From positions 63,240,001-63,304,000 of the forward strand of contig NC_042998.1 of assembly GCF_006345805.1 (NCBI RefSeq): a DNA stretch of 64,000 bases, read 5' to 3'. The notes beneath the pieces are model-generated. The model searched no databases. It worked only from the letters and a program-made list of their open reading frames with translations, and was not told where the DNA came from. This stretch comes from Octopus sinensis. Lineage: Eukaryota. Below are positions 1-64,000 of the stretch, one piece after another (within the stretch, counting starts at the first letter, position 1; the number at the start of each line of letters is the position of its first letter). Position numbers and translations under genes: made by a program.

Positions 1-13
1 ATAGATAGATGTA

Positions 14-59
<46 letters not shown>

Positions 60-67
60 TGTATGTA

Positions 68-115
<48 letters not shown>

Positions 116-840
116 CAAAAGGAAGTTGAAGAATAAATGTAGTATGATAATTAGTCATGTCAATTGATCGGCCTGCATTAACGGGGTTGCAGTTAATTGT
201 AATAATACATTAATACATTCAACATATTGCCGAAATCGTTATTCAAAGAAATGCCGACAATGACGACTGAAAATTCTAATGAAGTTCAATAAAATTTTCC
301 AAATTAATTAACTTGTATGTTTTCATACACAACAGCGTTGTGTTTATCGACTATTCTACCTTTGTAGATGCTGGTTTATACAAACAGGTATTAACACTCA
401 GTACCTACATTTCCAAGCACGGCTGTTGCGTAATTTCTATTTGTCTTTCTACTGCTGTTATTCATAGCAAATTTACGACATAATGCTGTTGTATAACCGT
501 TCATTTGACCTTCATTATATTTGCATTGTATGTAAGTCCAGTAGGAATTTAAGGCAAAATTTGTTTTTCACTCGTATCGTCATCTTTCCAAGAGTTTGCT
601 CTTATATCCACTCAAAGTTTGCTTATGCATATGTATATATGTATCTTATATATATACATATCCTTGTATGTAGTATATAAATACAGACACAGACACACAC
701 ACACATACACACGCTCATCACATGCACGAAGATATATACATACACGCGCACGTGTCTACATACACACATAGTTAATGATGTATATAAACAAACTCACTTA
801 GGCTTGCGCTAGTATATATATGTGTGTGTATGTGTGTGTG

Positions 841-905
<65 letters not shown>

Positions 906-982
906 ATGTATATATGTATATGTATGTATGTATGTATGTACGCATGTATGTATGTATGTATGCATGTATGTATATATATATA

Positions 983-1013
<31 letters not shown>

Positions 1014-1196
1014 GTTGACACGTACAGAAAAACAAAAATAAAGAAAGGTGTATGAACAACAAGAAGGTGTAATAGTTTGACGCTCTGGAAAGTGAGAAAG
1101 TTTTTTACGCTTGGAGCCTACGCTCTTCGACAGAAAGGAACAATACAAAATAAACAGAGAAAGAATAAAAACTTTTGGATGTAGCGATCCGCCATG

Positions 1197-1231
<35 letters not shown>

Positions 1232-1239
1232 TTCATATA

Positions 1240-2310
1240 TAACCATACAGATATTTATGTTTACAATGAACAGATTTACATGGAGTACAAAACACACAGA
1301 AAAGTAAAGAAGTGGGCATTATACTTTAGGTCCGACAACTATGTCTGGGGGAATGGTAGGTATTACAGAATAATTATAATTTTGGTAGATGGAGTGTGCA
1401 AAAAGTCAAACATATGCAACCAGTAGTAGATGCATATAAGTATTACAGTACATCCAGCTTCCGTCTTCATGGTAGAGAGATTAACATCTATAAATATATT
1501 TAAGCTTATGCCGGAATGTTCATCTTTTGAACATTTTCAGTTTTTATTTCCTTCTGCATAGACCTTCATATATAAGAGAATATCGTAGTTCGCGGGAAGC
1601 ATTGTGTATTGTTTGTGAAATACAGAGTGGACTATAATAACTGAATAATTTAATTACTCATAGTCTAATATTTCGGAATATAAAAATTCCTTCTACAGAT
1701 ATTGTTAGGAATTAATGGAGTTACTGTTATAGTCGTTTTCCAATAGTTACTGTAATTTGCCGGAAGCGTGTCTGCAGTTGTCTCACGAAGTCACTTCCGG
1801 AAGTCCTCATGAGAGGTGTGTGAGGGCGGTCATGTCTTGAGCTCATATGTGTTGGCATATCCTCAGTGCTGCTTTGAAGTTATGTATTATCCGTGCATAT
1901 TTTTTCTTATATGAGCATGTTACCATCGTGCGTGCAAGGTGTCGATGTTGTTAAATAATATAGTAATTGTTCATTTCCAACCTATTGTTAATTCGGGGCC
2001 CTAGTCTGTCTATGAGGATAGCCTCCTTAATTCTTAAATTTGTAAAATTTCTGTCATCGGTCTCAATCGTGACTGTTATGCTTTTGTCGGTATTCTGGCG
2101 TCTGTCTAGATGTTTTCTGGAGGTGAATGCTTGTGTGTTTCGATGTTCTATGATTAGAATGTGTAATGGTCTTGTTGTTCTACCCACATAACAATGTTAC
2201 ACTTGTTACATTGGATTTTATACTTAAAAATTACACGTTGGCATAAATCTCTGTCACGGATGGAGCAGTTACCTAGTGTGCATTGATAGCTGTCCCTTGC
2301 TCTTTTCTTC
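1240..2310 (-). mobile_element. Decayed Penelope-like element, 3' part (GIY-YIG endonuclease remnant plus pLTR)
   Basis: The minus strand gives CQRVIFKYKIQCNKC..CYVGRTTRPLH..EH...LRIKEAILI..LGPRINNRLE (ORF 1951-2187 and upstream), a PLE GIY-YIG C-terminus. A degenerate hammerhead-like motif lies at ~1660-1703. Confidence 0.75.
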
Positions 2311-2315
2311 GATAA

Positions 2316-2720
2316 GTGTCCTCTCAGAGAGCGGCTGAAGTCATCCTCCTACGCAATCTAAACACACCCACACTATGCAATGGAACTCGCCTTCTAGTCA
2401 AACAAATGATGGGCCACAGCAAAAACGATACCGTTTTCATTCCGAAAATTCCGCTAACACCAACAGACTGCTCCTACCCTATGCATAGATTTCAGTTCCA
2501 TCTCAAATTCAGCTTCGCCATGACAATTTACAAAACACACAGTCAGTCGTTGAAAGTTGTTTGATTGGACGTTCGAACGTCGTGCTTTTCACATGGACAG
2601 TTCTACGTTGGTTGTTCCAGAATTGGCCATCCAGCAACTTATTCATCTATCCACCTGAAGGAGAATAAAAACAAAATGTCTACGAAGCAGTCCTACAGTA
2701 GTTATTACTCAACTACAATC
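2316..2720 (+). mobile_element. Helitron RepHel fragment (PIF1-like helicase C-terminus), internally deleted and disrupted
   Basis: ILLRNLNTPTLCNGTRLLVK, VFIPKIPLTPTD, FQFHLKFSFAMTIYKTHSQSL and CFSHGQFYVGCSR are Helitron/PIF1 helicase motifs. Stop codon at 2562-2564. Confidence 0.85.
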
Positions 2721-3518
2721 TTCACATTAACGCCAAGCTGTAGCCGTTAGCAATCAGACTTCCTGCAAGTATTTCATTATATTATGCTTCACTTCCCTGA
2801 TTAAAAGATTACTTTCAATGACTCTTCTTACTTCACGCACGCTGTTTGCACATAAGCATACTCTGACATGTCTTTTTTTAAATGGCATTATTCTGTGTGT
2901 TTGCTATAAATGCTTGCATTTCTTTATCATGCATAGCTTTCATTGAAATGAAGCTTCAATGCGGTTGTGTCACGTATTACGAGAAACATAAGTACATGAT
3001 GCAAAGCGCTTCAGGTAAGATATAGGATCCCTAATGCCTACTGCAATTGCGATCTCATTTCATGGCATTCCATTTATTACTAACTGCCAAATTTGTGTTC
3101 AAAAAGCTTTGTTCATTATCAGAGTTGCTTAATACCATATCGTAAACTGCTAACGAAAATGGTAATTATATATTTGACGTTTATCAACTTGAAACGACTT
3201 CTAATTGCGAGCTAATTTAACTTAAACCTTCCACAGGACTGCACCATTATAACAAATTATCTGTCCAAAGAACGGATGAATTTCGTAGTGTATATATTAA
3301 ATTCAATTAGAGGTTGTGTTAACCTCATGAAGGGATGGGTTCCTCCAAGAAAATACTGGTTCAATATTCTGCTTAATCAATCCATAAACGTATAAAACAT
3401 CCAAGGGTATATTCTTTTTCCTCTGAAAATATAATGCTCAGCTTATATGCATTTAATATTTATTTAAAATTTACTGAGTATTAAGTGAATAACTTCCCAA
3501 TCTCCATTTTCTTTTCTT

Positions 3519-3562
<44 letters not shown>

Positions 3563-3573
3563 AATCGATAGAT

Positions 3574-3645
<72 letters not shown>

Positions 3646-4531
3646 GGATAGATAGATAGATAGATAGATGATTGGATGGATGGATAGATAGAGATGTATT
3701 TCTGTATTAATAAAAAAATCTCTTTTCATCACCGCCTGGTTCCTTTAGACCCATAAATGATTCCCTTACTTATTTTACTCGTAATTCATTACTTTTCCTC
3801 TATCAAGATTATCATCATAATCGTAATGTTCTGCAGGCTTCATTCCTTCAGTGAACCTGTTTCATGTTGGCTAGAAAGAACATTCTGAAACTAAAAATCA
3901 GCGTGATTTTCGTTCAGAGAAAACACAAAAGGTTGCTTGCAAGTTAATCGAGTTTATTTACGAGCAGGCCCATTATATTGATTTACAACAACTTTTAATG
4001 ATTATTTTCGTCTTCATTATGCAGTTATATGTTTGATTTATGGCCTGTTTTATGAGTCTCGGACTGAAGCGTTCATCGTTTACACATTACATCATTTACC
4101 GAAAGCAACGCAAAATTGGGCATAACATTTTTTTATTAATTGAACAGGTCGTTGAAATTGATAAACACGGTAGTAGAAATGTTTCTCAGTACAAGATACT
4201 ATTTAACAAAATGTGCACTACAACTAGTACATTTGAGCCATCGTTGCATATGGCTATTGAATTTGCTTTCAAAACTCATGTGTGCGGCGTGGCTGTGTGG
4301 TAAAATATTTACTTCCCAGAACATGGTTCCGCGTTCTGTTTCACTCCGTGGTACCTTATGCATTGTGTGTCCTCTTCATGGACATCTGATCTTGAAGCAG
4401 ATGTACTTCGAGAGGATACGGCTTGGATTTTAGAGCTTTCTACATTATAGATATACCGATGGTGCCCCAGCATGACCGCAGCTTTGAAGCCGAAACATTT
4501 TATAGAATATACGTGTGTTTGTGCGTGTGAG

Positions 4532-4574
<43 letters not shown>

Positions 4575-4632
4575 TGTGTGTGTGTGCGTGTGTGTCTGTA
4601 TGTGTGTCTGTATATATATATATATATATATA

Positions 4633-5600
4633 TGAATAAATAAATGGAGTTTAACGCAGGTGTAATCAAATATTTTTACTTTCGACACATGTTTCGAAAA
4701 TTCCACTGATACTATTCAAAAGAATACATGGTATAAACAATGGTATAAAAATGATGGATTTGTATAGCGATAGACAGAACGCTATTAATATTGTTTAAAA
4801 AAACGTTATATGATATAACGTCATGAGTAGCTAACAGAAAGAGTAGGGATATCAATAGTGAATGTTAAATATAAAGGAAATTAAAGTTTAAATTATATAT
4901 AATGATAGAGACTACTTATATGCACTAAATGTATGTTTACTAGAGTATTTTTAGAAAAAAATAATGAAAAATAGCTCAGAATTGCAAAGAAGACAGAATT
5001 TCTATCCATTACTCAGCATTTAGGGATAGAAATAAACGTAATAGTACCGGTCTCAGTAAACTGATTTGGGATTTAAAAGACCACATTGACCAATTTCATT
5101 TAGAATGGTTGATTCTCTCAATTTCGATACCATATGACAAGGCAAGAAATTCTGTCTTCTTTGCAATTCAGAACTATTTTTCATTATTTTTTCTAAAAAT
5201 ACTCGGTTATAGAGCGAGCATACACATGTAAGCATTGGCAAAAACATACATTTAGTGCATATAGGTAGTCTCTATCATTATATATAATTCAAACTTTAAT
5301 TTCCTTTATATTTAACATTCACTATTGGTATCCCTACTCTTTCTGTTAGCTACGTATGACGTTATATCATATAACGTTATTTTAAACAATATTAATAGCG
5401 TTCTGTCTATCGCTATACAAATCCATCATTTTTTGCTAAAATGTCTTATTGACAAGTTTCGCTGTTTTCTCTTTCCTGAGGAGAAGATTGCATTGTTTAT
5501 ATCATTTATTCTTCTGTATAATATCATTGGATTTTCGAAACATGTGTTGAAAGTAAAAATATTTGATTACACCTACGTTAAACTCCATTTATTTAGTCAT
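4633..5600 (+). mobile_element. 5'-truncated Penelope-like element with an inverted copy of its 3' end
   Basis: 5007-5240 translates with frameshifts to HYSAFRDRNKRNSTGLSKLIWDLKD..LEWLIL..PYDK..FCLLCNSELFFI..CKH (PLE GIY-YIG tail). 4633-5003 is the reverse complement of ~5145-5598 with indels. Confidence 0.75.
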
Positions 5601-5765
5601 ATATTATTCAAAATATTCAACGTAAACACGAAGTTTCTACCTTTATAAACAAGGAGTTACAACATCTTTACTTGTGAGATTTTTCTACCCTGGTAACTAT
5701 TTATTTATTTTTTCCGTGTTAATTGTTAACAAGGTAAAAATACACTCATCTATATATATATATGT

Positions 5766-5944
5766 ATGACAGAGGGTGTTAGAACACCTACAATGCTAGA
5801 AATGATAGCTAAAGTGCTCTGATACTGCAGTCAAAGCACATATAATTGTATACATACATATAAAATTATGTGCACTGACTACAGTATGAGAGCACTTTAG
5901 CTCATATCTCTAGCATTGTTGGTGTTCTAGCACCCTCTGTCATA
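5766..5944. repeat. Near-perfect inverted repeat/hairpin (~80-bp arms, ~17-bp spacer), MITE- or foldback-like
   Basis: tatgacagagggtgttagaacacc...cacatataatt pairs with aattatgtgcac...ggtgttctagcaccctctgtcata. Confidence 0.85.
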
Positions 5945-6964
5945 TTACAATTTTCCTTTTTGGTGATACATTGCTAAAACGCTGCCTTATTTAATTATAT
6001 AGACATACATACATGTATATATGAATCCTTATTGATATATATATATATACACCAATATATACATATGCATATTAGTATGTGTGTGGGGAGGGTGATGTTG
6101 CATACATGTGTGTGTTTTGTGTGATGTATGTGCACATTAACCTCTGTGGTTGCATTCCAGTACAATTAAATAAACATGAAATGAAGATACACATGCTGCT
6201 CTTATTTCTTAAGAATATTCTGTTTGGGAAATCATAACTAAACATCTGCCACTAAAATAAACAAAGATTAATGAGGTATTAATGGTAATTTACAGTTTGA
6301 TTCGATGTCTGTAAAACCTAGCCTCGAATTTAAGATATAATATTATGTCGCATTCTGTTGAACAGGAATTAATCATTCCAAGTTTCATCGGCAATATTTT
6401 TTGGTGAACAGACACAGAAATAAATTTTGAAGTAAAAAGTTGTTAAATATGTAGCTGTAGATGTTTGCAACAAGCATAATAGCTTGTATATAACAAATAC
6501 ACTGAAAATGTCTGTTAATTGTTTAGAATCAGTGGCGTTAGTTCAATAACACTGAACGACAGACGAAAGAGGAAGAAAAACGACAGGAAAGAAAATGGAG
6601 GCTGCAACTACCAAAGTCTACACGAGGGATCCGTTGTGAGCTTTGCAACAGACACTCCCATGCAAGAATCGACCTCATTAGTCTCCAGAGGCATGAACAT
6701 GGACAGAGGGGAAGAAGTGGTCAAGAAGAAACCAAATAAATTATCGGACATACGATAAAACGCTGACGACGTCATTTGGTGAGATGTAGTTCAAAATTTA
6801 TTGATCTGAAATGAACTCTTGTAAAGGAATGTGAAAATTCCCTATGAGTTAGTGCATCAATGCCAAGCGTGTTGCTTGTGCACAGTAGCCTGTTATGATA
6901 ATGAAATCGGGAGAGAAATGACACTTTCGCAATTTTGAGGATTATCATAATAAATACACACGAA

Positions 6965-7004
<40 letters not shown>

Positions 7005-7005
<1 letters not shown>

Positions 7006-7182
7006 TTATCCCTTACTTGTTTCAGTCAATAGACTGCGACCAGTCAGGAGCACCGTCTTGTGAATTTTAGTTAAAAGAATAGACCGTCCCCCCACCACTT
7101 TTTAACCGGTTTGTTTTGCTGAACCAAAAATTACGGTTATGTAAACCCACCAATACCCCTATCAGGTAGGGTGGACACGCAT

Positions 7183-7233
<51 letters not shown>

Positions 7234-7445
7234 TAAACACACACACACACAAACACACACACAAACACACACACATACACGTCGGGTTTCTTACAGTTTT
7301 CGTCTGTTAAATCCACTCACAAGGATTTGGTCTGCTCGAGGCCATAGTAGAAGACACTTGCACAAGGTACCACACAGTGGGATTGAACCCGGAACCATAT
7401 GGTTGGGTAGCAAGCTTCGTAGCACACAGCCACGCCTCTGCCTAT
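7005..7445 (-). mobile_element. SINE-A (tRNA-derived, CORE-like motif, internal (CA)n)
   Basis: Reverse complement of the family consensus ggcgcaggagtggctgtgtggtaag...ggttcaatccc...ccttgggcaagt...gactgaaacaagtaa seen repeatedly in this window. Confidence 0.85.
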
Positions 7446-7457
7446 TTGATATCATTG

Positions 7458-7855
7458 TCAGGGCGGTGAGCTGGCAGAATCATTAGCACGCCGGACAAAA
7501 TACTTAGCGGTATTTCCGCCGATGTCGACTTTGCCTTTCATCCTTTCGGGGTCGATTAAATAAGTACTAGTTACGCACTGGGGTCGATATAATCGACTTA
7601 ACCTCTTTGTCTGTCCTTGTCTGTTCACTCTGTGTTTAGCCCCTTGTGGGCAGCAAAGAAAAAGAAATAGTTATTTCGCCTGCCGTTACAATCTGAATTC
7701 ATATTCCGTAGAGCTCGACTTTGCCTTTCATCCTTCCGGGGTCGACCAAATAAGTACCAGTTACGCAAGGGGAGTCGTTGTAATCGACTTAATACCTTTG
7801 TCTGTCCTTTTTTGTACCCTCTATGTTTAGCCCACTGTGGGCAATAAAGAAGTAT
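7458..7855 (+). mobile_element. SINE-B (Nin-like domain), tandem dimer with type-2 tail
   Basis: Head ggcggtgagctggcagaatcattagc, then two copies of gtcgactttgcctttcatcctt(t)cggggtcga...tagcccc..tgtgggca.aaagaa. Flanked by the 9-bp repeat atatcattg (7449-7457, 7856-7864). Confidence 0.85.
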
Positions 7856-7907
7856 ATATCATTGCTAAAACTCGCTTGAATACTATAAATTCAGTAAATG
7901 ACAATAT

Positions 7908-8217
7908 CTATTTATGTACCCTTTTCAAGAGCAGCCAGGCTCATGGGCTCGTTTCCCGGTTTCTGTGGCGCATGTGCTCCCCCAAGCTGGACGGGACGCC
8001 AGTCCATTGCAGCGTTACCCACAAAACAGGAAAAGAGAGTGAGAGAAAGTCGGGGCGAACGAGTACAACAGAGGTCGCTGCCACCGCCTGCCGGAGCCTC
8101 GAGGAGTTTTAGGTGTTTTCGCTCGATGAACACATAATAACGCCCGGTCAGGGAATCGAAACCGTGATCCTCCAACCGTGAGTCCGTTGCCCTAACCACT
8201 GGGCCATTGCACCTCCC
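7908..8217 (-). mobile_element. tRNA-derived SINE with a V-domain-like motif (SINE-C)
   Basis: Minus strand has A box tggcccagtggttagg, B box ggtttcgattccc, and ctgcaatggactggcgtcccgtccag, which resembles the V-SINE conserved domain. Confidence 0.7.
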
Positions 8218-8676
8218 AATGATGATATATCTTATGTATTGTGAGTTTTAGTGAGTTTCCGCTGAAAAAGAGATAAAGTAAATCGATTCAGATTTGAACT
8301 TATGCATAGGACTGCAAGCAAATAGAATATTACTTAGTAATATGGATGCCTTATCATAACAGTAATTAGTAAGTATACAATGCTGATCTGAATGGACTTT
8401 CTGTTGATTGAATGTACTTCCTTTTGAGAAATACATATATTGTTTATGTTCATATATTTGCGTCAATGACCTGAAAAAGTTCCTTTTATAGCAGATATTT
8501 TAAGAGACGGATTCGATAAACACCAGACTTATTCAATTGCCTCTTTCGGCCGATTCTTTAATTTTCAGGAGGTGAGCAGGCGAACACTGTTTGTCAGGTA
8601 CGAAGTCACTATCACTAATAAACACGCACACACACACATACGTACATACATACGTACATACATATAATATATATAT

Positions 8677-8707
<31 letters not shown>

Positions 8708-8740
8708 TATATATGCATATATATATATGCACACATATAT

Positions 8741-8946
8741 ACAAGGGGCTGCTGGAAGATTCCTGGCTTTGGGTAAGATAAAATACAAGACTTTATTCAA
8801 CATCTTCCCCTCTCAGATTCACACATTTATTGCAACGGTCCTTCATGTTTTCTATGCCATGTAAAAGATATAAGAAATCGGAAGGTTGGGCCTCGCAGGA
8901 GATCTTTTCGTGATACCCTTAAAGCCAGGAATTTTCAGTACTCCTA
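8741..8946. mobile_element. Mariner-type MITE (~200 bp)
   Basis: TIRs aggggctgctggaagattcctggcttt / aaagccaggaattttcagtactcct. A second copy lies at 20586-20780. Confidence 0.7.
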
Positions 8947-9089
8947 AAACCTGTCACAAATTGTTGGCCCTCTCTGGCTATTAAGAAGACACTTGTTTAA
9001 TGTACTGCAAAGTGAAACGGAACACGAAGCCTTTAGTTACAAAGCGAGCTTCTTAGTTTCATTGTTATGCCAGAATCCACATGTATTTA

Positions 9090-9303
9090 GGCGGTGAGCT
9101 AGCAGAAACGTTAGAACGCCAGGCGAAATGCTTAGCAGTATTTCATCTGCCTTTACGTTTTGAGTTCAAATTCCACGGTGGTCGACTTTGCCTTTCATCT
9201 TTTCCGGGTCGATAAATTAAGTACTAGTTGCGTACTGAGGTCGATCTAATCGACTGGCCATCTCTCGAAAAATTTCGGGCCTTATGCTTAGAGTAAAAAA
9301 AGT
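9090..9303 (+). mobile_element. SINE-B monomer, type-1 tail, 15-bp TSD
   Basis: Full head, Nin-like core and tail gggccttatgcttagagtaaaa. TSD atccacatgtattta at 9075-9089 and 9304-9318. Confidence 0.9.
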
Positions 9304-11239
9304 ATCCACATGTATTTAAAATGATGTATTAGATGTATAGGTGACGCGAAAGAAGTGTGAACAAAACAATACTTCCATTTTGCATTCTTTCGTTCTATAC
9401 CACGACTCGCCGTAAAGTGTGAAATATCGATATTATTCTGAAGCATTTTACTCGAAAAGCAGTATATATTTTCATAATTGAAGACAGACTACGATAAGAT
9501 CTATTTAAAAGTAAGTATTAAATCCACTATAAATGTCGAAATGATAATAGCTTGCAAATATATTATAGAATCGAAATTGATACTTATATTGCAATGAAAC
9601 ACGAGTAGAAGACAATTACGAAAGGGAAATGTTTAATGCACAAACAATGACGCAAATTATGTCAGGAAATTGAAGAGTTGTTTCTTAATAGAATCTGAAG
9701 AAATATTAAATATTTCAATTGAGATATCAGAAGAAAGAAATTCTATCTTCGAAATGATAAAGGCAGAAACATATGCAAAGAAGGAAATAAGAACTGGCAG
9801 TGTGAAAATTGTTTGAAACAGATAGGGAAAATATTACCACAAGATGATGATACGTATAGTGATTAACCTACCACAGTATAAATATTTGATAACAGGCATT
9901 GCGTCAATTGTTGTTGTTAAGTTCTACTGGACATATTTAGATTTCATCGTCGTTATATATATTAAAGCAGAGTCTATAAGATTAAATCTTCAAAGCGCAA
10001 CCAAATTACGCTGGCTTAATTTTCTCTGGGTTCCTGTTTGTTATGCTTCAACGACAAGTGAAGCGCTGAAAATTTACTAATCGGTGGTGGTGGTGGTGGA
10101 TGTTGAAGTGATGAGACAGTGTAGTATACTTTTTCCTGTACTTCGTTTTACATCGTACGTTAAAATGACATCCCAGGTAACATTTGTGACATGCAAGTGC
10201 AAACATTACTGCCGCGTAATTGATTTTAGAATTACACTTGTATGGATGAAGAATAGCCGTACACTGAAGTGTTTATTGGCATCTTCCCTTGTCCAGTTTG
10301 ATTAAGCTTAATGATTTTAGGCTTACGCCCACGGAGTGTTTTGTGATATTAGTCGTTTCTATTTGGCTTACCTTTTTTATTCTGCTTCGGTAAATAAGAC
10401 ATGTTAGGAGAGGCTGTGTGTATACATAATAAATTTCACCACATTTCTTACAGAAACGTTCGAGAAAATACCAGTAAGTAAAGCTATTAGATATGTGAGA
10501 GTGGGATAATACCTAATGGTATTCACTGCATATGCTTAACTCCAAGCAAAAGAGAATAGGATATAAATGATAAGCACGTAATGTACGCAATACAAATTGT
10601 TTGGCACCTGAGAATATATTTTGTCATTAAATCATGACTTAAAATCGATTGGAAAATTTTCAATTTTGAGAAGAACAAATATCAGTATTGCATTGCTCTA
10701 CAATGTAAGGAACTCGATTCTCAAAACTGGTTCCTTGGTATAAGGTCTACAAGATATCGAGGAATATTTAAATTCAATGTGAATTTGAAATAAGGATATT
10801 GTTACCTGGAAGTAGAACAACCCTATTCGTTGGCTCCTAATGGACTGTACCACAATATAAATGGACGCATGCAGGGTGCCTGCAGGGCAGTGTAAAGCCG
10901 AGAATTGCATATTGTCGAAGGTTATTACCTGTAACATGAGTAGAACGATTTGCAAGGACATCGTACCTCATACGTGGGATACAACAGAAATGCATTATAC
11001 AAAAAGGAATTGCAATAGTTGTTTACTTAAAAATGACTATGATTTCGTTTGACACAACTCGCTGAAATAAAATATTACTAAGATGATCTACATACTTTTC
11101 GCTAGGAGCATGTGATCGCTTGGAAGTGGAGTCTCATAAGTATGCATACGACGGTGTACATATATATATATACATACATACATATAGAAATGTGTGTGTG
11201 TGTGTGTGTGTACATATATGTATATACGCATGCATATGG

Positions 11240-11390
11240 TACGTGACTGTGTGGTAAAAAGGTTGCTTCTCAACCACATGTTTACGGGTTGTTCCTGACT
11301 GCGTGGCAACTTGGGCAAGTGATTTCCACTAGAGCCTCGAGTCGACAAAAATCTTGTAAGTGGATTTGGTAGACCGAAACTGAAAGAAGG
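11240..11390 (+). mobile_element. SINE-A 5' part
   Basis: gtgactgtgtggtaaa...aaccacatg...ttgggcaagtg...gtggatttggtagac. Confidence 0.8.
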
Positions 11391-11572
11391 AAAATGCCAC
11401 TTGTATTTGAACACTATGCAAATATACTTTTAATAAACGTTACTGTGAAATGTTTCCCAAATTTAATTGTTATCCTTATTTACAGTTGAGAAAGTCTCAA
11501 TGACTGAAAGCGGTACTAAAATGTCTTTTTATAAAATTATTCTAGCATTTTCTATCTTGACTTCCCCTCTCC
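11385..11572. repeat. Short interspersed repeat (inverted copy at ~60809-60975), possibly PLE pLTR-derived
   Basis: aagaaggaaaatgccacttgtatttgaacacta...cattttctatcttgacttcc matches the reverse complement of 60809-60975. Both copies abut (TA)n. Confidence 0.65.
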
Positions 11573-11603
<31 letters not shown>

Positions 11604-11619
11604 AATTCGTTAGCTACTG

Positions 11620-11805
11620 CACGCATTTTTTTTCTCTCCTTCTTTCTGTGTTTTTCTCTCTCTGTGTATCTTTCTGTTGAAGAGCGTAGGCTCGAAACGT
11701 TAAAGACTTGTTTTATTTATATTTCCTGAGCGCCATACTAATACAATTGTTCGTTTGTTTTCCCCTGCCTTCGTCTTTTGTTTATTTTCATAAAGCTTCC
11801 CGTTA
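11620..11805 (+). repeat. Short (TA)n-embedded repeat with a hammerhead-like core; related copies ~1015-1195 (-), 19860-19985, 46790-46880, 62150-62255
   Basis: Shared motif ctgttgaagagcgtaggctcgaaacgt(t)aaagac. Confidence 0.6.
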
Positions 11806-11828
11806 TATATATATATATGTTATGTATA

Positions 11829-11871
<43 letters not shown>

Positions 11872-11913
11872 GTATGTGTATATATATATATATATATATG
11901 TCTCTCTCTCTCT

Positions 11914-11949
<36 letters not shown>

Positions 11950-11952
<3 letters not shown>

Positions 11953-12085
11953 ATGGAATTCTTTAAATTTCTGTCTACCGATCTACTCACAAGGCTTTGG
12001 TCGGCCAGGCTATAGTAGGAGACACTTGTCCAAGGTGCCATGCAGTGGGAATGAACCCAGAGACATGTGGTTGGTAAGCAAGCTA
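11950..12085 (-). mobile_element. SINE-A, 3' portion of the copy split by ORF1-only element 1 (head at 14640-14676)
   Basis: Sequence ...catgtggttggtaagcaagcta resumes at 14640 as taagcaagctacttaccacacagccactactgcgcc. Confidence 0.9.
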
Positions 12086-12376
12086 TTTTATATCATTATA
12101 TTTGGCATAAATGCAGTACATAGAGTATAGTGGCTTTGAGGGCTGGACAAGGACATTAATGTAATGAATGATAACGAAGAAAGGATGATAAGAACGGGAG
12201 AAGACAAAAAGAACCCGTCGGCTTTTGCTTCTCTAAAACAGTGTTTTTAAAAGCAAACACAAAATGAGGTATTAAACCTCTTACAACTTTTACAATTTTT
12301 TAACTTAACTGTCCATTACAAACGACATCATAGTTCAATAATCACATATAATATCTATAAATATTATGCACAAATC

Positions 12377-13306
12377 TCAATCATCCTCCTCCCCGACCAG
12401 GCTGTACGCCTCCCTTAGGCAATGCTCCAGATCCAGGTCGGGGCCCCAGGAAGCGTATCTAAACATGTCCATCGAGAATGGGTCCATCAACCTGACCAGA
12501 GCGACATCCGATATGAATTTCGTAGTCACCTGCGAAGGCCATTTCTCGTCCTCTGTCCAGAGCATGGGTTCCCCCCTCCAGTAATCCAGCTTCTCTACAT
12601 AGCTCTATATTGCACTGAAGAAGATGATAAAATCATATCTCCTGGGAGGGGCCGCTGTTTCCTCTGTCGGTGGCACACATCCATCAACAAAGTTTCCAAG
12701 CATGCTCACAATTCACTATCAACCGCCGGCAAAATCCCGTTGTTTTTCGTTTCCCCTTTTGCTTTACGACGGGAGGGTGGAGTTCCTCCGTCTTGTCTGA
12801 AGTCCTTCCATTTCTTCCACTGCCTTAGGATCCATTGGCAGGCAACCATTGATGTCCACTTTCTTTTTCTCTCTTTTTTGAGAGGTTTGCCACCCATTCG
12901 ATTTCCCCCCTCTATTCCTCCAATGGGGGAACAGGGGGCTCGTCTTCTATTAACGCTCCAGGACATTTGCTTGGCCCCGATGGCAGCTCGTCTTCATGTG
13001 GCCTAATTGCAGGCACAGATGAGACCTGGGGAGTGTCCCTCAAGGATCACCGGGTACTTGGAACCGCCGATTACTCTTTTACTTCTTTCAGTCATTTGAT
13101 TGCGGCCATGCTGGTGCACCGCCTTTAGTCGAGAAAATCGATCCCAGGACTTATTCTTTGTAAGCCTAGTACTTATTCTATCGGTCTCCTTTGTCGAACC
13201 GCTAGGATACGGGGACGTAAGCACACCAGCATCGGTTGTCAAGCGATGTTGGGGGGACAAACACAGACGCACAAAGGCACACACATACACATACACACAC
13301 ACAACA

Positions 13307-13356
<50 letters not shown>

Positions 13357-14041
13357 CATATACAAATGTATATATATATACATATATACGACGGACGTCT
13401 TACAGTTTCCATCTAACAAATCCACTTACAAGGCTTTGGTTTGCCCGAGGCTATAGTAGAAGACACTTGCCCAAGGTGCCACGCATTGGGACTGAACTCG
13501 GAGCCATGTGGTTGGTAAGCAAGCTACATACCACACAGCAACTCCTACGCCTATATTAAAAAATCTGGCAAAACCAGGTCATCGGCTGATTGGGCCCATA
13601 GGGTCAAAATTGTTTTTGACCCCACCCTATCAGCCGCAGGAAGAATTCTGAAATTCAAGAGCCTGGCAGTACTGCCACTCAGAACCCGACGGATAGTGTC
13701 TTCTATCCATTCAAGCTATATGCCGGGTGACAGCCCATACACCCAAGCTCTTGTCAGTCTCCTCCCTTCATAAGTGGGGAGAAACAAAAATTTCTCCCCT
13801 TCTAATGGTCTGCTCGCGAAATCCTTAGCAGGGGTGTCAAAAAACACACACTTTCATGGATAAACTTAATCGTTGGCAGGTACTCCGCCAACTCTTTTTC
13901 AATGTCTGTCTGTGAGAACACAGTGATGTTGTCAAGACCCTTAGAATAGGTTCTTAACACCACCGTTCTCTCAGAAAAGTTTTGCAACCACTGTTTGGAG
14001 GCCACTATTTACCACTCCAAAACAGTATTTTTTGCTGCCAT
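12377..14041 (-). pseudogene. Disrupted ORF1 (gag-like, RRM-like region plus degenerate CCHC knuckle) of element 1
   Basis: MAAKNTVLEW*IVASKQWLQNFSERTVVLRTYS..., FLPTYEGRRLTRAWVYGLSPGI*LEWIEDTIR..., KYPVILEG..C..LGHMKTSC and EKWPSQ...LREAYSLVGEEDD*. Contains frameshifts and a SINE-A insertion. Confidence 0.8.
13071..13555 (-). mobile_element. Full-length SINE-A nested in ORF1 of element 1
   Basis: Complete head-to-tail match. Interrupts the coding remnant between LVLPDFF and GGSKYPVIL. Confidence 0.9.
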
Positions 14042-15020
14042 ATTGACGAAAAATAGATAAAATGTACAATGTTCAACACAAAAGTGCAAAAATCCAAATT
14101 AAAGTCAATAATAAAAACAAAAATAAAGATGGAAAGACCTTAGAGAGAAACAAAACGAAAGAAGACATTCAAATGGCAACACAATTCTGCTACTGAGGTA
14201 ATCCACGGTGTTCAGTCGCAGCAAAAAGTTTCGATTTTGGTTTCTCAGAATTAAGTGAGACACAAAAAAACAATAATTTTCCTGGCTGTCGTCCCGGTAC
14301 TCCTGGCCAAAATGGTAATCCACGGACACAAAACAGCTAGAAATACCAGTAAAATATAGCAGTTAAAATAACACAATTTTCAGGAGGAATACACCTCCCA
14401 AAAGGCACTTTTCACAACTAAGTGAGACTTTAAGCGCGACCACTGGCAGAAAAATGCATGGAACCCAGTGGAGACCTCTTGTTCGACGATCAAATAAATA
14501 ATACGAGCAACAGTCCTCCACTTGGTCCGGAAAACCCCCCAGATGTCTTAGTTAGTAGTCGTGCTTAATTATTTCATGACGCTGACACACACCGACATGA
14601 CTTCCGCCGCGAAAAATACGCGTCCACACTATTCAGAAATAAGCAAGCTACTTACCACACAGCCACTACTGCGCCTGCGTTAGTAACGAATTTTCTTTTT
14701 TTGACAAGACGATTGGTTTTGTGAGATGTTTGTGTTCTTGAAAACCAAGGAATCCGCAAATTAGATAAAGCGTTCGACACTTAAGAAAGTAGATTTAAAT
14801 ATATTAATTTATTTCAAACATTGCTTAGAGGCTTATAAATCTGTCTCGATCATCTGCATCTCTAACAACGTATATGCGCATATCATATAGAGACGTACAA
14901 CAAGTTTTGAAGGAATCTTCGATTATTTATACGTGTTATATCTACGTAGCTGTTTGGCTGTATACATAAATATTTGAATAATGAAATATACTATATATGG
15001 AATATATATAACAATACACG

Positions 15021-15064
<44 letters not shown>

Positions 15065-15689
15065 AATATATGTACGTACATGTGTGTATATCTATCTATC
15101 GATATATGTGTATAGGTGTATGTATATATATATATGTATATATATATATGTATATATATATGTACTTATATCCATGCATATATATACACATACACATGCA
15201 AAAGTAATAGAAACGGATGTGTTCACACCACACACACATCTATCCATTTCAATATATATGTGTGCAGGCAGAGTGATATCGACACACTTGCGTATATATA
15301 CACGTACTGTCAAAAGGGAAGTGTTGGAGGAGGAAAAGAAGGCTTTCGAGACGGAATTATAACGGACGATAAAATGAGAAATTAATGATATGCAATCTGA
15401 GCTCTACAATATGCAATTTTGAATTGAATTCGAGACGAGAATCCTACAAGAAAAATGAAGTGAATATAAGAGACAAAAACAAAACATCTTCTTTGCTAAT
15501 CTTATAACCAGAGATCACATGATTTATAGTAGAAATAATAAAGTTGTTTATATTTCTATTTATTTATATATCATTTTCGCTATATTTACATATATTCAAG
15601 TAGATATCATTCGAGTTTGTTAGAGGTAGGCGAGAATTTCTTCATATTTTAGCATTTGAAACTGGATTGTGGCGCCAGCAGAAACATGC

Positions 15690-15765
<76 letters not shown>

Positions 15766-15906
15766 GTGTGTGTGTATAGAGAGAGAGAGAGAGAGAGAAA
15801 GAAAGAGATAGACACACTCACACACACACACATACACAGACGTATATGTATATATACATATCTTTATATATTAATATATAAGTGTACGTATACATGCATA
15901 CATACA

Positions 15907-15976
<70 letters not shown>

Positions 15977-16061
15977 TACATCGTCGTCCCTAATTTCTAG
16001 CTGAATGTAAGGTATTTAAGGAGGAAATGTTCTATATGCAACACGAGTAAATATATAGTTA

Positions 16062-16275
16062 AGGTAGTGAGCTGAAGGAAACATTATCACGCCGGACGAA
16101 ATGCTTTGCGGTATTTCGTCTGTCTTTACGTTCTGAATTCAAATTCCGCTTAGATCAACTTTGCCTTTTCTTCCTTTCGGGGTCGATAAATTAAGTACCA
16201 GTTGCGTACTCGGGTCGATCTAAGTGACTGCACCACCTCCAAAATTTCGGGCCTTGTGCCTAGAGTAGAAAAGAT
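16062..16275 (+). mobile_element. SINE-B monomer, type-1 tail
   Basis: Nin-like core ttcctttcggggtcgataaattaagtacc and tail gggccttgtgcctagagtagaaaaga. Confidence 0.85.
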
Positions 16276-17304
16276 TAAACATATTTTTCCAATAGATATA
16301 TTGCATTTTATTTAGTAGCTTATACTATGTCAATCTATGGATTTCTTATACACACAAGTACACAAACACAACATATATATATATATATATACATATATAC
16401 ACACACATACACACATACACACAAGCACACACACGCACACGCACACACACACACACACATATACTTCGTTTTTGGATTTGGTTTGCAGGATCGTTTCTGT
16501 GAGTTTGAAGCATATTTTGTTGTGTTTGGTGAGAATCATTCTCTTTTAGTGCGTTTTAATTTAACACACTGGTTTTCACTCAGTTATTTCTTTTTCCTTA
16601 AATTTTCGTTGCATCTTGCAACCTTTTCAATAGTTGACTAGTCGCAGAAGGCCGCGGAATCAATCATGAAATATTTGGGGTTGTCATAATATTGTGGTTC
16701 ACATACTCATCTGAAGATAACTGTTTTTTTGTAATATTGATATAATATACCCTTTAATCAAGGAGAAAGTTCGTTTGAAAGAGCTGTAATACATTTACAT
16801 CTGTCCATTGTATTTTATTTATTTATACAAACACGCAACACAGACACACACACAAGCGCACACACATACACACACGCGCCCGCAATATATATATATATAT
16901 ATGACAAGACATAATTTTCGTTTTCCTTTATGGAAACAAAAAAGGTAGTTAGGACTGCAGAAAAGAAGTGGTCAACCGAAATTGAGACAGAGACAAAGAA
17001 ATTATTTATTAGAGAATGGACATGAAAATCGGGCCAAAGAATTTATATTACTCCAAGTTTCCATATATTTCATCAGATACAAATAATAGCATGGCCTTCA
17101 AATATAAAAGAAACACATATTAACACAGAGATAAAAAATATATATAATCATATATTAAAATACAAAATATATAGAAGGGCCTCTCAAGAAAAAGTATATA
17201 CAAATCGAGTAAAATATTTAATATATATAAAATAAACTAAAGAAAAAAAAAAAAAAAATAGATTGATAGATATATATATATACATGCATATATATATATA
17301 TATA

Positions 17305-18600
17305 TAAGGAAGAGGAAAACAAGAACAAGTCATACCATTCATAGTGACACACAACCCATGTCACCAGAATATCTTCAACATTGCCAAAGCAAACCTACCA
17401 ATCATTGCCCAAAGTAATGAATTAAAAGACATAATCACGGATCGAGCTATGGTGCTTAGTAAAAGACAGCCTAAAAACTTGAAAACATACTAACAAAGGC
17501 AAAATTTGACCTCAGCAACAAAGACCAAACATTCACGGTATCTAAATGCAATGATAGCCGATGTGGCACATGCCAATTCATACATACCGGTCAATATATA
17601 AACACAAAACCGGGAAAATATTCACAAACGCGAATATGAACTGCAAAAGCAGAAATTTAATTTACTGCATCAAATGCCCAAATTGTGAAGAAATATATGT
17701 AGGTCAGACGGGAAACGCACTATTAGAACGCTCACGTGTACACCGGCAACAGATTAGAGACCCAGAGGTCCGTCAGATACCTTTGAGTAACCACCTAGCA
17801 ACATGTGGTCGGAAAATATATATAATATTTCCATTCTACAAATTACACAGCCCAAGTGAAATCGAGAGGAAAATCAGAGAAAGAATTTTATTGATAAATT
17901 CGAACCCAAGCTAAATAAGCAATAATAATAATAATATACTTAGAGGTATTACTTCCACTGCTACGACCATGACCACTAACAACAACAACAATACTAAAGG
18001 TGATCAAGACGAAGATAGCAGGAAAATTATCTTATTTAGGGTTAAAAGTTCTATTGCCATAACCATCACCACTAGCAACAATAATTAAGGTGCTGACAAT
18101 GATGATGATGACAATTGAAATATAAAAATATAAAAATCTCTGACAAAGGATATTTACAACATTTCTAAAATAACCCAACAATTGCTGCTTCGGCCAGGGT
18201 CAAGATACAGGACTCTTGACATGTCCAACAAAGCGTGATGCCTAAACCAATCAGCTCAACCAACCAATCAGCTTAAGTAATTGAGTGATACTACACACTG
18301 ATTGGTCAGAATACAGTTTGCAAAACCTAGCACTCTGGAGCCTACCCAGCTGTATTTATAGCACAGAATCAATCATCTTGCTACAGTCAAAAATTGTGAA
18401 GCATGACTGTCAACACTACTACATGAACCCGAAGATTGCAGAATTCAATGCATGAAAGTACTAGTTCAATCAGAATGAATATTTAACATTCTACTATTTC
18501 ATTTATTTTATTCAATTAAATATATTATCTTATAATATATCATTATAAGATTGTAAATAAAACGTGAAAATCAGACAAGGTTGGAATTCTTTTTATTAAT
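17305..18600 (+). mobile_element. Penelope-like element (Neptune-type), 3' fragment
   Basis: VIPFIVTHNP..SKRQPKNLK..KCNDSRCGTC (Cys linker)..NCKSRNLIYCIKCPNCEEIYVGQTGNALLER..H (GIY-YIG). The 3' region has a hammerhead-like motif at 18424-18468. Flanked by (TA)n. Confidence 0.85.
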
Positions 18601-18653
18601 ATATTCTTCTATACACAATCACACACACCCATATATATATATTCTATATATAT

Positions 18654-18684
<31 letters not shown>

Positions 18685-19364
18685 GTATATCTATATATCA
18701 ATCTATCTTTCTCTCTCTTTATATATATAGAGAGAGAGAGGGAGAGGGGGAGACAAAGTGAGTTTTGATATGGGTTAAATCTATACGTTTATATATGCAA
18801 TGTATTTATATAAAGTATCGCTATTTGTTTGGACGTGTAATTATATTTAAATGTGATTGAAACCTGTCACACATTTATTGAAGTGTCTATCAATAAATTC
18901 TAGTATTAAATTCCTATTTATAATTGTAAAATGGTTGACGGATGCTTCGAATTTTCGTCGAAATCGCTTGCGTCAATTTCTAAAGATTTTAAATGGTTTA
19001 CATACGTTTTAGGCCGTCCAACTATTGAGACTTAGCGTTTGTAAATAGGAATCTATTAACAGAGTAATTTTCTGTTACACAAATACCCAATTTTATGGAT
19101 ATTTTAATAGGGAGAATAGACATTAATATGTCATAACAGATATCTGAAATTGGGAATGTGATTTAAAAACAGATATATTGAGGGTATCAATCGTAGAATG
19201 TCATAAAGAGATTGTAAGATTTCGGAGACAAAAAAGGGGGTAGGAAAGGAGAGAATGCGGAGGAGAAAAAGAAAAGTGAGAAGGAAAGGTAGATTGAAGA
19301 CTGGATAATTTACATCGTTGAACATTTATATGTGGTACTCTATAACATTATCTATCTATCTATC

Positions 19365-19410
<46 letters not shown>

Positions 19411-19436
19411 ATATATATATTATATATATATATATC

Positions 19437-19509
<73 letters not shown>

Positions 19510-19717
19510 CGATCTATCTATCTGTCTATCTCCTCTCTGTCTGTATGTCTTTCTGTCTGTCGTTTCTCTGTCTCTATGTCTGTCTATCTATCTATCTATC
19601 TATCTGTATGCCTATCTAGGTTGTTCTTATATTTACTCCCCTACCTACTCCAGTTCAAATCTCTACAGCACTACAGAGAATACCTGTCTGTACTCTATAT
19701 ATACATACATACATACA

Positions 19718-19761
<44 letters not shown>

Positions 19762-19771
19762 TACATATACA

Positions 19772-19820
<49 letters not shown>

Positions 19821-20585
19821 ACACACACACACACACACCACACACACACACACATATATATTGTTGAAGAGCTTTGTTCGAAACGTAAAACACACTTTCT
19901 TTCCTTCCCGGCAGCGTCTTATTAATAATTTACATGCAATACGTGTTCGCGTTGTGTCTTGTCCTTTTCCTCCGTCTTTTACTAACTATTTATATATATA
20001 GACACACACACACATATATATATATAGAGAGAGAGAGAGAAAGAAACAGAGATGTGTATATATATGTGTGTGTGTGTGTGTGCATACATACATGCACATA
20101 TTCATATATGTGAAAAAGGCGAAGGAAAATGGCGAGAGAGAGAAAGATTGGGTGTGAAAGAAATGAAGTAGAACATCTAAAGAGCCGGTAAATTATCTTT
20201 CGTCCGATGATCGTCTAATTACTGTAAACATCTATGTGTTTTTGCTGCTGATTCCACACACTTTAGAAACTTCATATCTTATCATTTCCCTTACATTAGA
20301 AATTTAGGTTATCCATAATCTGTAATAAAGTACGCGTTCCTTTTCTGAACTAATCCCTCCTCTACAACCCAGCACATGATTTGCTATGTAATCGTTCGTA
20401 TATTTACGAATTGCAGTAAAATCTATGTGGAGCACACAATGTTGTTCTCAGAGGAAATGAGATTGTATATAATGGAAAATAAGTCATGTTCATTGGCCTG
20501 AGGTTGCTGTGCTAATCGTCACCACTAATTAGTCCATTTATTTTAAAACCATTCTTCTCCTTAAACTTTGTATTTATAATCCAAT

Positions 20586-20780
20586 AGGATTGCTGAAAAG
20601 TTCCTGGCTTTGTGTAAAAGAAAATACAGGCGCATCAGTTGATTTTTCAAATTATTCCCCTCACAGATTCACACACTTATTGCCGCTGGCTTTCAGCTTT
20701 TCTAAGTCCTGTAAATGTTCGGGCTTCCAAACAGGCCTTTATGTGATACTCTTAAAGCCAGTAATTTTTCAGTACCCCAT
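20586..20780. mobile_element. Mariner-type MITE, second copy
   Basis: TIRs ttgctgaaaagttcctggcttt / aaagccagtaatttttcagtaccc. Internal sequence is similar to 8741-8946. Confidence 0.7.
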
Positions 20781-23397
20781 TGTCTGTTAGCGTGACGTAT
20801 GTGTTTGGCACAGAAGGTAGAATGTGTTGGAGGACTGATTCAACCTATAAATTCAATGGCTGTTTGCCACGAATCATATCACTTTCTCTTTCTATCGGTA
20901 ATTACTGAAATGCTAACGTGGATATGGTTGTTGTTATTATTCTTGTGGTTTCGGCTGTTTTGTTTGTTATTTATCACAAGGATAAATAATTTGAAGTGAA
21001 ACTACGATAAAAATTATTCGCCGTTTCATCACCCACGTGTTTGCAAATTTATTTTATCTAAATGTGGATAATCCTCTATGAATTTAATTTGATGAGATTT
21101 GAAGCTGTTATTTTATGAAGAACTTTGGCAGTGATTCCTTGCGTGTCGACTTCTCGTGTAGAATTCTGCAGAACCCCATTGTAGACAAACGCAAACATAT
21201 GCATCAGTTCCTGCTACTTGTCAAGTCACAACTTGCATTGTTCGTTCTAGTCAAGATGTCAAAAAAGTCTAGTTAACAAACTCGTGTATAGTGTAGGGTT
21301 TCTCCAAGAAACACCGTGCTTTCTCTCAGAACAGCAGCGTATAATCTCTCAAAGTGTAGACAACGGTGAACAACGTTGGTCAGATTCTGTCTACGTATCC
21401 GCGTTTCAGACATTGAAATAGCGTGAATTTAATAAAAATGCAATTATAGCAGAATGTCGATAATGGCCATATATAAAACTATTTTGAATAAATACTTGAT
21501 TATTGCTCGATGCAAATCAGTATCGCAACATGTGAAAAGTAGAGTAATTAAATAAAAAATAGAAAAAAGAACATAGGAAGACAAATACAGAGAAATCACT
21601 CAGTAAAATTGCTTCCTTACAAAATTTAACGAACTTTGCTTCACCATTATGCAGTAATTTGAATGAATTATCATGTTTTAGTGACAGTTCTTGCGTGTAT
21701 GTGCGATTGGGGATAAAATCAAGCTGAAAAAATGTCTTCAGTATTGATTAATAAAAAAAATAATAGAAGCCAAGTCAATATATTTTCAAGTAATATTCGG
21801 ATTACAAAATATCATTCAGAAAGTGAACGTCTCTGCGTTTCATTGAAATAAAACCAAATTTTCAGTAAAAATAACAGGAGCATTAACAATTTCAACACCT
21901 AGGTCTCCAAATAATATATTATTCAATTCTAAATAATCTAGTTACAAGAGACATCAAAACTCCCATTCAAACTTTTTAATTTATTTACTGGACATGACGC
22001 GACTGAGAGTCAGTGCAAACTTATTTTACGTCGATAAATAGGTCTGCTCGATATAACTAAAATTTTGCGGGACCGCGGCGGACGATTCGGCGAAGTGTTC
22101 AGTGATGGAAATAAGAAACGGAAAGCGTTAGGTATAACGAGAGTGCTGGAAGGACATGCTGGCTGTAGAGTGAGTAAACTACTACAACATCGGATTTGAG
22201 GTTGTTAAAATATACGAAGATAAGATATGAAGAAGAAATAACTATTCAGTAAATTAGTGGTAGAAATGAGTTGGCAATTAAGCCGTTTTTAACCAACCGA
22301 AGCATATTTCTTTGAAAGCACGCTAATTGTTGCATTCAGCAGCGCAATTTTGTGTACAGTGCTTACACACGTGAATGAAGAGTGTAAAGCTTAGCTGTTT
22401 TCTTTTTGAATTATGGAAATAATACTCTTATCCACACAGCTAATGAAGGATCGTCTATGTTTTCACTCGGAAAGCTAGAATGTGCAGTCAAGCATTTCAG
22501 CATCAACAACATTGTGTCTTAGAAAATAAATGTTGGTAAATGTGCCTCTAAGTTCCACAGAAATAGTATAAGACAAGATAGTCACGGCTGGAAGGTTTTA
22601 TATAAGCTTCTTCTATGGGGATCGATCAGGGTGGAACAACAGAAACAACAGCACAACAATAACAAATTCAGCTTGAAGAGTTTGTGATCTCTGAGAAACG
22701 CTGAGGAGGTATTTAGGAATATTATTCTTCAAAAACCCACTGCAATGAGGCTTCATAGAAAAGAAAACACGTAAAACCCATGTAATATACATATAAAACG
22801 CAAACATATTCTTATTAAATAAATTGATGCAGAAGATTAAGAATTATTATTGGTGCCATGTTTGAAAATAAGCAAATTCAATAGGCAGAATCGGGGGAGA
22901 AATCAGACTGTTCTGATTAACAAATATATTGGTAATAGCGAAGAATCATAAAATCATGGTTGGTAGTAAGTTTAAAAGGTGCGACAATTTAATTACTTTT
23001 TGGAGTGTCTATATTCCTTGTAAATTCTTTGAATATAGTGGTACATTTCCCTACTTACATCTTGCAAATTTACACGCACGCGCGCATGCACATATTAATA
23101 TTTGTTTTTATGTTCAGTTATAATAACAATTTCACATAAATATGATGGGTTACTCTGTAATTTATTATTCATATACATGAATGTTGACAGTGACTTCGAA
23201 GTTTTGGCCGGCTAAGCCATCGTCGGACTGCGAGGGTCTTAGAGTTAGTCTTATCCTCGTATAGTCTCCGTTGACTTAAGAACATCTTTGGGTTTGTGGA
23301 CCTGAGTGGTGTGGTAATTAAGTTTTTACAGTTGGTTGTAACGTAGAAGTGTTTTGGAAAGAGTTAATTGATTAAACATAATATGAAAAATCTGATA

Positions 23398-24082
23398 TCT
23401 GATATTGTTTATGTTTAAATAGAATTCACGTCCTCGATCGTTTATAAGTATGCTGACCACCAGCTGAAACTGATACTGTTTAATAGTATTATTTAATAAT
23501 ATTAATGTCTACCCTTATTATTTAATTTTATTATTTATTATTTAATAGCATTATTTAATAATATCAATTTCTACCCTTCTTATTTAATTTTATTATTTAT
23601 TATTTAATTTTATTATTTAATGGCATTATATAATAATATCAATTTCTACCCTTATTATTTAATTCTATCAATTATGTTTTAATTTTATCATTTATTATTT
23701 AATTTTATTAATTTTTATTTAATTTTATTATTTAATAGTATTATTTAATACACAGCCTCTCCTGCGCCTATATTGAATTTTGCCTGTCCAATTATTGAAT
23801 TGTTCCTGTTGAAACCTTAAGGTATGGAATTAAGTACTATGTTTATTTCTTTTCATTTGTCTAGCTCGTAAACATCTAGCGTCTTGTTAAGTTGGGAACA
23901 CAGATTTAGTGGCAAGAGGGTTTCATGTCTATTTGTAGCATCCATAGAGTGATCTCTCATATTGTTTATGTTTATACAGAATTCACGGTCCTCAGACGTT
24001 TTTAAGTATACTGGCCACTAGTCGAAATTGATATTATTCAATATTATTTAATAATATTAATTTCTACTCTTATTATTTAATT
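23398..24082. repeat. ~125-bp direct repeat (23400-23527, 23958-24082) with an AT-rich minisatellite (ttattatttaat-like, 23480-23750); possibly PLE-derived
   Basis: atattgtttatgttt...agaattcacg.tcctc...cgttt.taagtat.ctg.ccac.ag..gaaa.tgata.t occurs twice. Confidence 0.65.
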
Positions 24083-24391
24083 AATTAAATTGTTGTTAAT
24101 GTTATTGTTTAGAATTTATTTATGCATGTAGAACTTTGTAAACAAGTCTGTAGGAAGTTCTCCTTATTTAGCTAGGCACAAAGTGTGACAGTATTTTTGT
24201 TGGTTTTGCTATTATTGGATTTAATCATTTAGCTTTGACAGTATAAAGGTCAAAATTACAAAGTCCAGTATTTAAGCCTTTAGTCATTCGCTGTCAGCAT
24301 TCTTACATGAAAGTATGTAGGTAGGGTGTGGGTAAGTTTAGAGTGGTTCTTCTTGCTGATATTTAGTGTATTTCCTATTTTCATTTTATAC

Positions 24392-24567
24392 GAGTGGTTG
24401 TGTGGTAAGCAGCTTATTTACCAACCTCATGGTTTCGGGTTCATTCCCCCTGCGTGGCACCTTGCGAAAGTGCCTTCCATTATAGCCTCGGGCAAACCAA
24501 AACCTTGTGAGTGGATTTGGTAGACCGTAACTGAAAGAGGCCTGTCGCACACACACATATATATATA

Positions 24568-24620
<53 letters not shown>

Positions 24621-24823
24621 GCTTTTGTTTGTTCCGCAACATCACTTGAAAACCGATGGTGGTATGTTTACATCCCCGTAACTTAGCGATTCGGCAGAAA
24701 CAGACCGATAGAATAAGTACTAGGCTCACAAAGAATAAGTCCAGGGGTCGATTTGCTCAACTAAAGGTGGTGCTCCAGCATGGCCGCAGGCAAACGACTG
24801 AAACAAGTAAAAGAGTAAAATAG

Positions 24824-24825
<2 letters not shown>
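24392..24825 (+). mobile_element. SINE-A, near full length
   Basis: Head, CORE-like motif, (TG)n middle and tail ggtgctccagcatggccgcagg...gaaacaagtaaaagag. Confidence 0.9.
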
Positions 24826-24855
<30 letters not shown>

Positions 24856-24858
<3 letters not shown>

Positions 24859-25835
24859 CATGACAGAAGTAAATAGACACATTTATACTCATTAAAATTA
24901 ATTTACATTTGAAATTACAGATTCCTAGACAACTGTTTCATACTCTGGAATGAAAGCACAAACTCCTGAAATTCAATAGTCTATTGAACAACCCAAACAT
25001 ACAGTTCACAATGGAGTACAACGAAAAGGAGCTGCCATTCTTGGATATATTAAATTTTAAAAAGCCTAAAAAATGGAAACGGACGTATTTTACAAAGTCA
25101 CAGACGCCAAACAATATCCACTGTTTAATTCATGCCGACCAAGGTACACCAAACAACCATCCCCTTCAACCTTGCAAGACGGATATGCAAAATAGTGTCA
25201 GAAAAATACCAGAGGCTTTCGACTGCAAGATCTCAAAATCACCCTAATTGACAGACACTATCTAGTTCAACTCATAGAGGATGGAATCAGACGTCCAACG
25301 CAAATCGACATAGGGACTTAAAGAAAGTTCAACACAACAATACACCTTCCTCAAAAATACTGCCGTCCATATCCACATACAACCCCAGAAACAAAGAAGC
25401 CTTCACCATCATCACCTAAAATTTACCAATGCTACATAAGGACCCCAAATTAAAGGACATTTTACACACACATAGGATCATTACAAGCCACAAACAACCG
25501 AAATCACTAAAAAGATCCTCACCATGGCAAAATTATTTATTAAATGACAGACGCAAAACTAAAAAAAAATGTGGTCGACCAAATTGCGCAAAATACCCAA
25601 ACCTTCTAGTGGGGTCAGAATTCCTTTTATAAGAGGGACAAAAATTCAAAATTTCATCTAATTTTATTTGTGATTCAGAAAACCTGATTTATGTTATAAG
25701 ATGCTCGGGCTGCCACCAAAACTATACAGGGTCCACAGGATACACTCTGCACCGTCAGCAGAATCCTGTTGTACATAGCAGAAAAGATCAATACATTGAC
25801 TCACAAAGTGCACATTGCGAGTCCGTGGGAAATAA
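24856..25835 (+). mobile_element. Penelope-like element fragment (RT C-terminal half to GIY-YIG), frameshifted
   Basis: YRFLDNCFILW (RT motif C), NIQFTMEYNEKELPFLDIL, TDVFYKVTD, IPFNLARRIC, KQPKSLKR, KCGRPNC and NFICDSENLIYVIRCSGC. Related to 17305-17920. Confidence 0.85.
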
Positions 25836-25843
25836 TACATACA

Positions 25844-25877
<34 letters not shown>

Positions 25878-25980
25878 CATACTAGTACCTCGGTTTTCGA
25901 ACAACTCTGACCACGAGTAAATCGTGCTTTATATATATACATATACCTGCCTTATATTTATATGTACATTCGCTAGCAAA

Positions 25981-26390
25981 TGGCTGGCAGAATCATTAGC
26001 ACGCTGGGCGAAATGCGTGGCCGTATTTCGTCTGCCGTTACCTTCTGAGTTCAAATTCCGTCGAGGTCGACTTTGCCTTTTACCCTTTCGGGGTCGATAA
26101 ATTAAGTACTAGTTACACACTGGGGTCGATGTAATCAACTTAATCCGTTTGTCTGCCCTTGTTTGCCTTCTCTCACTTTAGCCCCTTGTGGGAAGTAAAG
26201 AAATAAGTATTTCGTCTGCCGCTACGTTCTGAGTTCAAATTCCGCCGATGTCGACTTTGGCTTTCATCCTTTCGGGGGTCGATAAATAAGTACCAGTTAC
26301 GAACTGGGGTCGATATAATCGACTTGATCCGTTTGTCTGTCCTTGATTGTCCCCTCTGTGTTTAGCCCCTTGTGGGTAGTAAAGAAATAG
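25981..26390 (+). mobile_element. SINE-B tandem dimer, type-2 tails
   Basis: Two ~183-bp units with junction gtaaagaaataagtatttcgtctgccg. Flanked by acattcgctagc / acaatcgctagc. Confidence 0.85.
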
Positions 26391-26394
26391 ATAT

Positions 26395-26643
26395 ACACAA
26401 TCGCTAGCTTTCTTACAAAGCGGTCTAATGCTCTCAGCTTAGACTTTTTGGGGGGCAACCAGATCGAACCATCTCAAGTGTAACTGCCCGAAATGGCCGT
26501 GACTTCTGGAACTTTACTGATGAACGAAAGCCAAGAATGACCTGTGTTTCTTTTGCCTGTCCTTCTAATTGTTATTTCTCTTATCCACCTTTGTATCGTC
26601 TATCTGTCCACACGTTTTAATGCCTTCTATTGCATTTTACTCC

Positions 26644-26650
<7 letters not shown>
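26395..26650 (+). repeat. Short interspersed repeat related to 57690-57915
   Basis: Shared tctaatgctc..agcttag..ttt..gggg...gatcg..c.atctcaag...gccga.at.gc...ctga.ga...gaatgacc.gt. Confidence 0.6.
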
Positions 26651-26725
<75 letters not shown>

Positions 26726-27714
26726 TACAAAGAAAATTTGCCACAAGACTTTTCAAATATACCAAGAGTATATTGCGAAATAATGTGGCTTGCAATAGAA
26801 AATGGACCGTTATTTATGTAGAGCCTGACTGCATACATGGTGGGCGATAGTTTAACAACAAAATATAATTAACAACAAAAAATTCAATATAGTAGCAGAA
26901 AGAGAAAAAGAATAATAATCATAAAAAATACATTGATTATTTCAATATATGAAGTTTAAAAAAATCGTAACATATTTTTTTAAGGCTGAGCAGATATAGA
27001 ACTACGTACAGAAAGTCACAGTTTCCGATTTTACCTTGATTTCTGTATAATTTTTTGTTTTCTATGTAACTTTTTCCTGTAATATAGCGGTTCTTGCAGT
27101 CATTTTACATGTTTTTTATAAATGAAATAAAATTTCAAAAGCGTTTTGGAATCAATATTGTTTTTACTAAAGCCTTCCGCTTTCAATTATTTCTTTTATT
27201 CTCTTCATTTTTTTCTCTGTGGCCTTTCAGTATTGCAGGGTGATTTGGTGCTGTGAATGACGCTACAGTCCTGCAGATAATACAATGAAATTGCATAGTA
27301 GTTTTAAATATGTTATTCATGTTATTTGTTTATGCACAAACACTTTTTTTGTACACTGCTATTCCAAAAAGTGTGGGTTTTCGCACAAAATTTTCTATCG
27401 TGGTTCAAATCCTGAATATCTGCTCACGTTTGGTTTGAAAAAATCGGAAGCGTGAGACCCAGCGATACGTATGTTGTACTTTCAGCTTTTGTTACTCTAT
27501 TTCCATATTGAATGGTATATATTTCGCCCTATTGTTTCACTCACTTCGTTTCTCAGTATACATATGTTTTTATATATATGTATGTACATATGTATACATG
27601 AATGCATATATGTAGGCGTGGATGCATGTCTGTCTGTCTGTTTGTGTGTGTGTCTGTATGCATATATATTAAAATATGCAGATCTGTCTCTCCCCTCTCT
27701 TCCTAGCTAGCTAA

Positions 27715-27760
<46 letters not shown>

Positions 27761-28476
27761 TTATTTATTTATTTATTTATCTATCTATTTATCTATCTAT
27801 CTATCCCTCTCTCTTTCTCTATCTATGCATTATATAAATATTATGTACGGTTTTTATAAAATTATATAATTCTTCTGCAAGATTAGAATTGCATAATTTG
27901 GTCTGTATGTGACGGAATCGATCTATATACATGTTATGTATTATATAAATATATTTTTCCTACTTATATCCATTTACGACATTTTTAAGCTTCAGCATAC
28001 CCCAACGCCTGTCATATATTACAAAAATACTGATGCTAATTCTGAAATTCAGGAGATTTTGTCTGGATTTGAAGTTTAGATATATTCTGAATTACATTAG
28101 TAATTTTAGATCGCATGTCTTCAATATAACGTGTTTCAGCTGAATAAACCGTAGGTTTTGATGCTCCCATAATAATAGTTCAATTTACAATAATTTACAT
28201 TTTAATCAATAAATAATTATACAAAATGTTTGAATTTATGACAATATAATTGATGCATCATGCTACTAAATGATCTTTCGACGATTAACTCTTAACTCTA
28301 TCATTTATAGAGTTTTAAATTGAATATTGCATAACGACCGTGAAATAAGGTTTAAGAAATGTTTTTAAACTCTCTCTCTCTCTCTATCTCACTCTCTCTC
28401 TCTCTCACACACACACATACACACACACTCATGTGTTTATAACTAAATTAGTTATATATATATGTATAATACATAA

Positions 28477-28516
28477 GGCGCAGGAGTGGCTGTGTGGTAA
28501 GTAGCTTGCTTACCAA
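28477..28516 (+). mobile_element. SINE-A head, split by ORF1-only element 2 (resumes ~30781-30810, degraded)
   Basis: ggcgcaggagtggctgtgtggtaagtagcttgcttaccaa; resumes as aagtagcttgctcatcaatcatatagt. Confidence 0.85.
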
Positions 28517-30780
28517 GTAGCCTGCATACTTCCCATGAGTATTTGTTATCAGAGTGCGCATGTGTCAGTGTGTTGTGCACTGAAGAAGTTAGCCAGCAGC
28601 ATTTAGCCTGCCAAAAGAGGCTACTGCAAGGTAAGACTTTTCTCTTGGACCCGGTGAGAGTCGTTGTCTGTGCTTTTATGTTTTACAAGCAAGAAATCCT
28701 CACTGGATTCGGCATGTTGGTCTACTTACGGTTCAGCAACATGGTCCATAGTAAACGAAAATTTTTTCACATTGTGAGAAGTACATGGTGGGCGTACCTT
28801 TAACCAAAATTTGTTCACTTTTTAACAGTGTATGTTTTTACAACAACAACATTTACCATTATTGAAAAACTCTATTTCAAGTGTTCACATGAAGTGAACA
28901 TTTTTTCTCATTGTGAGAAATATAGTTTGGCAACATTTAGTGTCTATTTTAGTTTGGTGACAAATAGTTTGTATTTTACAACTACGTTGGAAAGCTGTAT
29001 TCATGTGGAGCAGTTCAGGTTCTAATTGGAGTACCATAAGGGCTTGGAGTACCTGAATGCCCAGAAGATTTTTTTGCTGTGTTTTTTGAGCTATTGTTTT
29101 CTTCTTCTATTGTAATTTTTTTATTGAAGTGTTTGCTTTTTCTTCTTCCTTTTTGATTTCTTTGAACTATTGTTTGGGACTTTTTATTTTTTAATTTCAA
29201 ACATGGCAAAGAAATACGGATAACATTGTAGAGTGGGAGATTGTTCCACCTAAGGAGTACCTCAGACAGCAAGAGGAGAGGACGGTGGTGTTGAGAATGT
29301 ATTCGAATGTTCTCAACACCATTGCCGTCTTCGCAAAGCAGATGATTGAGCAGGGGTTGGCAGAGCATCTGCTAACCATTAATTATATCTCTAGGGGAAT
29401 CAAACATGCAACGGTGTCGTTGCTCTTTGACACCCCAGGCGAGGCTCGCAATTTTGCGAGCCAGCCGTTGAGAGTAAAGAGATTTTGTTTCTTCCCACTT
29501 ATTGTGGGACAAAATTGACGAGGGCGTGGGTCTGTGGTTTGCCACCCGAAATTGAACCCCAGTGGATAGAGGATACTATCCGTTGGGGTCTGGGTGGCAG
29601 CGGAACCAGGCTCCTCAATGTGAAAATTATTCCTGTGGCTGATTGGGTTGGGTCAAAAGCTGTTTTGACCATGTGGACCCAATCAGCCATGAATCTGGTT
29701 ATGCCAGATCTTTTCAAAATGCCCGGGTGCAGGTACCCGGTGATTCTTAAGGGTCGCCTCCACTCCAAGTGTTATCGGTGCCTAGACCCTGGCCATATAA
29801 TGAATAACTGTCCTCGGAAGCAAGACCGTGTCCTAGAGCAGTCAGTTGAGACTTCTGTAAAAAAGGGAACGAAGGCGTCTGAGGAGACGGAGGATTCCTG
29901 AGGGAAGAGCCGCAAGAGGAAGAAGGTTAGCAACAATGGTTGCTCACCGAAGGATGAGGGAGGGGAGGTGAATCTCCCGGTCATAGAGGAGACGCACCCT
30001 CCCTCAGTTGAGAGGAAAAAAGAGGAAAAGGTGGAGAAATGGGAAATTGCCGGCATTCTGTGACACAGCACCGGAATGTCCCGGAGCCTTGCCGGTAGGG
30101 TCTGTGCCATCAGCAGGGGAATAGACACCGTTGGGGCAAACTGTGCCCCCAACGGTAAAATTGACTACCTCGAACCCGGAGGAAGAGGAACTATTGGTCT
30201 TCTTCTACAAAGGCGGAGACGTAGAAGATGTGGTTGAAAGGCACCATACGTGAGTACCTTTAGCCTTCAAACAGTATCCCGAATGGCCTCCGCAGATAGC
30301 CGTGGAGATCATAACAGTGTTTGTGGGGTGTAGGCTGCGGGACCTCAATGAGGAATATCACTTGTGGACGTGCGACTCTGGCTCGGATTCCGCATTGGTC
30401 TTGAATGAGGCGTGGGGAAAGGTGGAGTATACGGGCACAAGCGATGACGGGGAGGAATAATGACAAGAGGTTGAAAAGCCTGTGTTACAATGTTTAATGC
30501 TTATTGCATGTTATTATGTTTAAGAGGCTTAACGCCCCAATTCTTAAATGGACTATTAGTCCAAAAATTTGTACAACTGAAGTAAGAGGTTCATAACCAC
30601 ATTTTGTCTTTTTCTGTAGAAAAAAAGAAGAGAATAATGTTTTAGAGAAGCTGAAAATGGGCGGGCATGTTTTTGTCTTCTGCCATTAATATCATCCTTA
30701 TCATTATTAAATTCATCAATGTCTTTGTCCAGCCTGCAAGCTACTCTGCATCATGCCTTTATGTCAATTTTTTAAAAATA
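28517..30780 (+). mobile_element. ORF1-only non-LTR retroelement, copy 2 (L1/Tx1-like), inserted in the SINE-A head with a ~16-18-bp TSD
   Basis: TSD aagtagcttgcttaccaa (28499-28516) / aagtagcttgctcatcaa (30781-30798). ~690-nt leader, one ORF, ~320-nt trailer similar to copy 1. Confidence 0.85.
29203..30460 (+). pseudogene. Frameshifted ORF1 (RRM-like region plus CCHC zinc knuckle) of element 2
   Basis: EWEIVPPKEYLRQQEERTVVLRMYS..., RAWVCGLPPEIEPQWIEDTIR, YPVILKGRLHSKCYRCLDPGHIMNNCP (CX2CX4HX4C) and PEWPPQ...LNEAWGK..DDGEE*. Confidence 0.85.
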
Positions 30781-30891
30781 AAGTAGCTTGCTCATCAATC
30801 ATATAGTCACGGTTTCTTTTATCTCTTTCAGATTAAAGAACATTTTTTTGCTAATAAATATATTTTCAACAACAATATAAAACAAAGAAAG

Positions 30892-31325
30892 GAGGCGAGC
30901 TGGCAGAAACGTTAGCACGCCGGGCGAAATGCTTAGCGGTATGTCGTCTGCCGCTACGTTCTGAGTTCAAATTCCACCGAGGTCAACTTTGCATTTTATA
31001 CTTTCGGGGTCGACTAAATAAGTATCAGTTGCGCACTGGCGTCCATATAATCGACTTAATCCGTTTGTCTGTCCTTGTTTATCTCCACTGTGTAGCCCCT
31101 TGTGGGTAGTGAAGAAATAGGCAACGTTAGCACGCCGGACGTAATGCATAGTGCTATTTCATCTGTCTTTATTGTTCTGAGTTCAAATTCTGCCGAGGTC
31201 GACTTTGCCTTTCATCCTTTCCGGGTCGATAAATTTAGCACCATCTGCGTACTGGGGTTGATCTAATCGACTGGCCCCTCTCTCCCCGCAAATTTCGAGC
31301 CTTGTGCCTAGAGCAGAAAAGAACA
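30892..31325 (+). mobile_element. SINE-B composite: type-2 unit followed by type-1 unit
   Basis: Junction gaagaaataggcaacgttagcacgccgg at ~31111-31138. Confidence 0.85.
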
Positions 31326-32320
31326 AAAAACAAAGACTGGTTGTCGAAGCAGAATGTATATATGTATGTATATATGTATCATTCTCTATCTATCTATCTA
31401 TCTGTCTCTCTGTCTGTCTATCTATCTATATGTCTCTCTGTCTAATTTTTGTAGCTAGGTTGGTATTGAAGCCAAAGAACTTACAAGGGCAAACTGAGAG
31501 TACAAGCTGCAAGTACAAGTATATTTTGTTCCATGGACAGATGAAAATCCTTGAAAAGAACAGCTATGCCAGTCGTTAGAATATAATGCAGTTGTGACTG
31601 AAAGGGACTTAAAGTCTTTAGAAGCATTGAAAGTATGGCCCTACAAACATGCATTGCTAACGAGGCTCGTGTGTCTGTTGATTATGTTTAAGATAAAATT
31701 TGGAAGGAGTGGAGAGGGAAAAACACCTATCTCCGCAGGTAGTTAAGTTTTCTGCCAAGTTTCACTTCAGTAGGACTGTACGAAACGCAGGAACATCAAC
31801 TTTTCTTATACGACTTAGAACAATTCAAAAGCACATAATGCATAGTTGACATGATGTACAGGGTCGCTCATGTCGACCGTGTCAGACAGGCAGACCTGAA
31901 TACAAGATGCAATTTGGCAGCCAATACCATAGTCGAACAGGCTAAGTTGTAAATTTACGCGAACAGGGTTGAAGATCTGTGTAGCGGCAATCAAGATCTG
32001 TGTAGCGGCAACTACCACAGGAAACTTGATTAAAATGTGACCTGTCCAAAAAGAATATATATTTTTAACTGCAATTTAGAACAAAGAAACCTTTGCAATC
32101 TTCGTAGTGTTGTGAATGATAATGACATTCCTAGCGATAACAATCCTGCACAGATGAATCATGAGAGTCGAAGGTCGATGTATACAGTTTTGGAAGGAGA
32201 GGCACTGTGGAACACATCTCTTCATGTCGTAAAAGATGACTTAACTCAAGTGAGATAAAGATGGTGCTATGCCAAGATGCTCACAGTTCTTGCTCATCGA
32301 CTAGGATAACAAAAATAAAA

Positions 32321-32526
32321 CAGTTCTATATATAAGAGATGGGGAATTATGTACCTTATTTACATTATTTACATTTGATGGATATGTGTCCTCCTCTTCT
32401 TTGTTGTTAACACAACGTTTCAGCTGATATACTCTCCAGCCTTCATCAGGTGTCTTGGGGAATTTCGAACGTGCGTTCTCATTCCTAAGGTATTTTTCGA
32501 TGTTATCATCATTATCATCATCATCG

Positions 32527-32561
<35 letters not shown>

Positions 32562-32642
32562 ATTATTATTATTAGTGTTCAGGTCACTGCCTGGAATCGA
32601 ACTGTGAATCTCGGGGTTAGTAGCCCGCGTTCTTAACCATTA
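32321..32642 (-). mobile_element. tRNA-headed short element with trinucleotide middle and hammerhead-like tail (copy 1)
   Basis: Minus strand reads tggttaagaacgcgggctactaacccc..gttcgattcc, then (AAT/AAC/GAT)n, then gacacctgatgaaggctg..cagctgaaacgttgtgtt. Confidence 0.8.
32409..32454 (-). ncRNA. Type I minimal hammerhead-ribozyme-like motif
   Basis: GACAC-CUGAUGA-A-GGCUG(loop)CAGCU-GAAA-CGUU-GUGUU: stem I, intact core, stem II and palindromic AACGUU in place of stem III. Confidence 0.6.
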
Positions 32643-33063
32643 TCAGCAGGGTAAAACCATATTAGCATCAAATTTTGTGGTGAAAGGAGAAAGCTGTTGA
32701 TTGTAGCAAATGAATACACAATTTACTACGTAAGACCCAATCTTGCGATATAGAAGTAGGTCCTGGACAAGATTGCAACTCTTCCCAGTCATCGAAGCAA
32801 CCCTGAGGTCGGATTTCGTTTTAAATTCTGAAAAGGGAAAAACAAAATTCAGGTTGATCTTGCAGTAACCTGTGTAAGAAGATATGATGGAATCTTTGAA
32901 TGGAAGTGCGTTAAGTAGTAGAACGCTTCACCGAATTGGAAGACTAAATGGTGACAAGTATAGATTTTACCTGTAGAAGATGGCTGTAGAGAATTTCCGG
33001 GCAAGTCAGTATGGAAAAATACTTCGACCCATAAGAATAAGAAGTGGAAAGAGAAAAGTGTAT

Positions 33064-33435
33064 CTACATTATTTACATTTGACGGATATTTGTCCTCATC
33101 TTGTTTGTTGTTAACACAACGTTTCGGTTGATATACCTTCCAGACTTTATCTGGTGTCTTGGAGAAATTTCGAACCGGAGTTCTCATTCCTAAGGTATTT
33201 TTGATCTTCTTCTTCTTCTTCTTCTTCTTCTTCTTCTTCTTCTCTTCTTCTCTTCTTCTTCTTCTTCTTTCTTCTTCTTCTTCTTCTCTTCTTCTTCTTC
33301 TTCTCTTCTTCTTCTTCTTCTTCTTCTTCTTTCTTCTTCTTCTCTTCTTCTTCTTCTCTTCTTCTCTTCTCTTCTTCTTCTTCTTCTTCTTCTTCTCTCT
33401 TCTTCTTCTTCTTCTTCTTCTCTTCTTCTTCTTCT

Positions 33436-33466
<31 letters not shown>

Positions 33467-33631
33467 TTATTATTATTATTATATTATTATTATTATTATT
33501 ACCATTATCATTATTATTATTATTGTTATAGCGAAATCAAAGAGAGGTTATCTCCACCACGGGCATATGGCGTAGTGGTTAAGAGCGCGGGTTACTAACC
33601 CCAAGATTCCGAGTTCGATTCCAGCCAGTCA

Positions 33632-33682
<51 letters not shown>

Positions 33683-33855
33683 TAATAATATAGAAAATAC
33701 TTAGGAATGAGAACCCAGGTTCGAAATTCCCCGAAGACACCTGATGAAGCATGGAGGGTGTGTCAGCCGTAACGTGTTAAGAACAAACAAGATGAGGACA
33801 AATATCCGTCAAATGTACATAATGTACATAATTCCTTATCTCTTAAATATAAAAC
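33064..33855 (+). mobile_element. Same tRNA-hammerhead element (33561-33855) preceded by an inverted tail copy (33064-33205) and (CTT)n(TAT)n; 12-bp TSD
   Basis: TSD agaaaagtgtat at 33052-33063 and 33856-33867. A box tggcgtagtgg, B box gagttcgattcc, ctgatga at 33741. Confidence 0.85.
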
Positions 33856-34847
33856 AGAAAAGTGTATGTCGAGAGGCAGCGAAAGAAGACTTTTCATAGT
33901 TATGGAGCAAGAAGCAGAGGACATGATGAATGGGAAGATGATGAGCAGTGACTTGAACACTAACTGCTGACCGAAAAATGGAGAAGTATTTTTAAACCTT
34001 GGTCACATCTTTTAGATGTAACCAGTCTCACACTATTTCATAACCAAAACCTTTCAATAAAACAATAGTTTATCTCCACTGAGAAAACAGACAGAAGCCA
34101 AAAATTTGTATCTATTTCACCTAAATACTTTTAATATTTCAAAATTCAAAATTAGTGCCTGTTACATATTTGTTTCCTTACATAATAATACGCAGTCCAA
34201 CTATTTATAATGAGATAATTTAAGAATTTACATACTTTCTACCATAAATTGAATCCCTCTGAGAGTTCAGAATATTAATGGAAATAATCTACGTATTATT
34301 CTTCGTTGTGCAAATGTAGCAACAGTTTCGATGACGCACTCTGAAATTAGCTATAATAATATATATTATTTCAAACTGAGGTCACAGTTAATTCCTTTGT
34401 ATTCAGTAATTATATGAGATACATCCGATATTTGGTGATAATATATTGGCGAGGTATCTTCACAACACTCGTTCCGCAATTATAGATCTCTGACGTAATT
34501 TAGACAAAGATAATTTTGCATTAATCCTTTTATAACAGAAAAGTGTGCTATAGAATGGTAATTAAGATCAGACTTCCGTGTCTTCATAACTGATGTTAAC
34601 AGTTACAGACTTAAAAGATTATGTTGATTGTACAACAGCATATGTTGAAAACAAGTTAGAGTAGAATTATGCGAACGAGATAATACTTAATTGTTAACAA
34701 ATACATGCGGATTCAGTAATTTTAGATGATTGGAAATGACATGTGGTATTCATATATTTCAATTATTAATCAGTAATGATGTTGCTTACCAATAATAATA
34801 ACAATAACAACGTCATAAGCATTACAATACCATCAGCAACAAGAATA

Positions 34848-35065
34848 ATCCTTTGTTTTCTATAGATACAAGGCCTGATATTTTGCGGTGAGTGTACTAG
34901 CTATTACATCGATTCCAGTGCTCAACTGGGACATATTTCATCGACCCCGAAAGAATGAAAAACAAAGCCAGCGTCGGCAGAATTTGAACTCAGACCGTAA
35001 AGACGAATGAAATGGCGTAAATATTTTGTCTGAGGAGATAATAATTCTGCTGGCTCCCTGACTTA
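34848..35065 (-). mobile_element. SINE-B, degenerate
   Basis: Reverse complement of the Nin-like core: atcgaccccgaaagaatgaaa...gaatttgaactcaga. Confidence 0.75.
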
Positions 35066-35069
35066 ATAA

Positions 35070-35845
35070 TGATGGGGACTCGTTGTCTCCTTTGATATTT
35101 GTCTTATGTTTGATCCCACCTCAGTTTAGTATTAATGAAAACAAAGGCAGGTTATCAGTTCAGAAATTATAATGGAAAGATTAACTATCCATTTGCTTTA
35201 TATGGATTATTTGAAGCCTTTAAGTAAGAATGAAAAAGAGATAAATTCCTTAATATACATTGTAAGACTCATGAAATTTGGCATAGATAAGTGTGCAATT
35301 TTAGTAATGAGAAGAGTCAAGTCGTCAACAGCGAAAGCATCCAATTACCAGGTGGCCAGACATTAAAATCATTGAAAGGAAGAGAGTTATAAGTATGTAG
35401 GAGTATTAGTATCTGACAGATTATTAACTACAGAAACGTAAACGAAGATTGAGAAGGAGTACATCAGAAGTGTAAGGAAGCTAATGAAGTCAAAGCTAAA
35501 TGGTCCGAATCTAGTGAAGGCTGTAAATACTTGGGCAGCTTTCGTGGATTTGACAAAAACTGAAATAGCAGAGCTAGACAGAAGAACTAGGAAAGAATTC
35601 AATATGAATGGAGGATCCCACCCAAGGGCAGGGTTAGCAAGATTATACACCTACCTAGAAAGGAAGGCAGAAGACGTTTAATATCAGTAGAAGACTGCAT
35701 GGAGTTAGCTAGAGTAGATATAGACTCCTATGTAGGTAATAGTGAACAAATTTTATTAACAGCTGCTAAAGTCACAGCAAGGCATAGGGAAACCCGAAAA
35801 CTAAACGAAGTTGAAAACCAGAAAAAGATCAGAAATTATCTGATG
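35070..35845 (+). mobile_element. R4/Dong-like non-LTR retrotransposon RT fragment
   Basis: GDSLSPLIFVLCLIP, HLLYMDYLK, MKFGIDKCA, SYKYVGV, LMKSKLNGPNLVKAVNTWA, LDRRTRK and HPRA..RLY. Multiple frameshifts. Confidence 0.8.
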
Positions 35846-35847
35846 GG

Positions 35848-36022
<175 letters not shown>

Positions 36023-36024
36023 TA

Positions 36025-36230
36025 AGGTGGCAAGCTGGGAGAATCATTAGCATGTTGGACGAAATGCTTAGCGGTATTTCGCCCGTCTTCACGTTCGGAA
36101 TTCAAAATCCGCCGAGTTCGACTTTACCTTTCACCCTTTCAGTGTTGATAAATTAAGTACCAGTTGAGTACTGGAGACGATGTAGCCGGCTTAAGCCTTC
36201 CCCGAAAATTATTGTCCTTGTGGCAAAATT
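36025..36230 (+). mobile_element. SINE-B monomer
   Basis: Head ggtggcaagctgggagaatcattagc plus the Nin-like core. Confidence 0.8.
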
Positions 36231-36234
36231 TGCA

Positions 36235-36760
36235 TGCCATCAAAGTGACACTGGAGTAAAATATACGAAGCCAAGTATACCCACCATGACTACCTGTCTG
36301 ATAAGGGTACACCAGGCACATACATCAATATATGTGCTCGACATGGTGATCTCATATCAAGATAAACAGCGCATGACTTTGCAGGTAAGGTCCGGTTAGA
36401 ATTTTCTTCAGGTCGAGTATCCCATCCCGCTCAAAAGGTCCCTGAATAAGAGTTGTTTAAGGATGTTGAACGAAACTCCCCTTGTTTCCAAAAGTGAATT
36501 ATCCAAACAGCAAAGAATCCCTCTCAACACATTGCTTTCATGCTCCCTCACTACTTCTGCTCGTGATCAGAGGAGCACATATCGTCAGTTACCGAGGGAC
36601 GTGCTCAATTGGTTAAGGTCAAACAACTGACAAGAAAATCTGTGTTATTGAGCAGAATATTTGCTGCAGCCCATCTTTTATACCAAAGACAACACAATGT
36701 ACATGATAACATTTCCAATCAGTTGAGATGAAAATCCATGAAAGCCAATGCCTGGTAGAC
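36235..36760 (+). repeat. Probable interspersed repeat, class not determined
   Basis: GC-richer non-coding block between SINEs that resembles an octopus repeat from memory. Single copy in this window. Confidence 0.35.
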
Positions 36761-36884
36761 ACATGTGGGCACAAAGATAAATACATACATACATACTTAC
36801 ATAGATATCCGACTGGGTGTGTGTGTGTGCGTGCGAGGCGCATGTACGGCGATGATTCGAGAGTTTCGAATGAATCAACACTAA

Positions 36885-37412
36885 CTACTTATTTTGTTAG
36901 ATCTAGTACTTCTTCTATCGGTTACTTTGGTCGAACAGCTGAGCCAAGGGGACGTAAAGTTATCCTTTTCTACTCTAGGCACAGAGCCCGAAATTTTGGG
37001 GAAGGGGCCACTCGATTAGATCGAACCTGACACGCAACTGGTACTTATTTTTTCGACCTCGGAAGAATGAAAGGCAAAATCGACCTCGACGGAATTTGAA
37101 CTCAGAAAGTAAAAACAGACGAAATACAGCTAAGCATTTCACCCGACGTGCTAACATTTCTGCCACAACAACATCGCTCATCAAGCGGTGATGGCATGAC
37201 AAATACAGAACCAAAGACTTCCACACACACAAGCTCACACATATTCCTATACTATAGTGCAGTTTCAGTTTCCGTCAACCGAATCCACTCACAAGGTTTT
37301 GGTAAGTCTGAGACTATAGCATGAAACATTTGCCCAAGTTGTCAGGCAGTGAGACTGAACGCAAAACCTTGTGACTGGGAAGCAAACTTCTTCCGCACAG
37401 CCAAGTCTGCAC
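36885..37412 (-). mobile_element. SINE-A with a SINE-B (36960-37167, minus) nested inside
   Basis: SINE-A tail (ctagtactt..ggggacgtaa) and head (37260-37412) are separated by a SINE-B type-1 copy. Confidence 0.75.
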
Positions 37413-37601
37413 TTGTAATCGATATTAAAACCATAGACACTAGTATGTCATTACTGAAGGTAAATTAGAATTTTAACCCAACAGTGTTAGTTTCAAGTTA
37501 TCCATAAAGAGTAAGTCGTCAATTAAACTTCAATACATTTTACATGCTATTTTACTGCGACGAAGATTAAGATATTGCAGTGCTCTAAAATCCCCTATTT
37601 A

Positions 37602-37769
37602 TCTTTTCTACTCTAGGGGCAAGGCCAGAAATTTTTTTATAGGTGGGCAAAGGCAAAGACAAAGGCAAAGTCGACTTCGGCATAATTTGAACTCAGAGCG
37701 CATAGACAGACGAAATACCTCTAAGCATTTCGCCCAGCATGATAACGTTTCTACCAGCTCGCTGCCTTA
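37602..37769 (-). mobile_element. SINE-B, internally deleted, ~15-bp TSD
   Basis: Flanks aaaatcccctattta / aaaatcccctactta. Confidence 0.8.
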
Positions 37770-38209
37770 AAAATCCCCTACTTATAGAAATACAATGAAA
37801 TTTGCTGTGTTACTAGCCTTGAATATTGTGACTAATCCTCATGCTCAATAACGCCAAATCACCAATATGATCGATAATATATAGATTCTGTAGATCTAGT
37901 TAACAGGAAGAGCATGTCTACGTTAAAGGAGAGCTTCATAACACTCTAAAGCTGTTTCTGCTTCGCATCAATTATGTGGAAAGCTGATTTACAGACATGT
38001 CCAATATTCCATTGATATCAATATGTTAACATCGCATTGAATGTTAATCATTATTATAGTATTGAATATTATGATATAATATGCCTAGCTAGAAATTTGA
38101 AAAACCTTCACAAACTCTGGTTGCGGCTGTGGATTTGAAGAGCTACATTATTAAGTGTTAGATTTACATCCATAATTACGCTATCCATAAATATCGGATG
38201 TTGAACAAT

Positions 38210-38638
38210 TATTCTTTTCTTCTCTAGGTGCAAGGACCGAACTTTTTGTGGGAGGGGGCAGTCGATTAGATCGAGCTCAGTACGCAACTGGTACTTAATT
38301 TATCGACCCCAAGAGGATGAAAGCCAAAGTCGACCTCGGTGGAAGTTGAAATCAGAGCATAAAGACAGACGAAATACCGCTAAGCATTTCGTCCGGCTTG
38401 CTAACGTTTCTTATCTCTTTATTGCAAGGGGTTAAACATAGAGGGGACAAACAAGGACAGAAAAGGGATTAGGTCGATTACATCGACCTCAGAGTGTAAC
38501 TGGTATTTAATTTATCGACCCCGAAAGGATGAAAGGCAAAGTCGACCTCGGCGGAACTTAAACTCAGAACGTAACGGGAGACGAAATACCGCTAAGCACT
38601 TCACCTGGCGTGCTAACGTTTCTGCCAGCTCGCCGCCT
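38210..38638 (-). mobile_element. SINE-B composite: type-2 unit followed by type-1 unit
   Basis: Minus-strand junction gcaataaagagataagaaacgttagc at ~38400-38425. Confidence 0.85.
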
Positions 38639-39253
38639 TGCCTTTTGAACAATTATTGCTGTATGGAAAGGTTTTTATTTGTCTTAGAGAATTATACGTT
38701 CTCGACTACAACATATTGTCTAATATTTACATGTGTAAAAATTTAAATAACTGTTGCGCTATTTCTTCTCTGAAATATTTTAATGCAGTGATATGCAAAA
38801 GTAAAAATAATAAAACCAGCGATGGAACAGAGATGCATGAATAAATATGACTAAATTTTCTATAGTAAATAATTCACATGAAAGCTTTCTTTGATATGCG
38901 TGATATATAAGCATGAGGACTAAATGTTAGTAGCTTATTAGTATGGTGCTTTGTAGTTTTAGTTATTTTTCTTTCTCAAAGATATTAACGATTGAAGTTC
39001 ATGCACCAAAAGCATTTCTTTTATAAAAATAATTATTTAATGCTGGATTAAAGTTCTTGTTTGATTTTGCTTGGAGGGGAATGACTTTTGCTGCTTTGCC
39101 GTGCTATAAATTAACTTTAAAGAGAAGAAAATTTGAAATTTATAATTACTGCATCAACTGCATTTGTTTTGCATAAATTTACATATATTTATTATTAGAT
39201 TTTAGTATATGTATATAAATTCACCAATAATTTCGTATATTATTTTACTAATA

Positions 39254-39587
39254 CGTGATCTGATCAATAAGTATCCGGACTGTTGGCATAATAACGAAGC
39301 TAAACCATGCAGAGTAAAATCGCTTTTCACAGATACGCTTTGCACTGTGTTGTGCATACAGTTTAACTCTTTTACTCATTTATTTGTTTCGGTTATTTGA
39401 CTGCGGCCATACTGGGGCACCGCTTTTAGCTGAACAAATCGTCTCCAAAACTTATTCTTTGCAAGCCTAGAACTTAGTCTATCGGTTTCTTTTGCCGAAC
39501 CGCTAGGTTACAGGGACGTAGACACACAAACATCAATTGTCAAGCGGCGGTGGATGGACACACACAGACACAAACATATACATACAT

Positions 39588-39627
<40 letters not shown>

Positions 39628-40511
39628 CACTTATACGATGGACTTCTTTCAGTTTCCGTCTACCAAATCCACTCACATGGCTTTGGTCGGGCCGACGCTA
39701 TAGCAGAGGATACCTGCCCAAGGTGCCACGCAGTGGGACTGGACCCAGAAACATGTGGTTGGTAACACAGCTTCTTACCACACAGCCACTGGGCACAAAG
39801 TTTTAACGCTCTTGCTCACTTCTGCTGCTTACAGTAGTGGTTGGAAGAAAGTTGTGAAACGTGTGATCTTCGTATTGATCATAATAGAGAAAGTTGAACG
39901 CAGAAACTGCATCAGATTTTGCTAAAATCTTAGCGATAACTGCTCAGATGCCTCGTAAACTTTTCACAAAGTTTTAATCGTTCTCGACACAATCAAGGTC
40001 TTGTCCAAATGAACCCCGTGTGCCCTTTTGGTCAGCTGAAAGCAGATTTATTACAAACTTGGCAGACACACGTCTCATACCAAAATCTGCAGTAATAATT
40101 GACTGAACTGAGCCGGAATGATTCTGCACATCTGATAACTCACAAACCTGCGGGTCTCCAAGAACATTTATCAATATCAACATCTTTTCGGCCATCTTGT
40201 AAAAGGTTTGAGTCACTCGTACACTTGTGTTCGGTTCATACAGACCGCTCCATAAACTTTCTGCACAATTGCGTAGGTCTCTGAGCAGGTATTGCACGTG
40301 ATAACTTTCTCCATCATGGTCAATGCGACAATCACACGCTACACATCTTCCATCCAGATACTGCTGTAAACAGCGGAAGTGAGCCGCAACGTTAAAATTT
40401 AGTGCGCATACACATCAGAGTCCAAGGTCAATCTTTACCTAGCATCTTCACTATCCGTGCTTTAGCTTCGTTACTATGACAAGAGTCCGGATACTTATTG
40501 ATCAGACCTCG
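39254..40511. mobile_element. Rearranged mariner element with two inward-facing 5' ends and TA TSD; contains a SINE-A (39366-39797, minus)
   Basis: ta|cgtgatctgatcaataagtatccggac ... gtccggatacttattgatcagacctcg|ta. Transposase N-terminus EKVE.RNCIRFC on plus (~39887) and MMEKV...RRVSAKFV..LLSADQK on minus. Confidence 0.85.
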
Positions 40512-40567
40512 TATATTAATTTTTAGATACGAGGAGTCGTTATACACATAGGAATTAAGCCTACTAC

Positions 40568-40901
40568 AACAGTGAGGGCGCGTGGCTTAGTGGTTAGGGC
40601 ATTCGGCTCATGATCGTAAGGTTGTGAGTTCGATTCCCGGCGACGCGTTGTGTCCTTGAGCAAGACACTTTATTTCACGTTGCTCCAGTCCACTCAGCTG
40701 GCAAAAATGAGTTGTACTTGTATTTCAAAGGGTCAGCCTTGTCACTCTCTGTGTCACGTTGATTATCCCCGAGAACTACGTTAAGGGTACACGTGTCTGT
40801 GGAATGCTCAGCCATTTGCACGTTAATTTCACGAGCAAGCTGTTCCGTTGATCGTATCAGCTGGGACCCTCGTCGTCGTAACCGGTGGAGTCTTTTTAAA
40901 G
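40568..40901 (+). mobile_element. tRNA-derived SINE (SINE-D), intact, 11-bp TSD
   Basis: A box tggcttagtggttagg, anticodon-like loop ctcatga, B box gagttcgattcc, then gtgtccttgagcaagacactt...ccactcagctg. TSD aagcctactac at 40557-40567 and 40902-40912. Confidence 0.85.
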
Positions 40902-41221
40902 AAGCCTACTACGAATTTAGCAGAAAAGTCTGATGTAACGATGTTTGATGACTCGGAAATCACCATCTAAACAGCGATTAAAAACAACATCGTCACCATG
41001 TCGATCTGGACATTATTTAACTACCGGCGTAATACCTGCTATAAATGACACTGTTTATTTAGGGACGAATTAGATTATACAATAACTTTTATTTAGATTA
41101 AAATACGTAATGTGTATACAGTAAGTTTTCGTACACATAATGATATATTTAAGGTAAGAATATTACTGTATATTCGTTACTGCTCTGTCAACAAATAGGC
41201 CCTTAATTGTTAATAAATATT

Positions 41222-41383
41222 AAGCGCAGGTGTGGGTGTATGACAAGAATTTTGCTTGTTAACAACACGGTTATAGGTTCAGGCTTATTGTGTGATATTG
41301 AGGGCAAATACCTTGTACTATTGCTTTAGACCGACAAAGTCTTGTTAGTCAGTTTGGTAGACGGAAACTGAAAGAAGACCATC

Positions 41384-41385
<2 letters not shown>
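41222..41385 (+). mobile_element. SINE-A, degenerate 5' part
   Basis: gcgcaggtgtgggtgtatg...ttggtagacggaaactgaaagaag. Confidence 0.7.
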
Positions 41386-41465
<80 letters not shown>

Positions 41466-41496
41466 CATATATATATATATACATATATATATATAC

Positions 41497-41600
<104 letters not shown>

Positions 41601-41759
41601 CTATAATTGTATACATAATTATAATCAGGGGTCAGCTAATTGCTTCGTCATGCACCGAATTAGAAATAGACGCTAATGTCTTTTCAACTAACATAAAGAT
41701 CTCTGAGACAATAAAACACTTTTTTATGTAGGCAAAAAGAAAATTGATGAATCCACAAG

Positions 41760-41864
<105 letters not shown>

Positions 41865-42209
41865 GCGTGAATCTGTCTTTCTCTGTGTGTCTTCGTAAAT
41901 TAGCGGTTCAACAAAAGAGGCCGATAAAATAAGTATCAGGCTTTAAAAAACTATAAGTACTAAGGTTGATTCATTCAACTAAAATTTCTTCAAACTTCAG
42001 TCTGGGGCAAGTAAATCTCTTAGCTGTCACCAAATTAATTTTTAATCAAATATCAATTCCTCCGGTCCCCTACCACATTAGTACTCATTCATTTTTTCTT
42101 ACTCTATTTTTTCAGACCAATCTCTTAAAATAGATTCTAACATTATTTGTCTATGCTGTGGCTTTCTCTCTCTTCTAGTAATTACGTTATTAATATCTCT
42201 GTATAATCA

Positions 42210-42975
42210 AGGCGGCGAGCTGGCAGAAACTTTAGCAGGCCGGGCGAAATGCTTATCAGTATTTCGTCTGTCTTTACGTTCTGAGTTCAAATTCCGCCGA
42301 GGTCGACTTTGCCTTTTATCCTTTCGGCATCGATAAAATAAGTACCAGTGAAACAGTAGGGTCGATGTGATCAACTAGTCCCCTCCCCACAAATTCGAGG
42401 CCTTGTGCCTAAAGTAGAAAGCATTATTTTAATGCGGCGAGCTGGCAGAAACGTTAGCACGTCGGGCGAAATGCTTAGCGGTATTTCGTCTCCGCTACGT
42501 GCTGAGTTCAAATTCTGCCGAGGTCAACTTTGCCTTTCATCATTTTGGGATCGATTAAATATGTACCAGTTACGCACTGGGGTCGATGTAATCGACTTAA
42601 TCCGTTTGTCTGTCCTTGTTTGTCCCCTCTGTGTTTATCCCCTGGTGGGTAGTAAAGAAATAGGTATTACGTCTGCCGTTACGTTCTGAGTTCAAATTCC
42701 GCTGAGGTCGACTTTACCTTTCATCCTTTCGGGGTCGATTAATTAAGTACCAGTTACGCACTGGGGTCGATATAATCGACTTAATCCGTGTGTCTGTCAT
42801 TGTTTGTCCCCTCTGTGCGTAGCCCCTTTGGGTAGTAAATAAATAGGTATTATCTGTCTTTATGCTCTTAGTTCTAATTCCGCACGAGGTCGACTTTGCC
42901 TTTCATCCTTTCAGGGTCGATTGACTTGCTCTTTCCCCGATATTTCGTGCCTTGTGCCTAGAGTAGAAATGAATA
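42210..42975 (+). mobile_element. SINE-B cluster: monomer (42210-42425) plus trimer (type-2, type-2, type-1; 42433-42975)
   Basis: Four Nin-like cores. Junctions aagaaataggtattacgtctg and aaataggtattatctg. Confidence 0.9.
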
Positions 42976-43366
42976 TGTCATTTTGATCGATTTTTCAAAA
43001 TATGGAGTCACTATGATGTCCACAAGTGCCTACTTACCTACGTTCCCACCTACGTACCTACCTACGTACCTACCTACGTACGTGCGTACGTACGTAACTA
43101 CATACCTACCTACCTACCTATCTACCTACCTACCTACCTACCTACCTACCTACCTACCTACCTGTCTACTTACCTATCTATCTAACCGAGCTCACTATAT
43201 AACAGCCACTTTCTACCTGTCCCTTTTCCTCCATTTAGAAGCGGCTTTCTCTATCTGCATTCCTAAATCATGATAAAGAGTTAGAATCAGGTGAATAAAA
43301 ATGGAAAATTGGTTTTTACAGAGCACAAAGGTTGTAAATAGTGATTTAGAATAGATATATAGAACG

Positions 43367-43398
<32 letters not shown>

Positions 43399-43537
43399 CA
43401 TACATACATACATACATACATACACACATGTCTATGTATGTAAGTATGTATGTATGTATGTATGTATTATGTATGTATGTATGTATGTATGTATCTATCT
43501 ATCTATCTATCTATATATATATATATTATATATATAT

Positions 43538-43581
<44 letters not shown>

Positions 43582-44202
43582 TATATACACTATATTTTAT
43601 TGCATTATCTGGTAGTCAGTACTAATAATTGCTGCATATTAATGGATTGATAAGAAAGGGTTCATAATGAACGGAATATGATCTTAATTTACAAAAATGT
43701 TAAAAGTACTCGACTATGCTAATTATGAATTCAGTTGATTGATTGACTTTACTACGGTATAATTAACTGCAGCTCACCATTGCAAAAATAGTACTGGCAT
43801 ATGGCAGCCATTACGGGGAAGTGTGAATAATTTTGCCTTCTTTCAAGAGAAAACAAGTCGCACTAATATATAATGTATGAATATAGAGGCAGTTTTTCCA
43901 ATACGGTAATATATCTGACAGTGTTTCCAATTAGTAGCCATGTTCGTATTTGAGCTTGAGAAAATGATTTTAAATATAGGTTAGTTTCCTCTTACCGTCC
44001 GTCGTGTAATAATGATGTAAGAATTGAAAGTACAACTATGATTTGACTTTCATTCCTCTTGAAGATTTGAAGAGGGCATCACCGTAACTTTGATGTACAG
44101 ATATGTGATAATTTGGAAGACAGTTTCTCCGTAATAAAAGATCAAAACAAAGTTTATCAAACTGAGCATAAGAGCATTATTTACCTATACAAATGTCATA
44201 AA

Positions 44203-44277
<75 letters not shown>

Positions 44278-45337
44278 ATATATATATATTATATATATAT
44301 ATACAGCTACTCTTTAAAACTCAAAGCTGCATTCTCTGCTTGTTTTTCATTTTAATTTGAAGAGTTGTCCAAAGTAGAATCTTCACCGTAAACAGAACAC
44401 AGTCAGTTATGGGATACGAACCACCGAACATTAAACTCGTGCTACAGTAAAATAACGACCTCTTCATAAACGATGAACAACGCTTTTTCTCAACAGCAAA
44501 TCACAGTAAGAAATTACTGTAATGGATAACGTTTATTCTTATATCAACATTTATTTCTTTACCTATACAAATTATGTACTGTACTTCAAAGGCGAGTTAT
44601 CTTGAAGCAATTTTTTTTTCCTTTACTTTGTAGTTTCCGTTTCGTTTTAGTAATCCACCCACTATAAATGGACAACAAGTATGGCAAAATTGTAATTTTA
44701 AGGAGGATACAAATTGCTGTATATGATGACAGAACTAATGTACTACGTGTCATGTTACAATGCAATTCTATGTTAACATGCACTTAGCCAAAGGAAAGTT
44801 AAGTAACTGCTCCACCTAAGAAGAGATTTAAGAATTTAAAGTCTGACATCAAAAGTTTTTCTAACTGGCCTAAATCTTTATCTTAGCTCAGTTCAAAGCT
44901 AGTGGAAAGCATATCATGTGCGAAAGTGAGATATAATTATTGCCTTTATTTTGTTTTATTATTTTGGTAGTTTGGTTTCTTTTTTTCTTTATGGCTTCGA
45001 TAAAACATGGACTGAGTTTATGTGAAAATAATTGAAACACACAAAAAGAAAAGAATAGAAAAAAAAAACGAAAGGAAAATACAAATGTGCTTCAGGTTTT
45101 ACGTAGTAGTGATAACAGTGTTGTTTGGCAGTTGCACAAGGAGGTTAGGCGTAATCAATGCGAAGAATTACTGTTTCGTTTTCCGACATTGGTTTCTCAT
45201 GGAAGCAATGCACATAATAGATGGTTGATATCATCATTAGAATTAGATAAATAAATCAAAAATATACATATACATACAGAACGTATGACGTATGTATGTA
45301 TATGTATATATATAATATATATTATATATATATATAA

Positions 45338-45392
<55 letters not shown>

Positions 45393-45402
45393 CATACATA
45401 CA

Positions 45403-45436
<34 letters not shown>

Positions 45437-46185
45437 CTTAAATGTTCGCATGCAGCATATGAACTTGCATACAACCATACACAGATACATACATACATGC
45501 AAATCTACATGCATATATGAGTGAAATCGCACAAATAAAAGTGGAATATAAAGGGACAAATGGAAAATGCAAGATTTTACAACAGGTAGACACAATTCTA
45601 AAAGAGATGGACAAAATGTAAACACAGATACATTAAAGAAAAAAAGTTGTTTCCAGTGAATAGAATACCGTAAAAAATGGATAAGAAAGAGAAATTGTCT
45701 GTCGTTTCTTGTGAATATTCATTAAAGTAAATAGAAAGAATCAAGAAATACTTCATCTGACATGGTTGCACCAACGGCTCAAAAATGAATTTTTGGAATA
45801 ACCATAATGTTCTGGTGATCTGATTGCTTAGTTTTATTTATTTGCATTAATTTGTGAATATACACGTGTAAAATATAATGCCGAGCATGCATATTAATAC
45901 CAAGATGTAAACATAGCTTCCTGCACACTGAAATTAAAACAGTATAGACAAGGTTGAGAATAGATGCAATCCTAAGGATCTCATGTGGTTGAATAAATAT
46001 AAATTCATCTTTCATACCTCCTGACACATGTGGTTGATATTCTCCACATAAAATAATTTCAGCTACATGGATATTCTGGATTTCATCTCCATGGATATTC
46101 TATATTACACTTCACTGCATTGATTTACTGTTTGTCTAGTCCGTACGAGGAGCTTTCTCTGATAGCCATAGGATTCGCTGAAACC

Positions 46186-46296
<111 letters not shown>

Positions 46297-46351
46297 GCTC
46301 TGTGTGCAGCCCTGTGTGGCCAATAAAGAAACTTATCTATCTATCTATCTT

Positions 46352-46428
<77 letters not shown>

Positions 46429-46481
46429 ATATATTATATATATATCTAAGTCTGTAATACTATCTATCCTATCTATTTTAG

Positions 46482-46515
<34 letters not shown>

Positions 46516-47424
46516 ATATATATATATAATATATATATATATATAGACACACACACATATAAACAGCCAAAGTCACATACACATATACATATATTATTAA
46601 ACATACACACGCACACACGCGCGCGCACACACACAAAGACCTGCGCGCATGCACACATCCACACATACATACGCATATATTCTTCTCTTGCACTCTCCTG
46701 TCTTAGAAAGTACTTTTTCTTCACCCATTCCCTTCCGGTCATTTCAAAATGTAGTCACGTGTGTATCGTTGGCGATTCTTCTTCCTTCATCTTCCCTTCC
46801 TTTGGACTTTCCTCTATTTCTGAAGAAGAGCTTAGATCGAAACTTTAAATCCTCTGGTGGTTGTCTACTCTTTTGACTACTTTCTATATCTACGCCCTAG
46901 AACTTTCATGGCATCTGATGTGGCTCTTTAATCCAGACAATGTTCTGAAAAGACACACACGCAAATTTCATATCCGATTTGGACCACCAAGAGCTCGCCG
47001 ATAAGTTCTGATCTCTGTAGATTTGTGCACACTTTTAAATGCAATGTATGCCAGGAAGTTTATAAATCTAACGGAGGCCTCTAAAGGCATTTTAATATAT
47101 ATATATATGTGTGTGTATGTATATATATATATAGGTATATATATATACCTATATATGTGTATGTGTAATATATATATATCTATATATATATATATTAGAT
47201 ATATATATATATATATTATATATATATATATATATATATCAGTGAACAGGTCGCGGATTTTAGCGACGAAAATATTTTGACAAATTAAATTTAAATGTTG
47301 GAGTGAATCGAACGGCTTTTGTGTGTTTCTTAAATGGCTTTTATAAACACCTTCCACTCTGCAATTGTTTTCGTTTCAGCACACGATCTCAGATCAAATT
47401 ACTTGCTATGCGAGTACATCTCCG

Positions 47425-47511
<87 letters not shown>

Positions 47512-48826
47512 ATATATATATATGTATATATATATGTATATATATACCTATGTCAGGTGAGATAGCATATTTTGAGATAACGGTGTGTATTAGAATTGTA
47601 TTTCCATAAATTTTATTCACGTTTGTTCCATATCTTACAGGTTCCTTTAAGCGGTGCTTTTTGTAATTAAGCATTTATATTTTATACGTCATGGCTTGAT
47701 ATTAACATCACGTATGGAGGAACATAATTGCAGTATCAATGTATCTACTGATAACTAAATGATAATATAGTTTATACCATACCAAGCACCATAATTGTAT
47801 TCTCAAAGTCGATGTATTTTGAAAGCATAGTTACGTGGTTGTAGAATTTATTTTCTAAATAACTTAGTAGACAGCTTTATCCTAAAATCTAATTGTTAAC
47901 GTTTGCTTCGTGCAAAATATTTTCTATCTGTTAGTTTCTTGATATCAGAACCTTTGTTCTGTTACAAATCATTGTTCGTTTGGCGCATAAACAGAACGAA
48001 TACGTTGTAGTAACACACCTTGCTTCACTAATGTAGGAACAAGGATGAGTGAACTCTCTGTAAGAGCAAACTGATTAATTTACACATAAAGATTACTTTG
48101 CCCACGCAACCAAAAAGGAAACGTTGATTTCCTTGATATCAACTTAGCTTTTAGAAACATTGTTATTTCAAACCTTTGGAACATACAGTTGATAGAATAA
48201 CGAAATCGGTGGCTCTATACATTACACAAGTATTAATAACACTTGACATAAAAAGTATAGCAATGTTTAACATTTTCCTTGTCATTGCGCTGTTTTTAGC
48301 AGGATTTTCAAAATATGTCAAATTCTCGATTTTGTTATGGCCTTTTTAGTTCATCGCATATTGCATAATTTGTGATTTGCTCTCGTGTATCCTATTCAAT
48401 TATGTTCACGCTGGATTGTAAAACTTTACTTTAATCTCCGTCACACATTGGTATTTGTTCAGCGAATTCAGAATAAAGGATGAATGGACAATGAAATGTA
48501 AGTAATACAAATAAATGGGATGCAATAAAAGCATTTAATCTCATCGAGTTTTCTACTGAATCTTTACACTGTGGTTACTTTGTGAATGAGTGCACTCAAA
48601 AACAGATAGACGAACTCACAGATACATACGCTACACATAAATGCGCATAGCTATTTATTAATCTATCTATTCGTGAAGCTATCTTTCTGTCTATTAATCT
48701 ATCTATCTGCCTGTCTGTCTGTGTGCGTGTCTGTCTCCCTGTACTTATTTTCCTCTCACTCATCGTCTTTTCTCTTTCTCCCTCTGTCTCTCAATATATC
48801 TATACATACATACATATATATACATG

Positions 48827-48866
<40 letters not shown>

Positions 48867-49064
48867 TATATATATATATATACATACATATATATATATA
48901 CATATATATATATTATATATATATATACATATATATATATACATACATATATATATACACATACATGTATATATTATACATACATAAATACATATATACA
49001 TACATATACTTATATACATACATATATTTACGTACATAGATATATACATGCATATATATATATT

Positions 49065-49098
<34 letters not shown>

Positions 49099-49899
49099 TA
49101 TATGACTTGACTTTGGATTCGGCGTTCATTCCTCGTTGATTCACTTTGTAAAATCAAATGTACCCATGTACATATGTATGCATAATGTAACAGCAACAAC
49201 AACATCAATAATAGGAATGCGAAGGCTCCATTGTTGATCTCCATGTCTTCATCTGCTGAACGTATTTACAAACTAATGTTATTTGTATGTATGTCCACTA
49301 AGCTGCTTCTCTTCTTCCAACTATTCACCAACCCTCACGTAATTATGATTATCTCAAGTACAAGGGAAAAGTCAAAACCCAACAACATTTTATATTACTA
49401 CACAGGAGTAGAAGCGAAGCTGAGAGACTTAACTAAATTTTGCAGCAACGCATAACAACGACGATAACAGCTATACTGTTGCCATGACTACAAAAGGTGG
49501 CGGCATAGATAGAGACTACGGCAGTATTAGTGGTAATTAACGATGGCCACTGCTGCTGTAAGTGCAAGTTAGAAGTAATTGGAATGGTAAGAATGGCGGA
49601 GCTGTCTATAGTGACACAGATAACAACCGTTTCTACATCAGCCACACTGGGCTCAATACTAAATTATTAATATTTCACAAAAACGTCATACGAAACAAAA
49701 GCGAAAATTAAAACAGTACACCATATCTCTTAAGCTATGGTTAATCTGGAAGCGCGTCCCTTTGGAGAGAATCAGTCTGGCTGTCGAAAAGTCATCCACT
49801 GGTACAAACTCTTCTCTGAATACGAATTTGGAAGGTTACTTGAATGCGAATGGCCCCAACTAGAGCCCTTTAAGTTCACCACCGCAGCCACAATAACAA

Positions 49900-51810
49900 G
49901 AAATTTGTAAGAGGATGAAATGAACCCAAGAAGAGAATGAAGATGTAATATGCGCTAATTACCATGCCTTAAGTAGGCCATGGAGTGAAACGCATCGTAG
50001 ACTGTTCTCAAATATGGAGAACACAAAATCAAGACAGCTATTTGGGTGAAAACTAGTTAGAAAATGTTAGGAGGTACATCTTTAGAAATAATAGACTCAG
50101 AGATAGGGGAATGACAGGAAGGAATTGAAGAATCAGATGATGTAATTTCAAACATCCTGAAGTATGACATGTCATTGTGGAACATGGATTTCCAATGATA
50201 CCACTCTAATGTAGTACTGACTTCAAATGATATCATCAACTGTGACATTTTTGAAGGTGACTCATTTTCACCCCTTTTCTTTTGTATAGCCTTAATAACT
50301 CTTACAAGCGAACTTAACAGAACAGAATATTGGTATAAAATTCAGATCAAGAAAATGAGCTATTTCTTTTATATGGATGTCTTAAAACTTTATGGCAAAG
50401 GCAATATTGAGATCGTAGGCCTATCACGTAGTGTGAAAGAGTTTAGTGATGATGTCGGGATGAAATTTGGTCTTGATAAATGTTTCAAGGTCACTTTCCA
50501 GAATGAAAGTTGAAGACCTCATATTCAGTGATGTTAGATGTTTATACAGTTATAAAAGAATCTCAGCAGGAACAAACCTCCAAATACTTTGGAAAAATGT
50601 GTGTTCTGGCATTCGGCATGCAAATATGAAGGAGAAGATCAGAAAGGAATGTTACAGGAGAATTCGGGCAGTCCTAAAATCTGAGTTAAATACACATAAC
50701 AAGGTTTTATCCATAAATTCCTCAGCAGCTCTTGTTGTTATCTATAGCTTCAGTGCGTTCAATTAGAGTATCAGCAGATTAAAGGAAATTGAAACGAAGA
50801 TCAAGCTGCTGACAAGCAATAGGATGCATCACCCAAAGGCAGACACGGATCGTTTTTATCTCCTCATAACCCAAGGAGCTCGAAGCTTGATCTAGTTAGA
50901 AATCTCTTACGAAACCATCACAAGTGGACTGGCCAAATATCTTCAAACATCTAACCATTGGATTCTAAAACTCGGTGAAAACCACGAGAGACGTAAGAAG
51001 CTTCATTCTGTCATGAAAGAGAGCAAACAATTGCCTTGTGAGTTTATGCATGATACCCAAGTTTGAACTCATGATGAAAACGCAACAACTGTTGTTGCAA
51101 AGAAGATTAAATCAAGAACAAAGAAAAAAAAGCGTTTGAACAATTGACTGAGAGGTGGGAATATAACCCTCTGCATGGCAAATATATAACTCGTAGCAAC
51201 AAGTTGATATAGACTAGAAGCCCACCGTTTAGTAGCTACGGAGCTCAGGTCTGAAGACACAGGGTGAAGGCTTTACTTTCGTCGTGCAATATCAGAGATT
51301 ATTGAGTCGGAACTCTCAAGCCAACGGGATGAAAATTGGAGTTTACTCTATTGGTAGGATGGAAACAGTGGACCACCTAATCACTGGGAGGAAAGTTTTC
51401 GCACCTGTATATTGTAAATCAAGACATGACGGCATTGGGCATTATCTGCATTTGTTTAGATGTCAGTATTTTAAAATCAACACTACTGATAAATGGTAGA
51501 AGCACAACACTGAGGTTGTAACTGAGGGAGAAAATGTAATGATTTTTGCGACATACCAGTGCATACAAGACGAACCATCAAAGCTAATTAACCAGATATT
51601 GTTGTGAAAGAAGAAAACGATAAACTCTGTTTATTGATTGACATGAGCATACCTTATGGTCATAATGTCTTGGCAAAAGAATTTGATAAGCTCAGAAAAT
51701 ATAAAGATTTGCTGATTGAAATTGAAAAGATGTGACATCTCAAGATGGTTACAATATCAATGATAGCAGGAGCACTTGTAATGATCAAATTAGGAACTGA
51801 AAATTATTAG
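49900..51810 (+). mobile_element. R4/Dong-like non-LTR retrotransposon (RT plus restriction-like endonuclease), decayed
   Basis: IFEGDSFSPLFFCIAL, FYMDVLKLY, VGMKFGLDKC, KECYRRIRAVLKSELN, HPKADTDRFY, LHGKY, ETVDHLITG..SRHD, PDIVV..LLIDMSIP and KYKDL.IEIEK..GAL. Confidence 0.85.
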
Positions 51811-52120
51811 GAATGGCTGTGTGGTAAGTAGCTTGCTTATCAACCACATGGTTCCGGATTCATTCCCTCTGCGCTGCACCTTGGGCAAGTGACTTCCACT
51901 ATAGCCTCGGGCCGACCAAAGCCTTGTGAGTGGATTTGGTAGACGGAAATTGAAAGAAGCCTATTGTATATATGCATATACATATGTATGTGTGTGTATG
52001 TTTGTGTGTGTATGTTTGTGTGTCTGTATGTCATCGCATGACAACCGATGCTGGTGTGTTTACGTCCCCGTAATATAGCAGTACGGCAAAAGAGACAGAT
52101 ACAATAAGTACTAGGCTTGT
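51811..52120 (+). mobile_element. SINE-A, 3'-truncated
   Basis: ggaatggctgtgtggtaagtagcttgc...ccttgggcaagt...aagtactaggctt. Confidence 0.9.
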
Positions 52121-52124
52121 GACA

Positions 52125-53825
52125 TGTGTTCTTCCCTTGCATATGTCCCGTTGAGAAAAGTATATATTTCTTTTATTTTTGCATTTTTTTCTTTCGTCGG
52201 GGAAAGGGTACTAGGTACACTAAGATAATTATTGATTTACAATCTTGATAAGGAGAGTTCTTCTGAGAGGATTTACCCGTCTATTTCCTGACAGTTGAGG
52301 CATCTCGGGAGGTAGGTTTGGGTGTGTCTGTACCAATGAAGATAGTTTTCTGGAATGATAGCGTTGATGTTACGTCTTGTGATGTGTTGTATGACATGTG
52401 TTTCTTCTGCAGCTGGTCGGTTGCCAACCCTTTGCTGCAACTCAACTGGAGCGAGGTCTCCTTTGACAGCCGCTTGAAAGGCAGGATGCGCCATTTCCGT
52501 AGGATTAAGGAACGACGAGTAGGGATGCAGGAGTTTCAGACAGATCCTTGGGTTGGCGTCAGCTGGGAGCTCGCCACGAACGTGTGGTCGTGCGTTGTCG
52601 TAGATCAGGTTGACGGATCTATGCGCTGGGAACATGCTCGAACTGTTTCTGCCAAGGACTCCTCGAAAGAGTTTCCGGTAACGGTATCGTTCGTAATGGA
52701 GTGGTGAAGCAGGCCAATATCTCCCAACACCGCGAAAGTGACGTTACAGTTTTTCCCATGCTGACCGTTGACAACTCGGCGAACAGTAACACCTCGAAGG
52801 GTTCGTACAAAAGATCACCTGATCTAAATGTTGTACCCACATTCATCAATGAATACGCAATGGCTGACGACTTCTTCCATGAACCGATGTGCGTACTCAT
52901 GACGCTTTTTTCGGAGTTCTTAGGGCATTTCTTGCGTCTGTAACGTTTTCGGCCAAATTCATAGTTATCAACATCCCATCTAGAGCCCGTGAGATTGCAG
53001 ACACAGAAACATGATGTTTTCCGGGTAATGCTGCCTCTAAATCCCTTTTCATCTGTTGAAGGGTTGCGAGTGGGTTGGCATCAATAATCACCTGAAGTTG
53101 AGCTCACATTTCTTCATCAATATTAACATGGGGGCACCTCCCCTGGGCAACTTGTGCCCCCCCCCCAGGCCGTAGGTGGGTTTCTACTATGGATATATTT
53201 AATGCCAAGTGTGCCTGCCAGTTTCAGATAATAGGTTTAATACCCACCGAAGGCGTCAACCAACCTTGCTCTATCTTAGTCCGATATACGCATGTACCTT
53301 TCAAGCTGTTGTAAGAAAAAAGGATATAAAATGCAAATGATACCAACCGGTTACGAAAGTTGCAATGAAAAAGTGTTTCGTGGACAGAAGGATCTTGTAA
53401 TTTATTTCTTCCTTGTAGCTATAACAACATAATAAATTTAAATTTATTACTTTTAACATTCACTTCTTAGGCTGTGTGTAAAAACACACACGTAAAATTA
53501 ATGCTAAATGGAATAAACTTATTCCGAACTCGAATACCCAAGTGTGAAATTGGATACTTGAAATGAAGCTTCCTAGCGTTCCGACTAATTTGAATGCTCT
53601 CGACGCGCATTTTAATTTGAATGATAAAAATGCAAAATTCTTTGACCAAAGTGCGAAATTGGATGGTCGAGAAACAAATTTCAATGACTAACTTCGTGGC
53701 GTTAATTTTTTCGCGACTTTGAATGACCAAATTATCAAATTGAATGATAAGCGTACGAAAATGATTGCGAAACCCTTTATCAAAAACTGTATGCCAAATT
53801 CCCACTCCGTTTTGTGCGTGCACTA
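52125..53825 (-). mobile_element. IS630/Tc1-superfamily DNA transposon relic, transposase frameshifted (~52273-53300)
   Basis: DANPLATLQQMK..VSVSAISRAL (HTH), FIDECGYNI, IYDNARPH and LLHPYSSFLNPTE. The D-E spacing is 33 residues in this copy. Only one candidate terminus is seen. Confidence 0.8.
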
Positions 53826-53970
53826 ATTCAATAGATATCTTCTTGTTACTAGCTTTATGTTGTTCTTAGTTTCATATCATCTAGCCCATCAATTATCTCT
53901 GTTTTTAATCTCGTTTATTGCAACAAAATCAAGGAAACCACAACTGTTACATAGTAATACTATTTCCGTC

Positions 53971-54023
<53 letters not shown>

Positions 54024-54057
54024 TGTGTCTGTGCATTCATACATACATATATACATA

Positions 54058-54558
54058 CAGGGGTTGAACAAAATGATGGAAACACCTTGAAATTACAAAC
54101 AAATTTATTTTAATACGTCAGTAAATACTACTTGAATCCTAAGAGCTATGGCTTCCTACAAAGTTTGACTTGTTTCCAAAGGAATTTCATCCATTCTTCA
54201 GCTAAAACAGTCCCTAGTTCTTGTAGTGATGATGGTGGATGATATCGATTCCTTGTTTGTTTTTCTAAAATGCACCATAGATGTTGAATAATATTGAGAT
54301 TTGGGGATTGCGGTGGCCAGATAAGATGTGCAGCCTCACTAGAATGATCCTCGTGCCATTCGATAACAAATTTAGCTGTGTGAATTGCTGCATTTTTTAC
54401 AAAATATATTAAGAAACAGCATTTTAGCAAAATATATGAAACAACAGTAATAATAAATCAAGAAACATAAAAATAAACAAGCTTTTGACGATTTTATATA
54501 TATTTCAAAATCACGATACTATGATGCTAGTTGTTTCCATTACTTTGTCCAGCCCCTG
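54058..54558 (-). mobile_element. Internally deleted Tc1-like element with TIRs and TA TSD
   Basis: ta|caggggttgaacaaaatgatggaaaca ... tgtttccattactttgtccagcccctg|ta. Minus strand gives NAAIHTAK...WPPQSPNLNIIQHLW. Confidence 0.88.
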
Positions 54559-54567
54559 TAGGTATGC

Positions 54568-54705
<138 letters not shown>

Positions 54706-54789
54706 TTCTGTTGGTAGTTTGTCCTCTCTGTGTCTACGTATTTTTCTCTCGTTGGTGATGTCCTGTACTTTTTCATTTATATATACATA

Positions 54790-55195
54790 TAGGCACAGGA
54801 GTGGCTGTGTGGTAAGTATCTTGCTTACCAACCACATGGTTCCGGGTTCAGTCCCACTGCGTGGCAATTTGGGCAAGTGTATTCTACTATCGCCTCGGGC
54901 CGACTAAAGCACTGTGAGTTGATTTGGTAAACGGAAACTGAAAGAAGCCCATCGTATATATGCATGTTTATGTATATATGTGTGTGTGTTTGTGTGTCTG
55001 TGTTTGCCCCCCCCCCAACACCGCTTGACAATCGATGGGGGTGTGTTTTCGTCCCCGTAACTTAGCGGTTTGGCAAAAATAGACCAGTACAATAAGTACT
55101 AGGCTTACAAAGGATACGTCCTGGGGTCAATTTGCTCGACTAAAGGCGGCGATCCAGCCAAATGACTGAAACAAGTTAAAGAGTACAGAGTAAAG
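54790..55195 (+). mobile_element. SINE-A, full length (empty target-site reference)
   Basis: ggcacaggagtggctgtgtggtaagtatcttgcttaccaaccacatggttccgggttcagtccc...gactgaaacaag. Confidence 0.92.
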
Positions 55196-55249
<54 letters not shown>

Positions 55250-56028
55250 GGAGGGAGAGTGAGTGATGAAAGGGGAGTAGAAATGTGAAAGAGAAATCAT
55301 GTATCCCTCACATACATGCAAATATGCGAAATAGCAATTATACGAGTGCGGTTGTAAGTATGCAAATGAACCAGAGTCGACGCCGAAATACACGCTCAAA
55401 CGACTTACATTTTCTGTAATAATATTTATTCCACTTCACCCACCCCCGCCTTAATAAAAAGTAACAAATTATCCAGAATATTTTTTCTATTCGTCGAAAA
55501 TACATACGAATCTAATTACAAGTTGAAGCCATGCTAGAGAAACTAACTTTTGCAAAAAGTCGACGTGTGTAATGAAGTGTACACATTCTGGCAGCTGCAA
55601 ATGACTGGATTAATGCAGTGAATACGAAGCACAAGAAGATTATATAAAGAAAGGAAAAGAGGGAGAAACGTGCTAGAAGATATGAAGGGATGGCGAAACT
55701 AGTCAAGATCTGAACGACGTCTAACAACTTGGTAAATCCAATATCGTTTAGTCTAAAATAGATTACAAGAGCACCTCCATTAAGTGCATCGTTAAATTCC
55801 TTTCATCTTTAAATAAACAAAAATACATATTTCTTTTCGATTGCAGTTTCTACGTTCGAGAAGAATAAATCCACGTACCCAATGACGCATACCTATGTAT
55901 CTATATATCTATCTTTGCAGATATATATGTACACACACACACACACACACATATATATATTATATGTATATATATATGTGTATATATATATGTACATATA
56001 TATATGTGTGTGTGTTCTTATATATATG

Positions 56029-56101
<73 letters not shown>

Positions 56102-57029
56102 TATTATATATATATATATATATTATATATATAATACATATATATAATAGGACAATCCGTTAGTTGTCATAATAATACTCAGAGTTTCAGATGCCGGGTC
56201 TAAAGTACAACTTTATTAATTGCAAGGTATTTTCCGGCATCTGCGCGCCAAAGTGAAGATATTTGAAAAATGCACCCAAATATAATTTGTAGAAATTTAT
56301 ACATGAACGGTTTCGGTTGTGCGCTCTGTATCTACTTCTGGAAATTGTGTTTTGTAAGCGACAGACTATGCTGACGATCTTGCAGTTATCTGCGTGTTTG
56401 CATACTTAGATATAAACAAGTCAAACCATTGGTACGTAGGTAATCGTTTTTTATTTTGTTTATTTTCATTTGTCTTGCTCATTTTTACATTTTCGCGTTT
56501 TGCTGAGATTGCTCTTGGGGAACACATTATTCGTGTTAATGGCGATTTGACGTCTATGTTTTGCATATAGGGTGTCTATTTTTATGGTTATTCCTCTTGA
56601 TTGTATATTATATATATATATTATATATATATATATTTATATATATATATATGAATGCATGTATATATGTTCTTTGTAGACGTTTCTTCGCGAAGAATAA
56701 CATAGCTGAAATCATGCATGAGGGTGGTTTTTCTGATAATTTTATTGATAATTTTTCCATCGTAATGATTAAATGCTTTCAAATCATTAGATGTCGAAAA
56801 ATTGCATGTGGGTTGTTGTTACTTCAATGCTCAGAGTTTGTTTCGTATCATAAAGAGTCTTTGATTTGGGATCAAGTTTTTGCTTAAAACGGGATTCAGC
56901 TCTTCTTTTTGCTGGTATCAGAGTTTCTTTGATATATACTAAATTTCTATTCGGGAGGTGACAGCGATGACACAAAGTAGCACTACATACCCACACAAAA
57001 AAATATACACATGAGTTCACATAGATAAA

Positions 57030-57237
57030 GTTGTGTTCTTGAGCACTTCATTTCCCGGTGCTCTGCGATAATTTCGTCATCTAACATGTGGCAAAAACTG
57101 TCCGATGAACGGCAACGGGAAACTCAGAGTAACAGGTTTTGTTGAATTTTCTGCTGCTTTAAATAAAGCATATTACTCTACCACTGGTATTTGAGTACTC
57201 TTTTTTCAACCTTGTTTCATATTTGTGTTTACTCCGG

Positions 57238-57238
<1 letters not shown>
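57030..57238 (+). repeat. Short (TA)n-adjacent repeat with a hammerhead-like motif at 57098-57135
   Basis: CUGU-CCGAUGA-...-GAAACUC-A-GAGUA-ACAG: stems I and III pair, GUA cleavage triplet, degenerate core and stem II. Confidence 0.5.
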
Positions 57239-57303
<65 letters not shown>

Positions 57304-57325
57304 TATATATATACATGTATGTATG

Positions 57326-57371
<46 letters not shown>

Positions 57372-57452
57372 CACATATATATATATATACATATACATGC
57401 ACACACACACACACAACACACACACACACACACACACACACACCACACACAC

Positions 57453-57507
<55 letters not shown>

Positions 57508-57926
57508 AGGACTTTCATTCTAAGCCGGCTGCATTGCTACTCAGAACTCAGAACCGTGAAGGCATTTTTATCCAAATACGCCAGCTAAGCTAAGTTGAAC
57601 TGTCTAAAGTCGTAAGACACCCGCTGTTTTTGTCCTGTTATTAATATTATTGTTCTTTGTATCTATATTCGTGTGGCATCATCCATTTTTCTATCCTTGT
57701 TTCGTATACATTCGATCCTTTTTCCAAGAAATCTAATGCTCGTAGCTTAGTTTTTCCTTGGGGCTGGCCGGATCGGAGCGATCTCAAGATTAGTCAGCCG
57801 ATATTGCGAGAGTGATCCGGTTCTTGACTGAAGATTAGAGGCTTCGAATGACCCGTCCGTTTTTTGTGTCGTCTATTTGAATGTTTTGCGTTCTTGTCCC
57901 ATTTTGTATTTTTTATATATATTTTA

Positions 57927-57967
<41 letters not shown>

Positions 57968-58712
57968 GCTATACATGCATATATGCATACAGGACATCAG
58001 AAAAGCTTTGAACAGATTGGCATAAAACGAACGCATAAAAACAAAAGCATAGAAACGAACATGTTTTCGAACAACGAAAGAAACAAAGAGAGACACGAGA
58101 CATAAAACATAAAGAATATTCTCCTTCTTCAGTTGTCCCTGTTTCATCTACTTCACCTTTTGCAGGCAAGAAGAAGACGCGAATTCGTTGAAACAGTCCT
58201 TCCCGCAAAGCAAATTAAATAAAACCTCGAATTTTTTGCGGAGAATGAAAGTGTAAACAAGAACAGGGCATTGAGAGCAAAGCAGTAAAAAGATCAGGAG
58301 AGTGAGAAATAAAAATACTAAAAAAAGAACAGGACAGTGAGAACAAAACAGTAAAAACAAACGGTGCGAGCTGTTAAGTCGAGACGACAGAAAAATTATT
58401 CTGAACGCGCGGAAAACGAGCTTATGAGGGAGACAGAATTAAGCACGTTTTTTCTTTTCGCGGGTTGTGGGCAGAAAGACAGATTGTCTTTTGTCACGTG
58501 TCAGCGACAAGAGAGTCGAGTAGGAGAACTGAGAAAGAGGGATCAGTGAAGAGGAGAGGAGAAGAATAGGGAAGGGTGTGAAAGAAAACCAGAAAGGATG
58601 AAGAACAAGAGAGCGAAATAAATAGACAGAGAAGAGATAGTAAATGTAGAAGAGTGCACATCGCAATTATTAAGAAACTTGGAAAAGAATGCGTGGCGTT
58701 CGATCATATAAT

Positions 58713-58763
<51 letters not shown>

Positions 58764-59047
58764 TATATACATACATATATGTACATACATACATATATAT
58801 ATAATAATATGTACATATATGCATATATACATACATATAATTGTTCTATCGTCTCGGCTTAACAGCTCTCGCTGTTTTTTTTCTTTCCATTTGACTTGCT
58901 CGCTTACGTTCGGACGTTTGCTAAATTTCTTTGAGAACATTCCTTTCTTAGTAGTAAGACCATAGCGGATCTACTTCTAGCGTAATGTATGTCCACGTAG
59001 TGGTCATCCCACTTATATATATATTTGCGTATATATATATATATATA

Positions 59048-59198
59048 TACGGCGGTCGCCTATGTTTTCCGTCGACAAAATCCACTCACAAGACTTTGCT
59101 CGGCCCAAGGCTATAGTACAAGGAGCTGCGCACACAGACTGAAATCGTAACCATGTATTTGAGAAGCAACCTTCTGCCCACACAGTCAGGCCTGCACC
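59048..59198 (-). mobile_element. SINE-A 5' part, degenerate
   Basis: aaatccactcacaagactttgctcggcccaaggctatagta...cacacagtcaggcctgcacc. Confidence 0.75.
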
Positions 59199-59860
59199 AA
59201 GAGATTGCGCCAAGTGTTTGTCATAAAGTTCTTGAAGAACAATGTCTCTGTGTTATTATTATTTCTTTTCAGTAATTGCGATTGCTCCACCCTTGTCAGC
59301 TTCCTTGGGGTTTATCGATGAGTCCTTTTATAAAATATTTGATGCCTGTGCTTGGTTTTTAGAGACGTTAATTTAACATTTCATCCTCATCTCTGTATTA
59401 CTGGGTTGTACTGATTGTTGTAGTTAGGTTATGTAATCTTCCATGTATTTGTTTCCATTTCAGGGACGTTTGAATCTTTTTTTCGCTTTGAGTAGTGATT
59501 CATCTGTATAATCCACATTTAGAAAAAGGTCTTTTAACCGTCGTTTTCGGTAAAATGTGTGCATGAATATATGCATGATTATGTAAAATATTTACGCGTA
59601 TGTGTGTGGCTCTGTGCGTGTGTATGCATGTGATAATGTGTGTAAGTGTGTGTGTGTGTGTGTATTTGTATGCGTTTTGTCTATGTATGTGCAGCTTTGT
59701 AACATCGCTACCAACACCCGGAGAGAAACCTAGACTATATTTAAGAAAACCTGATATCAATTAAAGAACATTTGGAAACTTGCGATTAACGAAAAAAAAA
59801 GAAAAAAAAATGAACGATGCAAAATCAAACACGGTTTTTTTTTCTTCCAATATAAAGCGA

Positions 59861-59910
59861 GTCCTGATGATGACTGGAAGGAAAACAGAGTCACGAAACG
59901 ATTTGTTGAC
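59861..59910 (+). ncRNA. Hammerhead-ribozyme-like motif
   Basis: GUC-CUGAUGA-UGACU(loop)AGUCA-C-GAAAC-GAUUU-GUU-GAC. Confidence 0.45.
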
Positions 59911-60044
59911 ATCAAATGATTTGTAAACAACTAATCTTTAAAGTGGAAATCATTGTCAAAAATGAAGGAATTATCAGAAAAACAATCTTAACATGTTTTA
60001 ATATGTATATATATATATATATATATATTATATAATATATATAC

Positions 60045-60076
<32 letters not shown>

Positions 60077-60094
60077 CTTAAGTGTGCGTATGTT

Positions 60095-60166
<72 letters not shown>

Positions 60167-60711
60167 GCTCATCTCATAGCTAATGCTATACTTTTATTTT
60201 TCAAACTTAAGATAAACAAAGTTCTTTTTAATCAAAAATACAATCTCCTTCATTTGTTATTATGCTCTTCCACCTATCTGGTAGACTTGCAGGGCCCCGC
60301 TTTCAAAATTCACTTCGCCGTGATGAAAAATACTCCTTGAGTACTGTTCTGACTTCGTTTACAGAATTCCTATTTTTTACGCCAAAATGATTTTGAAAAC
60401 TGTGGAAAACTGTTTCTTTCCTGTTCCTTTTCTGTTCTCCCAGTCAACGGCCTTATCATTACTGGTTCTTCTAACTCTTCGGTTGCATATTTTTGTGAAT
60501 AAAATCGCTTTTCTTTGGAATAGAAAAAAGTCTATCTTTATTTCTTTTTTTGCTAGTGTCTCAAATTTAGGTTAAATCAGTGTTTCACAAAGGGAAGGCT
60601 TATGAGACTGTCGGACAAGGTGTTTTGAGAAACTTTGGTTTAGATGTTTGACAACTCAGCACCGTCCACATGAAGGGGGGCGTTTTGTTCGTTTATATAT
60701 CTTTTGCTCGT

Positions 60712-60753
<42 letters not shown>

Positions 60754-60759
60754 ATATAT

Positions 60760-60804
<45 letters not shown>

Positions 60805-61010
60805 TATATGGAAGTCAAGATAGAAAATGTTAAAATAATTTTATAACAAACATTTCAGTACCGGTTTCAGTCATTGTTACTTTTCAACTAACAATTAAAT
60901 TTACAAAAATTTAAAGAAAAGTTTTTAAAAGAATATATGTATAGTGTTCAAATACAAGTGGCATTTTCCTTCTTTCTCTCTGTCTCTATGTCTCTTGTTA
61001 CACACACACA

Positions 61011-61051
<41 letters not shown>

Positions 61052-61058
61052 GTATGTA

Positions 61059-61089
<31 letters not shown>

Positions 61090-61093
61090 GTAT

Positions 61094-61135
<42 letters not shown>

Positions 61136-61164
61136 TTATATATATATATGTACATATATGTATA

Positions 61165-61244
<80 letters not shown>

Positions 61245-62338
61245 CTCGAGACAGGTATTCTCTGTATAGAAAATACACTTCGTAGAGCTCAAGAGACTTG
61301 AACTTGAGCAGGTGGAGGAGTAAATGTAAAAACAAGGAAGTTAGGAAAGACGATATAAAAAATATTAACCACATTTAATACAACAGATATACGTATGTAT
61401 GCATATAAATAAGTCTGATTGTCACAGAATGGAAATATTAGGAATTTAAGGGAAGATATTCTAGACCATTATAGGGGGGGGGAGGATTTTCCAATCTAGC
61501 ATCTGTCTCTGGTGTCTTGGAAGTATCCGATGATGGGATCAAGTTACAAGCATTCTTTCGGTCCAGCAAACCCCCAGAAACAATTGTTGGACTCGTAAAC
61601 TCCAACTCAGCCCCATTAATTGCTGATATCTTTTCTGTTCTGTGTCAGTCAAACAAATTTTATATGTAAAAATATATGTACATTTTTTGCATTAAATGTA
61701 TTTAATATTTGTGTATATCGACTTCTTTGTCCTTCCGGAGACTCACACACGCAAATACATACACACACAGACACTTAGACACATCCATGCACACAACACA
61801 CAAACTCACACACAGACACGCACGCACGCACAGGAGTTTTGGGGTATTCTGCAATCTGCGATAAAATAATGTCCATCAAATGTGTACGCAATATTTTTCG
61901 CCACTCAGGTAAACAATTGCAAAGAGGTTACGCATATCCAGCCAAAATAATGCACCGATTAAGTTTATGTTGCGTGTACCTCTTTCACAATCATGAAATA
62001 CCATTAGTCAATGACGTCCTGTCGAAGATAGAGAAGGTAGGGTTATAAATGCACGCTTTCTTGTTGTCCGTTAATTTTAGTCGTGTATTTGAATTGACGA
62101 TTGACTGCCAGCACCAAAAGTCATTTTTTATTGTCTCTCCGTATATCTGTATATTACCTCTTGTTCCATTCTGTTGGTGAGCGTAAGCTCGAAACAGAAA
62201 AGGAATTTCTCTCCTTCCCAAGCGTCAAGCTAATACACATGCTTGTTGTTTATAAACGTGTATATATGTATGTATGTATATATGTATATATATACGTATA
62301 TATATACATATATGTATATATATATATATATATATACG

Positions 62339-62412
<74 letters not shown>

Positions 62413-62738
62413 TATATATATATACATATTATATATATATCTGTTTTTTGTATTGAATACGTATCGCCACCGTGGGCCACTGCATCGAACACTTTGAACA
62501 TATACTTCAAACTATATATCAACTATACATGAACTATATATCAACTATACATGAACTCTAAGATGTCTGACTCCGTTGTGTATTATAAATGAATTTCTTG
62601 TGTTTGACGGCATGAGCTGTCTCTTTTTATATATAACTTTTTTTGATAAGGTTCATTTCAGGAACTGAAACATGTTATAATGTATATATAAAAATTAAAA
62701 ATTGTATAATACAGCAGCATTTTCGAACTTCATTTTTT

Positions 62739-62787
<49 letters not shown>

Positions 62788-63151
62788 ATATATATATGCA
62801 TACATACATACATATATGTGTGTGTGCAGGCGTATGTGCGTGTGTGTATTTGTACGCAGGGTAGGAAAATTCACGGAGGTGTTTCAATATGCACTTCGCT
62901 CCTTAATTTTTAGTTTTTAAATTTCCACCAACACCATAGCAACATACACATAATTCTTAGGAAATAAATGTACCACGGCATCTAAAGGAAATTAATAATT
63001 TCAGACACCTTCATGACGTTTTACCCACTCCATATACTTACATGCATATACTTACATGCATATACTTACATACATACATGCATGCATTCATACATACATA
63101 CATTCATACATACATGCATACATACATGCATACATACATACATACACACAC

Positions 63152-63206
<55 letters not shown>

Positions 63207-63538
63207 TGTAAAAGTTACAGAGAGAGCGAGAGAGTTAGACAGTGATGGAGAGATACGAATATTGTAACACGAATCATTGCAAAGAATGTATATGATCAGT
63301 GTGTTATATGAATCAATACCTAAACCGATTTAATTGATCCTGATTTTCTTGTTAAAGAACCCAATCTTTAAAGTCTGTGTAATGGGGTTCTTAACCCGAT
63401 ATGAGAACCAATAAAATATTTCTAAGGTAAAGTTTTAATATCTGTGTTGCTGTTATGTTTTATATTTATTATTTCATCTGTATCGCTATCGCTTCCTATA
63501 AAGTTGATTCCTGTATAGAAACTCATACACATATACAA

Positions 63539-63598
<60 letters not shown>

Positions 63599-64000
63599 TG
63601 TATGTATGTATGTATGTATATATGTATGTATTTATGTGTGTACGTATGTATGTATATATATATATATATATATATACATACACACGCGTACACGCGCACA
63701 TACATTTGTGTATATATATATATACAAATGTATTTGTATATATTTCTGTATATATATATGTGTGTGTGTATATGCCTGTGTATATATATACTCTTTTACA
63801 CTTACTAGTTATATGTGTTTGTGTGTGGGCGTGCATGTGTGTGCGTATGTATGTGTGTGTGCGGGGGGAGTGTATGTGTGCGGGCGCGTGTGTTTATGTG
63901 TGTTTCAAATCTTTGAAGATAGGATAATTTAATGATATCAATATACTTCATTGATTTCTAACTTGAAGAATATTTGTTAGTAAAGAGATAAATCACTAAA

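Follow-up and report, generated by a model that had tools for sequence, protein, structure and literature searches.

Two retroelements in a 64-kb window of the Octopus sinensis genome, the window being the whole stretch of DNA analysed here, end at a single base of the SINE-A head, AA^G(T/A)AGCTTGC, and the exact 17-nt element/SINE junction occurs at least 1,535 times in the genome (1 for a reversed control). A complete 5.46-kb helper LINE (locus L131), with an APE endonuclease, a reverse transcriptase (RT) and a zinc finger, occupies the same SINE-A site. What is new here is that the lineages using this site discriminate a single base of it, GTAG versus GAAG; the targeting of other transposons by Tx1-type LINEs and the existence of ORF1-only LINE derivatives are already known.

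Two split SINEs in the window

An earlier, sequence-only reading had described two homologous but diverged elements, each splitting a co-oriented SINE-A copy between unrelated outer flanks. This description stands: both elements are present, and they are ~70% identical over 442 nt of ORF1 and 67% identical over 269 nt of 3' UTR. Their features are as follows.

12087..14639, minus strand: element 1, an ORF1-only non-autonomous retroelement and a relative of family 1 (from its sequence and its relatives)
14652..14676, minus strand: 5' head fragment of the SINE-A split by element 1, with an A-box-like motif
14640..14651, minus strand: 5' copy of the 12-bp target duplication of element 1
12075..12086, minus strand: 3' copy of the same duplication, its first base changed from G to A
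11950..12074 (far end approximate), minus strand: rest of the SINE-A split by element 1, with a B-box-like motif and body
12377..14041, minus strand: decayed ORF1 of element 1, with stops, frameshifts and a SINE interruption (intact in relatives)
13071..13556 (ends approximate), minus strand: second, unsplit SINE-A, inserted later into the ORF1 of element 1
28515..30782, plus strand: element 2, an ORF1-only non-autonomous retroelement of family 2 (from its sequence and its relatives)
28476..28500, plus strand: 5' head fragment of the SINE-A split by element 2
28501..28514, plus strand: 5' target copy of element 2, a duplication that is in part likely element-borne
28515..28529, plus strand: degenerate second target-like block at the start of element 2, also seen in other copies
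29203..30460, plus strand: decayed ORF1 of element 2, with a CCHC knuckle (scored in relatives)
30783..30817, plus strand: 3' target copy of element 2 (30783-30798) and a short SINE-A remnant

Some details of the earlier description needed correction. The 3' junctions, placed 1-3 nt apart, fall on the same base (element 1 ends at 12087, element 2 at 30782), and the duplication of element 1, given as 11 bp, is 12 bp long (14651-14640 and 12086-12075). The SINE-A head fragment at 14652-14676 stops at the AA preceding the insertion base, and element 1 has an AATAAA-like tail without poly(A). The duplication of element 2 has no clean length because target-like sequence sits at the element's own 5' end, and indeed the block at 28515-28529 recurs in copies L082 and L099; 3' of this element only ~35 nt of SINE are left. 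No APE or RT frame lies inside either element, and ARAGORN returned no genes over the window. The window elements are passengers without enzymes, on which the endonuclease of a full LINE elsewhere would act in trans. The idea of a site-specific endonuclease acting on an abundant SINE is supported as regards the targeting, but the window elements carry no endonuclease of their own.

A fixed landing site in the SINE-A head

Flanks tabulated with queries and patterns taken from the elements alone confirm that the SINE begins at one base 3' of the copies: it lies directly 3' at 27/30 loci of family 1 and 26/30 of family 2. For the young helper, 79 of 84 exact 3' ends adjoin the SINE, 3 are stacked inside it (L318-L320) and 2 lie outside, and a hand count of the first 100 of 330 passenger matches gave 93 in the SINE, 1 stacked and 6 outside, the patterns for both omitting sites with G at +21 and so leaning slightly towards SINE flanks. 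The older helper has 28/30 of its 3' ends directly in the SINE, plus 1 stacked. The hallmarks of target-primed reverse transcription (TPRT) are present: a fixed 3' junction that follows AATAAA and lacks poly(A), 5' ends of varying position with truncation, and target duplications of up to ~16 bp. Off-SINE sites with a recognisable duplication read AA^GWA in six cases out of six (L062, L078, L086, L098, L165, L316); a script found no duplication at six off-SINE ends (L311-L315, L321), and some SINE-flanked copies have no traceable 5' junction. Helpers and passengers also stack at the regenerated site.

Could a single ancestral SINE-element chimera per family have been amplified as a unit, with no targeting at all? 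The identical 5' junction sequences of full-length copies within a family would suit this reading, but it is refuted, and insertion was independent, as had been proposed. Elements that are almost identical lie in SINE copies ~11% apart: at 27/30 loci the last 100 nt of the element are 99.8% alike and the first 100 nt of the flank 89.3%. Of 20 long loci, 17 have a SINE head directly 5' and differing outer flanks, and 3 have another element's end there. Copies truncated at the 5' end, 24 nt to 1.6 kb long, lie between SINE head and body, and private variants, copied by the duplications, appear on both sides at L003, L013, L184, L423 and L431. Moreover, the common 5' sequence extends no further than the insertion base, beyond which heads vary or, in stacked copies, are absent, and the core motif is common to off-SINE sites. 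A more serious question, though we think the answer is probably no, is whether the SINE is incidental, the enzyme reading a short motif, AA^GTAGCTT, that the SINE mostly happens to supply, with no adaptation to the SINE itself. Indeed, at least 123,179 (73%) of the 168,613 AAGTAGCTT sites in the genome have the exact SINE context, and the SINE was found at 23/30 sampled AAGTAGCTT sites; stacked copies show that one of the two SINE parts, the head upstream or the body downstream, can be absent, and insertion L165 lies in a tandem repeat that is unrelated but has the 9-mer too. On the other hand, the SINE accounts for 82/84 ends of the young helper, above the sampled proportion, and many of their sites mismatch inside the 9-mer, so that recognition is wider than 9 bp; helper lineages are also known for both SINE versions. 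The specificity is for a sequence of which the SINE is the main source.

Intact sites in the genome number 123,179 for GTAG and 21,917 for GAAG, GAAG being 15%. With 1,535 junctions against 145,096 sites of intact pattern, only ~1% are occupied, and control of SINE numbers by these elements is therefore unlikely. The tRNA origin proposed for the SINE head is weakly supported: the head aligns collinearly with tRNA-Lys/Ala genes of the assembly, an alignment for which no significance was computed, but Rfam gives it no tRNA match at E<=10. Three octopus SINEs that are tRNA-derived are cited in PMC4758252. Genuine tRNA genes do not appear to share the site, a check that the earlier reading had called for: AAGWAG stands at the matching position in 0/27 distinct tRNA sequences, drawn from Lys, Ala, Thr, Arg, Cys and Phe only, although tRNA-Phe has it near the 5' end. 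No element ends run into GWAGCTCAG (7 for the reversed control), and tRNA genes as a target are thus unsupported among the few isotypes sampled.

The helper LINE and its ORF1-only passengers

ORF2 of the L131 helper has domains PF03372, PF00078 and PF13966, its ORF1 matches PF00098 above the cut-off, and the closest solved structures to the helper protein are those of L1 ORF2/EN. In a tree of 36 rows (33 chosen among 240 homologues, with no named Tx1 or L1 reference), the RT joins proteins of Argonauta and Acanthosepion in a 100/100 clade, itself inside an unresolved group. The helper is probably an L1/Tx1-type LINE, the Tx1 label coming from its architecture and not from a tree with named Tx1 references. 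Two lineages, ~70-79% identical to each other, were found: a young GTAG family (99.5% within) and an older GAAG family (87% within). The helper is covered by contigs of four sequencing runs, and in two studies whose organism labels differ, contigs join the SINE head to its 5' end; both speak for presence only and are silent on expression and RNA ends. Among the sequencing runs listed, no RNA run contains the sequence.

Passenger copies of 1.5-2.6 kb lie between SINE head and body and have ORF1, with no EN or RT match within them. Their ORF1 is 31% identical to that of the helper over 106 aa (E 3e-15) and is kept by purifying selection, with dN/dS of 0.09-0.24 in six subfamily pairs, dS being near saturation in three of them; the 3' tails of passengers and helpers are 76-90% alike over ~35 nt. 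Clade-level passenger numbers cover 48/59 loci, short 5'-truncated and stray copies being excluded. By its features the passenger ORF1 was likened to ZCCHC3-like two-domain CCHC proteins (0.91), with no Pfam RBD match and an unreliable fold model (pLDDT 39.6); ORF1 of this kind is linked to Tx1. The passengers qualify as HAL1-like, ORF1-only non-autonomous LINEs; HAL1 proper, which is derived from mammalian L1, was rejected, the helper RT grouping with cephalopod proteins. A 7-nt tail tag as a means of sorting the passengers was also abandoned: the groups are not monophyletic, and TGTAATG spans two lineages, both GAAG.

It is very probable that the passengers are copied to the SINE site by the endonuclease and RT of the helper via TPRT. 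The endonuclease, whose recognition would exceed 9 bp with some tolerance, would nick at AA^G on the bottom strand, or perhaps 2 nt to the left, in which case the primer TT could pair with the last AA of the RNA. The common 3' tail would recruit helper ORF2, and transcripts beginning within the upstream duplication would give full-length copies their target-like 5' tag. As the insertion parts the A box from the B box, that SINE copy would likely be silenced.

The closest published parallel is found in crocodilians, where Tx1-Mar LINEs and SINEU-3 target two unrelated regions of the DNA transposon Mariner-N4 (PMC4494074). As described there, these too are APE-type LINEs favouring a site in an abundant transposon, with non-autonomous passengers at the same site, tandem insertions, independence drawn from 5'-truncated copies and family-specific sites. 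In the octopus, by contrast, a single position of a SINE head is targeted, the main passengers carry an ORF1 rather than being snRNA-headed SINEs such as SINEU-3, and lineages are divided by one base within that site. The same paper lists Tx1L in Tx1D of Xenopus, Keno in U2, and Kibi and Koshi in microsatellites, likewise sequence-specific APE LINEs in multicopy DNA, credits their specificity mainly to the endonuclease and, where it lists them, names no SINE target (PMC4494074). SART1 and TRAS1, R1-type telomeric-repeat LINEs with poly(A) tails, are APE LINEs as well; they read 10-12 bp around the nick and their ORF proteins mobilise 3'-UTR-bearing RNA in trans (PMC7265360), whereas the octopus target is not telomeric and the elements lack poly(A). 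HAL1 (half-L1), HeT-A and Ag-Sponge, ORF1-only non-autonomous LINEs from the L1, Jockey and CR1 clades, share with the passengers a 5' UTR, ORF1 and 3' tail without ORF2, and the need for an autonomous partner; in the accounts given of them, none is named from Tx1-type LINEs and none is SINE-aimed (PMC5753468, PMC5786205). Unlike these, the octopus passenger ORF1 is only ~30% identical to the helper ORF1. A repeat paper on O. vulgaris reports 13 recently active L1-Tx1 families, and the word 'target' occurs 0 times in its main text (PMC13282606). Our literature search found no LINE aimed at a SINE head and no such cephalopod system, though Repbase, Dfam or supplements may hold it, and no look-alike stretches emerged in the other genomes scanned.

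A choice between two bases

The young helper is found at GAAG sites in 1/84 cases (binomial P ~2e-5 against their availability) and young passengers in 0/37, while the older helper is at GTAG in 0/30. Two passenger subfamilies that are sisters, with 94% identity between them and equal ages (96.0% and 96.4% within), occupy A sites in 7/8 and 0/8 cases respectively, and an older family (88.6% within) is at T sites in 7/8. Family 1 is not wholly GAAG-specific, a possibility that was rejected since its close relatives, element 1 included, use GTAG. Pairing passengers with helpers by tail identity gave no T/A pattern: the GAAG passenger tail is 0.90 identical to the young GTAG helper and 0.88 to a GAAG helper.

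The choice would likely stem from coexisting helper lineages with different endonucleases. The two lineages differ at 3/6 residues of a stretch aligning with the L1 hairpin loop, covered by only 3-4 decayed GAAG helper copies. As a cause of the choice this difference is weak evidence, since the lineages differ elsewhere, few GAAG copies cover the loop, and point mutants of L1 left nicking patterns unchanged in the experiments described in PMC1950540.

Perhaps, instead, the memory of the target is carried by the RNA. The machinery would be the same, and only the last step of the preferred explanation would be replaced: transcripts extending a few bases into the donor flank (GUAG/GAAG) would pair with the nicked target strand, so that donor-flank bases set the T/A choice in cis and a lineage keeps returning to the SINE version in which it resides. 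In R1/R2-type elements, read-through RNA pairs with the target. We hold this to be a real, if lesser, possibility. The split between sister subfamilies of one age speaks for it, as does the older family at T sites, which shows that both versions were already available; so does the lack, among 19 GAAG helper matches found with a narrow pattern, of any helper that matches the GAAG passenger subfamily in youth (96% within for the latter), these matches being diverse and the tightest group 91-93% alike. Full-length copies carry target-like 5' sequence, with GTAGCTTTGCTAACC lying 5' of 8/20 young helpers but in no case on their 3' side, and a lineage's second base is retained at off-SINE sites. Yet 3' junctions show no copied donor flank, the first base of off-SINE duplications being the G of the target, the target bases of the young helper at +11 follow availability (15 TAAC and 11 TTAC of 28), and helper lineages too are split by T/A and differ in the hairpin loop. 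Time alone, with GAAG SINEs as early targets and GTAG SINEs as later ones, strikes us as a distinctly improbable answer. It would accord with the greater age of the GAAG helper family and with a TAAC version of the SINE used only by the youngest families, but GAAG still makes up 15% of intact sites and yet receives almost no insertions of the young helper or young passengers, and an older family is on T, a younger one on A; the counts contradict it unless old GAAG SINEs are physically inaccessible.

These observations add the promoter region of a SINE to the targets of sequence-specific LINEs, and reveal a three-tier guild on one site: helper LINE, ORF1-only passengers, and a second SINE with the same tail. 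Could such a guild of APE-type LINEs follow the changes in its SINE target by heritable, RNA-programmed target choice, with each helper or ORF1-only lineage carrying a few bases of its own SINE version that select the next site? We consider this rather doubtful; if true, one mis-landing could retarget a whole lineage by one base, the enzyme unchanged. The young helper family, with 3' ends 99-100% alike and intact endonuclease frames, is open to assay, and lineages of equal age that lie one base apart in target provide a natural experiment on the respective shares of endonuclease and RNA in APE-LINE targeting.

The split SINE-A copies and their genome-wide relatives

Two retroelements in the window each split a copy of the abundant SINE-A, at positions that confirm those of the sequence-only reading:

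12087-14639, (-) strand: element 1, with a 12-bp duplication
28515-30782, (+) strand: element 2, with only ~35 nt of SINE after its 3' end

A SINE-A head ending GTGGTAA lies on one side of each, and the rest of the same SINE on the other. The elements are homologous yet diverged, as had been claimed, with ~70% likeness in ORF1 (442 nt) and 67% in the 3' UTR (269 nt); each holds a single decayed ORF1, neither ends in poly(A), and a search of both for frames found no endonuclease or RT. Their 3' junctions had been placed 1-3 nt apart: the shared site stands and the offset does not, as alignment with relatives puts both ends at the same base, between an AATAAA-like tail and G(T/A)AGCTTGC.

Queries with the 3' UTR only returned 1,269 first-look candidates for relatives of element 1 (family 1) and 868 for those of element 2 (family 2); per family 40 were scored and 30 fetched, the window's own copy among them. 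The flanks after the 3' ends, which the sequence-only reading had proposed to tabulate, were SINE directly at 27/30 family 1 loci (one further had a SINE head and a rearranged 3' side, two lay outside) and at 26/30 of family 2 (one stacked on another element, three outside). A tail pattern with open flank gave 330 matches and, by hand count among the 100 listed, 93 were in SINE, one stacked and six outside. Across the genome there are 1,535 exact matches to the 17-nt junction, vs one to its reversed control, and many subfamilies of 1.5-2.6 kb have it in common. We regard a SINE-targeting insertion system as real and well supported. A search of papers, as distinct from Repbase, Dfam and supplements, turned up no LINE that targets the head of a SINE; in its workings the system resembles the crocodilian Tx1-Mar and SINEU-3 (PMC4494074).

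A probable helper LINE, its passengers and independent insertion

At L113/L131 the junction belongs to a 5.46-kb LINE encoding ORF1 (CCHC) and ORF2 (APE, RT, zinc-binding), this copy with one frameshift in each. We call this helper family young because its best 40 3' ends are 99-100% alike; 79 of its 84 exact ends adjoin SINE, three are stacked on an element within SINE and two lie outside. An older helper lineage, 87% alike within, sits in SINE at 28/30 loci, with one stacked and one without a junction. The helper RT has its best-scoring named relative in Argonauta hians (60%), which points to an octopod as host, and groups with cephalopod proteins in a tree without a named Tx1 reference. Going by its architecture, the helper is presumably of the Tx1 type.

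The ORF1-only passengers share 31% identity with the helper in ORF1 (106 aa), and the final 35 nt of passenger and helper are 76-90% alike. Passenger ORF1 dN/dS is 0.09-0.24 between subfamilies and 0.37 in one close pair, and these elements are HAL1-like (PMC5753468, PMC5786205). Shorter ORF1-only elements (1.5-2.5 kb) at L137, L206, L214 and L215 have an ORF1 seemingly nearer the helper's than those of families 1 and 2; judged by these ORF1 sequences, passengers may have more than one origin. Passengers and helpers also form head-to-tail stacks on the regenerated site (L073, L088, L094, L099, L100, L183, L186, L194, L195, L290, L318-L320, L325).

Were these insertions independent, as the sequence-only reading held? 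Indeed they were: at 27/30 young helper loci the element's last 100 nt are 99.8% alike and the SINE's first 100 nt 89.3%. At long loci (n=20) a SINE head lies directly 5' in 17, with differing outer flanks, and another element's end in three; 5'-truncated copies, the shortest 24 nt and the longest 1.6 kb, separate SINE head from body, and private variants occur on both sides of the insertion at L003, L013, L184, L423 and L431. Together, the diverged SINE flanks, truncated copies, two-sided variants and differing outer flanks exclude a SINE-element chimera amplified as a unit.

Full-length copies bear target-like sequence of their own at the 5' end, and their duplication lengths are therefore unreliable; of the 11 bp and ~16-18 bp originally read for elements 1 and 2, the former becomes 12 bp and the latter falls under this caution. 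GTAGCTTTGCTAACC lies 5' of 8/20 young helpers and GTAGCTTGTCTAACC 5' of three, neither on the 3' side, and family 1a copies start GAAGCTTGCTTCC, also where the 3' side differs. The tag stops short of the SINE head. Transcription would start just inside the upstream duplication.

Target recognition and the one-base choice

The 9-mer AAGTAGCTT occurs 168,613 times in the genome; 73% or more of these sites match the SINE exactly in their context, and 23/30 sampled from the start of contig C1 were in SINE, so most sites come from SINE. Mismatches inside the 9-mer are tolerated among the 84 young helper ends, 82 of which are in SINE, which points to recognition wider than the 9-mer. In stacked copies SINE head or body can be absent; off-SINE sites with a duplication read AA^GWA in 6/6, and at six other fetched off-SINE sites our script detected no duplication. 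Both tRNA genes and, as a broad class, transposons are among the targets listed in PMC4640811. Real tRNA genes, suggested earlier as possible sharers of the site, do not appear to be used here, across six isotypes. The tRNA-Phe genes on unplaced contigs L253-L259 start with target-like AAGTAGCT; no element ends running into this motif were found.

Intact SINE heads number 123,179 GTAG and 21,917 GAAG (15% GAAG). The young helper used GAAG in 1/84, a 24-nt insertion of uncertain family (L346 is a further GAAG copy, close to the young helper family), and the older helper used GTAG in 0/30. Passengers grouped by tail tag occupy A sites in 21/22, 0/37, 0/17, 1/11 and 2/5 (hand count, 100 listed of 330), with a binomial P of 0.002 for 0/37. 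With 48/59 loci placed in clades, A is found in 7/8 of family 1a (96.0% alike within) and 0/8 of its sister clade (96.4% within, 94% to family 1a), and T in 7/8 of family 2 (88.6% within). Time alone fails as a cause against these clade ages and A/T counts.

We lean towards the coexistence of helper lineages with different endonucleases that set the T/A choice. The helper lineages themselves split by T/A, and differ at 3/6 residues in the stretch aligning with the L1 hairpin loop (SGDGRF vs NG-D/N-R/G-KL); grafting of that loop changed L1 specificity, whereas point mutants did not (PMC1950540). Could the RNA instead carry the choice, a memory that sets the target? The search for a GAAG helper no older than family 1a yielded none, and passenger and helper tails do not sort by T/A, both of which favour this idea; we rank it behind different endonucleases and consider it rather unlikely.

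Other users and versions of the site

SINE-B, a second SINE family whose tail resembles the helper 3' end, has eight matches in the window and occurs in nested dimers and trimers, one cluster beginning ~100 nt past element 2. At L348 (C18, ~47.29 Mb) an entire SINE-B occupies the GAAG site of a SINE-A copy and has a duplication of 16 bp, making SINE-B a third user of the site. The window also holds two long imperfect palindromes, possibly foldback or MITE-like elements, and an inverted repeat:

7463-7862, 25983-26394, 30889-31326, 38209-38640, 42209-42922: SINE-B with helper-like tail
4628-5604 (~980 nt), 5765-5944 (~180 nt): palindromes
32323-33855: inverted repeat of ~320 nt, inside which 33061-33241 is a partial copy

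Among the first 100 matches listed, SINE-A shows at least three site versions (GTAG-TAAC, GTAG-TTAC and GAAG-TTCC). The TAAC version is used by the youngest families only, and nested insertions could therefore date SINE subfamilies.

Follow-up and report, generated by a model that had tools for sequence, protein, structure and literature searches.

An ORF1-only retroposon fixed on one position of a SINE head in Octopus, likely copied in trans by an L1/Tx1-type element

The window analyzed here, a stretch of 64,000 nucleotides from the Octopus sinensis genome (contig NC_042998.1, positions 63,240,001 to 63,304,000), contains two decayed retroposons, copy A on the forward strand and copy B on the reverse strand, that break one kind of SINE at an identical point in its head and carry a LINE-type ORF1 without ORF2. 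How could elements that encode neither an endonuclease nor a reverse transcriptase (RT) come to sit at so exact a target? Our answer, held with high confidence, is that copy A is a dead copy of an ORF1-only retroposon that is fixed on one SINE-head position and likely was copied in trans by the endonuclease-RT of an L1/Tx1-type element. The ORF1-only element is designated the passenger and the autonomous element the helper.

Two broken copies at one SINE position

The features of copy A are listed first and those of copy B second; window positions of small motifs were assigned by eye, with a possible error of a few bases.

28517..30780, +: copy A, a full-length decayed ORF1-only retroposon of lineage X, collinear with other copies at 79-86% identity
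28477..28498, +: 5' part (A-box side) of the target SINE head, the same head as at 13,492 exact empty sites
28499..28516, +: left target-site duplication; the same site is duplicated in intact copies and the helper
28517..29202, +: leader, 686 nt, a putative promoter
29203..30460, +: broken ORF1, which changes frame near 29210, 29515 and 30008 and holds three in-frame stops
29770..29811, +: CCHC zinc knuckle (Pfam PF00098, zf-CCHC, E 4e-4)
30461..30780, +: 3' UTR, 320 nt, with no ORF2 remnant
30645..30682, +: lineage-specific predicted hairpin, with weak folding support
30738..30745, +: 8-nt tail motif, the complement of the first bases of the duplicated target site
30754..30766, +: terminal 4-bp hairpin, mutated, inside the ~40-nt tail that the helper has as well
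30781..30798, +: right target-site duplication, with ~20 nt of degenerate SINE after it

12089..14639, -: copy B, from a diverged subfamily, with 67-70% DNA identity to copy A over the aligned parts
14640..14675, -: SINE head and left duplication
12377..14041, -: broken ORF1, frameshifted and interrupted
13072..13556, -: SINE of ~485 nt, inserted later inside ORF1
11950..12088, -: right duplication and the rest of the target SINE body

Both copies are full length between target-site duplications, as the initial annotation had proposed. The duplications of copy A are 18 nt each and identical at 16 of 18 positions, those of copy B are 14 nt and identical at 13 of 14. The 600-690 nt that had been given for the leaders agree with measured lengths of 686 nt (A) and 598 nt (B), and the acidic ends of the frames are as described, with the stop of copy A (30458-30460) directly after DDGEE and that of copy B (12379-12377) after GEEDD. 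The protein motifs named at the time are found in the translations, and the knuckle is the Pfam match listed above. The claim of a single open frame of about 400 codons in each copy fails: an intact ORF1 aligns to copy A, whose ATG lies at 29203, as three pieces in two frames with an extra frame change just past the ATG, and the frame of copy B is broken by frameshifts and by the SINE. The estimate of ~300 nt from stop to an A-rich end holds for length (320 nt in A, 288 nt in B) and composition, and the terminus has no poly(A) tract. ORF2 had been reported missing from both copies, and a search of the window with the ORF2 of the helper described below gave nothing at E<=1e-3.

Elsewhere in the window, 4747-5433 is an inverted repeat with 192-nt arms, 97% complementary and 303 nt apart, possibly a MITE. 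Two overlapping open frames at 52273-53080 (-) resemble, judged by eye, a decayed Tc1/mariner-type transposase.

The ORF1-only design across the genome

A DNA search yielded 2,511 candidates; 40 of these were scored and the best 30 loci examined. These are collinear with copy A, and all 26 that reach the 3' end stop at the SINE site; the remaining four end early or have gaps. At the protein level there were 8,705 candidates, 150 of them scored; ORF1 types of more distant kinds enter into these totals, which do not stand for copy numbers. Twenty loci with long open frames were fetched, in which ORF1 is about 394-422 aa long and is never directly followed by an ORF2; the site marks the end of 19 of them, and in the other a deletion carries the element into the SINE body. 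A pattern for the C-terminal part of ORF1 matched 413 times, and the first 30 matches in genome order were examined: 28 end at the SINE site, 445-564 nt past the C-terminal motif, none has an ORF2 start directly after ORF1, and two show ORF2 fragments beyond the junction. A 3' UTR pattern matched 857 times; in the first 30 in genome order, ORF1 lies upstream in 26, the site lies downstream in 25, and ORF2 lies upstream in none. The samples of 30, 30, and 20 copies overlap in part. The initial annotation had supposed the ORF1-only design to be a property of the family, and had named as the contrary outcome that most copies of this ORF1 would be followed by ORF2; the genome-order samples bear out the former.

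Multiple copies, target-site duplications, and 5' truncation are all seen in lineage X, and 5'-truncated copies are present at the SINE site. Copy A, whose subfamily is 14-21% diverged, is a dead copy of an abundant multi-copy ORF1-only family. Subfamilies of this lineage are 45-52% identical in protein, yet one 3' UTR is common to all. The distance from stop to 3' end, which the initial annotation had marked for measurement, ranges from 286 to 546 nt, and the longer UTR is explained by a leftover copy-B-type ORF1 end (81% over 391 nt), not by ORF2. A chimeric subfamily (L061, L062) has a complete ORF1 followed by a dead copy-B-type ORF1 end and 3' UTR, a sign of recombination between passengers. 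L062 also holds, at 7-1026 (-), another distant ORF1 type with a CCHC knuckle. Three 5'-truncated copies (L032, L037, L053) have a near-identical start ~145 nt from the end, at the base of the upstream hairpin, which marks either an RT pause site or a short family. That hairpin has z scores of -0.06 to -1.7 in seven copies and a poor alignment fold, and two subfamilies preserve its stem while differing in its letters.

In the protein collection, the one full homolog is from Octopus, with one copy annotated as an uncharacterised protein, and named distant relatives are from Octopus and Argonauta. A young copy is present in sequencing runs under four organism labels, none of these runs being recorded as RNA, and two other labels cover 30 of 30 bins. 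Two runs that were guessed to be RNA have contigs covering 29 and 28 of 30 bins, and as DNA content is possible in these they are not counted as evidence of expression.

An autonomous element at the same site

The initial annotation had predicted an autonomous helper. Such an element was found from one junction with the end of an ORF2 upstream; searching with it, and fetching 20 loci, revealed two families. The first has the SINE site as its 3' limit in 13 of 13 copies, and 11 of the 13 also start directly in the SINE head. This helper is a 5.4-kb element with ORF1 and an ORF2 of APE, RT, and zf-RVT domains, and the site it duplicates, ~15-16 bp, is the same as in the passenger. Both frames are open in one copy (L081), with an ORF1 of 467 aa and an ORF2 of 1130 aa that matches PF03372, PF00078, and PF13966. 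The best solved relative of ORF2 is human L1 ORF2p (E 3e-65), with R2 at 6e-20. Family members are 96-98% identical, while an older generation is seen as pieces ~75-85% identical. Because the subfamily of copy A is older than the present helper family, an older helper generation would have had to move copy A. Possession of ORF1 together with an ORF2 of APE, RT, and C-terminal zinc finger, placement in the L1 group, and target preference (13/13 copies, and 26 of 28 T-form tails with a recognisable site behind) suggest a member of the Tx1 clade, an assignment made from architecture and target specificity rather than from a reference tree; none of the at least 120 ORF2 homologs listed bears a Tx1 name.

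Helper and passenger have their last ~40 nt in common, including a 4-bp hairpin that one subfamily keeps through a change on both sides; this common stretch is short and becomes clear only when the tails are aligned. By blastn, the helper tail matches the intact copy L067 over 39 nt (79%, E 0.008) and finds no match in two other intact copies or in window copies A and B. Outside the tail there is no DNA similarity between helper and passenger, so that the element with common target and 3' end that the initial annotation proposed to look for shares the site in full and the 3' end for its last ~40 nt only. The two ORF1 proteins are 24-28% identical in the N-terminal half; blastp of the passenger ORF1 against those of the two autonomous families gives 23-30% identity at E 1e-12 to 1e-24. 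Since the ORF1 that the helper itself carries is so distant, the passenger did not arise by deletion from the present helper. A bipartite system of ORF1-only and ORF2-only elements was also considered, and is ruled out by the helper's own ORF1. As for the borrowed ORF2 that had been postulated, a candidate source lies at the same site, and the borrowing itself we infer from the shared site and tail.

The second autonomous family comprises seven loci (L091-L094, L096, L097, L100), with an ORF2 64% identical to that of the helper and a different tail; all seven end in (TC)n repeats, a target described for Kibi. A third autonomous family occurs in L209. L056 is an internally deleted helper at the same site, in which the start of the endonuclease is joined to the zinc-finger end.

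The SINE site and its occupants

The insertion target is one fixed position in the head of an abundant, putatively tRNA-type SINE. A- and B-box-like motifs are visible in this head by eye; ARAGORN finds no tRNA in it, and Rfam no tRNA match at E<=10. The genome holds 13,492 exact empty sites, and an exact junction pattern has 163 matches, an occupancy of about 1% of exact SINE sites. The first 30 junctions were classified: 16 carry the passenger tail, five a helper-type tail (in all five that of the family found here), six are plain SINE variants, two have other sequence, and one is another SINE ending in the helper tail. Tandem chains mix passengers of lineages X and Y with one another and with the helper.

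Lineage Y is a second ORF1-only lineage (L161-L190, L087, and the second ORF of L073), with a helper-like tail and young copies 92-96% identical in protein. Twenty-four of 30 loci end at the same SINE site, and in none of the 30 does an ORF2 lie within 1.5 kb. The helper's site is used by two or more ORF1-only lineages and by a SINE. The three tiers that the initial annotation had envisaged, SINE target, passenger, and helper, are all present, and the tiers are more than three.

Related systems occur beside this one. At L036, a whole second SINE with the helper tail at its 3' end is inserted at the first-SINE site. L191-L210 are further Y-related ORF1-only families that differ in tail and in target; some form 1.7-kb tandem arrays, and some lie at varied sites with duplications. 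A second SINE family, present in the window at 30894-31121, has a 3' tail resembling that of these families and is probably moved by another Tx1-like helper. It is itself a target too; ORF1-only copies in L202 and L203 are inserted in a second SINE's head, and the tail of that SINE is similar to their own.

The ORF1 protein

The initial annotation had called for a structural check for RRM and zf-CCHC domains. AlphaFold2, run on a 13-sequence alignment, gave a model with mean pLDDT 64, laid out as a folded region (11-205), a disordered linker (207-319), and a folded domain (~321-401). The top Foldseek matches are the tandem-RRM proteins SFPQ, NONO, hnRNP A1, and HuR (E 3e-5 to 1e-4), and VIA-align finds RRM matches in both halves, such as La (Z 9.5, rmsd 2.7, 83 aligned); RRM matches take up the whole-model lists of both programs. 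An Atlas lead points to CCHC and ZCCHC3-type RNA-binding clusters (0.90-0.92). Sequence matches in PDB cover the knuckle only, in gag and cellular proteins, and L1 ORF1p is neither listed against the ORF1 profile in PDB at E<=10 nor present among the fold matches listed. Intact ORF1 is predicted to be an RNA-binding protein with an RRM-RRM-CCHC architecture followed by a linker and a C-terminal domain. The C-terminal domain has no meaningful Pfam family, no PDB sequence match, and no Atlas match.

Pairwise dN/dS counts, a comparison likewise called for at the outset, were made on 17 natural copies picked for long open frames. Between subfamilies, the N-terminal region gives dN/dS of 0.11-0.31 at dS from 0.16 to about 2, which is near saturation, and bootstrap upper limits for N-terminal pN/pS are at most 0.44 in six pairs. 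The linker gives 0.25-0.92 and the C-terminal domain 0.26-1.48, with a pN/pS interval that includes 1 in five of six pairs for the latter. Values within subfamilies are also below 1 (0.17-0.60) and the copies were chosen for their open frames, so these counts include no clean neutral control. Judged from substitution patterns, the passenger ORF1 is under purifying selection between subfamilies. Together with the single 3' UTR shared by subfamilies so distant in protein, this supports the long-lived, ORF1-keeping lineage that had been proposed.

A tail motif that follows the SINE variant

The fourth base of the site is A in one variant of the target SINE and T in the other. The 102 junctions with an X tail divide into 22 of the A variant, sampled by a pattern of which the motif was no part, and 80 of the T variant. 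The A-matching form of the 8-nt motif occurs at 12 of 22 A-variant junctions and at none of the 80 T-variant junctions (Fisher p 5e-10, for copies that are not independent); the T-matching form occurs at 58 of 80 T-variant and 6 of 22 A-variant junctions. L228, counted among the 22, is a misassigned member of another family. At 76 junctions the upstream sequence sufficed for an ORF1 tree, on which the seven A-matching copies require at least four changes. Of 30 helper tails, two match the A variant, and the A-type starts behind them are short or degenerate; behind 26 of the 28 others lies the T type. The motif lies at about -80 nt in the helper tail and -50 nt in the passenger tail. Part of it is lost in one subfamily, and it occurs in none of 23 lineage Y tails; since lineage Y occupies the site without it, the motif is not required.

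Mechanism and alternatives

We infer trans-mobilization, read-through priming, and tail pairing, in the following scheme. The passenger's own leader would drive transcription, and its ORF1 protein, with two RRM folds and a knuckle, would coat its own RNA. The helper ORF2 would recognize the common terminal hairpin and tail, while its endonuclease would nick the SINE head and prime reverse transcription. The transcript would run a few bases into the flanking SINE, a probable course because the element ends in a polyadenylation hexamer and the genomic copies have no poly(A). Those bases could then anneal to the nicked strand, giving the invariant junction. Pairing of the internal 8-nt motif with the read-through segment would make the motif track the SINE variant. 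Every insertion would duplicate the site, and elements would consequently stack in chains.

The motif might instead pair with the displaced top strand of the target DNA, acting as a small RNA guide or clamp during priming. Such pairing predicts the same covariation between motif and variant, the different motif positions in helper and passenger tails suggest that the motif is kept for its sequence, and annealing of RNA to target has been proposed for SART1 (PMC7265360). The pairing proposed there, however, is with the primer strand and has the opposite polarity, and lineage Y keeps the site without the motif. DNA guiding is thus a somewhat unlikely explanation, and pairing within the read-through transcript is favoured, because all junctions are without poly(A) despite the polyadenylation hexamer, which read-through better accounts for.

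Did the ORF1-only form arise once? Each subfamily could be a separate deletion from a lost autonomous element with this ORF1 type, the selection having accrued in autonomous ancestors. HAL1 arose independently several times (PMC5753468), extinct partners are conceivable, and the variable stop-to-end distances would fit. Against repeated deletion, the 3' UTR common to all subfamilies is absent from the helper, no sampled copy has an ORF2 remnant, and the longer UTR is of copy-B-type ORF1 origin. On a tree of 35 ORF1 domains, moreover, the passenger clade is fully supported on a stem of ~1.9 changes per site, with no autonomous ORF1 near it. The ORF1-only clades X and Y fall on one side of a branch with support 68/83, and a tree joining X with the helper ORF1 is not rejected (p-AU 0.37); X and Y may have a single origin or separate ones. 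Separate deletion in each subfamily we consider improbable.

Less probable still is that another Tx1-like family moves the passenger and that the helper found here merely shares its site. Several related ORF2 families do exist in the genome, but the second sits in (TC)n with a different tail, and every helper-type junction among the 30 classified carries the tail of the found family. Origin of the ORF as an LTR-element gag remnant or a domesticated host gene, to which the CCHC knuckle, the knuckle-only PDB matches, and the copy annotated as an uncharacterised protein might point, can be dismissed in view of the tandem RRM fold, the homology to ORF1 of autonomous APE-RT elements, the 5'-truncated copies with ~16 bp duplications and no LTRs seen, and the thousands of candidate loci.

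Beyond copying in trans with read-through pairing, a broader reading is put forward tentatively. The passengers may form a long-lived clade of ORF1-only parasites that outnumbers its helper at a single SINE site, with an ORF1 as far from the helper's as those of unrelated families. Tail changes that compensate a one-base SINE change in several lineages might then mean that, in an APE-type LINE system, RNA pairing contributes to the choice of target. The ORF1-only form itself may go back to a single ancient lineage, one that has changed helpers and targets by tail swaps.

Comparison with known systems

ORF1-coding non-autonomous LINEs include HeT-A (Jockey clade), HAL1 (half-L1, of mammals), and Ag-Sponge (CR1 clade) (PMC5786205), so that they are reported from three clades, to which octopus adds a site-specific case. 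We found no description of the present system, and no ORF1-only LINE in a SINE-targeting Tx1-like group, in our literature searches; Repbase, Dfam, and the repeat library of PMC13282606 lay outside this scope and may contain the families. Passages of PMC13282606 that report 13 recently active L1-Tx1 families in octopus mention neither targets nor ORF1, and those of PMC8967140 and PMC4758252 add nothing on an octopus ORF1-only system.

Now that a helper is identified and both partners are available as intact copies, two questions become testable. One is the role of ORF1 for an RNA that recruits a foreign ORF2, and whether the proteins must match, passenger and helper ORF1 being ~25% identical. 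The other is RNA pairing in site choice by an APE-type LINE, which the covariation of tail and target allows to be tested with one base. Nature also offers here an example of safe-harbour insertion, the repeat that is hit being dispensable, and of parasitism that is nested.

Like HAL1, HeT-A, and Ag-Sponge, the octopod element is non-autonomous, with only ORF1 and a LINE-type 3' end, and presumably mobilized in trans. It differs in belonging to an L1/Tx1-type group, in being strictly site-specific inside a SINE, in an ORF1 24-28% identical to that of its helper, which makes it no deletion copy of the current one, in the RRM-RRM-CCHC architecture with a further domain predicted for that ORF1, and in the lack of a poly(A) tract. 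Its architecture is HAL1-like, and we do not class it as HAL1 proper.

Tx1 elements target transposons, RNA genes, and microsatellites (PMC4494074). According to the same source, Xenopus Tx1 inserts in Tx1D, crocodilian Tx1-Mar, together with SINEU, in Mariner-N4_AMi, Keno in U2, and Kibi and Koshi in microsatellites, and it also remarks on co-transcription. The octopus system resembles these in having an APE-RT LINE in another repeat and non-autonomous passengers on the same target, and its sister family targets (TC)n as Kibi does. Unlike them, it targets a SINE head, not a DNA transposon or RNA gene, and its passengers encode a protein that appears to be under selection. Recognition of 3' tails in trans is described in PMC7265360 and PMC3747384. 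With pairing of the SART1Bm and R2 type, as far as those accounts go, the octopus system would have in common a stringent recognition of the 3' UTR in trans and an influence of a short target-related RNA on the start of priming; it differs in that its internal motif, known here from sequence alone, has the opposite polarity and covaries with the target variant across lineages.
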